Source: Planctomycetes bacterium UBA4800
GTDB lineage: Bacteria > Planctomycetota > UBA8108 > UBA8890 > UBA8898
Length of the DNA stretch: 46,695 nt
Reading direction: 5' to 3'
NCBI GenBank assembly: GCA_002402755.1
Contig: DHGK01000335.1
Coordinates: forward strand, 11,782 to 58,476
This document shows, piece after piece, positions 1 through 46,695 of the stretch (within the stretch, counting starts at the first letter, position 1; the number at the start of each line of letters is the position of its first letter). The notes under the pieces are model-generated. The model ran no database searches, was not told the DNA's origin, and was given only the letters and a program-made list of their open reading frames with translations. The position numbers and the translations under genes were made by a program.

Positions 1-24
1 GCCCTCGGCAACCCAACGCGCGCG

Positions 25-2214
25 TCACTCCCGCGCGATCGTCACGCTCCGTATCGTCCCCGGGAAGGCGTTCTCCTCGCCGTAGCGGCCGACGAGACCG
101 CCCGCGTCGCGGCCGACCTCCAGGCCGTCGAGCGGCATGGCCGCGAGCGTGCCGGGGAACTTCTCGGCCGCCGCGACGCGGCTCCCGATGCGCATCTCGG
201 CCGCGCCGTCCTTGCCTTGCCGGACGACCGCTTCGATCTCGCCCTGCGGCAGCGGGTCCGGCGACGCCAGCGTCGAGAGCGCGCCCTTGCGCCGCAGCGC
301 GTACTCGAGCTTCCCGCCGCGCACGTAGAGCGCGAAGCCGTGGCTCGATCCGCCCTGCGCCACGATGACGCCGTCGCCCGCGCCCGCGAATGTCGCGCTC
401 ACGCTGAAGGCCGCGCCCGCGAGGTTCGGGCACTTCTCGCGCGGCAGGCGGTCGCCCGCCTTGAGCGCGAACACCTTCGCATCGCTTCCCACGCGCTCCT
501 TCTTCCCCGCGTACGTTCCCGCCCAGGGCCAGGGAACCGCGTGCGCGCGGCGCGCCCACGCCTCCCACTTCTCCACGAGCTCCCTGGTCTTCTCGGGGTG
601 CACGGCCGCGAGATCGTGGAGCTCGGTCCGGTCCTTCTCCATGTCGTAGAGCTCCCACGCGCCCTCGGGGCCCTTGGCGACAAGCTTCCACTTCCCGGCG
701 CGAAGCGCGCGGTTGCCCTCGTGCTCCCAGTAGAGCGCGTCGCGCTCGATCGTGCGGCCTTCGAACGCCGGCCTGAGGCTGCGGCCTTCCGGCGGCTGGA
801 TGCGCCGTTCCCCCACTTCCGCGGGATACCGCGCGCCGGCGACATCGACGCAGGTCGCCATGATGTCGATGAGATGTCCCGGCTGGTGTTCCTTCTCGCC
901 CCCGCGGGCGATGCCGTTCGGCCAGTGGGCAATGAGCGGCGTCGCGATGCCGCCCTCGTGGACGAAGTGCTTGTACTCCCTGAAGGGAGTGTTGGAGACG
1001 TTGGCCCAGTTCAGGCCGTAGGCAATGTACGTGTCCTCGGGGCCCGGCATGATACCCGGGCCGGCGAGCGTGGGCACGCCCGCGCGGTTCTGCTTCGGAC
1101 GGACATCGAGGCGGATCGCGTCGCGCGGGATCGGCGGCAGCGAGGGCTCGACGGGGCGCTTCCACGTCCCCGCCCGCCCCACGTCCTCCTGGCAGCCGCC
1201 GTTGTCCTGCAGGAACATGATCAGCGTGTTCTCGAGGCGCCCGTTGCGCGCGAGCGCCGCGACGATGCGGCCGATCCCCGCGTCCATGCGGTCGATCATC
1301 GCCGCGTAGACTTCCATGCAGCGCGCTTCCCATTCCTTGTGCGGGCACTTCTCCCAGTCCCCCGCCTGCGGGCTCAGTTCCCAGGCGGGATCGATGAGCC
1401 CCAGTTCCTTGGCGCGCGCGAAGCGCCGCGCCCGCACCGGGCCGTAGCCCGCGTCGTACATGCCCTTGTACTTCGCGATGTCTTCAGGCAGCGCGTGCAT
1501 CGGCCAGTGCGCCGCCGTGTAGGCCGCGTACATGAAGAACGGCTGCTCGGGCCCGGCGCGGCAGTGCTCGTCGATGAACCTCGCGGCGTGGTCGCTTATC
1601 GCATCCGTGTAGTAGAACGTCTCGGGCGTGTACTCGGGATCCGCGAACGGCGAGATCATGGTATTGTCGCGCGTGAGCGTGCCCGGATCGTAGAAGCTGC
1701 CCCCGCCGGCGATCGTCCCGTAGAAGCGGTCGAAGCCGCGCTGAAGGGGCCAGTTGTCCTTCGGGCCCTCCGGATTCGCGTGCTTCGTCACGTGCCACTT
1801 GCCGACCGCGCAGGTCGCGTAGCCCGCGGGCCTGAGCGCCTCGGCGATCGTCGCGCAGTCGCGGCCGAGGTCGCCGCGGTAGCCATCGAGGCCCGAGTCG
1901 CTCACCATGTGGCCGACGCTCGCCTGGTGCGGATAGAGCCCCGTCAGGATGCTCGCGCGCGTCGGGCAGCAGCGGCCCGTGTTGTAGAACTGCGTGAACC
2001 TGAGGCCCCGCGCGGCGAGGGCATCGAGGTTCGGGGTCCGGATCTCGCCGCCGTAGCAGCCGAGGTCCGAGAACCCCATGTCGTCGCAGAGGATGACCAC
2101 GATCGAGGGCCGCGCCCGCGCGGTCGCCTCCGCGCGCCGCGCGAGGCACGACGTCAGCGCCGCCGCGCCTCCCAGGCCCACCGCCCGCACAAACGCCCTA
2201 CGAGTCGCGTGCAT
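25..2214 (-). CDS. Tat-exported arylsulfatase (Cys-type formylglycine sulfatase) with C-terminal LamG/concanavalin-like extension
   Basis: 729-aa ORF; N-terminal 'TRRAFVRAVGLGGAAAL' twin-arginine signal; sulfatase core 'VVILCDDMGFSDLGCYGG' and FGly motif 'CCPTRASILTG'; GGGAGG RBS 5' of the ATG at 2214; G/C-dominated third positions. Confidence 0.9.
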   Translation of the reverse strand: MHATRRAFVRAVGLGGAAALTSCLARRAEATARARPSIVVILCDDMGFSDLGCYGGEIRTPNLDALAARGLRFTQFYNTGRCCPTRASILTGLYPHQASVGHMVSDSGLDGYRGDLGRDCATIAEALRPAGYATCAVGKWHVTKHANPEGPKDNWPLQRGFDRFYGTIAGGGSFYDPGTLTRDNTMISPFADPEYTPETFYYTDAISDHAARFIDEHCRAGPEQPFFMYAAYTAAHWPMHALPEDIAKYKGMYDAGYGPVRARRFARAKELGLIDPAWELSPQAGDWEKCPHKEWEARCMEVYAAMIDRMDAGIGRIVAALARNGRLENTLIMFLQDNGGCQEDVGRAGTWKRPVEPSLPPIPRDAIRLDVRPKQNRAGVPTLAGPGIMPGPEDTYIAYGLNWANVSNTPFREYKHFVHEGGIATPLIAHWPNGIARGGEKEHQPGHLIDIMATCVDVAGARYPAEVGERRIQPPEGRSLRPAFEGRTIERDALYWEHEGNRALRAGKWKLVAKGPEGAWELYDMEKDRTELHDLAAVHPEKTRELVEKWEAWARRAHAVPWPWAGTYAGKKERVGSDAKVFALKAGDRLPREKCPNLAGAAFSVSATFAGAGDGVIVAQGGSSHGFALYVRGGKLEYALRRKGALSTLASPDPLPQGEIEAVVRQGKDGAAEMRIGSRVAAAEKFPGTLAAMPLDGLEVGRDAGGLVGRYGEENAFPGTIRSVTIARE

Positions 2215-2244
2215 TGCCGCCTCCCGCTCCGGAATCGGCGACGG

Positions 2245-2508
2245 TCACTCGTAGTGCGACCACATGCGAATGACCTTCACCACCCGGCGCTCGTCAATGA
2301 TCTGGTAGACAAGGCGGTGCCGGATGTTGATCCGGCGCGAGTACGCTCCCGAAAGATCGCCGACGAGCTTCTCGAAGCGCGGCGGCGACTGAAAGGGATC
2401 CCGCGCGAGGATCTCCAGGAGCTGCAGGGCCTTGTCCTTCAGACCCGCGGCGGCGAGTTTCCCGGCATCCTTGAGCGCGTGCCGGGTGTAGACGAGCCGC
2501 CACTTCAC
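2245..2508 (-). CDS. yoeB: YoeB/Txe-family type II toxin
   Basis: 87 aa from GTG at 2508: 'VKWRLVYTRHALKDAGKL...FEKLVGDLSGAYSRRINIRHRLVYQIIDE..VKVIRMWSHYE' follows the YoeB layout ('SRRI..HRLVY', C-terminal H-Y); GTGA start/stop overlap with the upstream antitoxin gene. Confidence 0.85.
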   Translation of the reverse strand: MKWRLVYTRHALKDAGKLAAAGLKDKALQLLEILARDPFQSPPRFEKLVGDLSGAYSRRINIRHRLVYQIIDERRVVKVIRMWSHYE

Positions 2509-2747
2509 CACGAGATCTTCTTCGCGCACTTGGAGACCGGCGTGGCCAGTCCCTCGACGATCGACTCCCGCATCCCGGGGATGGACAGGAGGTAGAGAGT
2601 CTCCTGAACGGCCCGCCAATCCCCCTCGGACACCAGGACCGCGCTGTGTCGTTTGCCTGTAATCACCACGGGTTCATGGGATGCGGCGGCCTCATCGATG
2701 AGACGGTAGAGCCTGGCGCGGGCGTCGCTCGCCTTGAGTATGGTCAT
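2505..2747 (-). CDS. yefM: YefM/Phd-family antitoxin
   Basis: 80 aa from ATG 2747 (GGAGG RBS; the earlier in-frame ATG at 2765 lies inside the promoter): 'MTILKASDARARLYRLIDEAAASHEPVVITGKRHSAVLVSEGDWRAVQETLYLLS'; 4-nt overlap with yoeB. Confidence 0.85.
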   Translation of the reverse strand: MTILKASDARARLYRLIDEAAASHEPVVITGKRHSAVLVSEGDWRAVQETLYLLSIPGMRESIVEGLATPVSKCAKKISW

Positions 2748-2764
2748 GCGTGCCTCCACGACCA

Positions 2765-2793
2765 ATAGTACGTAATCACGTACGTCTTGTCAA
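2765..2793 (-). promoter_or_regulatory. sigma70-like promoter of yefM-yoeB with embedded GTAC-core inverted repeat (putative autoregulatory operator)
   Basis: Minus strand reads TTGACA (2793-2788), 17-nt spacer, TACTAT (2770-2765); inverted repeat GTACGT-gatt-ACGTAC (2783-2768) spans the spacer and the -10. Confidence 0.5.
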
Positions 2794-2823
2794 CCCTCGT
2801 TCCGGGGACAATCGCCGGAATTG

Positions 2824-4872
2824 CTACCGCGACACGCCGCCCTTCAGGCGTTCCACGAGCTCGGCCGCCTCCTCCCTCGTGAAGGCTCCCGTAATGACGA
2901 TGGCGTCCCCGGCCTTGGCGCGGATGGTCGGCAGGGAAAGCACCTCGTCATCGACGAGCGCCGCGAGCGGCAGCCCCACATGCGCCTCGGTGAGCACGCC
3001 CATGCGCCAGCCGCCCTCCTTGTCGAGGCGCAGGGCGATCGAGGGACGGTCCGGCGCGTCCCCTGCAAGCAGGGTACGCGTCGCATCGAGGAGCCGCCAG
3101 GGGTTCGCCTCGCCCCACAAGGTCAGCATCGTCTCGGCGGGGCGGTTGGAAAGCAGCACGTACGACCGCCCATCGCGCTCCGCGCTGATGCCTCGCACGT
3201 GCGGCGCGACGCCCTGCGCGAGGCGGCACCACGCGAACGGGTCCTTCCCGTACGTCGCCGGGACCGGGCCCTTCGCGTTGAATTCGGCCGTGTAGCGCTC
3301 GATGTCGCCCTCCGCGAGCCCGAGCATCTTCCCTTCCTCGCGCATGGGCGCCAGGCGGAAATCGAGGCGGCCGCGCAGCACGGTCGCGGTTCCCTTCGAC
3401 TCGAGCGGCTGGACGCCGACCAGGCTCACGTACTCGAAGCCGAGCTCTCGCACGAGCACCTGCAGCCTCGCCATGACCTCGTTCATTCGCGCCATCGGCA
3501 GCTCTGCGGAAGCAGCCCCGAGCTCGAGGACCGTCCGGCTGCGATCCGGCACCGCATCGAGCAGCTTGGGAAGCTCCTCCCAGGAGACGGGCGCTCCCTG
3601 GAATGTCATCGCATCCGCGCCGACCACCAGGCGAACGAAGCGCCGCGCCCGCGCCTCCGGCTGCTCGGAGCTTGCACCGCCCGGCACGCGCGCCAGCCGA
3701 TAGCGGATCTTGACGCCCTTGGGCGTTTCGCTTTCTCCGAGCACCTGCAGGACTCCCAGCGAGCCCTCGCGCGTTCTGAAGATGCAGGTCGGCACGGGCA
3801 ACGACGGCTGGCAGACGCACGACGTGATCTTGTCCGGCTCCTTCTGCTTCAGGATCTTGTGGTCTGCGATCTCCCGGAGCGTGATCGCACCCCATTTCTC
3901 GGGCGGAATGTCGATCGTCGCCACATCGAAGAGCAGCACCCCCGCCGTGCCCTTCTCGTTGACGCCCAGCGCATCCATTCCATGGTCGCGAACCCACTTG
4001 TGCGTCACGCGATCGTCGGCGCCGAACTCCTCCATGGCCGCAAAAACGCCCGTGTCCAGGTCGAGCAGCTCGGCGTGCCGCCGCTCCGGGTCGGGGAGCA
4101 CGAACTCGAGCGTGACGTCGAACCGCGGCGGGCTACGGCCATCGATCTGCACCCCATGGCCGATGGCGTCGGAGGAGCCATCCGCCACGGCAAGTGTCCG
4201 GATACGCCACTCTCCGTCGCGTCTGAGAAGACCATAGAACGCCAGCGCGCCTCCCGGCTTCCTTTTCCCGTACGCAAGGGCCCGCGCTTCGTTCTTGTCG
4301 ACGACAAGGCCCAGGATCTCGGCATCCAAGATGTCGGTCAGATTCCCGCGCGCCGAGCGCATCGCGAGCAATCTGGAAAGCTGCTCCGCGGGATTCTCCA
4401 TGTCCGTCACGCGGATCGCCTCGCCGGCGCGGCCGCTCCGCACGAGCGCGGCGAACTTCGCGATCACCGCGCGGATGGCATCGCCGTCCGCGGCCTCGGC
4501 CGGCGGCGGCGGCACCGATGCCGGCTCCCGCATGTTGGCATCCGTGCCGGTCGTGCGTCGCTGCTCCCTGGCAAGCTCGAACTCGACGCGCGTGATCTTC
4601 CCGCCCCGCACCTCGACGACGCGCGATTCCGTGACGCCGTCGAGCGCGACCTCGACCGTCAGCTTCGCGACGCCGGGCGGCACGACGAAGATGCCGGGCG
4701 CCGTGCCCTCGTCCTTGCCGTCCAAGCGCACCGAGGCGCCGGGCGGCGCCGTGCGGACGTAGATGTGCGTCGCGGCCCGGGCCTTCTTCTCGACCGCCGG
4801 CTCCTCGCCGGCGAACGCCGCGCGGCAGAAGAATGCCGCAAGTGCAAGACGAAACGCGAACGCGCCGTGCAT
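2824..4872 (-). CDS. Secreted mosaic protein: signal peptide, PEGA-like domain, NTF2-like region, uncharacterised beta module, ExbD/TolR-like periplasmic domain, SecD P1-head-like C-terminus
   Basis: 682 aa from ATG 4872 (GGAGG RBS 8 nt upstream); signal 'MHGAFAFRLALAAFFCRAAFA'; 'YVRTAPPGASVRLDG' PEGA-like; 'VRLVVGADAMTFQGAPVSWEELPKLL' ExbD-like; 'IALRLDKEGG..LAALVDDEVLSLPTI..IVITGAFTREEAAELVERLKGG' SecD-head-like. Confidence 0.7.
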   Translation of the reverse strand: MHGAFAFRLALAAFFCRAAFAGEEPAVEKKARAATHIYVRTAPPGASVRLDGKDEGTAPGIFVVPPGVAKLTVEVALDGVTESRVVEVRGGKITRVEFELAREQRRTTGTDANMREPASVPPPPAEAADGDAIRAVIAKFAALVRSGRAGEAIRVTDMENPAEQLSRLLAMRSARGNLTDILDAEILGLVVDKNEARALAYGKRKPGGALAFYGLLRRDGEWRIRTLAVADGSSDAIGHGVQIDGRSPPRFDVTLEFVLPDPERRHAELLDLDTGVFAAMEEFGADDRVTHKWVRDHGMDALGVNEKGTAGVLLFDVATIDIPPEKWGAITLREIADHKILKQKEPDKITSCVCQPSLPVPTCIFRTREGSLGVLQVLGESETPKGVKIRYRLARVPGGASSEQPEARARRFVRLVVGADAMTFQGAPVSWEELPKLLDAVPDRSRTVLELGAASAELPMARMNEVMARLQVLVRELGFEYVSLVGVQPLESKGTATVLRGRLDFRLAPMREEGKMLGLAEGDIERYTAEFNAKGPVPATYGKDPFAWCRLAQGVAPHVRGISAERDGRSYVLLSNRPAETMLTLWGEANPWRLLDATRTLLAGDAPDRPSIALRLDKEGGWRMGVLTEAHVGLPLAALVDDEVLSLPTIRAKAGDAIVITGAFTREEAAELVERLKGGVSR

Positions 4873-5004
4873 GGGCCTGCCTCCATCTTCACAGTACCAG
4901 ATCGGGCGGCGGGCCGCACCGGTGCGCCCCGCCATCCCGTATATGCGGCAGGCGGCGCACATCGGCCCGGATTTCTTGCCGAAGAAGGGATGGGCGCACG
5001 ACGC

Positions 5005-5033
5005 TTGACCCTCCGCACCCGGTCCCGTATAGT
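5005..5033 (+). promoter_or_regulatory. sigma70-like promoter upstream of the MNT gene
   Basis: TTGACC (5005-5010), 17-nt spacer, TATAGT (5028-5033); GGGAGA RBS then ATG at 5053. Confidence 0.5.
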
Positions 5034-5052
5034 GCCGGTGGGAGACGACAAC

Positions 5053-5406
5053 ATGTCTGCCGACCGGACGGAATCAACGGATCTCGCGAACGTGCAGCGA
5101 CTAGCGCGCCGCTTCGCCCGTGAATGCCGGGACCGTTTCGGCGCGCGCCTGCGCACTCTCCGGCTTTTCGGCTCCGCGGCACGAGGAGACTGGGGCCCCG
5201 CATCGGACATCGACGCCCTCGTCCTGCTCGACAGCGTCTCCGACCCGGACACGACGTGGCTCGTCCAGCGGGCGTTCGAGATCGGAGTCCTCGAGAACAG
5301 CATCGTGCTCCAGCCCGTCATAATGACCGAGGATCGCTTCGGCGAGCTGCGGGCGAGAGAACGCCTCTTCGCCGCCGAGATAGACCGCGAGGGCATCGAC
5401 CTATGA
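5053..5406 (+). CDS. Minimal nucleotidyltransferase (MNT-type, antitoxin partner of HEPN toxins)
   Basis: 117 aa; 'LRLFGSAARGDWGPASDIDALVLL' = G-S...D-x-D nucleotidyltransferase motif; small size and ATGA overlap with a downstream HEPN-like start. Confidence 0.85.
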   Translation: MSADRTESTDLANVQRLARRFARECRDRFGARLRTLRLFGSAARGDWGPASDIDALVLLDSVSDPDTTWLVQRAFEIGVLENSIVLQPVIMTEDRFGELRARERLFAAEIDREGIDL

Positions 5407-5501
5407 CCGGAGAGAACTCGCGAGAGAACGCGCGGGAGGAAGTCGCGCGGGCGGAACGGTTCATCGGCGCCGCCAGGCCGCTGATCTCCTTTCTCCGGTA
5501 G
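5403..5501 (+). pseudogene. Truncated HEPN-like toxin remnant (32 codons)
   Basis: ATG at 5403 overlaps the MNT stop (ATGA), the usual MNT-HEPN coupling; 'MTGENSRENAREEVARAERFIGAARPLISFLR*' resembles only the first HEPN helix, then stops; no HEPN-like continuation in any frame before the sigma gene at 5598. Confidence 0.4.
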
Positions 5502-5597
5502 CGCGATGTCCCCGCACACGGCGGCGCGCGAGCGGAGAATCCTCTGCCGATGCGGCGACGATGATCGTGAAGCTCGTTCCCGCCAGGGGCCGCGCGC

Positions 5598-6287
5598 ATG
5601 ACCGACTCGACCCGCGCCACGCTCCTCGAACGCCTGCGCGACGGCGCCGACCCGCGCGCGTGGGATCAGTTCTTCGAGTGCTACTGGCCGGCGATCTACG
5701 CCGGCGCCCGGCACCGGGGCTGCACGGACGACACGGCGCGCGACATCGTCCAGGAGGTGATGCTCAAGGTTTTCGAGCAGCGCGACATCTTCCGCTACGA
5801 CCCCTCGCGCGGCCGCTTCCGCGACTGGCTCCGCACGGTCGTCCGCAACCAGGTCGCCGAGTACCGCCGCAGGCCCTCGGCGCGCATTCGGCCGCACGGC
5901 GCGGAGCCGGAGAAGCCGCCCATCGAGCCCGAGACCGGCGATGCCGCGCCGGACGAGGCCTGGGAGCGCGCGTTCGAGCGCGGCCTCCTCTCGGTCGTCC
6001 TCGACGCAGCGCGGCGCGAGTCCGACCCGCGCGAGTACCTCGCGTTCGAGCTTCTCATGCTCGATGACCTTTCCGGCAACGAGACGGCGCGCCTCACCGG
6101 GCTCTCCCGCAACGCCGCCTACAAGGCGGCGCGCAGGGTTCTGGCGAGGCTGAAGGCGCTCGCCGGGGCCTACGAGAGCGATGGAAAGCTCACCGCGGCG
6201 CTCAAGGACGCGCTCGCGGCGCGCCCGGAGCCGGCGATCGAGCGCGCGATGACGACGCGCGTCGAGCGCACCATGCGAGCGAGGTGA
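5598..6287 (+). CDS. ECF-type RNA polymerase sigma-70 factor
   Basis: 229 aa; region 2 'ARDIVQEVMLKVF..YDPSRGRFRDWLRTVVRNQVAEYRR'; region 4 HTH 'LSGNETARLTGLSRNAAYKAARRVLARLK'; about 40-aa C-terminal extension. Confidence 0.9.
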   Translation: MTDSTRATLLERLRDGADPRAWDQFFECYWPAIYAGARHRGCTDDTARDIVQEVMLKVFEQRDIFRYDPSRGRFRDWLRTVVRNQVAEYRRRPSARIRPHGAEPEKPPIEPETGDAAPDEAWERAFERGLLSVVLDAARRESDPREYLAFELLMLDDLSGNETARLTGLSRNAAYKAARRVLARLKALAGAYESDGKLTAALKDALAARPEPAIERAMTTRVERTMRAR

Positions 6288-6293
6288 CAGGTC

Positions 6294-7424
6294 ATGCTCG
6301 CGATTCCCGACTTCGATCTCGTCCACGTGATCGGCAAGGGCGGCTTCGGCACGGTGTGGCTCGGCGTCAACCGCACGACGGGGCGGCTGCGGGCGGTCAA
6401 GGTGATTCCGCTGAGACCGGAAGGCGGCGCGGATCCCGCGGGCAGGGAAATCGTGTCCTTGACGCGCCTCGAGAGCAACCTGCGGCACGCGCACCCCGAT
6501 CTGATCGCGATTCACCACGTGGGGAAGACGGCCGACCACCTCTTCTACGTCATGGATCTCGCGGACGACGTGTCCGGCGCCGCGCCGGCGGCCGGCGCTT
6601 CGTACCGGCCGGCGACGCTCGAGCGCCGCCTTGCGGCCGGCCCGCTCCCGCCCGCCGAGTGCCTCGACTGCGCGCGCCAGCTCCTCGGTGCCCTGGCCTT
6701 TCTCCACGAGGCCGGCATGGTCCACCGCGATGTGAAGCCCGCCAACTGCCTCTTCGTCGGCGGCGCGCTCAAGCTCGCCGACTTCGGCCTGCTCACCGAT
6801 GCGCGCGCCGACGTCTCGCGGCTGGGAACGGAGCGCTACATGCCGCCCGACGGCCGCATGGACGCGCGCGCCGATGTCTACGCCGCGGGGCTCGTCATCT
6901 ACGAGATGGCAACGGGGCTGCCCGCGCATCGCTTTCCGGGGCTCGGCGCCCGCGCGCGCGAGGTCGCACGCAATCCCGTGCTCGCGGCCCTGATCCGCAC
7001 GGCGCTGCGCGCCTGCCAGGCCGAGCCCGACGCCCGCTTTCGCGACGGCGGAGCAATGCGCGCGGCGCTCGAGGCGCCGGCCGGCGCCGCCGCCGGGACG
7101 GCGCTCGGCCGGCGTGCGGTCGTTGCGGGCGCCGCGGCGGCGGTCGCGCTCTCCGCCGCCGCCATCGCCTTCCTGCCCGCGACTCCAGCCTCCGTCCACG
7201 TCAACTTCACGACCCGCCCTTTCGAGGCGACGATACTCCTGGACGGCGTCGAGCAGCGCGAACCGGGGGGCGCCGCCTACCGCACGCCGTGCACGATCGA
7301 GAACCTCCCCGCGCGGCCCCACCGCGTCGTTTTCGCCCGCGAGGGCGCGGAGGATCTCGACGCGGGGACGATCGACTTCGCGCGCGTGCGCGAGGTCGTC
7401 GCGACGTGGCAAAAACCGCGCTGA
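6294..7424 (+). CDS. Membrane Ser/Thr protein kinase with extracytoplasmic PEGA-like domain
   Basis: 376 aa; G-loop 'GKGGFGTVW', 'AVKV' lysine, 'HRDVKPANCLF', 'DFG'; TM 'AVVAGAAAAVALSAAAIAFL'; C-terminal 'RPFEATILLDG...HRVVFAREG' PEGA-like; starts 6 nt after the sigma-factor stop. Confidence 0.9.
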   Translation: MLAIPDFDLVHVIGKGGFGTVWLGVNRTTGRLRAVKVIPLRPEGGADPAGREIVSLTRLESNLRHAHPDLIAIHHVGKTADHLFYVMDLADDVSGAAPAAGASYRPATLERRLAAGPLPPAECLDCARQLLGALAFLHEAGMVHRDVKPANCLFVGGALKLADFGLLTDARADVSRLGTERYMPPDGRMDARADVYAAGLVIYEMATGLPAHRFPGLGARAREVARNPVLAALIRTALRACQAEPDARFRDGGAMRAALEAPAGAAAGTALGRRAVVAGAAAAVALSAAAIAFLPATPASVHVNFTTRPFEATILLDGVEQREPGGAAYRTPCTIENLPARPHRVVFAREGAEDLDAGTIDFARVREVVATWQKPR

Positions 7425-7442
7425 CGCGCGAACGCGCCCGTG

Positions 7443-8618
7443 TCACGCGATCTTGACGAGCTCGTGCTGAACCTCGCCCGTCACCTCGGGCGCGCCGTCG
7501 CCCCGGATGAACATGTCGACCTCGGTTCTGACGCCCATCTCGCCCGGCAGGTAGATCCCCGGCTCGATCGAGAAGCAGCAGCCCGGCATGAGGGCGCGCT
7601 CGTCCTTCGTCTCCAGGTTGTCGATGTTGACGCCGTTGCCGTGCGTCTCCTCGCCGATCGAGTGCCCCGTGCGGTGCCTGAAGAACTTCCCGTACCCGGC
7701 CTTCTTGACGACGCTGCGGCAGGCGTCATCGACTTCCCAGCCGTAGCAGGTCTCGCCGGCCGCGAAGCGATCGGCGACGAACTCGATCGCCGCATCGCGC
7801 CCGCGCCGCACGACGTCGAACATCTCGACGTACCGGGGCGGCGGCGTCCCGATGTACCCGCACCACGTGATGTCGTAGTAGATCGCGCCCGGGACGCTCC
7901 TCTTGGCCCAGAGATCGATGAGCACCGTGTCCCCGTCCGCGAACGGGCGCGCGTTCGCGCTCGTGAGATCGAAGTGCGGGTCGGCCGGATGCTCGTTGGT
8001 CCCGACCATGGGCGGCGAATCCGTGACGAGCCCCTCCTCCCCGAAGCGCCGCATGATGTACTGCTGAATGTCGTACTCGGTCGCGCCGTTCCCGGTGCGG
8101 ATCGCCTCGCCGATGCGCGCGAAGGCCTCGGCGCGAATCCGATCCATGGCGGCCGCGGCCTCCTTGTGGGTCCTGTAGCCCGCCTCGTCGATCAGGGCGA
8201 CGAAGATCTGGACGAGGTCGGCCGAGGAGACGAGCTTGTGGCCGAGTCGCTTGACAAGCTCCACGGTGCCGGCGTCGACCATCGCCACGTAGGGCACGTT
8301 GTTGAGCGGCGAGTACTGCATCGCGACGCGCTTCTTCGCGCCGAGGAGCCGCTTCAGGCCCGCGTGGAGCTCCTTCCAGGAGAGATACACGCGCGCGTCG
8401 CCCGGGAGCGCATCGAGCCTGTGCTCCTCGACGGCCGAGACGAGCTTCTTCGGGTTTCCCCTGGCGGGGACGTAGTAGTACCACCTGCGGCTGCTCAGCT
8501 TCTCGAAATCGAGGCCGAGCACGCGGTAGGCGAGGTAATCGCGGTTCCTGAAATCGCAGAGAAGCCAGCCGTCGATGCCGCGCTCCCTGAGCGCCTCCTG
8601 AATACGCGCGAGCTCCAT
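7443..8618 (-). CDS. M24-family metallopeptidase (Xaa-Pro aminopeptidase/prolidase-like)
   Basis: 391 aa; creatinase-like N-domain then 'DITWCGYIG', 'HRTGHSIGEETHGNGVNID', 'CFSIEPGIY' metal-ligand motifs; AAGGAG RBS; TTGTGG-18-TATAGT upstream on the minus strand. Confidence 0.85.
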   Translation of the reverse strand: MELARIQEALRERGIDGWLLCDFRNRDYLAYRVLGLDFEKLSSRRWYYYVPARGNPKKLVSAVEEHRLDALPGDARVYLSWKELHAGLKRLLGAKKRVAMQYSPLNNVPYVAMVDAGTVELVKRLGHKLVSSADLVQIFVALIDEAGYRTHKEAAAAMDRIRAEAFARIGEAIRTGNGATEYDIQQYIMRRFGEEGLVTDSPPMVGTNEHPADPHFDLTSANARPFADGDTVLIDLWAKRSVPGAIYYDITWCGYIGTPPPRYVEMFDVVRRGRDAAIEFVADRFAAGETCYGWEVDDACRSVVKKAGYGKFFRHRTGHSIGEETHGNGVNIDNLETKDERALMPGCCFSIEPGIYLPGEMGVRTEVDMFIRGDGAPEVTGEVQHELVKIA

Positions 8619-8766
8619 GGTCGCTCCTTTCGTGGCAAGGGTTCGCCCTCACTATAGGGGCGGAGAGGCCCGAGCCACAAGAGCGGGCGATCCGACGGCC
8701 GGCGGTGGAACGGCGCGCCCCGCGGATGTACACTGTCGGACGCGGCGGCAATGCAAGGAGGACGGC

Positions 8767-9042
8767 ATGGACGCAATCAAGGTGAACCGCAATCCCGGCG
8801 AGAAGGACATCGAGAAGCTCGGCGTCAAGACCTGGCCCATCTGGGAGAAGGAGGTCTCGGAGTTCCCCTGGAGCTACGATGAGCCCGAGACGTGCCTGTT
8901 CCTGGAGGGCGAGGTCACGGTGACGCCCGCGGGCGGCGCGCCGGTCGCGATCGGGAAGGGCGACCTCGTCACGTTCCCCCGCGGCATGTCCTGCACCTGG
9001 AAGGTCACGAAACCCGTCAGGAAGCACTACAAGTTCGGCTAG
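8767..9042 (+). CDS. Small cupin (cupin_3/DUF861-like)
   Basis: 91 aa from ATG 8767 (AAGGAGG RBS); 'ETCLFLEGEVTVTPAGG..IGKGDLVTFPRGMSCTWKV' beta-barrel cupin pattern. Confidence 0.8.
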   Translation: MDAIKVNRNPGEKDIEKLGVKTWPIWEKEVSEFPWSYDEPETCLFLEGEVTVTPAGGAPVAIGKGDLVTFPRGMSCTWKVTKPVRKHYKFG

Positions 9043-9141
9043 GCCGAGGAGGCCCCCATGCATCTCCGTCGATCCCGCTCGTCGCGCCGCGCGCTCCTCG
9101 ACTCGCCGTATCGCGAGCCCTGGAAGCTCTGAGCCGCGCGC

Positions 9142-9501
9142 ATGAAGCATGACCGCCGGGTTCTCCCCTGCCCGCACTGCGGCGAGCCCGTGCCGGAGGA
9201 CGCGCCGTCCTGCCCGCACTGCGGGAGCGATGCGGAGACGGGCTGGGACCCCGAGGCGGAGTACAATTCGATCGAGCTCCCCGAGGAGGACAACGACGCC
9301 GAGGCGCCCGGCGCGGAGCGGCCCGGCATCTCCGGCGCGTTCATGGCGTTGCTCGTAATCGTGGCGTCGCTCGGCATCATCGCCGCCGGGGGGCTCCTCG
9401 GCCTGGCCGCATCGCTGTTCACGCTTCTCGGCGTGCTCGTGATCATCGCGTACATCGCCCGGCGGATGCGCCGCCCGCGCCGGTGGCCGCCGGTCCGGTA
9501 A
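9142..9501 (+). CDS. Zinc-ribbon membrane protein
   Basis: 119 aa; 'CPHCGEPVPEDAPSCPHCG' CxxC-x(n)-CxxC ribbon, acidic linker, two hydrophobic helices, basic tail; coding-type GC3. Confidence 0.6.
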   Translation: MKHDRRVLPCPHCGEPVPEDAPSCPHCGSDAETGWDPEAEYNSIELPEEDNDAEAPGAERPGISGAFMALLVIVASLGIIAAGGLLGLAASLFTLLGVLVIIAYIARRMRRPRRWPPVR

Positions 9502-9632
9502 TGCGCACGGGCGAGCGCCCGGAGCCACGCGCCCGGGCCCCGCGGCGCGGCGCGGCCGGGTGTGCACGCCGCGTGGCAAGATATGTCCCCCCCGCGCCGA
9601 TATCCGGATGAGACCGGGGAGGTCGTCTACCC

Positions 9633-10100
9633 ATGAAGAAGTTCATTCTGGTCGTCATCCTGGCCGCCGGCGCGTACGTCGGCTACGAGCGGTTCATCTC
9701 CACCTCGGCGGCGTACGCGGCGTACAAGAAGTTCGGGAAAGCCATGGCCAACGAGAAGTGGGAGGAAGCCGAACGCATGGTGGCGAGCCAGGAGGTGATC
9801 GACCAGATCTCCGAGCAGCGCCGCGCGATCAACGTCCTCGGGTACGAGGCCTACCGCTCCTTCCGCGGCGTGCTTCACTGGGGCCCCAAGTTCAAGCTTC
9901 TCTCGGAGACCTACACCGACGGCGAATCGCGGGCGATCCTCAAGGTCATCCAGGAGGAACGCCGCGGCGTGTACACGCTCGATCCCGTCGGCCCGCCCAC
10001 CGTCCGCCACAACCAGACCGTGGTGATGGCCAAGGCCGGCACGGAGTGGAAGGTCGAGGCGTTCGACGAGGAAGTCCACCCCATCGGCCCGCAGGAATAG
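9633..10100 (+). CDS. Hypothetical membrane-anchored/secreted protein (NTF2-like?)
   Basis: 155 aa; N-terminal 'MKKFILVVILAAGAYVG' anchor; GGGGAGG RBS; coding-type GC3; no recognisable catalytic motif. Confidence 0.6.
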   Translation: MKKFILVVILAAGAYVGYERFISTSAAYAAYKKFGKAMANEKWEEAERMVASQEVIDQISEQRRAINVLGYEAYRSFRGVLHWGPKFKLLSETYTDGESRAILKVIQEERRGVYTLDPVGPPTVRHNQTVVMAKAGTEWKVEAFDEEVHPIGPQE

Positions 10101-10184
10101 GCGCCTGCGCCCGCCCGAGTCTTGACCCCGCCGCCGTTCCGAGCCAGACTGGAGGACGGTCTCGCACAGGAAAGGAGCGGCATC

Positions 10185-11186
10185 ATGCGGAGGAGATTCT
10201 CAGTTCGCGGCGCGGCGTTGCTCGCCGCCTTGTTCTCGGTCGCGGCCGTCATGGGCGCCGAGAAGCGTCCGATCCCGGTCATCTTCGACACGGACATAGG
10301 CGACGACATCGACGACACCTGGGCGCTCGGCTTCCTCCTCAAGTCGCCCGAGCTGGATGTCAAGCTCGTCGTCGGCGACCAGGGCAAGGCGCGCTACCGG
10401 GCGGCGCTCATCGCCAAGATGCTCGAGCGCGCGGGCAGGACGGATGTGGCCGTCGGCATTGGCCTCGATGTCAACGCGACGGGCGGCGGCGGCCAGTCCT
10501 CGTGGGTCGCGGGGTACGATCTCGCCAGGTACCCCGGCAAGGTCCGCGAGGACGGCGTCGGCGCGATCATCGACACGATCATGCAGTCCCCGGAGCCCGT
10601 GACGCTCATCGCCGTGGGGCCGCTTCCCAACATCGCGGCGGCGCTCGCGCGCGAGCCGCGCATCGCGGAGAAGGCGCGCTTCGTCGGCATGCACGGGAGC
10701 GTGCGCAAGGGCTACGGCGGCAAGGCGACGATCGACGCCGAGTACAACGTCAAGGCCGACCCCACGGCCTGCCGGGCGGCGCTCTCGGCGGCGTGGGACA
10801 TAACGATCACGCCGCTCGACACGTGCGGCCTGGTCACCTTGCGGGGCGAGAAGTACGCCAAGGTCAGGGACACCAGGGACCCGATCGCGGCCGCAATCAT
10901 CGAGAACTACCGGGCCTGGAGCGGGCAGGACACGAAGGCGCCCGAGGAGCGAAGCAGCGTGCTCTTCGACACCGTGGCGGTGTACCTGGCGTTCTCGACC
11001 GACCTCGCGGAGATCGAGCGCCTCGGCATCCGCGTGACCGACGACGGCAAGACGCTGATCGACCCCGCCGCCAAGGTCATGCGCGTCGCGACCGCGTGGA
11101 AGGACCTCGGCGCATTCGAGGATCTGCTCGTCGCGCGGCTGACGGGGCCGTACCCGTCGCGGCCCGCCCCCGCGCGCAAGCCGTGA
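10185..11186 (+). CDS. Secreted inosine-uridine-preferring nucleoside hydrolase family protein
   Basis: 333 aa from ATG 10185 (GGAAAGGAG RBS); signal 'MRRRFSVRGAALLAALFSVAAVMG'; 'VIFDTDIGDDIDDTWAL' = DxDxxxDD fingerprint. Confidence 0.85.
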   Translation: MRRRFSVRGAALLAALFSVAAVMGAEKRPIPVIFDTDIGDDIDDTWALGFLLKSPELDVKLVVGDQGKARYRAALIAKMLERAGRTDVAVGIGLDVNATGGGGQSSWVAGYDLARYPGKVREDGVGAIIDTIMQSPEPVTLIAVGPLPNIAAALAREPRIAEKARFVGMHGSVRKGYGGKATIDAEYNVKADPTACRAALSAAWDITITPLDTCGLVTLRGEKYAKVRDTRDPIAAAIIENYRAWSGQDTKAPEERSSVLFDTVAVYLAFSTDLAEIERLGIRVTDDGKTLIDPAAKVMRVATAWKDLGAFEDLLVARLTGPYPSRPAPARKP

Positions 11187-11246
11187 TGAACACGAGAGTT
11201 GTGTAAGATGACGCCCCCGGAGCGCCGGCGGCGCGCCGAAGCCCGC

Positions 11247-11275
11247 TTGCCCTCCGGCCGATAGAACCCTATACT
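11247..11275 (+). promoter_or_regulatory. Candidate sigma70-like promoter of the EF-G gene
   Basis: TTGCCC (11247-11252), 17-nt spacer, TATACT (11270-11275); would give a leader of about 170 nt. Confidence 0.35.
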
Positions 11276-11289
11276 TGGTTCTTTCGTCT

Positions 11290-11313
11290 GTGTCCGCCGC
11301 GTGCGGCGGACAC
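11290..11313 (+). promoter_or_regulatory. Perfect 10-bp GC hairpin at the 5' end of the putative EF-G leader (or U-less terminator of the upstream gene)
   Basis: GTGTCCGCCG-cgtg-CGGCGGACAC; no downstream U-tract on either strand. Confidence 0.4.
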
Positions 11314-11451
11314 GCTGCATCGCAGACCTCACCCGCGGCAATGCCCGGCGGAGGCGCAGAAGCGCCCCATGTCCGGAGACCACACGCCCGGCAGGGGCCG
11401 CCGCGGCAGGGAAAGAATCCCCGCACGATAGAGCAACGGGAGTACCGTTAC

Positions 11452-13575
11452 ATGGCACGGCAGTATCCGCTCGGCCGCGTCCGAAACATCGGCATCATGG
11501 CGCACATCGACGCCGGCAAGACGACGTGCACCGAGCGCATCCTCTTCTTCACGGGCAAGTCGCACAAGCTCGGCGAGGTCCACGACGGCACGGCCGTCAT
11601 GGACTGGATGCCGCAGGAGCAGGAGCGCGGCATCACGATCACGAGCGCCGCCACGACCTGCGACTGGAACGGCCATCAGATCAATATCATCGACACGCCC
11701 GGCCACGTCGACTTCACGGCCGAGGTCGAGCGCAGCCTGCGCGTCCTGGACGGCGCCATCGCGCTCTTCTGCGCCGTGGGCGGCGTCGAGCCCCAGAGCG
11801 AGACCGTCTGGCGCCAGGCCGAGAAGTACGAGGTCCCGCGCATCGCCTTCGTCAACAAGATGGACCGGGTGGGCGCGGATTTCCTGGCGGTCGTCGGGCA
11901 GATCCAGAACGAGCTCGGCTCGAACGCCGTGCCCCTCACGCTCCCCATAGGCGCCGAGAAGGACTTCTGCGGCATCATCGATCTGGTCGCCCAGTGCGCC
12001 GTGTACTACGACGACGACGACCGGGGCAGGACGTTTCGCGAGGAGCCGATCCCGGCCGCACTCAGGGCCGAGGCGTCCAGGTGGCGGCACTTCCTGATCG
12101 AGAAGGCCGCCGAGGCCGACGCCCGCCTCCTTGAGAAGTTCTGCGGGGACGAGGAGATCTCGGCCGCGGAGCTGAAGGCGGCCGTGCGCGCGGCGACGCA
12201 CGCGCGGCGCATCTGCCCGGTCCTCTGCGGCAGCGCCTTCAAGAACAAGGGCGTCCAGCGCCTCCTGGATGCGGTCGTCGACTACCTCCCGAGCCCGGTC
12301 GACCTGCCGCCCGTCATCGGCGCCTCGCCGCAGGGCAATCCGCTGGAGCGCATTCCCAAGGACGACGGCCAGCTCGCCGCGCTCGCGTTCAAGGTCATGA
12401 GCGACAAGCACGTCGGGAAGCTGATCTTCACGCGCGTCTACTCGGGCACGCTGCGCGCGGGCACCTACGTGCTCAACTCCACGAAGGGCAGGCGCCAGCG
12501 CGTGGGGCGCCTCATGCGCATGCACGCCAACCACCGGGAGATGGTCGACGCCCTGTACTCGGGCGAGATCGGCGCCGTCATCGGGCTCGGCGACACCGTC
12601 ACCGGCGACTCGATCTGCTGCGAGGAGCACCCGATCATCCTCGAGGCGATCGAGTTCCCGGCGCCCGTGCTCAGCATCGCGGTCCGGTCGGCCGCCGGCG
12701 GCGAGGACGAGAAGCTCACGGAGGCGCTCCGCCGGCTCGCCGAGGAGGACCCGACGTTCATCGTGACCACGGACGCCGAGACCGAGGAGACGATCATCTC
12801 CGGCATGGGCGAGCTGCACCTGGAGATCATCACCGACCGCCTGCGCCGGGAGTTCGGCGTCCAGGTCGCCGCCGGGGCGCCGCAGGTCGCCTACCGCGAG
12901 ACCCTGACGAGCGAGGTCGAGATCAACGAGAAGTACAAGAAGCAGACCGGCGGGCACGGCCAGTACGCGCACATCGTCATGACGCTCGAGCCGCTCGAGC
13001 CGGGCCAGGGCTTCGAGTTCGTCAACAAGATCAAGAGCGGCGCCATCCCGCGCGAGTACATTCCCGCGATCGAGAAGGGCATCGTCGAGGCGATGCGCAA
13101 GGGCGTCTGGGCCGGCTTCCCCGTCGTCGATATCCGCGTCACCGTCATCGACGGCTCGTACCACGAGGTCGACAGCTCGGAGCTCGCGTTCCGCACCTGC
13201 GCGTCGATCGCCTTCAAGAAGGCGTTCCTGCAGGACAGCCCGGAGCTGCTCGAGCCCGTCATGGAGCTCAACGTGATCGCGCCCGAGGAGCACGCGGGCG
13301 CGATCACCGGGAACATCTGCTTCCGGCGCGGCCGCATCGCCTCGATGGACCGCCGGGGCGGCGACGTCGAGATCACCGCGTTCTGCCCGCTCGCCAACAT
13401 GTTCGGCTACGCAACCGAGCTGCGCAACATGACCCAGGGGCGGGCGACCTTCACGCTGCACTTCGAGCGCTACGAGGCCGTGCCGTTCACCATCGCCGAG
13501 GAGATCATCGCGGCGCGCAAGGAAGCCGCGGCCCGCCGCACCGGCGGACGGCGGCGGCTGGGCGCGCGGGCGTGA
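11452..13575 (+). CDS. fusA: Elongation factor G (stand-alone paralog, outside a str operon)
   Basis: 707 aa; '[23 protein letters not shown]', '[20 protein letters not shown]', '[11 protein letters not shown]', 'NKMDR'; GGGAG RBS; flanked by a nucleoside hydrolase and a K+ channel rather than rpsG/tuf. Confidence 0.95.
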
Positions 13576-13673
13576 GCGCGCCGGGCCCCTGGAAGCGGCG
13601 CCCGCGGTAGGCTACGCTTTTCCGAGGGCGTCCGCGCGGCGCTCGATCTCGCAGGCCCATTGCGGAGGTTGCC

Positions 13674-14447
13674 ATGGCACGCGAATGCAACGCCGGTCCG
13701 TATCAGCTCTTCATGCTCGCCCTGTGCGTGTTCGTCCTGCTCATGCTGGCGGTCGACACGTTCGCCGAGGTCGACGAGGACACGGCCGCGATCTTCGCGT
13801 ACGCCGACAACGCGATCTGCATCATCTTCCTGATCGACTTCGCGGTCAACCTGGCCAGGGCCGAGCGCAAGCTCAAGTATCTCGTCACCTGGGGCTGGAT
13901 CGACCTCCTGTCGAGCATCCCGATGCTCGACGCCGCCCGCTGGGGCCGCGCCGCGCGCGTCCTCAGGCTGCTCCGGCTGCTGCGCGGCGTGCGTTCGACG
14001 AAGATGCTCCTCGGGTTCATGCTCAACCGGAGAGCCGAGGCCACGCTCCTCACGACGGCGCTCATGGGGATCATCTTCGCGACCTTCGCCAGCATCGCGA
14101 TCTTCCAGTTCGAGAAGGCGGCGGGAGACCAGGGCAACATCAGGACCGCCGAGGACGCGGTCTGGTGGTCCGTGGTCACGATGGCGACCGTGGGCTACGG
14201 CGACAAGTACCCCGTGACCACGGAAGGCCGCCTCGTCGCGATGGCCGTCATGGCCGCGGGCGTGGGGCTCTTCACGGCGATGGCGGGGTTTCTCTCCTCG
14301 TGGTTCGTACGCGGCAAGGACGACGCCCAGGACAAGGAGCTCGATGCCCTGCGCGGCGAGCTGGCCGCCATGAGAGCGCTCCTTCAGAAGATCGACGCCC
14401 ACACCGCGCCGCCGGTTGACCTTCACCCCGCCCCGCCCGCACAATAG
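13674..14447 (+). CDS. Voltage-gated-type K+ channel (6TM, Kv/KvAP-like)
   Basis: 257 aa; S4-like 'RAARVLRLLRLLRGVRSTK'; selectivity filter 'TMATVGYGD'; C-terminal coiled-coil-like 'ELDALRGELAAMRALLQKI'. Confidence 0.85.
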   Translation: MARECNAGPYQLFMLALCVFVLLMLAVDTFAEVDEDTAAIFAYADNAICIIFLIDFAVNLARAERKLKYLVTWGWIDLLSSIPMLDAARWGRAARVLRLLRLLRGVRSTKMLLGFMLNRRAEATLLTTALMGIIFATFASIAIFQFEKAAGDQGNIRTAEDAVWWSVVTMATVGYGDKYPVTTEGRLVAMAVMAAGVGLFTAMAGFLSSWFVRGKDDAQDKELDALRGELAAMRALLQKIDAHTAPPVDLHPAPPAQ

Positions 14448-14499
14448 AGGAATGCCGCGCCGCGCGAAGGCCCGCACGGCGCCGCCGCAGGAGGAACCG

Positions 14500-15612
14500 A
14501 TGCGTTCGACAACGAAAGTGCGTGCGCGGACTCTCGGCCGTCGCGGGTTCATGTGCACGGTTGCGGGCGCGGCCGCGGCGCTGCGCGGCGCGTCCGAGGC
14601 GGCCCCGGCCGCGCGGCGCGGGATCAAGCTCGGCTTCGACAACTTCTCGATCCGCGATTTCGGATGGAAGGCGCCGCGATTGATCGAGTATGCCGCGGCG
14701 CAGAAGGTCGACACGCTGCTCCTTTCGGATCTCAACGTGTACGAGAGCCTCGATGCCGACTACCTGGGGAGGATCAAGGCGCAGGCCGCAGCGGCGGGGG
14801 TCGAGCTCCAGGCCGGCACGGGGAGCATCTGCCCGACCTCGTCGGCGTACGGCAAGGACCGGCTCGGCCCCGCCGAGGATCACGCGCGGCTCCTGATCCG
14901 CACGGCCAAGGCCCTCGGCGCGCGCGTGGCGCGCTGCTACCTCGGCACGGGCAACGACCGCAAGGGCGACGGCGGCATTTACCGGCACATCGAGGCCATG
15001 GTCAAGACTCTCAAGGCCGTGCGCGCCGAGGCCGCGGACGCCAACGTCAGGCTCGCGGTCGAGAACCACGCCGCCGACATGCAGGCGTGGGAGCTCGTCA
15101 TGCTCATCGAGGAGGCCGGAAAGGACTTCGTGGGCGCCACGATGGACTGCGGCAACGCCGTCTACACCATGGAGGATCCCATGGTGAACCTGGAGATTCT
15201 CGGCCCCTACGCGCTGACGACCGGCATGCGCGACACGGCCGTGTGGGAGACCCCGCGGGGCGCCAGGGCCATGTGGGCGAACATGGGCGAGGGCGTCACC
15301 GACTGGACGGCCTACGCGGACAGGTTCCAGGAGCTCTGCCCCGGCGCGCCCTTCGTCCTGGAGATCCTCTCCTACATCTGGCCGCGCGATCTGGCGTATC
15401 TGGAAACCGCCATGTGGAAGGAGTTTCCCAGGGCCCGCGCCGGCGAGTTCGCCCGCTTCGTCGCGCTCGCCAAGCGCGGCCGCGAGTTCACGCTCACGCC
15501 CGGACGCCCCGCCGGCACGCAGTCGAAGGAGCTGACCCAGGCGCAGCAGAAGTTCGACCTCGAGCACGGCCTGGAATACTGCCGGCGCGTGCTGGGATTG
15601 GGGCTCAAGTAA
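14500..15612 (+). CDS. Tat-exported sugar phosphate isomerase/epimerase (xylose-isomerase-like TIM barrel)
   Basis: 370 aa from ATG 14500 (GGAGGA RBS); 'GRRGFMCTVAGAAAAL' Tat-like signal; 'RCYLGTG', 'LAVENHA', 'ATMDCGN' TIM-barrel metal-site pattern. Confidence 0.8.
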   Translation: MRSTTKVRARTLGRRGFMCTVAGAAAALRGASEAAPAARRGIKLGFDNFSIRDFGWKAPRLIEYAAAQKVDTLLLSDLNVYESLDADYLGRIKAQAAAAGVELQAGTGSICPTSSAYGKDRLGPAEDHARLLIRTAKALGARVARCYLGTGNDRKGDGGIYRHIEAMVKTLKAVRAEAADANVRLAVENHAADMQAWELVMLIEEAGKDFVGATMDCGNAVYTMEDPMVNLEILGPYALTTGMRDTAVWETPRGARAMWANMGEGVTDWTAYADRFQELCPGAPFVLEILSYIWPRDLAYLETAMWKEFPRARAGEFARFVALAKRGREFTLTPGRPAGTQSKELTQAQQKFDLEHGLEYCRRVLGLGLK

Positions 15613-15670
15613 GAACCGGGGCTGAAACCGGCGCTTCGGGTGTCGACATCCGGGGCGCGCGCCGCGCCCG

Positions 15671-16084
15671 CTACGCCGGCACCATGTCGTCCTTCTGGTA
15701 CACGGCGGTCAGCCACTCCTTGTCGGTCTCGGCGATGTGGTCGAGCAGCCACTTGATCAGGCCGTGCTGGACCATGGAGACCACGAGCAGGCTCGGCCCC
15801 TCGATGTCGAAGCGGTCGCGCATTTCCTGGAACTCGCGGACGAAGCCGTCGTGAAGGTCGCGATGGCGACAGTAGTCCGGATACGCCCCGCTGCGCAGGA
15901 ACGCCTCTTCTTCCCGGAAGTACTCGATCGCGCAGCCGCCGAACTCGTCGAGCGCGGCGCCGATCGCCTCCTGGCCGCGCAACTGGTCGATGCTCTCCAG
16001 CACCGTGTTGATACGTTCGACAAGCTCCCGGTGACGGTCATCGAGCTCGGGCACTCCCGTGGCAAGCTTCTCTCCCCAGTCCAT
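15671..16084 (-). CDS. Bacteriohemerythrin-like metal-binding protein
   Basis: 137 aa from ATG 16084; 'GVPELDDRHRELV', 'EYFREEE', 'HRDLHDGF', 'HGLIKWLLDHIAETD' = hemerythrin His/Glu/Asp ligand spacing. Confidence 0.85.
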   Translation of the reverse strand: MDWGEKLATGVPELDDRHRELVERINTVLESIDQLRGQEAIGAALDEFGGCAIEYFREEEAFLRSGAYPDYCRHRDLHDGFVREFQEMRDRFDIEGPSLLVVSMVQHGLIKWLLDHIAETDKEWLTAVYQKDDMVPA

Positions 16085-16294
16085 GTGCTGCTCCCCTTGC
16101 GCTGTCTTCCCGGCGCCGGCCAGGGCCGCGCGCCTCCTACCAACCACGCACCACGCGACACGCGCTCGTCCGCCTTCGTGTCGGACCAGCATTCTTAATC
16201 GGACGCGGAGGCGCCGAAACGGAGGCTTTTTGAGGGACTTCTTGAAAGACTTTTTTCGCGCGCCGGAAACGCGCGGACGCGGCTCCTCGCCGCG

Positions 16295-17710
16295 TTATCG
16301 TGCCACGAGCGCGACGGCCAGGCGCACGCCCGCACCCGTCGCGCCGGCCTGCGACCAGTACTTGTGCTCTTTCTCGGCCAGAAACGTGCCGGCGATGTCG
16401 AGGTGGACGAACTCCGTACCCTTGTGCACGAACTCGTGCAGGAACCACGCCGCGGCCTGCGCGCCCGCGTACTTGCCGCCCGTGTTGAGTATGTCCGCGA
16501 CCGGACTGTCGATCTGGCCGCGATACTCGGGGTGCAGAGGCAGCTCCCATACGGGCTCCCCGCTCGCCCGCGCCGCAGCCTTGACCTCCTCGGCCAGGCC
16601 GGCCGAGCGCGACATGAGGCCCGTGTACTGGGGACCGAGGGCCCGCATGCAGGCGCCCGTGAGCGACGAGAACTCGACGATGCGCCGCTGCGTGAGCCTG
16701 TCCTGCGCGAAGAGCAGCGCATCGGCGAGCACGAGGCGCCCCTCCGCATCGGTGCTCCGGATCTCGACCGTGCGGCCGTTCCGGAACCTGAGCACATCGC
16801 CCGGCCGGTAGGCGTTGCCGTCGGGAAGGTTCTCGGCCGCCGCGCACACGCCCGTCACCTCGACCTGCGGCGCGAGGCGCGCGATCGCGTGCATGGCGCC
16901 GATCACGGCCGCGCAGCCGCTCATGTCGCCCTTCATCTCCCACATGCCGTCGGAGGGCTTGATGCTCACGCCGCCCGAATCGAACGTCAGTCCCTTGCCG
17001 ACGAGGCACAGCGGCGGACCGGACCGCCGCGCGCCCCTCGGCCGGTACCTGAGGACGAACATGACCGGCGGATTGACGCTGCCGCGGCCGACGGCCGTGA
17101 GGCCGACATACCCGGCCCTCGCGAGCTCGCGCGCGGAGAGCGCGCTGAAGCGCAGGCCGCCCGCCGCCGCGACCTTGCGCGCGCGGGCGGCGAGATCGAG
17201 CGGCGCGAGCGCGTTGGCCGGCGTGTTGACCAGATCGCGGGCCAGGACGACGCCCTCGTTGATCGCCTCGATGCGGCGCGCCTCCTTCCTGAGCGGCGCC
17301 GCATCGGCGCCGGCGACGATCGTCAGGCGCGCGGGCGCGCGCGGGGCGCGGCGCTTCTTCCCCTTGAACGCGTCGAAGCGGTACGAGGCCAGGAGCGCCC
17401 CCCACAGAAGCTCGCGGAAGTGCTCGACCGCGACGCCGCGGCCCAGCTCCCAGATGAGGTGCGCCGCCTCGGCCTCGGCCGCGTGCGTCACGGCGGCGCC
17501 GCCCGCAACGCGGCGCTTCTCATCGGGCTCCAGGTTCTTGAAGGCGCCGGCGTTGATCCGCAGCCCGACGCGGCCCCCCTCGGCGACGAACCGCACCGGC
17601 CGCGGCTTCCGCGCGCCGCCGTCCTCGGGGGCCGTGCCTTCCAGCGCCTCGAACCGGCACGTCATGGCGGACGGCGCGGCCGGGGTTCGTGCGATGACTT
17701 CAATGCGCAT
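16295..17710 (-). CDS. pepA: Leucyl aminopeptidase (M17)
   Basis: 471 aa; 'VNTPANALAP', 'LVGKGLTFDSGGVSIKP', 'NTDAEGRLVLADAL' M17 motifs; begins 4 nt after the macro-domain gene stop. Confidence 0.9.
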   Translation of the reverse strand: MRIEVIARTPAAPSAMTCRFEALEGTAPEDGGARKPRPVRFVAEGGRVGLRINAGAFKNLEPDEKRRVAGGAAVTHAAEAEAAHLIWELGRGVAVEHFRELLWGALLASYRFDAFKGKKRRAPRAPARLTIVAGADAAPLRKEARRIEAINEGVVLARDLVNTPANALAPLDLAARARKVAAAGGLRFSALSARELARAGYVGLTAVGRGSVNPPVMFVLRYRPRGARRSGPPLCLVGKGLTFDSGGVSIKPSDGMWEMKGDMSGCAAVIGAMHAIARLAPQVEVTGVCAAAENLPDGNAYRPGDVLRFRNGRTVEIRSTDAEGRLVLADALLFAQDRLTQRRIVEFSSLTGACMRALGPQYTGLMSRSAGLAEEVKAAARASGEPVWELPLHPEYRGQIDSPVADILNTGGKYAGAQAAAWFLHEFVHKGTEFVHLDIAGTFLAEKEHKYWSQAGATGAGVRLAVALVAR

Positions 17711-17714
17711 GGGT

Positions 17715-18284
17715 TCACTCCGTCAGCGAGTCTTGTGCGAGCGGTTCCAGTATGCGTTCGTAGACGGCCAGGTCCTCGGCCGAGAAGAGGACGAACAGGA
17801 CCTCGCGCGGGGCTCGGTGCTCGGCGAGGAAGTCCTTCACCGCCGCCGCGGCGATGCGGGCGGCCTTCTCGATGGGAAAGCGATACGCACCGGTCGAGAT
17901 GGAAGGGAAGGCGACCGACGCACATTTCTTCTCGACCGCGCGCAGGAGCGAGTTGCGGTAGGCGCTCGCCAGAAGCTCCTCCTCGCTCTTTCCCCCGCCG
18001 CGCCAGACGGGACCGACGGTGTGGATGACGAACCGCGCGGCGAGCCGTCCCGCGCCCGTCGCGACGGCCTCGCCCGTCGGGCAGCGGCCGTGCGGCCCGG
18101 CGGGGATCTTCGCGCATTCCTCGACGATGGCCGGGCCGCCCGCCCGGTGAATCGCCCCGTCGACGCCGCCCCCGCCCATGAGCGTCGAGTTGGCCGCGTT
18201 GACGATCGCGTCCGTGCGGCACGCCGTGATGTCGCCCTGCGACAGCCGCAGCACACAGCCGCCCACGCGGATCTCGCGCGCCAT
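17715..18284 (-). CDS. Macro-domain protein (O-acetyl-ADP-ribose deacetylase / ADP-ribose-binding, YmdB-like)
   Basis: 189 aa; 'GDITACRTDAIVNAANSTLMGGGGVDGAIHRAGGP', 'FPSISTGAY' macro-domain motifs. Confidence 0.9.
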   Translation of the reverse strand: MAREIRVGGCVLRLSQGDITACRTDAIVNAANSTLMGGGGVDGAIHRAGGPAIVEECAKIPAGPHGRCPTGEAVATGAGRLAARFVIHTVGPVWRGGGKSEEELLASAYRNSLLRAVEKKCASVAFPSISTGAYRFPIEKAARIAAAAVKDFLAEHRAPREVLFVLFSAEDLAVYERILEPLAQDSLTE

Positions 18285-18446
18285 GGAAACCTCCTCGGGG
18301 GCGGCGCCGCCGCCGTCCCTGCCTGTGCCAGGGCACGATCATACCGCAGAGCGCCCGCCCGGAAAAGCGCCCGGCAGCCGGGCTACCCTCTCGGCCCCGC
18401 GGTGCGGTATAATGCGTGGTTCATGTCGTTCAGGAGCGATCGAGAT

Positions 18447-19991
18447 ATGGATACGCCCAGGAACATTGAGAGCGCGGGCGAGCCGGACGCCGGGGCGCGC
18501 AAGAAATCGGGCTCCCGCGGCGCCCGCAGAACCAGGGACGGACACCCCGACATCGAGCCGGCGGCCGCCGTTCCCGCGGAGCCCTGCAAGGTCGCCAAGT
18601 TCGGGGGCAGCTCGGTCGCGACGGCCGCGCGCATCAAGAACGTCGCCGACATCATCCAGAAGGATCCGGCCCGGCGGTTCGTCGTCGTCTCGGCGCCCGG
18701 CAAGGCGGACGCCGGGGACGAGAAGATCACCGATCTCCTCATCCAGTGCGCCCGCAACCGCCTCGCGGGCGGCGAGCCCGGCGCGCCGCTGGAGAGGATC
18801 CGCGCGCGCTACACCGACATATGCCGCGAGCTCGAGCTGCCGCCCGCGACGATCCGCAGGGTGCTCAAGGAGCTCGACACGGTCGTGGCGGGCGACACGT
18901 CCCACGGCAGCGCCTACAAGGATGCCCTGAAGGCCATGGGCGAGGAGATGATGGCGCAGATCCTCGCCGACTACCTGCGGGACGTGCGCAAGGCGCCCGC
19001 CCAGTACGTCGGCCCGCGCGATGCCGGCCTCGTCGTCAGCGAGGAGTTCGGCGATGCGTTCCCGCTCCCCGAGGCCGCCAAGAACCTCGAGACGAATCTC
19101 GCCGGCAGGCCCGGCATCACGATCTTTCCCGGCTTCTACGGCATCACGCCGAAGGGCCAGGTGGCGACGTTCAGCCGCGGCGGCTCGGACCTGACCGGCG
19201 CCATCGTGGCCGAGGCCGTCGACGCCGACGTGTACGAGAACTGGACCGATGTGGACGGCATCCTCAGGGCCGACCCCTCGATCGTGCCCGGCGCCGAGAT
19301 CATCCACGAGATCACGTACCGCGAGATCCGCGAGCTGGCCTACATGGGCTTCAAGGTGCTCCACCACGATGCCATCATGCCCGTCAGGCGCAAGCACATC
19401 CCGATCAACCTCAGGAACACGAACAACGTCGACTTCCCGGGCTCGCTGATCGTCGACAGCCGCATCGCGCTCGCCGAGATCCTCGTCGGCGTGGCGATGA
19501 AGAAGAGCTTCTGCTGCTTCAACGTCGAGAAGTACCTCATGAACCGCGAGGTCGGCTTCGGCCGGCGGCTGCTCGGGATCCTGGAGGACTTCCACCTTTC
19601 CTTCGAGCACATGCCCTCCGGCATCGACTCGGTGAGCGTGTACCTCGACCAGTCGCAGCTCCAGGGCGACATGTCCAGCCAGATCATCCGCCGCATCTAC
19701 CGCGAGCTGGGCGCCGACAAGGTCGACGTCGAGCACGACAAGGCCATGGTGATCGCCGTCGGCGAGGGCATGAAGCGCCACATGGGAGTGGCGGCGCGCC
19801 TCGTCAACGCGCTGGCCCGCTCGAAGATCAACATCGAGGTCATCAACCAGGGCGCATCGGAGCTGAGCATCCTCTTCGGGGTCCGCGACGAGGACGGCGA
19901 GCCCGCGGTCAGGGCGATCTACGACGCGTTCTTCGGCGCGGGCCGGAACGGCGAGGCCGAGACAAACGGGGAGCGCCACCACAAGCGATGA
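18447..19991 (+). CDS. Aspartate kinase with ACT domains and a basic disordered N-terminal extension
   Basis: 514 aa from ATG 18447 (AGGAG RBS 10 nt upstream; TATAAT at 18408-18413). An in-frame ATG at 18423 has no RBS. 'VAKFGGSSV', 'VVVSAPGK', C-terminal ACT 'INIEVINQGASELSILFGV'. Confidence 0.85.
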   Translation: MDTPRNIESAGEPDAGARKKSGSRGARRTRDGHPDIEPAAAVPAEPCKVAKFGGSSVATAARIKNVADIIQKDPARRFVVVSAPGKADAGDEKITDLLIQCARNRLAGGEPGAPLERIRARYTDICRELELPPATIRRVLKELDTVVAGDTSHGSAYKDALKAMGEEMMAQILADYLRDVRKAPAQYVGPRDAGLVVSEEFGDAFPLPEAAKNLETNLAGRPGITIFPGFYGITPKGQVATFSRGGSDLTGAIVAEAVDADVYENWTDVDGILRADPSIVPGAEIIHEITYREIRELAYMGFKVLHHDAIMPVRRKHIPINLRNTNNVDFPGSLIVDSRIALAEILVGVAMKKSFCCFNVEKYLMNREVGFGRRLLGILEDFHLSFEHMPSGIDSVSVYLDQSQLQGDMSSQIIRRIYRELGADKVDVEHDKAMVIAVGEGMKRHMGVAARLVNALARSKINIEVINQGASELSILFGVRDEDGEPAVRAIYDAFFGAGRNGEAETNGERHHKR

Positions 19992-21241
19992 AGACGCCGG
20001 CGCATCTCGCGGCCATGCATGACGACTCGGCGCTGCGCGCCGCGTTCGCGCGCGCGTTCGGAGGCCGCGCACCTGCGGCGCTCGCGCGCGCGCCCGGGCG
20101 CATCAACCTGATCGGCGAGCACACGGACTACAACGGCCTCCCGGTGCTGCCGTTCGCGCTCCCGCACGCGGTCCGCATCGCCTTCGCGCCGCGTGATGAC
20201 GCCCGGATCGTGCTGCGCCACGCGCGCGAGGAGCACCCCCCGTCCGAGTTCATCGCCTCGCCCGCGATCGAGCACGACCCGCCGGGAAGCTGGGCCAACT
20301 ACGTCAAGGCCGCGGTCGAACACTTCGCGCGGCTGCTCCTGGAGACGTCCGGCGCGGCGGCGCGCGGCTTCGACGCTCTCGTCGACGGCGACATCCCCCA
20401 GGCGGGCGGCCTGTCGTCGAGCTCCGCGCTCGTCGTCGCAACGGCGCTCGCGTTCTGCGAGGTCAACGCGCTGTCGCTCCCGCCGCTCGAGCTCGCGTCG
20501 CACTGCGCGGCAGCCGAGCGCTACGTCGGCACGCAGGGGGGCGGCATGGACCAGGCCGCGAGCATCCTCGGCGCGCCGGGCTGCGCCCTGAGGATCGACT
20601 TCTTCCCCCTCGCCGCGACCCCCGTGCCGTTCCCCGAGGGCTGGGCCGTGCTCGCCTGCCACAGCCTCGTCAGGGCCGCGAAGACCGAGGAGGCGCGCGC
20701 CGAGTTCAACCGGCGCGTCGGGGAATGCCGCGTCGCGGCCGCGCTGCTCGGGCGCGCGCTCGACCGCCCCGAAGCCCCGCGCCTGGGGGATTTCGCCAAG
20801 GAGTTCGGCACGGCGGCCTGTGTGCGCGCCCTCGGCGAGGCCGTGCCGCCGGACTCCAAGATCCTCGCGAGGGCGCGGCACGTGTTCGAGGAGGCCGAGC
20901 GCGTCGCCGAGGCGACGCGCGCCCTGGCGGCGGGCGACATGCGCACCCTCGGGCGCCTCATGTCGGACGCGCACGCAAGCGCGCGCGATCTCTACGAGAT
21001 CAGCGGCCCCGCCCTGGAGGAACTCGTCCGGCTCTTCCTTGAGGGCGGCGCCCTCGGCGCCCGCCTGACGGGCGCCGGCTTCGGCGGCTTCGCCATCGCG
21101 CTCGGCGAGGAGGACCCGCTCGCCCGCCTCATGGCCGAGGTCGACGACCGCTTCTACCGCGTGCGCGCCCCCGCCCGCCCGCTCGAGGAGCTGCGCTTCA
21201 TCGCCCGCCCCGCGGAGGGCGCGCGCGTCGTGCGAGTCTGA
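19988..21241 (+). CDS. galK: Galactokinase-family GHMP kinase
   Basis: 417 aa; galactokinase signature 'GRINLIGEHTDYNGLPVLP', GHMP motif 'PQAGGLSSSSALVVA', 'GARLTGAGFGGFAIAL'; ATGA start/stop overlap with the aspartokinase gene. Confidence 0.8.
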   Translation: MKTPAHLAAMHDDSALRAAFARAFGGRAPAALARAPGRINLIGEHTDYNGLPVLPFALPHAVRIAFAPRDDARIVLRHAREEHPPSEFIASPAIEHDPPGSWANYVKAAVEHFARLLLETSGAAARGFDALVDGDIPQAGGLSSSSALVVATALAFCEVNALSLPPLELASHCAAAERYVGTQGGGMDQAASILGAPGCALRIDFFPLAATPVPFPEGWAVLACHSLVRAAKTEEARAEFNRRVGECRVAAALLGRALDRPEAPRLGDFAKEFGTAACVRALGEAVPPDSKILARARHVFEEAERVAEATRALAAGDMRTLGRLMSDAHASARDLYEISGPALEELVRLFLEGGALGARLTGAGFGGFAIALGEEDPLARLMAEVDDRFYRVRAPARPLEELRFIARPAEGARVVRV

Positions 21242-21374
21242 GGAACGGCTGCGGCGCAGGCACCGGCGGCGGGTGATCGAGGGGAGCCCCGGCGGGCGGG
21301 GGTCTCCAAGTGCGGGTTCGAACCGGTCCACCGCGGGGGCAGGAGCCACGAGCACCTGGTCCCGTCGTCAGGTT

Positions 21375-21701
21375 CTATCGCAGCAGCCGCCGTGCCAGCG
21401 CGGTCTGAAGATCACGTCTACCATCCAGGACGGCATGGACGACGACACGCCGCGCGCTCACCTCGTAGATGACGCGGTACGGCTTGAAGTGCACCTCGCG
21501 GTATCTGACAACGGCGACGCGCAGAAGCTCGGGAGGAACGTGGCCTCGCAGGGGCACGCGAGCAAGGTCTGCACACACCCGCTCGATCTGTGCAAGCACG
21601 TGCCGGGCGCGGCCGAGAGCATCGCGGTCGCGGATATAGGCGAAGATCTCGGCGACATCGTCCTCCGCCTCCGCCGTGAAGACTACCTGGCAGATCTTCA
21701 C
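21375..21701 (-). CDS. parE: ParE/RelE-superfamily toxin (plasmid-stabilisation type)
   Basis: 108 aa; 'VVFTAEAEDDVAEIFAYI', 'HVPPELL...YREVHFKPYRVIYEV..RRVVVHAVLDGRRD' typical ParE layout; 4-nt overlap with the upstream antitoxin. Confidence 0.8.
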   Translation of the reverse strand: MKICQVVFTAEAEDDVAEIFAYIRDRDALGRARHVLAQIERVCADLARVPLRGHVPPELLRVAVVRYREVHFKPYRVIYEVSARRVVVHAVLDGRRDLQTALARRLLR

Positions 21702-21979
21702 GCGGATGCGCCATCGAGCGACTTGCGAAGACCCGCGAGAACTCTCTTCGCCGTCCGCACGCGCCCTGCCGCCGCCGATGCGGAGCTCTGGGCGAGGATC
21801 TTGAGCAGCGCGAGGCTATCCTGCACCTGCTCGTAGCTGGCCAGATCGAGCAGGACAGCTTTGGCCTTGCCGTTCTGGGTGATGACGAGCGTCTTGTGAT
21901 GCTCGGCCACCTCGGCGATGAGCCGCGCCGTCTGAGCCTTGAGTTTGCTGATCGGCGTTACCGCCTCGCTGAGTTTCAT
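21698..21979 (-). CDS. Phd/YefM-family antitoxin
   Basis: 93 aa; 'ISKLKAQTARLIAEVAEHHKTLVITQNGKAKAVLLDLASYEQVQDSLALLKIL'; AGGAG RBS. Confidence 0.8.
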   Translation of the reverse strand: MKLSEAVTPISKLKAQTARLIAEVAEHHKTLVITQNGKAKAVLLDLASYEQVQDSLALLKILAQSSASAAAGRVRTAKRVLAGLRKSLDGASA

Positions 21980-22369
21980 TGGTCCACGCTCCTGCCAGGA
22001 TCAAGGTTGTCGCGAAAAGCCTGTCGCCGCAGCCCCGTTTCGAGCGAACGCACCCGAAAGAACCGGCGGCACGCATCGACGCGCCCGGGCGGACGCATCG
22101 CGCCGCCGGGTTTGGCAACCGGTTGCAGCCGAAAGGGGTCCTTACGATAGCCTCAAATATAGTCCTTTTTCAGCCCCAGTGTCAAATCCCCTCTTCCTCA
22201 AGCCCTTCTCCCTCTGTGCCCTCCGTGTCTCCCGTGGTCTTCTCTCGCGGACATGACGCCTGTCGGCCTGCGGGAGGGCGGTGAGAAAAGCGTCACGCCT
22301 ACCCTGATCCTTCCGCGCTGAGGGAACGGCCGCGGGCGTCGCCGCGAAACCTGCGTCCGCGCCTCACGC

Positions 22370-22422
22370 TTGACTTTTCCGTGCCCATGATCGATAATAG
22401 CTATTGACTATCTTTAGTCAAT
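22370..22422 (+). promoter_or_regulatory. Near-consensus sigma70 promoter plus two palindromic operator-like sites upstream of the AAA+ ATPase gene
   Basis: TTGACT (22370-22375), 17-nt spacer, GATAAT (22393-22398); palindrome AATAGCTATT (22396-22405) overlaps the -10; perfect inverted repeat ATTGACTA-tctt-TAGTCAAT (22403-22422) around the expected +1; GGAGG RBS at 22441. Confidence 0.55.
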
Positions 22423-22449
22423 GGCCGTTGATCATCTTATGGAGGCCAC

Positions 22450-23850
22450 ATGCTGGACACGCGATTCCTGCCCCACAACAGCCACCTCGACCGGCCCGCG
22501 CAATTCGAGCAGCTTGACCCGGATCTGCGCCGGCTGCGCCGCCAGCCCCTCATCCACCGGTTTCCGCTCATCGATGCGCTGCCGCACGACCGCCCCGGGA
22601 TCTACTCGATCACCGGCGGACGGCAGATCGGCAAGACGACGCTCCTCAAGCAGTGGATGGCGCAGCTTCTTCGCCGGGGAGTCGCGCCGGACCGGATCTG
22701 CTACCTGACCGGGGAGCTCATCGATGACCACCACTCGCTCGTGCGCATCCTCACCGACATCATCGACGGCTGGGGGCCGGACCGCGCCGGCTACGCCCTC
22801 CTCGACGAGGTCACCTACGTCAGGGACTGGGACAAGGGCGTGAAGTTTCTGGCCGACGCGGGCGTGTTCGAGCGCGTCGTGCTGATGCTCACCGGCTCCG
22901 ACACCACGATCCTGCGCGAGGCGCGGGCGCGCTTCCCCGGCCGGCGGGGGACGAGCGCCGTCGTCGACTTCCAGGCGGCGCCGCTGACATTCCACGAGTA
23001 CGTGCGCCTTCACGGCAGCCTGTCTCCGGCCGCCGCGTCCGCGCTCGCCGATCCATCGGCGCCGGTCGCGCCGAAGGTCCGGGCGCTGCTCGATGCGGAG
23101 CTGGAGCGCTACCTTCGCCACGGCGGCTACCTACGAGCCATCAACGACCTGGAGAGGGAGGGCACCATCGCGCCGTCGACCTTCGCGACGTACGCCGACT
23201 GGATCCGCGGCGACGTCCTGAAGCGCGGCAAGCACGAGCACTACCTCCGGGAGATCCTGGCGGCGATCGTGCGGCGCTGCGGTTCGCAGGTGACATGGAA
23301 CGGGCTCGCGAAAGACCTCTCGATCGACCATCCGATGACCGTCGCCGACTACACGGCGCTCCTCGCATCCATGGATGCCGTGTTCGTGCAGCCCGCGCTC
23401 CGCGAGGACAAGCTCTCGGCGGCGCCGAAGAAGGCGCGCCGGATCATGTTCTCCGATCCGTTCATCTTCCACGCGGTCGAGAACTGGCTGCGGCCGGACC
23501 CCGATGCGTTCACGAACCGCGTGACGCCTCTCCTGGCCGATCCGGAGCGGGCCGGGCGGCTCGCCGAGGCGTGCGCCGTCACGCACGTGCGCCGTTTCTT
23601 TCCGACCTTCTACATCAAGGCGGAGGGCGAGGTCGACATCGCCTACGTGCACCGGGGGAAGTTCGTGCCGATCGAGGTCAAGTGGACCGAACAGCTCCGC
23701 CCCCGCGACCTGGCCCAGATCGCGAAGTACGGGAACGCGCGCATCTGGGCGAAGACGTGGAGCCCGAACGCCGTTCACGGCATTCCCGTCGAACCCCTCC
23801 CGCTCGCCCTGTACCGCCTCGGCCCCTCGCCGCTCGCGGCGCCGTACTGA
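22450..23850 (+). CDS. AAA+ ATPase with C-terminal DUF4143-type region (AAA_14/DUF4143 architecture)
   Basis: 466 aa; Walker A 'GGRQIGKTTLL', Walker B 'YALLDEV'; C-terminal 'GEVDIAYVHRGKFVPIEVKW' fits a D...E-x-K nuclease-like motif. Confidence 0.8.
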   Translation: MLDTRFLPHNSHLDRPAQFEQLDPDLRRLRRQPLIHRFPLIDALPHDRPGIYSITGGRQIGKTTLLKQWMAQLLRRGVAPDRICYLTGELIDDHHSLVRILTDIIDGWGPDRAGYALLDEVTYVRDWDKGVKFLADAGVFERVVLMLTGSDTTILREARARFPGRRGTSAVVDFQAAPLTFHEYVRLHGSLSPAAASALADPSAPVAPKVRALLDAELERYLRHGGYLRAINDLEREGTIAPSTFATYADWIRGDVLKRGKHEHYLREILAAIVRRCGSQVTWNGLAKDLSIDHPMTVADYTALLASMDAVFVQPALREDKLSAAPKKARRIMFSDPFIFHAVENWLRPDPDAFTNRVTPLLADPERAGRLAEACAVTHVRRFFPTFYIKAEGEVDIAYVHRGKFVPIEVKWTEQLRPRDLAQIAKYGNARIWAKTWSPNAVHGIPVEPLPLALYRLGPSPLAAPY

Positions 23851-23898
23851 GCGGCAACCGCGGCCCGGGGGAAGACCCCGCCCGGGGGGGCGGCAGGA

Positions 23899-23952
23899 GT
23901 CCACGGTTGTGGAAAACGGCAATCCTTGCCATATTCCACGATCGTGGAAAAT
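23899..23952. repeat. Compound palindromic element, copy 1 (16-bp palindrome, GGCAA-nnn-TTGCC hairpin, 16-bp palindrome)
   Basis: gTCCACGGTTGTGGAA-aac-GGCAAtccTTGCC-ata-TTCCACGATCGTGGAA; the second 16-mer is a perfect palindrome. Confidence 0.85.
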
Positions 23953-24010
23953 CCAGCGGAGAAAAAACCGAGTTATGGCTGCCCCACCCTCGATCTCGGA
24001 TGCTGGAAGA

Positions 24011-24065
24011 TTCCACGGTCGTGGAAAACGGCAAGGATTGCCATATTCCACGGTCGTGGAAAAAT
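24011..24065. repeat. Compound palindromic element, copy 2
   Basis: TTCCACGGTCGTGGAA-aac-GGCAAggaTTGCC-ata-TTCCACGGTCGTGGAA. About 90% identical to copy 1, with the 3-nt hairpin loop inverted (tcc to gga). Lies 35-90 nt upstream of a TGTACA-17-GATAAT promoter-like pair (24076-24104). Confidence 0.85.
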
Positions 24066-24141
24066 GCCGGCGCGCTGTACACGCCTCCTCCCGTCAACGA
24101 TAATTGCAGAGACATTCAGCTCTGCAGTTGGAGGTGCTCCC

Positions 24142-26568
24142 ATGCAGCGTGCGCGCGTTCCCGCTCTCGTGCTGACCTCGCTTCTCTGTGCCCTCGCCGC
24201 GCGCGGCGCGCCGGCCCCGCTTCCCGAGGCGCCGGCGTTTTTCTTCACCGCCGACTCCTTTCATACCCTCGCCGCGGAGGGCGCGGCGCTCGAGGAGCAC
24301 AACTACGTTTTCTGGGCGTGGGCGCGCGAGGACTCGTCCGTGACGCTCACGGCCGGCGGCGAGGAATACTTCACCGACCGGCCGGATCTCGCGCGCGCGT
24401 CGCCGGAGCGCTACACGTGGCGGCGGCTCGGGAGCGCGGTCTTCGGCGGCGGGAAGATCGAGATCGCCTGCGACCGCGACCAGGGCGTCGCCGCCCTGTG
24501 CCTCGCGGCCGACAAGAGCTTCGAGCCCGCGGTGAGCTGGGCTCTCGCGCGCTCGCGCCCCTTCGATCCGCAGGCCGCCCCCGACGGGCGCGCGCGGGAG
24601 TGCCGCCACATCAACATGGCCTACCCGACGTATACCTTCCCCTCGGCGGAGGCCTGGCGCGAGCGCGCGGCGCATCTCCGGAACCATATCCTCGCCGCCT
24701 GCGGGCTCCTGCCGGCGCCCGAGAAGCAGCCGCTCGCGCCCGTCATCTTCCACCGCGTCGAGCGCGACGACTACACGGTCGAGAAGGCCTACTTCGAGTC
24801 CTGGCCCGGCTTCTACGTGACCGGCAACCTCTATCGCCCGCGCGGACGGCAGGGCCCCTTCCCCGGCGTGCTCTCGCCGCACGGCCACTGGGGCCAGGGA
24901 CGCTTCGCCGACGAGGGCGAGCCCACGGGCGGCGTCCCCATGCGCGCGATCGCTCTGGCGCGCCTCGGCTGCGTCGTCTTCACGTACGACATGGTCGGCT
25001 ACGGGGATTCCAAGCGCCAGATCGGCCACTCCTTCGCGAGCCAGCAGAACGAGCTCTGGGGCCTGAGCCTCATGAAGCTCCAGCTCTGGAACGCGATCCG
25101 CGGCCTGGACTTCCTGGCGAGCCTGCCCGACGTCGATCCGGACAGGCTCGCCTGCACCGGCACCTCGGGCGGCGGCACGCAGACCTTCATCCTCATGGCG
25201 GTCGACGAGCGCGTGAAGGTCGCCGCGCCCGTGTGCATGGTCTCGGCCTTCATGCAGGGCGGCTGCGAGTGCGAGAACGCGCCGCTCCTGCGCCTCGACA
25301 CGATCAACCCCGAGATCGCCGCGCTCATGGCGCCGCGGCCGCTCATTCTCGTGTCCGCAAGCGGCGACTGGACATCGAAGACGCCGACCGTGGAGTACCC
25401 GATGGTGCACAGCGTCTACGAGCTTCTCGGCGCGGCCGACCGCCTTGCCGGCGCGCACTTCGAGGCGCCCCACAACTACAACCGCAATTCGCGCGAGGCC
25501 GTCTACGGTTTCTTCTTGAAGTGGCTCCTCGGCGCCGCGCCGGCAACGCCGTACAAGGAGCCGCCGTACGCGATCGAGAAGATCGAGGACCTGAGCGTCT
25601 GGCACGGCCGCGAGCTCCCCCCGGGGGCGCTCGACCGCGCGGGCCTGGAGGCGCTCCTCCGCGATGAAGCCAAGGCGCGCCTGCGCAACCACCTCCCCAA
25701 GGACGCCGCCGCGCTCGCGCGCTTCCGCGAGACGATCGGCGCGTACTACCGGCACGCCGTCTACGTCCGGGGCCGGACCGAGGGCGCGCCGCCGGCCGCC
25801 GAGCTCCTCGGCCTGATGCATCTCTCGAACGACGCGGCCACGGCGGGAACCGCCTGCCTGCGCCTCTCCATCGCCCGGGACGATCAAAGACTGCCCGCGC
25901 TGCTCTTCAGCGCCCCGCTCGCGGACATCGGCCGCATGTCGCGCATCGGCGCCGTGCTCGTCATCCACCCCGGCGGCAAGGCCGCGCTCATCGACGCGGC
26001 GCGCGGACGGCCGGGCCCCCTCCTCGATGCGCTGCTCGGCAGGAACCTCCCCGTCATGGCCATCGACACGTTCCTGACGGGCGAGTTCCATTCCGCCTTC
26101 GCGCCGACACAACGCGCGCGCGCCGACAAGATGTTCACGACGTACAACCGCACGGCGCTCGTCGAGCGCGTGCGCGACATCGCCGCCGCGGCCGCGTTTC
26201 TCGGCGACAAGGTCGCCGACCGCATCGCGGTCATCGGCATGGGACGCGCGGGCAAGTGGGTCGCACTGGCGGCGCCGTACCTTCCCGCCCGCGCGATGAT
26301 CATCGCGGACCTCAAGGACTACGCCTCCGAGAGCGAGGCCGCGTGGCAGGGCGATGACTTTGCCCCGCACATCCTCGGCGCGGGCGGCCTGGAGACGGCG
26401 TGCGCGCTGGCGGCGCCGCGCTCGCTCACGTGCTTCAGCGCGGGCCCCGCGTTCCGCGGCGCCTGGATCCTGGCCGCGTACGTGGCGGCCGGCGCCGCCG
26501 ACCGCCTGAGCATCATGAGCCACGACCTGACGGCGGAGGAGCTGGCCGCGCTCGCGGCGGAGGATTGA
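24142..26568 (+). CDS. Secreted two-lobed alpha/beta-hydrolase-fold protein (acetyl-xylan-esterase/dienelactone-hydrolase-like first lobe; second lobe lacks the nucleophile)
   Basis: 808 aa from ATG 24142 (GGAGGTG RBS); signal 'MQRARVPALVLTSLLCALAARGA'; 'LSPHGHW', nucleophile elbow 'GTSGGG', 'GGCECEN'; second lobe has 'VIGMGRAGKW' where G-x-S-x-G would be expected. Confidence 0.7.
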   Translation: MQRARVPALVLTSLLCALAARGAPAPLPEAPAFFFTADSFHTLAAEGAALEEHNYVFWAWAREDSSVTLTAGGEEYFTDRPDLARASPERYTWRRLGSAVFGGGKIEIACDRDQGVAALCLAADKSFEPAVSWALARSRPFDPQAAPDGRARECRHINMAYPTYTFPSAEAWRERAAHLRNHILAACGLLPAPEKQPLAPVIFHRVERDDYTVEKAYFESWPGFYVTGNLYRPRGRQGPFPGVLSPHGHWGQGRFADEGEPTGGVPMRAIALARLGCVVFTYDMVGYGDSKRQIGHSFASQQNELWGLSLMKLQLWNAIRGLDFLASLPDVDPDRLACTGTSGGGTQTFILMAVDERVKVAAPVCMVSAFMQGGCECENAPLLRLDTINPEIAALMAPRPLILVSASGDWTSKTPTVEYPMVHSVYELLGAADRLAGAHFEAPHNYNRNSREAVYGFFLKWLLGAAPATPYKEPPYAIEKIEDLSVWHGRELPPGALDRAGLEALLRDEAKARLRNHLPKDAAALARFRETIGAYYRHAVYVRGRTEGAPPAAELLGLMHLSNDAATAGTACLRLSIARDDQRLPALLFSAPLADIGRMSRIGAVLVIHPGGKAALIDAARGRPGPLLDALLGRNLPVMAIDTFLTGEFHSAFAPTQRARADKMFTTYNRTALVERVRDIAAAAAFLGDKVADRIAVIGMGRAGKWVALAAPYLPARAMIIADLKDYASESEAAWQGDDFAPHILGAGGLETACALAAPRSLTCFSAGPAFRGAWILAAYVAAGAADRLSIMSHDLTAEELAALAAED

Positions 26569-26577
26569 GGCTACAGC

Positions 26578-27723
26578 CTACCCCCGCGCGCAGTCCAGCT
26601 TGTCGGGCGTCGGATCGATGCCCGGCGGCCCCGGCGGCGAGGGCGGCGGAATCACGCCCTGGCGGAAGAGATACGCCAGGATCTTGATCGCATCGGACAG
26701 GTCGAGGGCGCCGTCATCGTTGGCATCGGCCGCATCCATGCAGGGCGGCACGGGGCCCTGCGCGAAGAGGTAGCTCAGGAGGTAGATCGGGTCGGCGATC
26801 GTCATGTCGCCGTTGTCGTTGGCATCGCCGCGGATGAAGAGCGGCGGCCACATGAGCTGGATGATGCCGTTCTGCTTGACCGGCCGCACATCGAGCCCCT
26901 TGACGGCGTAGACGACAAGCACGGGCGGATCGCCGAGCCCGTCGACGAACGGCACCGCCATGCTGCGCGCGGCGCCGCCCGAGGGGATCAGGAGGTCGTA
27001 GACGAGGTTGGCGATGCGCTGCTCCTTTCCCGCCGGAATCGTCTGGCCCTCGAAGGGCGGCTCGGCGTCCAGGACGACGGCGAACGTGGCCCAGCCGGTA
27101 TCGATGACGGGCGAGGTCTCGCCGTTGTTGATGGCGAGCGCGACGAACTCGGCGCCGACCCGCTCCGTGATCGTGTCCCGGAGATCGATGCCGGCCATGC
27201 GCGCGTGCAGCAGGTTGAAGGTCACGCCGAACGAGAAGCCCTGGATCGGCGCGGCGTTCGTCGCGAACACGGGTACGACCACGCCGGGCGTCCCCATGTA
27301 CGCCCACACCTCGGGCGCCATGATCACGAAATCCTCGCACGCGGGCACCTCGACCGTGAAGGTCATCTTGTCGGTGCCGGGGAACGGCGCCACGGCGACC
27401 GTGTAGGTGCCGGGCGGCAGCCCCTCGATCGTCAGGCCCAGATCGAACCAGCAGACGCAGTCGCACGGCGGCCCGTTGTCGATCTCGACGATCGTGATGT
27501 CGAAGCCGTTGATGTCGACCCTGGGCTCGTACGCGAGGCAGCAGTTGATGTGGACCGACGTGTGCGTCATGCGCAGGACGCAGCCTTCCACCGTGACGTT
27601 CAGCGCGCCTTCAGTCGAGGGGGGCTCGGGCAGGCACTCGCTCTGGATGGGCGTGACGACCGCCGCATCGAGCACGGGAACACCGATCACGAGCAGCACA
27701 CCGGCAAGGACGATCGTTCGCAT
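26578..27723 (-). CDS. Secreted Cys-rich domain + cohesin-like module + dockerin protein
   Basis: 381 aa from ATG 27723 (GGGAGGTG RBS); signal 'MRTIVLAGVLLVIGVPVLDA'; 9-Cys N-domain ('HINCC','PPCDCVCWFD'); cohesin-like strands 'PIQGFSFGVTFN..'; dockerin 'GDANDNGDMTIADPIYLLSYLF' + 'ADANDDGALDLSDAIKILAYLF'. Confidence 0.8.
   Translation of the reverse strand: MRTIVLAGVLLVIGVPVLDAAVVTPIQSECLPEPPSTEGALNVTVEGCVLRMTHTSVHINCCLAYEPRVDINGFDITIVEIDNGPPCDCVCWFDLGLTIEGLPPGTYTVAVAPFPGTDKMTFTVEVPACEDFVIMAPEVWAYMGTPGVVVPVFATNAAPIQGFSFGVTFNLLHARMAGIDLRDTITERVGAEFVALAINNGETSPVIDTGWATFAVVLDAEPPFEGQTIPAGKEQRIANLVYDLLIPSGGAARSMAVPFVDGLGDPPVLVVYAVKGLDVRPVKQNGIIQLMWPPLFIRGDANDNGDMTIADPIYLLSYLFAQGPVPPCMDAADANDDGALDLSDAIKILAYLFRQGVIPPPSPPGPPGIDPTPDKLDCARG
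26656..26835 (-). other. Dockerin module (two Ca-binding loop/helix repeats), approximate bounds
   Basis: aa ~297-356 of the 381-aa protein: D-x-N-x-(D/N)-G-x(5)-D loops, each followed by a hydrophobic 'LLSYLF'/'ILAYLF' helix. Confidence 0.8.
26854..27333 (-). other. Cohesin-like module, approximate bounds
   Basis: aa ~131-290; alternating beta-strand pattern reads in register with clostridial cohesins by eye (e.g. 'VVVPVFATNAAPIQGFSFGVTFN..LHARMAGIDL'; 'GWATFAVVLDAE'; 'RIANLVYDL'; 'MAVPFVDG'); not verified by HMM. Confidence 0.5.
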
Positions 27724-27758
27724 CTGACACCTCCCGTTCGCGACACCTCTATTCTCGT

Positions 27759-27803
27759 AGTCTACGGGCCGCCGCCCGCGAGTCAACCAATTCCGGCGCG
27801 GAA
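27759..27803 (-). promoter_or_regulatory. sigma70-like promoter of the cohesin/dockerin gene with upstream AT-rich tract and TTCCG-gcg-CGGAA inverted repeat
   Basis: Minus strand: TTGACT (27786-27781), 16-nt spacer, TAGACT (27764-27759); upstream AATTAAT and TTCCGgcgCGGAA (27791-27803). Confidence 0.45.
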
Positions 27804-27828
27804 TTAATCGAACGGCAGCGGAAAGAAC

Positions 27829-27864
27829 GCGGGCTCCGGACGCCGTGAGGCGCCCGGAGCCCGC
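27829..27864 (-). terminator. Intrinsic-terminator-like hairpin after the 325-aa gene
   Basis: 16-position stem with one mismatch and a GTGA loop (GCGGGCTCCGGaCGCC-gtga-GGCGcCCGGAGCCCGC), about 50 nt past the stop at 27915; followed on the minus strand by GUUCUUUCC. Confidence 0.55.
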
Positions 27865-27914
27865 CCGTACCAGCGCTCGCCGGCCCTTGCCACGCGGCCG
27901 GCGGGGCGAAATCC

Positions 27915-28892
27915 TTACTTCGCCGCCGTGCGGACCACGGTCGTCGTCATCGAGGTCTTCGTCGTGGAGGTCTGACCGCTTCGCTCGCTCGATCGATCCG
28001 TCGCCGACTTGAGCTCGAGCTTCTGGAGAAGCCCGTCCTTCACTGCGACGAGCGCCGCGCCCTTGGCCTCGGCGCCCGCGCCGGGCCCCATGCCCGCGGC
28101 GGGGCCGCCGCGCGCGGACTGGGGCGCCTTCCTCACGACCGCGAACCTGGCGGCGTCCGCCTCCTGGCCCTCGTACGTGTACTCCAGGTTCATGCCGGCC
28201 ATGCGCCCGACGCCGCCGCGGCCCTTGCCCTTTTCGTCGGCGGCGGGCCGCTCGACGGGCGCGGTCTGGTAGGTCTTGCCCTTCTCGAGCGCGACGCCCT
28301 GGACCGGCGATGACAGGATGTACGACAGGTCGCGCGTGAGCGCGGTCGCGCCGACGGCGTTCATGCCGCGGAAGAAGCCGCCCACCACGGGCATGCGGCG
28401 CTTCCCCGGTTCCGCCGCGCCGCCCTTGGCATCCCTGCCGGCGGCGGTCCGTGCGGCCTCGGGGAACCCCGTGACCTCCTTGACCTTGCCGCCCGCCACG
28501 GCCGCCTTGACGGTGCTCTTCACGATCTTCTCCAGTTCCGCCGTCTCCGCGCCTCCGCCGGGCTTGGCCGAGTCGAACTCGAACGCGTTCCGGCCGCCCT
28601 CCTCCTTGATCTTCACCGAGGCGTACGTCACGGCGAGGACCAGGTCTCCGTTGTCCTTCCTGTCCTCGATCTTGATCGCGTACCGGACCTCGGTCGTGCT
28701 CGACCGCGTGAACGCGCCCTGCGCGTTGGTGCCCTCGGTTGCGGATGTCGTCGTCACCGTGTACTGGAGCGCATCGCCCTTGGCGAGCTTGAGCTCGACC
28801 TTGGCGGGCGCATCGGCCGCGCACAGCGCCGCGACCACGCCGCATGCCGCGAGACACACGAGGCTCAGTTGCATCAGTCGCCGTCCGTTCAT
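27915..28892 (-). CDS. Secreted Gly/Lys/Ala-rich hypothetical protein
   Basis: 325 aa; GGAAGGAGGAA RBS; signal 'MQLSLVCLAACGVVAALCAA'; beta-rich ends flank G/R/M/F-rich segments ('MPVVGGFFRGMNAVG','GKGRGGVGRMAGMN','ARGGPAAGMGPGAGAE'). Confidence 0.7.
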   Translation of the reverse strand: MNGRRLMQLSLVCLAACGVVAALCAADAPAKVELKLAKGDALQYTVTTTSATEGTNAQGAFTRSSTTEVRYAIKIEDRKDNGDLVLAVTYASVKIKEEGGRNAFEFDSAKPGGGAETAELEKIVKSTVKAAVAGGKVKEVTGFPEAARTAAGRDAKGGAAEPGKRRMPVVGGFFRGMNAVGATALTRDLSYILSSPVQGVALEKGKTYQTAPVERPAADEKGKGRGGVGRMAGMNLEYTYEGQEADAARFAVVRKAPQSARGGPAAGMGPGAGAEAKGAALVAVKDGLLQKLELKSATDRSSERSGQTSTTKTSMTTTVVRTAAK

Positions 28893-29029
28893 CGATCGAT
28901 TCCTCCTTCCGTCAGAGTCCGCGCCGCAGGCTCACCCCCACAGGCGTCCCGCGCGCGCAATGTACCTGAACCGCGCTCGGCGGCCGGCGGGGCGCCATGC
29001 TCCCGCCCGCGCGCGCCCGGCGCACGCCG

Positions 29030-32000
29030 TCATCTCAGCTTGATGTCGAAGCGGTTCGCTCCGCGCTTGATCGTGATCCTTCCGCCCTGCGGCCGCTCGC
29101 CCTCGTTCACGCGCACGGAGTACGAGTACGTGCCCGGCGCCAGACCGCGGACCTCGTAGCGGCCGTTCTCATCGGCGGCCGCGGTTTTCGTCAGGCCGCG
29201 CGCGTCCTGAACGGTCACGACCGCGAACGGCACGGCGGCGCCGGCCCTGACCGTTCCCGAGAGCGACAGGCCGTCCTCGAGCGCCGTCCTGATCTCCTTG
29301 GCGACGCCATCGTCGCGGATCTCGACCCTGCGCGTCTCGGGCAGAAAATCGCCGTGATGGACGATCACATCGTAGGCGCCGGGGGGAAGCTCCCTGAGCG
29401 TGAACACCCCCGTCTCGTCGCTGTACGTCACGGCCTTCTCGAGGCGCGCCGGGACGGCCCCGGCGGTCTTCTCCGGCGTCCTTCCGGCGCGGCGTTCATC
29501 GCGCGGCACGGCGACGACGTACACCTCCGCGCCGGCGAGAGGGCCGCGCTTCCCGGTCACGTACCCCGCAACGGAGAGGCCGTCCTCGAGCGGCACCACG
29601 ATGCCCTCGGTCACCTCGCCCTCGACGACCGTGACGATCACCTGCCTGCCGTTCAGCCCCTCGGCCGCGGCCTCCAGGTAGTACGTGCCCGGCGCCACCC
29701 CGTCGATCTCGAAGCTCCCGTCGGGGCTGGAGAACTCGCGCGGGAAGAACATGCCGCCGCCGGGGCCCCGGAACCGGCCGCGGCCGCCGTCCTCCTGGGA
29801 GCCATCGGCGCCCGTGGAGCTCAGCCGCACGCGGAAGCTCGTCACCCGCTCGCCGGTCCGCGCCAGGAGCACGATGCCGCGAAGACCGCCCGTGCGCGCG
29901 AGCACGACGGCGATCTCGATGTTGACCTTCACCTCGGGGAGCGACGCCTCGGCGAAGCCCTCGCACCGCGCCCTCACCGTGTACGGGCCCTCCCCGAGGC
30001 TTCCGAGCCGGAACCAGCCGTTCGCGTCGCTCATCGCGTTCGACCCGCGCCCGCCCGCCTGGCCGAACGCGGACAGCTCGGCGCCCTCGATGGGCACGCC
30101 GTCTCTGTCCCTGACGATGCCCGCGATGGCGTTCTCGGGAAGAAGGACGATGTCGAGGCCCGCCTCATGCTCCTCCACGAGCATCACGCGCGCCGTGAAC
30201 GGTTGATAGGTTTCGGGCGCGCACAAGGCCGAGTACGCGCCCCCCTCCAGGCCCGCAAAGCGCGTGCGGCCGTCGGTGCCGGTCATGCGCGTCGCGCCGC
30301 CGCGCCCGCCCGGCCCGCCCGGCCCGAAGGCCTGCCTGCCGCGGCCGCCCTCGGCCCCTTCGTCCGCCTCGCGGCGCAGCGACACGTTGACCTGCGGCAC
30401 CGGCACGCCCGCCGAATCGCGCACGAGGACGCGCAGGCTCGCACCCTCCGAGAGGATGTACTCCAGGCCCCCGCGCTGCTCGCCGGGACTCAGCGTGAAG
30501 CTCTCCGAGCGGAACGCCGCGTAGTCGGGGTGGCTGATGGCGATCTGGAGCGGCTTCTCGGTCGGCGCATCGGCGAGGACGAACGCGCCCGCCGCATCCG
30601 ACCTCCCCTGCGCCGTCTGCGCCGCGTCGCGCATGAAGCCGCCCGGCCGCATGCGCCCGCCCTGCTCGTCCTCGCGCACGGGACTCGCGACGATGCGCGC
30701 GTTGCGCACCGGCTCGCCCGACCGGCTCCTGATCGTCCCGCTGATCGAGGCGCTCGGCGTGAGCTCGATGAGCTCCTCGTGCGTCTCCTCGCCCGGCGCG
30801 ATGGCCACGTTCTCGAGCACCGCGGCGGTGAATCCCTGCGCGCGCACCTGCAGGCTCTCGATCGGGCCGGGGTGGAATCCGCTCAGCGCGAAGGCGCCGT
30901 CGTCGTCGGTTCGCGCGCGGCGCATGTCGAAGCGGCTCGCCCGCGCCTCGATCACGGCGCCCGGAACCGGCTGCCCGCTCCCGCGCGCCACCACCCTGCC
31001 TGCGAGCGTACCGCCCTTCTCGAGCGTGATCCTGAGCTCGCGCGGCTGTCCGGCTTCGACGCCGTCCGCGCGAAACGGCGCGTAGCGGTCCGCCTGCACG
31101 CTGATCGAGTACTGTCCCGCGCGCAGGGTATCGAACGAGAAGCGGCCGGCCTTGTCCGTCTCGACGGCCGCGCTGACGTCGAAGAGCGCGACAGGCTCGG
31201 GCCGCGGCGCGGCGCCGGGGGTCTCGGCCGGCGCCGCGTTTCCGCCGTCCTGTCCTCGCCCCCTGCGCATGCGCTCGAACGCCTGGCGCCGCTCGGCATC
31301 CTCGGGACGGAATTCGCCCGCCGCCACGAAGGCGCCGGAAACGGGCGCGCCCTTGGGGTCGAGCACGACGCCCGCGAGCACGACTCCGGCCTGGAGCTCG
31401 ACCGCGACCTCGACGGCCGCCGAGGCGCCCTCGATGCGTCCCCGCCGGCTTTCGCTCACGAATCCCGCCCTCTCGATGAATACCGTGAAGACCGCCTGCA
31501 GCACATCGACGAAGCGGCACGTGCCGTCCTTGCCGGTCTCGCCGCGCTCGTGGGGCGATTGCATCAGCCGCGTGAACGCTTCCCCGCCCGGGCCGCCGAA
31601 ACCCCGCCCGCCCGGGCCGCCGAAGCCCCGCCCGCCGGGGCCGCCGCGGCCCGGGAACGTCTCTCCGAGATACAGGCTCACGCGCGCTCCCGCGAGCGGT
31701 TTCCTGCTCGCGTCGGTCACGGTCACGAGAACGCCCGCCGAGGGCGGCAGCACGAGCGCGAGGTCCCTCGTGCCGGACGCGACATCGTGCGCCGACGCCT
31801 CCAGGCAGCCGCGCGCCGACGCGCTCACGCGGTACATGCCCGGCGGCACGGTCAGCCTGAAGAAGCCATCGCGGCCGCTCGCCGTCTGATCGACCAGTTC
31901 CTCGCCGCCGCCCATGGGCCCTCGCATCGGACGCGAGACGAGCGCGAGCACCCGGGCGCCCGCCATCGGGCGCCCGCGCTGATCGCTCACCACCCCCTCG

Positions 32001-32578
32001 ATCCAGTCGCCGGGCCCCAGCATGAAGTCGAGCCGGCTCGATTCCTCCGTGCGCGTCCACGCCAGGCCGAGCGGCGCGTGATCGTCATGCCGCGCGAGCG
32101 CCGCGTAGTCGCCGGGCGGAATGGAGGCGAGCGGGATGGCGTACGCGCCTGAGTCATCGGTCACCGCCTCGGCGACGCGCGCCCAGCCGGACTCCGCGGC
32201 CGCCTTGCCCAGGATCCGGTCGCGCAGCAACTGCATGCCGTCGCCGGCGCGGGCGAAGAGCTCGATGCCCGCGCCGCCCGACGCCGCGATGACGGCGACC
32301 TCGGCGCCCGGGATGCCGCGGTCGTCTTCGTCCGTGACGCGGCCGTAGAGACTCGGCACCGAGGGCACGCCGGACTCCGCGAACGGATCGGCGGTCGTCT
32401 CGGCGGCGGCGGGAACGGCGGCCGCGGGCGCCGCGGCCGGCTGCGCAGCCGTCGCGTCCCGATCGCCCGCGGGAACGCCCGCGCCGTCCGGAATGCCGGT
32501 GTCGGCCCGCATGAGGAAGAAGAGCACCGCCGCCGCGATCGCGAGCGACAGCACGAAGGCGGCGCCGAACTTTCGCAT
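29030..32578 (-). CDS. Membrane-anchored giant protein of about eleven CarboxypepD_reg-type (Ig-like) repeats with Arg/Gly-rich loop insertions
   Basis: 1,182 aa from ATG 32578 (alternative ATG 32614); N-terminal anchor 'MRKFGAAFVLSLAIAAAVLFFLM'; recurring 'G-x-V-x-D..G-x-P-(V/I)-x-G-A-x-V' seeds (e.g. 'GRVTDEDDRGIPGAEVAVI','GIVRDRDGVPIEGAELSAF') each followed by 'PG.Y.v.a...Gf'. Confidence 0.8.
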   Translation of the reverse strand: MRKFGAAFVLSLAIAAAVLFFLMRADTGIPDGAGVPAGDRDATAAQPAAAPAAAVPAAAETTADPFAESGVPSVPSLYGRVTDEDDRGIPGAEVAVIAASGGAGIELFARAGDGMQLLRDRILGKAAAESGWARVAEAVTDDSGAYAIPLASIPPGDYAALARHDDHAPLGLAWTRTEESSRLDFMLGPGDWIEGVVSDQRGRPMAGARVLALVSRPMRGPMGGGEELVDQTASGRDGFFRLTVPPGMYRVSASARGCLEASAHDVASGTRDLALVLPPSAGVLVTVTDASRKPLAGARVSLYLGETFPGRGGPGGRGFGGPGGRGFGGPGGEAFTRLMQSPHERGETGKDGTCRFVDVLQAVFTVFIERAGFVSESRRGRIEGASAAVEVAVELQAGVVLAGVVLDPKGAPVSGAFVAAGEFRPEDAERRQAFERMRRGRGQDGGNAAPAETPGAAPRPEPVALFDVSAAVETDKAGRFSFDTLRAGQYSISVQADRYAPFRADGVEAGQPRELRITLEKGGTLAGRVVARGSGQPVPGAVIEARASRFDMRRARTDDDGAFALSGFHPGPIESLQVRAQGFTAAVLENVAIAPGEETHEELIELTPSASISGTIRSRSGEPVRNARIVASPVREDEQGGRMRPGGFMRDAAQTAQGRSDAAGAFVLADAPTEKPLQIAISHPDYAAFRSESFTLSPGEQRGGLEYILSEGASLRVLVRDSAGVPVPQVNVSLRREADEGAEGGRGRQAFGPGGPGGRGGATRMTGTDGRTRFAGLEGGAYSALCAPETYQPFTARVMLVEEHEAGLDIVLLPENAIAGIVRDRDGVPIEGAELSAFGQAGGRGSNAMSDANGWFRLGSLGEGPYTVRARCEGFAEASLPEVKVNIEIAVVLARTGGLRGIVLLARTGERVTSFRVRLSSTGADGSQEDGGRGRFRGPGGGMFFPREFSSPDGSFEIDGVAPGTYYLEAAAEGLNGRQVIVTVVEGEVTEGIVVPLEDGLSVAGYVTGKRGPLAGAEVYVVAVPRDERRAGRTPEKTAGAVPARLEKAVTYSDETGVFTLRELPPGAYDVIVHHGDFLPETRRVEIRDDGVAKEIRTALEDGLSLSGTVRAGAAVPFAVVTVQDARGLTKTAAADENGRYEVRGLAPGTYSYSVRVNEGERPQGGRITIKRGANRFDIKLR
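31587..31658. repeat. In-frame 24-nt tandem repeat (about 3 units) encoding (GGPGGRGF)n
   Basis: cccgggccgccgaaaccccgcccg / cccgggccgccgaagccccgcccg / ccggggccgccgcggcccgggaac; minus-strand translation 'GRGGPGGRGFGGPGGRGFGGPGGEAF'. Confidence 0.85.
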
Positions 32579-32731
32579 TGCCGTGACTCCGGGGAACAAC
32601 GCCGGGAGCCGCATGAAAACTCACGAGTGCGGGCCGGCGGCGGCTCCTCTCCGGTTTCAACACCGCACGAAGGCGTAAGTGGCGTCCGGAGGGTCGATCC
32701 GAGCCCGCCGCGGGTGCGACAGGAGGCCCCG

Positions 32732-32769
32732 GCGGGGCTGATGGGCGTTCGGCCGCCCGTCAGCCCCGC
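32732..32769 (-). terminator. Long GC hairpin 20 nt after the LamG/dockerin gene stop (U-less terminator-like)
   Basis: 16-bp stem (one G-U) GCGGGGCTGATGGGCG-ttcggc-CGCCCGTCAGCCCCGC; no U-tract. Confidence 0.4.
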
Positions 32770-32788
32770 ACGCGTCCTCGCCGGCGGA

Positions 32789-35788
32789 TCAATTGCACGG
32801 CTTCTCGCACGGGGGCAGCGTGCTGACCGTCTCCGGGAAGTACGGCTTGCCGTCAGAACTGTCGATGCCGTTGGCATCGTAGGGCGTGCACGTGTTGTTG
32901 GCCGCCGTGACCGTGCCGTGGTCCGGCGCAAGCATCGCCCCCCCGCTGAACAGGTACGCGAGGATCTTGATCGCGTCGGCGATGTCCAGCTTGTTATCGT
33001 CGTTCGCGTCCGCAGCCTTCGCGCACACGGGCGGCGGCTTCAGCCCGCCCCCGAAGAGGTACCCGAGGAGCGTGATCGCATCGGCGATGTCGACCTTGCT
33101 GTCCGTGTTGACGTTGCCCATGAGGATGCTGATCGTGTCGCCCTGGCCCACGGGCAGCGTCACGCCGCAGGAGATGCCCGCCGACTCGACGCCGCCCTTC
33201 ACGGCGACGACGGTGTACGTGTGGGCGCCATCGGGCTGGCCGGCAAGCACCGCCTGGACGGCCGCGCCCGCAAGCGTCGCCAGCACCGCGGCGCCCTCGC
33301 GCACCTCGATCGAATTGTAGGTATCGCCGTTGGTCCAGGTGAGCGTCACATCGTTGCCCGATCCGCGGCAGGCAAGCTGCGAGACCGGGACCGTGGGGGC
33401 GCCGCTCTGGGGAGCCACGGCGCCGTACTTGATCTTGATGAAGTCGATCTCGAACGCGGTCGCGCCATCGGTGCTCATCGCGCCCGCGAGAATCGCGGTG
33501 AAGGGAACGGTCATATCGGCGAAGAGCCCTTCCTCCCAGCGGTCCGCGTTCTCGGGCGCGGTGCGCCAGTCGGGCCTGATGGGGACCGTGTCGCCGTTCA
33601 GGTAGATCGCGCTGTGGTAGGCGCCGTTCCGGTCGGTGTCCTGGGTCATGTACCAGACCGACACCCACTTGCCGGGCTCCAGGCCGTAGATGTCGCCGCC
33701 GTCGCTGACGTCCAGCATGTCATTGACCAGCGACATCCCGAAGGACCGCGAGCCGACCGCGCTGTCGTTTGCGGCCGTGTCGCCGTCGTGGTAGCACAGC
33801 GTGATCATGCCGTGGCTCGAGTCCCGCACCGCCGTGCCGACGGGCGCATCGGCGACATCGCGCGGATCGGGCGTCAGCCGCCACCTGACGTAGATGGTCA
33901 CGCCCTCGGCGTAGCGGCCGCCCGCGGGGTTGGCAGGCGGGGCGAGCAGGCGGCCGAGCATGATCTTGCGGTTGCTCGGATCGGGATACCCGCCCGTGGT
34001 GGGATTGCCCGGGTCCTCGATCGAGAGCGTCTTGATGCTCTGGCCGAACAGGCCCTCCCCGGGCCGGCTGCGGATCTCGACGCCGCCGGGGGCGATGAGG
34101 ACGGGATCGCCGGGCAGCGTGTACACGCCGGGGGCCGAGCCGTCCCACCAGTCGGTCGCGACCGAGCGGATCCACGATCCGTCCAGGCACCCCTCGACGC
34201 CCTTCTGGGCGACGTACATGTCCATGGGATTGGACACGGGATCGTGGGCCTCCGGGTCGTAGACGTAGTCCCAGCCGCCGGCGGGCTCGAGGTAGGGCTC
34301 CTCATCGCGCATCATGACCACGCGGTTGGAGGCGATCGCCCCGCACGGCGTGCCGGCCGCCGGCACCAGCGTCAGTCCGTACGTGACCTCGCCGTCGGCC
34401 GGCGTCAAGGTCGAATCCCAGTACTCGAGCGCAACGGCCGGCAGGTTGTTGTTCAGGGTCACGCCCCCGCGCGAGATCTCGAGGCGCGTCACCGCGTACG
34501 GGAGCGCGCCCCACGCGATGTGCACCGCCGGCGGCAGGCGCGTGTAGTCGACGGTTGCGCGCACGGTGACGCCGGGGCAGTAGCTGACGAAGCACGAGAC
34601 CGCCGGGAGCGGCGCGCCGCCGGCGATCGCCCGCACCCCGTACTGATGCTGGCCGATGACAAGCTCGGTCGTGCTGTAGCTCGCCGACGCGCCGGGCAGC
34701 GCTTCGAGCACCGTGCCGTCCCGCAGCACCTCGATCGCGTCGTAGACCGCGCCGGCGGGCACGGTCCACGTCACGTTGAGCGCCGGCGGGTCCACGGCCG
34801 TGTCGATCGCGCAGCCGAGCCCTGTCGGCGGCGCCTGCGTCTGGCCGGGGCGGAGGAAGCCCACCTTGTAGCCCATGTAATCGAGATCCATGGCCGCGGC
34901 CGTGCCCTTGACCGGAAGCCCGAACGCGATGTAGTCGTCGGGATCGGAGCCTGTCTCATCGCTGCTCAGGGGATCGAAGAGCTCCTGCGCAAAGGCGGGC
35001 GTCGTCGCGCCGTTCAGGTACACCTCGACGCGGTAGGTGTCGAGCGCCGTGAGCAGCACCGCCATCCACACCGTCACGAAGTTCGTGGGGCTGCCGGCGT
35101 AGTTGAGATCGTACTGGTCCATCAGGAAGAGCTTGCCGTCCGGCATGAACGAGATCGATGCGTTGATGTCGGACTGGTCGACCACGCTGAGCATGCCCTT
35201 GCCGCGATTGGCGGCCTCGGTGACAAATCCCGCGCTCACCCAGTTCTGGCCGGCGGGCGGCAGCGCATCCCTGGGGTCCGGCGTGAGGCGCCACCTCGCG
35301 ATCACGGTCACGCCCTGCTTGATGCTGGCCAGGTTCGTCGTCTGGCCCGGGAGCCACACGGGATGCAGGAAGTAGACGGCCTCGTTGGCCGGCGTCGTCC
35401 ACGCGAAGTTGAAGGGATTGCCGGTCGCGACGGTCGTGTCGCCCGCGACTTCCAGCGCAAGCACCGTCGCGTTTCCGCCGCCATCGCCGAGCCCGGCGCG
35501 CACCAGGAGCTCCGCGCCGCCGGGCGCGTCGCCGGCCGGATCGGCGAGGCTGTACTGCCCGGGCAGGCTGCCGTCCCAGAAGTAGGTCTCGATGCCGCCC
35601 ATCCACTCGCCGTTCAGGAGGCCCGTGATCATGGTGCCGGAGAGCGCGACATACTGCGCCTCCCCGGCATTGGCCTCGTACACGTAGTCCCACCCGCCGG
35701 GCGGATCCTGCCAGCCGCCGCGGCCGAGCGCCGTTCCCGCACCGATGCCGACCGCGATGAGAACCGCCGCAAGACTCCCTCTCCGCAT
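32789..35788 (-). CDS. Secreted protein with duplicated LamG-like + Fn3-like modules, C-terminal dockerin and Cys-containing tail
   Basis: 999 aa; AAGGAG RBS; signal 'MRRGSLAAVLIAVGIGAGTALG'; internal duplication (aa ~25-315 vs ~500-792: 'GGWDYVYEAN..' / 'GGWDYVYDPE..'; 'VTVIARWRLTPDPRD' / 'VTIYVRWRLTPDPRD'); dockerin 'GNVNTDSKVDIADAITLLGYLF' + 'ADANDDNKLDIADAIKILAYLF'. Confidence 0.85.
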   Translation of the reverse strand: MRRGSLAAVLIAVGIGAGTALGRGGWQDPPGGWDYVYEANAGEAQYVALSGTMITGLLNGEWMGGIETYFWDGSLPGQYSLADPAGDAPGGAELLVRAGLGDGGGNATVLALEVAGDTTVATGNPFNFAWTTPANEAVYFLHPVWLPGQTTNLASIKQGVTVIARWRLTPDPRDALPPAGQNWVSAGFVTEAANRGKGMLSVVDQSDINASISFMPDGKLFLMDQYDLNYAGSPTNFVTVWMAVLLTALDTYRVEVYLNGATTPAFAQELFDPLSSDETGSDPDDYIAFGLPVKGTAAAMDLDYMGYKVGFLRPGQTQAPPTGLGCAIDTAVDPPALNVTWTVPAGAVYDAIEVLRDGTVLEALPGASASYSTTELVIGQHQYGVRAIAGGAPLPAVSCFVSYCPGVTVRATVDYTRLPPAVHIAWGALPYAVTRLEISRGGVTLNNNLPAVALEYWDSTLTPADGEVTYGLTLVPAAGTPCGAIASNRVVMMRDEEPYLEPAGGWDYVYDPEAHDPVSNPMDMYVAQKGVEGCLDGSWIRSVATDWWDGSAPGVYTLPGDPVLIAPGGVEIRSRPGEGLFGQSIKTLSIEDPGNPTTGGYPDPSNRKIMLGRLLAPPANPAGGRYAEGVTIYVRWRLTPDPRDVADAPVGTAVRDSSHGMITLCYHDGDTAANDSAVGSRSFGMSLVNDMLDVSDGGDIYGLEPGKWVSVWYMTQDTDRNGAYHSAIYLNGDTVPIRPDWRTAPENADRWEEGLFADMTVPFTAILAGAMSTDGATAFEIDFIKIKYGAVAPQSGAPTVPVSQLACRGSGNDVTLTWTNGDTYNSIEVREGAAVLATLAGAAVQAVLAGQPDGAHTYTVVAVKGGVESAGISCGVTLPVGQGDTISILMGNVNTDSKVDIADAITLLGYLFGGGLKPPPVCAKAADANDDNKLDIADAIKILAYLFSGGAMLAPDHGTVTAANNTCTPYDANGIDSSDGKPYFPETVSTLPPCEKPCN
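32939..33136 (-). other. Dockerin module of the 999-aa protein, approximate bounds
   Basis: aa ~885-950; two Ca-loop/helix repeats; the second repeat nearly matches the second repeat of the 381-aa protein ('DAIKILAYLF' in both). Confidence 0.8.
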
Positions 35789-35937
35789 GATGACTCCTTT
35801 TCCGGCTCCGGCCCCGGGATCCCAGCCCCGCTTTCAACCCATGCTCCTCGCGCGTGCGAGCGCGGGCGCGAACACCCTGCCCGCGCAACCCGCTCCCGGA
35901 CGCCTGCAACGCCGAATGAGAACACCTTACGGGATCT

Positions 35938-35966
35938 ATTGTACAGGGGGAGGCAGGCCCGTGCAA
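35938..35966 (-). promoter_or_regulatory. sigma70-like promoter of the LamG/dockerin gene
   Basis: Minus strand: TTGCAC (35966-35961), 17-nt spacer, TACAAT (35943-35938); implies a GC-rich 5' UTR of about 140 nt. Confidence 0.45.
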
Positions 35967-35994
35967 AGTACGCATCGCCCGCTGCGCGAGGATC

Positions 35995-37407
35995 TCACGC
36001 CGGGGCGCCGGACTGGGTTCGGGCCTGCAGCGCGGCGGCGCTGCAGGCGATTTCCAGGCGGTAGCCGCCGCCGGGCAGCTTCTCGGCCGTGTCGACGATC
36101 ATCGGCCGATCCGGAACGCCCCCATCGGCATCGCGCGTCACGTGCACGACGGGGTGGGCGGCATCGCACGGGTTCGTCGTCGCGACCGCGCCCTCGGAGC
36201 CGTCGGTGAGGCGCACCGGCGTTCCGGGCGGGAAGATGCCGAAATGACGGAGGAACAGATCCACGCAAAGCGGATTGAATTCGCTGCCCACGCCGCGAAG
36301 CAGCACATCGGCCGCGCGCTCGGGCGTGAAGGGCTTCTTGTACGGCCGCTTGGCGGTCAGGGCCTCGTAGACGTCGATCACGTTGACGAGCTGCGTCAGC
36401 GGATCGACCGTGATCGGCATCGCGAGCGAGGGGTACCCCTGCTGGTCGTAGCGCAGGTGATGCCCGAAGGCCACGTTGATCGCGATCTCGGCCGCGCCCT
36501 GCGCTTCCATGAGAATCTTGGCGCCCAGCACGGGATGCTGGCGCATCACCGTCCATTCGGCATCGCTCAGCGCTCCCGGCTTGAAGAGCACCTCGTCCGG
36601 AATCAGGATCTTGCCCACGTCGTGGAGCAGGGCCGCCTGGGCGACGGCGACGAGCTCCTTCTTGTCGGTCATCAACTGCTCGGCGACCGCCGTCGCGTAG
36701 ATGCAGGCGTTCACCGAGTGGTTGAACGTGTAGCTGTCGTAGTCCTTCACCGATGCCATGGCGACGAAGCCGTTGCGGTCCCTGGCGAGCGCGTCGGTGA
36801 GCCTCACGGCGATGTCCTGCGTCTGGGTCAGCGACACCTTGCGGTCGCGCTTGAGGTTGCCGACGAAGTCGCGGATGCCGCCGAGGGCCCAGGTGTAGAC
36901 CTCGACGCACGGCTCGCCGGATTCCGCAATGCAGTCCTCGCGCGGGGGCGCGGGCTCGCGGCCCGACGATGCCGCCTCCTGCGGCGGCGCCTCGCGGAGG
37001 GGCTTGACCTGAAGGGCGGCGTGCACAATCTCCCGGTGGGCCAGCAGCGCGTTGAACTCCTCGGCCGAGCGCGTGCGCGCCTGGAGCAGCGCCTTGACCA
37101 GCGCCACGATCTCGTCGGCCGTGATGCCGCGCGAGAAGCGTATCCCGAAGCCGCCGCGCTCGCCGATCACATCCATCAACCGGTGCGCGCGCACGCTCAG
37201 ATCGTACAGCGGCGCCCCGTCGACGATCAGAAGCCCCTTCACGACGCCGAGGACGAAGCTCTCGCGGCCCTGGAAGTGCAGGTCGAGCGCGGCGGCGGCC
37301 TCCTTCGACGCCTCGGCGACGCGCCGGTGCTCGGGGAAGTACACCGTGCCGTTCATGAGCGCGACGGAGAGCGCCTGCACGATCCTGTCGGCCGGCTCAC
37401 TGTGCAT
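35995..37407 (-). CDS. HD-GYP domain protein (c-di-GMP phosphodiesterase family) with N-terminal sensor-like module
   Basis: 470 aa from ATG 37407; 'HSVNACIYA', 'AALLHDVGKILIP', 'MRQHPVLGAKIL', 'GHHLRYDQQGYPS' = HD...GYP motifs; start overlaps the upstream gene's 3' end by 11 nt. Confidence 0.85.
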   Translation of the reverse strand: MHSEPADRIVQALSVALMNGTVYFPEHRRVAEASKEAAAALDLHFQGRESFVLGVVKGLLIVDGAPLYDLSVRAHRLMDVIGERGGFGIRFSRGITADEIVALVKALLQARTRSAEEFNALLAHREIVHAALQVKPLREAPPQEAASSGREPAPPREDCIAESGEPCVEVYTWALGGIRDFVGNLKRDRKVSLTQTQDIAVRLTDALARDRNGFVAMASVKDYDSYTFNHSVNACIYATAVAEQLMTDKKELVAVAQAALLHDVGKILIPDEVLFKPGALSDAEWTVMRQHPVLGAKILMEAQGAAEIAINVAFGHHLRYDQQGYPSLAMPITVDPLTQLVNVIDVYEALTAKRPYKKPFTPERAADVLLRGVGSEFNPLCVDLFLRHFGIFPPGTPVRLTDGSEGAVATTNPCDAAHPVVHVTRDADGGVPDRPMIVDTAEKLPGGGYRLEIACSAAALQARTQSGAPA

Positions 37408-39649
37408 TGCGCTCCTCCTCCGACAGCCGCGGGCGCTGCGTGAGCCGCGCCTGCACCGTCTCCGCCACGGACCTGGCCTGGGCCCGCAGCTCGCGCCCCT
37501 TCGCCGAGAAGAAGAGGCGCCAGTCGCCGGAGATCGCCCGCACGACATCGAGGCACCGCGCCGTGCCCAGGCGCCGCAGCGACCCGAGGCACGCCTGCTG
37601 CTCCTCGATGTCCGCCTTGCCGGCGCGCCCGCCGCGGAGCTGATCGGCCAGGATCTCCTCGGCCATCGTGTTGGTCGAGTAGCCGAGCATCTTGATGATC
37701 GTCACGCGCACATGGAGATCGGCGGTCGCAAGCTCGCAGGAGAGCACGCGGAGCGCCTCGCGGTTGTCGATCTCGATCAGCCGCGTGATGAGCCGGTGGC
37801 GGGCATCCGACCCCACGCGCGGAAACAGCCGCTCGATCGCGTCCACGGCCGCGGGCGAGCCGCAGGCGAGCACGCACCCCACGATGCGCTCGAGGCGGCC
37901 GGACCGCGTTTCGGCGGCGACCTTCATCGCGAGGAACCTGCACAGATCCTCGTCGCACAGCGGACAGAACTCCTGCAGCCGCGCCTCCGGCATCTCGGCG
38001 CTGCGAGTCAGCAGCAGCGTGCCGAACGCCTGCGCGAACACGGCGCGCGCGCGCTTCGCGACGGCCCTGAGCGCCACGTACCACACCATTTCGTTCGCAT
38101 CGATGAGACGGCCGAGCGCCCACGTGCAGACGGCCGGCTCTTCCGCCAGGATCGTCCGGTCCGAGTCCCGCAGCATCATGCCGCCGGCCTCCGTGACGCC
38201 CGTCATGAGCGCCGCGCCCTCCTGCGCGTCCGACTCCAGGTTCCTGTTCAGGAACGCCGCCAGGCGCCGCCCGATGCCGTCGCGCGCCGCGGCATCCTGC
38301 TCGCGTTCCACGAGCGCGAGCAGGGTGTCCCGGTGGCCGAGCTTGACCTTCGCGGGATCGAGCCTGAGCATCGCGCCGTTGCATTTCTCGGTCAGCGCCG
38401 CGAGGCCGCGCACGACATCCGCGATCGTCGCATCGGGGGGAACGCCGGCGCGCTTCGCGGGCGGCGCGGCCGCAGGCGCCTTCCCGGGCGGCGCGGCCGG
38501 CGTCATTCCCGGCGCGGCGGCCGGCGCCGCCGCGGGCGCCGCGCCGGGCACTTCGAGCGTCGTCATGACCGACGTGCCGAGACGGATGCTCCGCGCCGCG
38601 CCGCTGGTGCGGCTGAAGATGGCGCGGAGCGCCTCGGCGCTGCCCTCGCCGTTCTGCGTCCGCACCGACCGCGAGTCGCTGAGCCAGTGCCGCACGGCAT
38701 CGCGCGATCCGAAGAGCGTCGTGGCCACGGTGCTCAGCGTCTGCTCCTGGGACGCCACGGCCGCGCGCACGGCCGCGCTCGCCAGATCGGTCTTCATCCT
38801 GTCGAGCAGCGCCGCGATCTGGGCCTTCCGGGGAAGCGTGAGCTCGGCGCCGTCGGCGCTCGCGGCGCCGAGCTCGCGCACGAGCAGGAGCAGCACGTCG
38901 CTGGCGCGCACCTGGGTCGTCGCCCGGACGCCCTCCGCCGCCGCGTCGCTTCCTCCCACGAGCGCGCCGAGCGCGCCGAGCTTCTCCCGTATCGCGCCGT
39001 CGGCCAGGAGCTCCTTCAGAAGCCGGCGCTCATCGGCGCTGACGCGCTGCTCGGCGAACTTCCCGAGAACCTCCTCCGGCTTCCCCGCCGCGTTGCAGCG
39101 CGCCAGGGTGCGCACGAGCTCGACATCGCTGGGGTCCTCGACGTACCGCTGCATGTCGTACGAGAACTCCATGACGGTGATCGCGGCCGCGTTCGCCCCG
39201 GCGATGACCGCGGCCGCCCCGCCGCGCGCCTTGAGCTCGGCGGGATCGAGCAGCAGAATATCGGCGACCGCGGCCAGGTCCTCCGCCCTCACGCCGGGCG
39301 CGGCGGCGACGTGGCGCACGAGGCGCCGGATGAACTCGGCGGTGAGCTCGGCCGCGAAGGGCTCGCGGTCGTCGAGCCGCCGGCCCGCGATGATGAGCGC
39401 ATCGGGCTCGACGTACAGCGTCAGCTCCGGGACTGCGGCGAGGATCTCGACCGCCGCCCGGTGCCAGGCGTCGAGCTGCGCGACGGGGCGCGCGTGTCCC
39501 GGCGGGTAGAGCTTCCTGCTCTTGACGTAGCCGAGGAGGCGGCGGAGGAACTCGCGCAGGAGGCGGAGCTCGGGGCCGGCCGGCCCGCCTTCCCCCGCGG
39601 GCTCCGCCCCGCCGGAACGCTCGCGCTGGTCACGATTGTGGATGATCAT
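37397..39649 (-). CDS. Large cytoplasmic protein: N-terminal module paralogous to the HD-GYP protein's N-terminus, central Ala-rich region, C-terminal HEAT-like repeats
   Basis: 750 aa from ATG 39649; 'YVKSRKLYPPGHARP...LTLYVEPDALIIAGRRL' parallels 'NGTVYFPEHRRV...FVLGVVKGLLIVDGAPL' of the next gene; C-terminal 'AVDAIERLFPRVGSDARHRLITRLIEIDNREALRVL..' HEAT-like. Confidence 0.7.
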   Translation of the reverse strand: MIIHNRDQRERSGGAEPAGEGGPAGPELRLLREFLRRLLGYVKSRKLYPPGHARPVAQLDAWHRAAVEILAAVPELTLYVEPDALIIAGRRLDDREPFAAELTAEFIRRLVRHVAAAPGVRAEDLAAVADILLLDPAELKARGGAAAVIAGANAAAITVMEFSYDMQRYVEDPSDVELVRTLARCNAAGKPEEVLGKFAEQRVSADERRLLKELLADGAIREKLGALGALVGGSDAAAEGVRATTQVRASDVLLLLVRELGAASADGAELTLPRKAQIAALLDRMKTDLASAAVRAAVASQEQTLSTVATTLFGSRDAVRHWLSDSRSVRTQNGEGSAEALRAIFSRTSGAARSIRLGTSVMTTLEVPGAAPAAAPAAAPGMTPAAPPGKAPAAAPPAKRAGVPPDATIADVVRGLAALTEKCNGAMLRLDPAKVKLGHRDTLLALVEREQDAAARDGIGRRLAAFLNRNLESDAQEGAALMTGVTEAGGMMLRDSDRTILAEEPAVCTWALGRLIDANEMVWYVALRAVAKRARAVFAQAFGTLLLTRSAEMPEARLQEFCPLCDEDLCRFLAMKVAAETRSGRLERIVGCVLACGSPAAVDAIERLFPRVGSDARHRLITRLIEIDNREALRVLSCELATADLHVRVTIIKMLGYSTNTMAEEILADQLRGGRAGKADIEEQQACLGSLRRLGTARCLDVVRAISGDWRLFFSAKGRELRAQARSVAETVQARLTQRPRLSEEERNAQ

Positions 39650-39981
39650 GCCGTCGATGCACTCGGACCCTGCGCGGCCGGCGGCGCACCCGGAGATGCG
39701 GGGCGGCCGCGCATCCTGTCTCCCCTTACCGCAGAATAATGCCGTGCGCGGCGACATCCGTCACATCGCCGCGACGCGGCGCGGCGGCGGCGCGCCGCGT
39801 GCGCGCGCGGGCGGAGCGCGCACCGGCGTTTCCGCGCGGGGCGCGCCTGCCACGGACCGGGAATCCGATGCCCCCGGGCGGCGCGCCGAGCCGTGCAACG
39901 CATCACGAAAACGGTTATTCTTGAGGCTATCCCGCGTGTTTCGGGAACATGGGAGAGCGGCCGAGCTTCCGAGGAGGAGCC

Positions 39982-40923
39982 ATGAAGACCTCGCGGCGAT
40001 CGTTCATGCACCGGACCGGGGCGCTCGCGGCAGCGGGCGCGCTGCCTGCGGCACCGCTCTTCGGGGGAGCGGCTCCCGCGCGCGAGCCCATCGCGCGGCA
40101 GGGCCCGCCGTCGATCAAGGTGAGCTGCTGCGCGTACTCGCTGCGCCAGTACCTCTCCGGCGGGAGCCCGTCCATGACCATGGACGATTTCCTCGTCTGG
40201 GCGGCCGGACTGGACCTGGACGGCGTCGAGCTCACCAGCTACTACTTCCCGCCCGATGCCGATGCCGCCTACTTCAACCGCCTCAAGCGGCGGGCGTTCC
40301 TGCTGGGGCTCGACGTGTCGGCCACGGCGGTCGGCAACAACTTCTGCGTGCCGGCCGGCCCCCAGCGCGACAAGGAGATCGCGGCGGTGAAGCGCGGCGT
40401 CGACTGGGCGGTCATGCTCGGCGCGCCCTGCGTGCGCGTGTTCGCGGGCGGCGCTCCCAGGGACGTGCGCGAGGACACGGCCAGGCAGTGGGTCATCGAG
40501 GGCATCGAGGCGTGCTGCGCGTACGCCGGCGAGCGCGGCGTCATGCTGGCGCTCGAGAACCACGGCGGCCTCACGGCCGATGCGGCCGGCGTGCTCGCGA
40601 TCGTCGAGGGCGTCGCGTCCCCCTGGTTCGGCCTCAACTTCGACTCGGGCAACTTCCACTCCGAGGATCCGTACGCCGAGCTCGCGCGCATCGCCCCGCA
40701 CGCGATCACGACGCACATCAAGGTCGCGGTGTCGGCCAAGGGCAGGCCGCCCGAGGAGGTCGACATCGGGCGCGTGTTCTCCATTCTGAGAAACGCCGGC
40801 TTCCGCGGCTACGCGGCGCTCGAGTACGAGGGCAAGAACGAGCCCAGGGCGGACTCGGCCAAGTACCTGCGCGCCATGCAGGCGGCGGCGCGCGCCGCGC
40901 CCGCGGGCGGCGCTCGCTCGTAG
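39982..40923 (+). CDS. Tat-exported sugar phosphate isomerase/epimerase (xylose-isomerase-like TIM barrel)
   Basis: 313 aa from ATG 39982 (GGAGGAG RBS); 'SRRSFMHRTGALAAAGAL' Tat signal; 'VRVFAGG', 'LALENHGG', 'LNFDSGNF', 'YAALEYEG'. Confidence 0.8.
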   Translation: MKTSRRSFMHRTGALAAAGALPAAPLFGGAAPAREPIARQGPPSIKVSCCAYSLRQYLSGGSPSMTMDDFLVWAAGLDLDGVELTSYYFPPDADAAYFNRLKRRAFLLGLDVSATAVGNNFCVPAGPQRDKEIAAVKRGVDWAVMLGAPCVRVFAGGAPRDVREDTARQWVIEGIEACCAYAGERGVMLALENHGGLTADAAGVLAIVEGVASPWFGLNFDSGNFHSEDPYAELARIAPHAITTHIKVAVSAKGRPPEEVDIGRVFSILRNAGFRGYAALEYEGKNEPRADSAKYLRAMQAAARAAPAGGARS

Positions 40924-40924
40924 C

Positions 40925-41800
40925 ATGCGATTCCGGCTCGAATGCGTCGAGTGCATCGTCCGCCAGGCGCGGAGGACGGCCGAGAGGTGCACGCCCGACC
41001 CCGCGCGCAGGCTCGCGATCATCAAGGAGACAATGCGCCGCCTGTGCGCGGACCCGCTCGACCGGTCGCCGGCCGAGCATTCTCTCGCCGCCTACGCTGC
41101 GGCGGCGGAGCTCTCCGGCGTCGCGGACCCGTTCCGCGAGAGCAAGGCCGAGCAGAACGCCATCGCGCTCGCCATGTATCCCGCGCTCCGCGAGCGCGTC
41201 GCGCGCTCGCCGGACCCGCTCCGCACGGCCGCGAAGCTGGCCGTCGCCGGCAACGTCGTCGACCTGGGCGTCGGGCTCGCGTTCGATGTGCGCGAGGAGG
41301 TCGAGAAGGTGCTCGGCGGCACGCTCGCCGTGGATCACTTCGCGCGCTTCAAGGAGGAGCTCGCCTCGGCGCGCACGCTGCTCTTTCTGTGCGACAACTG
41401 CGGCGAGATCGTGTTCGACAGGCTCTTCATCGAGACCGTGCGCGCGCATTTCCCCGCGCTGCGGGTGTTCGCCGCCGTCAAGGGCGCCCCCATCATCAAC
41501 GATGCGACGCTGGACGATGCGGCCGCCGTGGGGCTCGCCGCGGCGGCCGAGGTCGTCTCGACGGGCTGCGCCTGCATTGGCGCGCCGCGCGCCGCCATCG
41601 CCCCCCGCCTCGTCGAGCTTCTCGATTCCTGCGACCTGGTCATCGCCAAGGGCCAGGGGAACTTCGAGACGGCCGGCGGCCCGCCGCGCCCGATGTACTT
41701 CCTGCTCAAGGCCAAGTGCCCCTGCATCGCCGAGGAGCTCGGCGTGCGCTTCGGCGATGTCGTCTTCATGCGGCGGCCCGCGCCCGCGCCGGAGGCGTGA
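40925..41800 (+). CDS. DUF89/ARMT1-like metal-dependent phosphatase ('damage-control' phosphatase family)
   Basis: 291 aa; N-terminal 'CVECIVRQ', 'LFLCDNCGEIVFD', 'VIAKGQGNFE' = DUF89 D-N-x-G-E and K-G-x-x-N-x-E motifs; begins 1 nt after the upstream stop. Confidence 0.8.
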   Translation: MRFRLECVECIVRQARRTAERCTPDPARRLAIIKETMRRLCADPLDRSPAEHSLAAYAAAAELSGVADPFRESKAEQNAIALAMYPALRERVARSPDPLRTAAKLAVAGNVVDLGVGLAFDVREEVEKVLGGTLAVDHFARFKEELASARTLLFLCDNCGEIVFDRLFIETVRAHFPALRVFAAVKGAPIINDATLDDAAAVGLAAAAEVVSTGCACIGAPRAAIAPRLVELLDSCDLVIAKGQGNFETAGGPPRPMYFLLKAKCPCIAEELGVRFGDVVFMRRPAPAPEA

Positions 41801-41851
41801 CGGCGGCCGCCGGCTCTGCTACAATGAGCGTGCACTCGGGAGCACCGAACC

Positions 41852-42208
41852 ATGAGCACGTGGGACGACATCGACACCAGGGCCCGCAGCTCGAATTCCG
41901 AGCCGTACCGCGCACCCGCCGCCGTGTGCGCCGCCCTGGGGAACGAGAAGCGCATCGAGCTCGTCGCGCTTCTCTCCAAGGGAGCGCTGTCGGCGACGGA
42001 CCTGCGCGAGAAGACCGGCCTCTCGCGGAGCAGCCTCTCGCAGCACATGAACATCCTCGAGGCGCAGGGGCTCGTCAGGGCGAGGGCGAAGGGTCGCTGC
42101 GTCGGCTACGAGCTGGCGGGCGCCGCCGTCATCGATGTCTACCACGCGGTCGCGCGGCTGTGCCGCGAGCGCATCGAGGGGCTGCGCAAGCTCGCCCGGC
42201 AGCTCTGA
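41852..42208 (+). CDS. ArsR/SmtB-family transcriptional regulator
   Basis: 118 aa; 'AALGNEKRIELVALLSKGALSATDLREKTGLSRSSLSQHMNILEAQGLV' winged-HTH pattern. Confidence 0.85.
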   Translation: MSTWDDIDTRARSSNSEPYRAPAAVCAALGNEKRIELVALLSKGALSATDLREKTGLSRSSLSQHMNILEAQGLVRARAKGRCVGYELAGAAVIDVYHAVARLCRERIEGLRKLARQL

Positions 42209-42226
42209 AGAAGTGCCGGCCTTCCC

Positions 42227-42245
42227 GGGGCGCCGAAGGCGCCCC
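42227..42245. terminator. Perfect 8-bp GC hairpin between convergent arsR-like and lptD-like genes
   Basis: GGGGCGCC-gaa-GGCGCCCC; no clear U-tract on either strand. Confidence 0.35.
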
Positions 42246-42288
42246 AAAGAGGTGCCGCAGCTACCTTCACCTCCAGCCTACAGCCTCC

Positions 42289-44712
42289 CTACGGCCGCGG
42301 CCTGCTCCTGAACCCCGCCGGCATCGCCTGGACGACGTAGCGCACGTCGTTGTCCCCGTCGTCGATCTCGATGCCCATCTGGAACGTCACGCAGTCGAAC
42401 GTCCGCGAGATCCCGTAGAACTGCTCGGCGGTCGTGCCGCGCGCGAAGTCGTAGCGGTAGTACGCGCTCAGCATGTACACGTCCGACAGATTCCAGTCCA
42501 GGTCGGCCCAGAAGTAGTTGCTCTCCTTGCGGCCCAGGGCGCGGTCGCCGGTCAGGAAGAGATCGCCGGCCGTGATGACGAGCCTGCCGGGCAGCCGCAG
42601 GACGATGTAGGGGCTCAGCGCCTCGAACCCCTTGCCGCGCTCGGTGTCGATCTCGGCCTCGACCCCGATCGTGATGTTCCGGTGCACCAGGTCGGTGAAG
42701 AGGTCGAGGTGGACGTTCGACCAGTTCATGGGCCTGCCGTCGCCGCCGTGGCGGTTGTCGCGCGCGGCGTTCGGGTAGTATCTGGTCCGCGCCCGCAGCT
42801 CCAGCAACCGCTCGATCGCGCCCGACACGCCGGGCGTCGTGCGCTCCCGCCGTCCGAGAAGATAGGTCGCGAGAGCCAGCTCGAGGTACTGGAGCCTGTC
42901 GAGCGCGTCGATCGAGTCGAACTGGTAGAACTCCCCGCGGTCGCGCGAGGAGTAGAACGCGTTCGCGTACGTCACCTCGGGCACCACGACGTGCCGGATG
43001 CCGTTGATGCCGAGCCATGCCGACCTGACGGGGTAGTTGCGCCAGATCTGCGTCCCCGCGCTCGCGCCGCCCTCCTGGACGACGCGCTCCGCGTCGCCGG
43101 GCACGCTCCACCGGTGCTCGTAGTACGTGCCGCGGACGGCGTAGTAGGGCCGCAACCGGAGGTAGCGGCCGGCGCCGAAGGGCAGCGCCGCCGCGCCCTC
43201 GGCGTGATAGCGCGCCGTGCGGAACGAGTCCCCATCGGGATCGAATTCCGCGTCGGGAAGGTAGCGCAGGTTGCCCGCCCGCGCCATGCCCTCGATCGTG
43301 GGACCGGCCGCATCGGTGATGCGCTGCGGGAAGAGCTCCAGCCGGCCCTCGGGCAGGTACTCCTTCGCGCTCTCGAACTCGTTCACGCGCGGCGCGTACA
43401 GCACCGAGGCCAGGACCGTGTTGCTGAACTCGCGCCGCCACTGGACGTAGGTCTCGGGCGCGTGCTCGCCGTACAGCTCGTGCTGGAAGAACTCCTTGTA
43501 GAAGTTGCGATCGCGCCACTTGGCGACCTCGGCATCGAGAAAGCCCAGGAGCGGCATCTGCTGGCGGTGGAAGTAGCGCAGCCGGTACCTGTCCTCGGCG
43601 CGCCACTCGCCGGGTGAGTGCGGCGCGAAGAGCTCGTCCTGGCGGCGGTCATCGCCCGTGTCGTGGATGCCGTACAGCCGGAGCTCGCCGGCCATGTTCT
43701 TCCACGACCTTCCGAGCCAGCGCCGGGGGCGGCTGCCATAGCGGATCTCGGCACCGGCGCCGACGCCGCGCTTCGCGAAGCCGTCGACGAGCAGCTCGGC
43801 CCGCACGGGAACGCCGGTCGCGTCGCGGATGCCGCGCAAGAGCTGCGACGTCCCTGGTATGCGGCCGAGATCCCACGCCGTGCGCACGTTGTAGCCGAAC
43901 CGGCCCGACTTTCCGGCGCGCAGGCGCGTCAGCGGTATCGCGCGGAAGTGGCGCGTGGACAGGTTCGCGGGCGGCAGCGGCAGGATGCGGCGGTTGGCGA
44001 TCGACAGGTACTGGCCGCGCGGCCGGATCGTGTATTCGCCCGGCGAATCCTCCTCCTCGACCACCTCCACCGAGCCGCATTGCAGGCCCCAGTGCGGCGT
44101 GGAGAGATCGCAGGTCGAGACCGTGATGTCCCGGCCGGAGAAGTAGTGGAACCCGACACGCGCCTTGTCGCCCGCCGCCTGCACCTCCCCGACCTTGCCG
44201 CGAAAGCGCAGCTCGCGCGCCACGAGCATGAGGGTCGCCGGCAGGTTCTGCTCATCGAGGCTCGCCACGTTTCTGACGCGGAGCGTCGTGTTGACCGCCA
44301 GCCCCTGCAGCAGGCGGCCGTCGTACAGCAGCGCCTCGGCGCTCAGGAACGGTTCGGGGCCGTACTCGTACTCGCTGCCCGGTCCGACGATGACGTTGCC
44401 CTCGGCGTAGATCACGAAGGGATGCGTGACGCCGACCTTCCGGGGGTTGAGATAGTACACGAAGAGCAGGCGGTCCGCGCGGAAAACCACCCGCGTCGTC
44501 TCGAGACGGGCGTTCCCGAGCAACGCGAGGTACACGTAGGCGGGATCGCGCTCGTTGTCGTAGTTGAAAACCGTGCGGTCGGCCCGCTGCGAGACGAAAC
44601 CGGCTGCCTGGAGGGCCTCGCGGGGGCGCGCGATGCCCTCCACCCCGGCGGCCCGGACCGCCCCCCCGCAGGCGAGCAGCCCGGCCGCGAGTGCGGCCAG
44701 CGGTCTCTTCAT
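42289..44712 (-). CDS. lptD: LPS-assembly outer-membrane protein LptD-like (OstA N-domain + large beta-barrel)
   Basis: 807 aa from ATG 44712 (GAGGAG RBS); signal 'MKRPLAALAAGLLACGGAVRA'; OstA-like N-domain ('VFRADRLLFVY','IYAEGNVIV'); long alternating aromatic/Gly/Arg beta-strand region to the C-terminus. Confidence 0.6.
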   Translation of the reverse strand: MKRPLAALAAGLLACGGAVRAAGVEGIARPREALQAAGFVSQRADRTVFNYDNERDPAYVYLALLGNARLETTRVVFRADRLLFVYYLNPRKVGVTHPFVIYAEGNVIVGPGSEYEYGPEPFLSAEALLYDGRLLQGLAVNTTLRVRNVASLDEQNLPATLMLVARELRFRGKVGEVQAAGDKARVGFHYFSGRDITVSTCDLSTPHWGLQCGSVEVVEEEDSPGEYTIRPRGQYLSIANRRILPLPPANLSTRHFRAIPLTRLRAGKSGRFGYNVRTAWDLGRIPGTSQLLRGIRDATGVPVRAELLVDGFAKRGVGAGAEIRYGSRPRRWLGRSWKNMAGELRLYGIHDTGDDRRQDELFAPHSPGEWRAEDRYRLRYFHRQQMPLLGFLDAEVAKWRDRNFYKEFFQHELYGEHAPETYVQWRREFSNTVLASVLYAPRVNEFESAKEYLPEGRLELFPQRITDAAGPTIEGMARAGNLRYLPDAEFDPDGDSFRTARYHAEGAAALPFGAGRYLRLRPYYAVRGTYYEHRWSVPGDAERVVQEGGASAGTQIWRNYPVRSAWLGINGIRHVVVPEVTYANAFYSSRDRGEFYQFDSIDALDRLQYLELALATYLLGRRERTTPGVSGAIERLLELRARTRYYPNAARDNRHGGDGRPMNWSNVHLDLFTDLVHRNITIGVEAEIDTERGKGFEALSPYIVLRLPGRLVITAGDLFLTGDRALGRKESNYFWADLDWNLSDVYMLSAYYRYDFARGTTAEQFYGISRTFDCVTFQMGIEIDDGDNDVRYVVQAMPAGFRSRPRP

Positions 44713-44993
44713 TCTTCTCCTCACCGGCCGCACGCGCGGCCGTGAACGCGCGCCCGCGGCGCGGGATCGACCCCGGGGCGCACGGGCACGGCGAGATTAT
44801 ACGCACGGCCGCCGGACGCGACAAGCACAAACTGCGGCCGCGATCGAATAAATCCGCCTGCCGGCGCCGCGCGGCCCCGCGCCGCGCCCGCCGCGCGGCG
44901 CGTGCACTCGGGCGCGGCGCCGGATATAGTAGTCGTCCGGCCCGCCGCCCCGGCGCGCGGAGGGCCGAAACCGCAGCCCCGGGAGGCGGCGCA

Positions 44994-46097
44994 ATGACCA
45001 CGCCTGGAAACCCGCGCGCGACCCCCGATCCGCTCATCCTCACCCTGGATGCGGGCGGGACCAACTTCGTCTTCAACGCGATCAAGGGGTCCGGGCTCGT
45101 GCTCGACGCGGGGGTCGTCCTGCCCGCCGAGGGCCGCGACCTCCCGCGCTCGCTCGCCAATCTCATCCGGGGCTTCCGCGAGGTCGGGGAGCGCACGCGC
45201 GGCCTCGGCCCGCCCGCGGCGGCGAGCTTCGCCTTTCCCGGGCCGGCCGACTACCGGGCGGGCGTGATCGGCGAGCTGGAGAACATGCCCGCGTACGGCG
45301 GCGCGGTGCCGCTCGCCGCCGTGCTCCGCGAGGCGCTCGGCGTGCCCGTCTTCATCAACAACGATGGGGATCTCTTCGCGTGCGGCGCCGCGCGGTACGG
45401 CGAACTGCGCGAGCTCGACGGCGAGCTCCGGGCGCGCGGAAGCGCGCGGCGCCTGACAAGCCTCGCCGGCATGACGATCGGCACGGGATGGGGATGCGGC
45501 TTCGTCGCGGACGGCGTCATGTTCATCGGCTCGTCATCGACCGGCATGGAGATCGGCGCCTGTCCCTACATCGACGGCCGCGCCATCGAGGAGACGGTGA
45601 GCGCCGGCGGGCTCGTGCGCCTGTTCCGGGAGGAGCTCGGCCCGACTCCCTTCCCGTTCGATGCGGACGAGCCCGGCCTCCCCGAGCGCATCGCGGCGCT
45701 CGCCCGCGGGGGGCGCGGCGCCGCGGCCCCGGCCGCGGAACGGGCCTTCCGGCGCCTCGGGGAGGCCCTCGCCTTCGGCCTCAACTGGGCGATCGATCTC
45801 CTCGACCCCGATCTCGTCGTCATCGGCGGCGGACTTGCGGGGGCGTGGGATCTGACGGCGCCCCGCGCGCTCGCGTGTGCGCGCTCCGCGCACGTGTCCG
45901 GCAGGGCGCGCGGCTACAAGCGCCTCTTCGATCTGGGCGACGAGGTCGAGCGCGAGGAGTTTCTCCGCGACGAGACCTCGGTCATGGAGGGCAAGAAGAC
46001 GGGCATCGCGCGGAGCCGCCTCGGCACCGCCGAGGCGATCATGCGCGGGGCGTACGACTTCGCGCTGCGCGCCCTGGGCATCGACGCGGCCCCGTAG
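44994..46097 (+). CDS. ROK-family sugar kinase/regulator-like protein
   Basis: 367 aa from ATG 44994 (GGGAGG RBS); 'LTLDAGGTNFVF' phosphate-1 motif, 'VFINNDGDLFACG', 'MTIGTGWGCGFV' ROK/ASKHA pattern. Confidence 0.75.
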   Translation: MTTPGNPRATPDPLILTLDAGGTNFVFNAIKGSGLVLDAGVVLPAEGRDLPRSLANLIRGFREVGERTRGLGPPAAASFAFPGPADYRAGVIGELENMPAYGGAVPLAAVLREALGVPVFINNDGDLFACGAARYGELRELDGELRARGSARRLTSLAGMTIGTGWGCGFVADGVMFIGSSSTGMEIGACPYIDGRAIEETVSAGGLVRLFREELGPTPFPFDADEPGLPERIAALARGGRGAAAPAAERAFRRLGEALAFGLNWAIDLLDPDLVVIGGGLAGAWDLTAPRALACARSAHVSGRARGYKRLFDLGDEVEREEFLRDETSVMEGKKTGIARSRLGTAEAIMRGAYDFALRALGIDAAP

Positions 46098-46115
46098 CAA
46101 GCCCGCGGCCGGGTG

Positions 46116-46460
46116 CTACACGAAGGTCTCGTCGAAGGTCTCCTCCGGGAGCGGGCACGCGGCGGGCCGTCCGGCCGCTTCGGGCGCGCGCCGGAGCTGC
46201 CCCCTTTCGGCCGCCTCTTCGGCGCGGCGCAGGAGATCTCCTGCCTCGTCGTCCGCGAGGAACGCGCCCGAGCCCAGGGCGCGGGCGGCGGGCGGCGGGC
46301 GGCCGATGCAGGCGCTCCGCCGCACGGATCGAGTCGGGAGGGTGCCGTAGATGAAAACGGCAAGCGGGATCAGGGAATACGGGACTTCACCCACACACAC
46401 GCACGCAATGCTCACAAGACCCATCAAGGCATGCCCGAGCAATCTCTGACGCATCGCCAC
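46116..46460 (-). CDS. Small hypothetical membrane protein
   Basis: 114 aa; two N-terminal hydrophobic helices ('LLGHALMGLVSIACVCVG','LIPLAVFIYGTL'), acidic C-terminus; coding-type GC3; no family recognised. Confidence 0.45.
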   Translation of the reverse strand: MAMRQRLLGHALMGLVSIACVCVGEVPYSLIPLAVFIYGTLPTRSVRRSACIGRPPPAARALGSGAFLADDEAGDLLRRAEEAAERGQLRRAPEAAGRPAACPLPEETFDETFV

Positions 46461-46695
46461 CGCCTACGCACACCCTCCCCGACCAACCACCACAGTCACG
46501 ACCTCTTGTGTCCCGCACCCCGACGCGCCGGAAGGTGCGGCCGGCGCGAACGGGCAATACCCGGGGCTTGTGGCTCGCCGAGGTCTCCCCTCCTCGGCCG
46601 CAAAAGAATACGATACTTTCCCGGAACGTGCAACTTTTTCGGAACATTAGCCCCGCGAGAGAGTTGGGGGTTTTAATCTTGAGATTCGCGTGTAT

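Follow-up and report, generated by a model that had tools for sequence, protein, structure and literature searches.

A candidate non-cellulosomal cohesin-dockerin docking system beside an HD-GYP gene pair in an uncultured planctomycete

Introduction

Do six neighboring genes of an uncultured Planctomycetota bacterium encode a cohesin-dockerin docking system of the cell envelope, and could such a system be tied to the HD-GYP gene pair beside it? To address these questions, we analyzed a 46,695-nucleotide stretch of DNA (from here on, the window), in which all features given below with coordinates lie on the minus strand. The co-directional array of six minus-strand genes reported in a preliminary description of this DNA is present at 26578 to 39649, and its GC3 of ~0.9 is of the coding type. 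From upstream to downstream, we refer to the genes as G6, G5, G4, G3, G2, and G1.

We identified one cohesin and two dockerins among the products of the locus and no catalytic domain that acts on carbohydrates. In searches of Pfam and NCBIfam, none of the six proteins reached or approached the threshold for a GH, CBM, PL, or CE family, in agreement with the earlier statement that glycoside hydrolase and CBM signatures are absent. This combination makes it reasonable to read the locus in terms of a cohesin-dockerin interaction outside a cellulosome, and the locus is a plausible candidate for a docking system of this kind.

Results

G1 (26578..27723) encodes a 381-aa secreted, adaptor-like protein. 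Based on an alignment of 21 orthologs (A1) and an AF2 model (pLDDT 83.8), it consists of a signal peptide, a Cys-rich β-sandwich (aa 21-128; 27340..27663), a cohesin module (aa 130-292; 26848..27336), a dockerin (aa 296-356; 26656..26838), and a Pro-rich Cys tail. The β-sandwich has seven invariant Cys residues and one nearly invariant one, and this type of N-terminal domain is present in only 24 of 120 among the G1 matches listed. The preliminary description had read aa ~131-290 as a cohesin. Pfam Cohesin gave no direct match to the G1 sequence itself; rather, the assignment is borne out by structural matches and by paralogs. Specifically, a Foldseek search of the PDB with the AF2 model returned solved cohesins as all of the top 38 matches (E 2e-9 to 3e-5; target TM 0.51-0.79), and in two paralogs, P0078 and P0090, the Pfam Cohesin match passes threshold over exactly the stretch that aligns to G1. 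The Foldseek matches include 2XDH (Archaeoglobus) and 2JH2 (Clostridium perfringens), both of which we take to be examples of non-cellulosomal modules.

The best Foldseek match was the cohesin of ScaC (5lxv_A), an adaptor scaffoldin of Ruminococcus flavefaciens with a cohesin and a dockerin (PMC5429695). Like ScaC, G1 is small and secreted and places a C-terminal dockerin after its only cohesin. It differs from ScaC in its additional N-terminal Cys-rich β-sandwich and Pro-rich Cys tail, in sequence (~15% identity), in a locus without dockerin-bearing glycoside hydrolases, and in its planctomycete host with a Gram-negative envelope.

G4 (32789..35788; ortholog alignment A2; AF2 pLDDT 68) encodes a large secreted non-enzymatic protein of 999 aa. 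In order, it has a signal peptide, a GGWDY domain, two FN3 domains, a second GGWDY domain, a third FN3 domain, a dockerin (aa 887-950; 32939..33130), and a Cys-containing tail. GGWDY domain 1 (aa 24-316; 34841..35719) has ~13 β-strands in the AF2 model; domain 2 (aa 500-792; 33413..34291), as supported by alignment A3 and tblastn cross-matches, is an internal duplicate with ~30% identity to domain 1. Both are β-rich and ~290 aa long, and the domain had no match in Pfam and no sequence match in the PDB. The LamG domain that had been proposed for G4, corresponding to GGWDY domain 1, was, accordingly, not recovered. GGWDY homologs occur in Verrucomicrobia and Bacteroidaceae proteins bearing PEP-CTERM or T9SS tails. 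In a fold search with the G4 model, FN3 domains dominated the matches.

The duplicated dockerin Ca-loops that had been noted in G1 and G4 are evident in both proteins as DxNxDGxxxxxD-type loops, each dockerin comprising two repeats. With single sequences, the Pfam dockerin scores of 13.6 bits (G1) and 18.7 bits (G4) fall short of the gathering threshold (22.9 bits). The G1 dockerin matched PDB dockerins with an E of 0.011 (phmmer), and the ortholog profiles of G1 and G4 matched solved type I dockerins across both Ca-loop/helix repeats with E values of 1e-4 and 6e-7, respectively; a local dockerin HMM scored 118 bits for G1 and 96 bits for G4. The second dockerin helix, DAIKILAYLF, is the same in the two proteins. 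The dockerin and the Pro-rich tail are the most conserved parts of G1 (identity 0.77 and 0.82), and Cys328 and Cys378 are invariant. Within the G1 cohesin, sheet 8-3-6-5, the putative dockerin-binding one, shows no higher conservation than the opposite sheet (0.66 versus 0.73).

G3 (29030..32578; 1182 aa) is built from an N-terminal hydrophobic anchor, ~10 CarboxypepD_reg Ig-like repeats (Pfam E 3.5e-104 in 10 stretches), and Gly/Arg-rich inserts. The anchor and the repeats had been described before, but with a count of about eleven, which we revise to 10 stretches. G3 weakly resembles the anammox S-layer glycoprotein type of Kustd1514, and other envelope proteins with CarboxypepD_reg repeats, in being a planctomycete protein composed of such Ig-like repeats in tandem. 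It is distinguished from the Kustd1514 type by the anchor and the inserts; because its NCBIfam score is 63.9 bits versus a cut-off of 1400, we place it outside the Kustd1514 family. A local HMM scan detected neither a cohesin nor a dockerin in G3, which argues against the suggestion that it is the stalk or anchor of the docking set. Similarly, the idea that the locus is a minimal self-assembling set did not hold: no protein encoded in the window pairs a cohesin with a membrane or wall anchor, and we found no cohesin-bearing anchor within the window. G2 (27915..28892; alignment A4 of three orthologs), which the preliminary description had passed over, encodes a 325-aa secreted protein or putative lipoprotein with a conserved L-[AV]-A-C at aa 14-17 and no significant family in Pfam or NCBIfam. 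It always comes after G3 in the related loci L010 and L015.

G6 (37397..39649) encodes a 750-aa cytoplasmic HEAT-repeat-family protein. The earlier HEAT assignment has no counterpart in a Pfam match to G6 itself, but it stands through relatives and the family profile. Among 123 relatives at E<=1e-3 (exhaustive HMMER), the full-length P0141 and P0143 have a C-terminal HEAT_2 above the gathering score, and the family profile matches alphaRep/HEAT structures at aa ~550-691, with HEAT-like repeats at aa ~550-700. G5 (35995..37407) encodes a predicted HD-GYP-type phosphodiesterase of 470 aa; the start at 37548 given previously was corrected to 37407, which is preceded by a GGAGGAGG ribosome-binding site. 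The end of G6 and the start of G5 share 11 nt, as they do in L010, L014, and L015, and the two genes form a translationally coupled cytoplasmic pair.

RpfG and PmGH are HD-GYP c-di-GMP phosphodiesterases. G5 resembles them in its matches to HD_5 (69.8 bits) and HD (46.4 bits) and in its intact motifs, with HD, HH, D, and GYP residues invariant across four orthologs, all of which supports the original HD-GYP call. It differs in that it lacks a receiver domain and instead has an N-terminal ~130-aa domain in common with the upstream G6 (hhalign probability 91.6%).

The caution that co-transcription of the six genes is not implied is supported by a strong terminator-like hairpin and a promoter-like site that part G2 from G1. 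The hairpin (27829..27864; fold z-score -4.2) has a 16-bp stem with 14 GC pairs followed by GTTCTTTCC, and 0 of 200 shuffles folded equally well. The promoter-like site upstream of G1 is TTGACT-16-TAGACT (27759..27786); another, TTTGCA-18-TACAAT (35938..35967), precedes G4, and both come from a consensus scan that gave two sites versus 0.5 expected in shuffles. A GC-rich stable hairpin just past the G4 stop (32732..32770; fold z-score -2.47; no clear T-run) is a possible terminator. The genes probably form several transcription units (G6-G5, G4, G3-G2, and G1) rather than one operon.

Discussion

The explanation that we favor, with a probability of about one half, is that a G1-type adaptor docks G4 in the envelope and that the HD-GYP pair provides a link to c-di-GMP. 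In a Ca2+-dependent manner, the cohesin of G1, or that of G1-like paralogs, would capture the dockerin of G4, and the dockerin of the adaptor would insert into an additional, cohesin-bearing anchor encoded outside the window. The assembled docking chain would present a protein with a binding or adhesive role in the cell envelope. As envelope components, G4, G3, and G2 would work jointly, and the HD-GYP pair would tie the expression or deployment of the envelope proteins to the c-di-GMP level. We infer this switch only from synteny within one clade; no riboswitch was found, and adjacency is the sole tie of c-di-GMP to the secreted proteins.

Less probable, but a serious contender, is a coincidental neighborhood of independent envelope and secreted genes, in which the cohesin and dockerins are functional with partners elsewhere and the HD-GYP pair is unrelated. 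Several observations fit this scenario. The six-gene order is not a conserved unit: it is complete only in one relative with 69-83% identity (L010/L017), and because this relative also shares all flanking genes, the match reflects collinearity of the whole region. G1 orthologs with 52-69% identity sit among unrelated genes, and G1 stands alone in L004, L005, L007, and L009, with no G4, G3, G2, or G5 neighbors; likewise, G4 orthologs with 46-53% identity (L012, L013, L027, and L028) lack G2, G3, G5, and G6 as neighbors. G1 also has terminator- and promoter-like sites of its own. Finally, two dockerins within 13 kb are unremarkable because these genomes contain many dockerin genes (~4 extra ones in 118 kb of flanks, i.e., ~1 per 30 kb).

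Two observations argue against coincidence. First, the order G6-G5-(x)-G4-G3-G2 is maintained in L015 at ~56-67% protein identity, having survived a rearrangement that took out G1 and put in another gene; in L014, G6-G5-G4 is maintained. Second, a cohesin gene lies <=5 kb from a G4-family gene in three of six independent contexts, with a different paralog and position each time: G1 ~5 kb downstream of G4 in the window and L010; an SP-Coh-Coh-Doc gene directly upstream of G4 in L015, the true G1 ortholog of which is on a different contig; and Coh-Doc and Coh-Coh-Doc genes 1.5-4 kb downstream of the G4-family gene in L028. The other three contexts have no nearby cohesin gene, and a broad cohesin HMM detected no further ones in either the remaining window or ~143 kb of further planctomycete flanking sequence. 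These arrangements lend modest comparative support to a possible pairing of a cohesin with the G4 dockerin.

It is unlikely that the locus encodes a polysaccharide-degrading, cellulosome-like complex in which GGWDY is a new carbohydrate-binding or lyase/hydrolase module docked via cohesin and dockerin. The invariant polar and aromatic residues of the domain (W, Y, N, R, and D; alignment A3) would suit such a function, and one distant homolog has a weak, below-threshold Polysacc_lyase match (E 0.004-0.006), but this match is found in only 1 of 19 domain copies and the six proteins lack carbohydrate-active families, as described above. Of the genes nearby, a GH32 gene in L012 and an AXE1/GCE-like esterase gene in the window point toward polysaccharides, but the esterase has no dockerin and its gene is convergently transcribed.

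That the dockerin plus Cys tail is instead a Ca2+-stabilized C-terminal module for folding, export, or attachment to the envelope, with the cohesin-fold module binding another target, would accord with the conservation of the G1 dockerin, tail, and Cys residues, with the unexceptional cohesin face, and with our finding no cohesin-dockerin pair from this phylum in the literature searched, but we regard it as improbable given that 108 of 120 among the G1 matches listed join this dockerin type to a cohesin-fold module, as in scaffoldins, and that the Ca-loop and helix pattern agrees with that of solved cohesin-binding dockerins over both repeats.

The docking of G4 by a G1-type adaptor would not be without parallel. 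Non-cellulosomal cohesin- and dockerin-like modules outside cellulose degradation were reportedly described by Peer et al. in 2009, in hosts and with partner proteins that differ from those of this locus. Closer in lineage is the hypothetical "planctosome" of freshwater Nemodlikiaceae, a non-cellulosomal cohesin/dockerin assembly proposed bioinformatically (Andrei et al. 2019, PMC6461901). In that model, a lamin-tail-domain protein with a cohesin serves as the anchor, the adaptor contains a hyaline repeat, and the cargo consists of M12B/M14 peptidases that bear dockerins. Both are predicted systems, and both have an adaptor bearing a dockerin and a cohesin; here, however, a non-enzymatic protein of GGWDY and FN3 domains takes the place of the peptidases as candidate cargo, no cohesin-bearing anchor is encoded nearby, and an HD-GYP pair adjoins. 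With the planctosome, there is thus a precedent in Planctomycetes for proposing cohesin-dockerin systems of the non-cellulosomal kind, and the present locus is another such candidate.

Gene content of the locus

Six consecutive minus-strand genes are marked by a third-position GC of ~0.9 in a window with a G+C content of 70 %, namely, G6 (37397-39649), G5 (35995-37407), G4 (32789-35788), G3 (29030-32578), G2 (27915-28892), and G1 (26578-27723). NCBI contig DMJR01000042.1 (GCA_003452155.1) has the identical protein set, as do JGI metagenome contigs, and, among relatives that carry a name, the closest are MAGs with the label Planctomycetes or Planctomycetota bacterium, e.g., ADurb.Bin069. The length of G2 varies between assemblies, with 325 aa in the window (27915-28892) vs ~293 aa in a second locus, L001 (8928-9806), while the remainder of that locus is 100 % identical to the window. 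We note that, at window ~21375-23850, the esterase and galactokinase genes flank an AAA_14/DUF4143 ATPase gene together with a PhdYeFM/ParE toxin-antitoxin pair, which are missing from the corresponding position in L010, a locus of the ADurb.Bin069 type; this segment is a small lineage-specific insertion.

G1 combines a cohesin and a dockerin on one polypeptide

Based on an alignment of 21 G1 orthologs (48-88 % identity), G1 has four parts after the signal peptide, i.e., a Cys-rich domain (aa 21-128, window 27340-27663, minus strand) with seven invariant and one nearly invariant Cys, a middle domain (aa 130-292), a dockerin (aa 296-356), and a highly conserved Pro-rich tail (aa 357-381, window 26581-26655, minus strand) with an invariant terminal Cys. 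The middle domain had been described as cohesin-like from the sequence. G1 itself did not match Cohesin (PF00963) at E<=0.1 in Pfam, and the G1 ortholog profile identified no cohesin in the PDB by sequence; NCBIfam likewise had no Cohesin, LamG, or HEAT match for the window proteins. Profile-HMM support came instead from the G1 paralogs P0078 and P0090, which are 34-35 % identical to G1 aa 127-290 and score 25.8 and 28.4 bits, respectively, against Pfam Cohesin (cut-off, 24.1) over the region aligned to G1. Using Foldseek with an AF2 model of G1 (pLDDT 83.8), we found that the best 38 matches in the PDB were all cohesins (E 2e-9 to 3e-5; target TM 0.51-0.79), the best being the Ruminococcus flavefaciens ScaC cohesin (5lxv_A, E 2e-9), and the modelled nine-stranded β-sandwich is superimposable on solved cohesins.

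Two ~22-residue EF-hand-like repeats, each a Ca loop followed by a helix as in type I dockerins (PF00404), are present in both G1 (DANDNGDMTIAD and DANDDGALDLSD) and G4 (NVNTDSKVDIAD and DANDDNKLDIAD), and helices are predicted after each loop. The single-sequence Dockerin_1 scores of G1 (13.6 bits) and G4 (18.7 bits) are under the gathering threshold of 22.9; several orthologs and paralogs exceed the Pfam dockerin threshold, the G1 ortholog profile matches solved type I dockerins over both repeats (E 1e-4), and a profile of 11 G4 orthologs matches solved dockerins with an E of 6e-7. The preliminary description had both proteins end in dockerins, and the profiles bear this out. Based on the dockerin profile matches, the Foldseek matches to cohesins, and the paralogs that pass Pfam Cohesin, the cohesin and dockerin calls for G1 are correct. 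G1 carries both modules on one polypeptide, as does an adaptor scaffoldin.

A crude comparison made without coordinates gave a conservation of 0.66 for the putative dockerin-binding 8-3-6-5 sheet of the G1 cohesin vs 0.73 for the opposite sheet, i.e., no excess conservation on the putative dockerin-binding sheet. The most conserved part of G1 is the tail after the dockerin, with the motif IPPPSPPGPPGxDPTxDxLxC and a mean identity of 0.82, and comparable tails follow the dockerins of G1 paralogs and of G4. Both the Cys of the inter-repeat linker (Cys328) and that of the tail (Cys378) are invariant, and the tail could possibly form a disulfide clasp onto the dockerin. The region of aa 21-128, which contains NCCL and GPPCDCxC motifs, is confidently modelled as a Cys-rich β-sandwich. 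We found no family or function match for this β-sandwich, and it is restricted to 24 among the 120 G1 matches listed.

G4 carries two copies of an unmodelled β-rich domain

Upstream of its dockerin, G4 contains two copies of a ~290-aa β-rich domain that opens with a GGWDY motif (aa 24-316, window 34841-35719, and aa 500-792, window 33413-34291; both minus strand) together with three FN3-like domains between and after these copies. This GGWDY domain had been labelled LamG. However, no LamG or Laminin_G_3 match was obtained at E<=10 for G4, for the isolated domains, or for 19 domain copies; Pfam had no match to the GGWDY domain in G4 or to the isolated domains and nothing consistent across the 19 aligned copies; and a profile of these copies matched no PDB sequence. 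With regard to a concanavalin-A-like jelly-roll fold, the G4 model supports, at only moderate confidence, a β-rich domain with ~13 strands, and a whole-chain Foldseek search gave FN3-driven matches only (rmsd >20 Å). Because there is no Pfam or PDB sequence match and the fold search is FN3 dominated, the LamG label is not supported. The domain represents an unmodelled family with invariant W, Y, N, R, and D residues. Because its distant homologs are in secreted Verrucomicrobia and Bacteroidaceae proteins with PEP-CTERM or T9SS sorting tails (loci L021, L023, L024, and L026), the GGWDY domain is extracellular.

G3 contains tandem CarboxypepD_reg repeats (PF13620; 341.7 bits, E 3.5e-104) and Gly/Arg-rich inserts behind an N-terminal hydrophobic anchor, and no cohesin or dockerin was detected in this protein. 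The repeat type and the membrane anchor are as first described, while the count of about eleven repeats becomes 10 stretches. Low-complexity Gly/Arg/Pro-rich inserts, e.g., FPGRGGPGGRGFGGPGGRGFGGPGG, interrupt the array at aa 308-332, 751-761, and 931-942. G2 has no family match in Pfam or NCBIfam; its aa 14-17 are a conserved L-[AV]-A-C that resembles a lipobox.

G6 and G5 form a coupled pair

G5 matches HD_5 with 69.8 bits (cut-off, 27.2), and the residues of the HD (H262, D263), HH (H316, H317), D (D321), and GYP (G324-Y325-P326) motifs are invariant in G5 orthologs. An HD-GYP protein is, therefore, encoded upstream of the secreted proteins as proposed, and c-di-GMP hydrolysis by G5 is predicted. 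The true start of G5 is the ATG at 37407, after GGAGGAGG. The beginning of G5 and the end of G6 share 11 nt, and the same 11-nt overlap is found in three other lineages.

G6 itself, which had been described as a HEAT protein, has no match of its own in Pfam and no HEAT match in NCBIfam. Among 123 G6 relatives identified in an exhaustive HMMER search, the full-length proteins P0141 and P0143 have a C-terminal HEAT_2 above threshold, and the G6 family profile matches alphaRep/HEAT structures at aa ~550-691. BLASTP detected no similarity between G6 and G5. By contrast, profile-profile alignment using hhalign identified G6 aa 34-162 as homologous to G5 aa 9-135 (probability 91.6 %, E 8e-7). This N-terminal ~130-aa domain (window 39166-39550 in G6 and 37003-37383 in G5, minus strand) has the motif Y-[PF]-P-x-H-x-R and is without a Pfam family. 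At the level of sequence, the common domain and the 11-nt overlap suggest that G6 and G5 may act as a heteromeric or co-sensing pair. No riboswitches or other RNA elements, including c-di-GMP riboswitches, were detected in the window or the locus.

The six genes do not form a single conserved operon

The preliminary description treated conservation of the six-gene order in related genomes as a test of its proposal. The complete order is confined to four loci of the ADurb.Bin069 type (L010, L011, L017, and L029; 69-83 % identity), with identities of 69 % for G6, 76 % for G5, 83 % for G4, 74 % for G3, 75 % for G2, and 80 % for G1. In L010-type loci, the flanking genes are also collinear and more conserved still (86-89 %). 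The recurrence of the six genes in these loci is a consequence of close relatedness and carries little information on function. A comparison with L010 of the flanks (window 24142-26568, plus strand, and 39925-44796; 86-89 % identity) vs the cluster proteins (69-83 %) indicates that the latter evolve faster, as is typical for envelope proteins.

At 56-67 % identity, locus L015 of GCA_041308185.1 has the order G6, G5, a 436-aa gene, G4, G3, and G2, followed by the contig end. The true G1 ortholog of this genome (69 %) is on a separate contig (L009) with unrelated genes on both sides, and its 784-aa neighbor there does not match the 784/836-aa gene upstream in the window. Directly downstream of this G1 ortholog is a gene for a dockerin-bearing Peptidase_C25 (L009 11416-15282), and ~7 kb upstream is a gene for a dockerin-bearing β-helix protein (L009 1673-3118); G1-type adaptors, i.e., proteins with a cohesin and a dockerin, may therefore take different cargo from one genome to the next. 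L014 has kept G6-G5-G4. G1 orthologs at 52-55 % identity stand alone, and none of the G4 orthologs at 46-53 % identity is next to G2, G3, G5, or G6; linkage is absent at <=55 % identity. In the window, a GC hairpin with a 16-bp stem and a T-rich tail (27829-27864, fold z-score -4.2) followed by a promoter-like site lies upstream of G1, and a stable hairpin follows G4 (32732-32770), as anticipated by the earlier caveat that hairpins and promoter-like hexamers separate the genes. Based on the synteny pattern together with these hairpins and the promoter-like site, the six genes do not constitute one conserved operon, and the strict six-gene proposal fails the test that the preliminary description had set for it.

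Cohesin genes occur beside G4-family genes

The 436-aa gene adjoining G4 in L015 encodes a signal peptide followed by two cohesins and a dockerin and is a paralog distinct from G1. Downstream of the G4 ortholog in L028 (46.5 % identity), genes for Coh-Doc and Coh-Coh-Doc proteins are located at a distance of 1.5-4 kb on the other strand. Using a broad cohesin HMM built from 154 planctomycete cohesin domains on all fetched loci, we identified no cohesin genes beyond the G1 orthologs and the L015 and L028 genes in ~143 kb of other planctomycete flanks or in the rest of the window. Of the six independent G4 contexts, three thus include a cohesin gene at a distance of <=5 kb, vs none in the background. 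Even if the background rate is set to its upper bound, the estimated probability of such a frequency by chance is well below 0.1, although this estimate is rough and from a small sample. A metagenome scan for G4 contexts returned mostly close relatives on short contigs and added zero independent contexts. Because dockerin genes are common (~1 per 30 kb), two dockerins within 13 kb have little meaning alone. Together, the gene neighborhoods lend some comparative-genomic support to a G1-type cohesin and a G4-family dockerin as a candidate pair.

Discussion

A cellulosome would comprise dockerin-bearing glycoside hydrolases or other carbohydrate-active enzymes and a multi-cohesin scaffoldin with a CBM or surface anchor; scans of the six proteins using Pfam and NCBIfam found no GH, CBM, PL, or CE families, consistent with the first reading of the sequence, and the window encodes dockerins in G1 and G4 only and a single cohesin without link to an anchor or CBM, so a cellulosome is not supported. 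No primary scaffoldin was identified.

Few known protein-protein interactions are as strong as those of cohesin-dockerin pairs. To our knowledge, these pairs are well understood in Firmicutes cellulosomes alone, and we know of no demonstration of partners or function for the non-cellulosomal copies that are abundant in Planctomycetota. According to papers citing the work, Peer et al. in 2009 reportedly described non-cellulosomal cohesin and dockerin modules across life. ScaC is an adaptor scaffoldin with a cohesin and a dockerin (PMC5429695), and G1, known here from sequence and model, has the same module layout. From genomics alone, a "planctosome" with non-cellulosomal cohesins and dockerins, an adaptor, and peptidase cargo was proposed for freshwater Planctomycetes (PMC6461901). 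The locus described here is another case of this kind but differs in having other candidate cargo, a distinct adaptor family with Cys-rich domain, cohesin, and dockerin, and an adjacent HD-GYP pair.

We regard as established which domains the proteins carry, their secretion signals, the coupling of G6 and G5, and the pattern of synteny. The mechanism that we infer is that cohesins of G1-type proteins would bind the G4 dockerin, the dockerin of the adaptor itself would attach to a cohesin-bearing anchor encoded outside the window, G3 and G2 would be envelope partners of G4, and the HD-GYP pair would tie the system to c-di-GMP. A more far-reaching reading is a c-di-GMP-gated "adhesosome," in which the lectin-like GGWDY/FN3 protein G4 is held on the envelope via cohesin-dockerin adaptors (G1 or the Coh-Coh-Doc paralogs), G3 and the lipoprotein G2 would provide envelope-spanning support, and the HEAT/HD-GYP pair would switch display on or off. 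We consider this adhesosome improbable, at a probability of about 0.12. If it exists, a regulated cohesin-dockerin display system without enzymatic function would be a first for a Gram-negative-type bacterium.

The locus is of value mainly for a concrete candidate pair, a cohesin of the G1 type with a dockerin of the G4 family, that can be tested cheaply. If these modules bind, they would provide protein engineering with new orthogonal docking modules and give the first experimental foothold on the assemblies built by planctomycete cohesin-dockerin systems.
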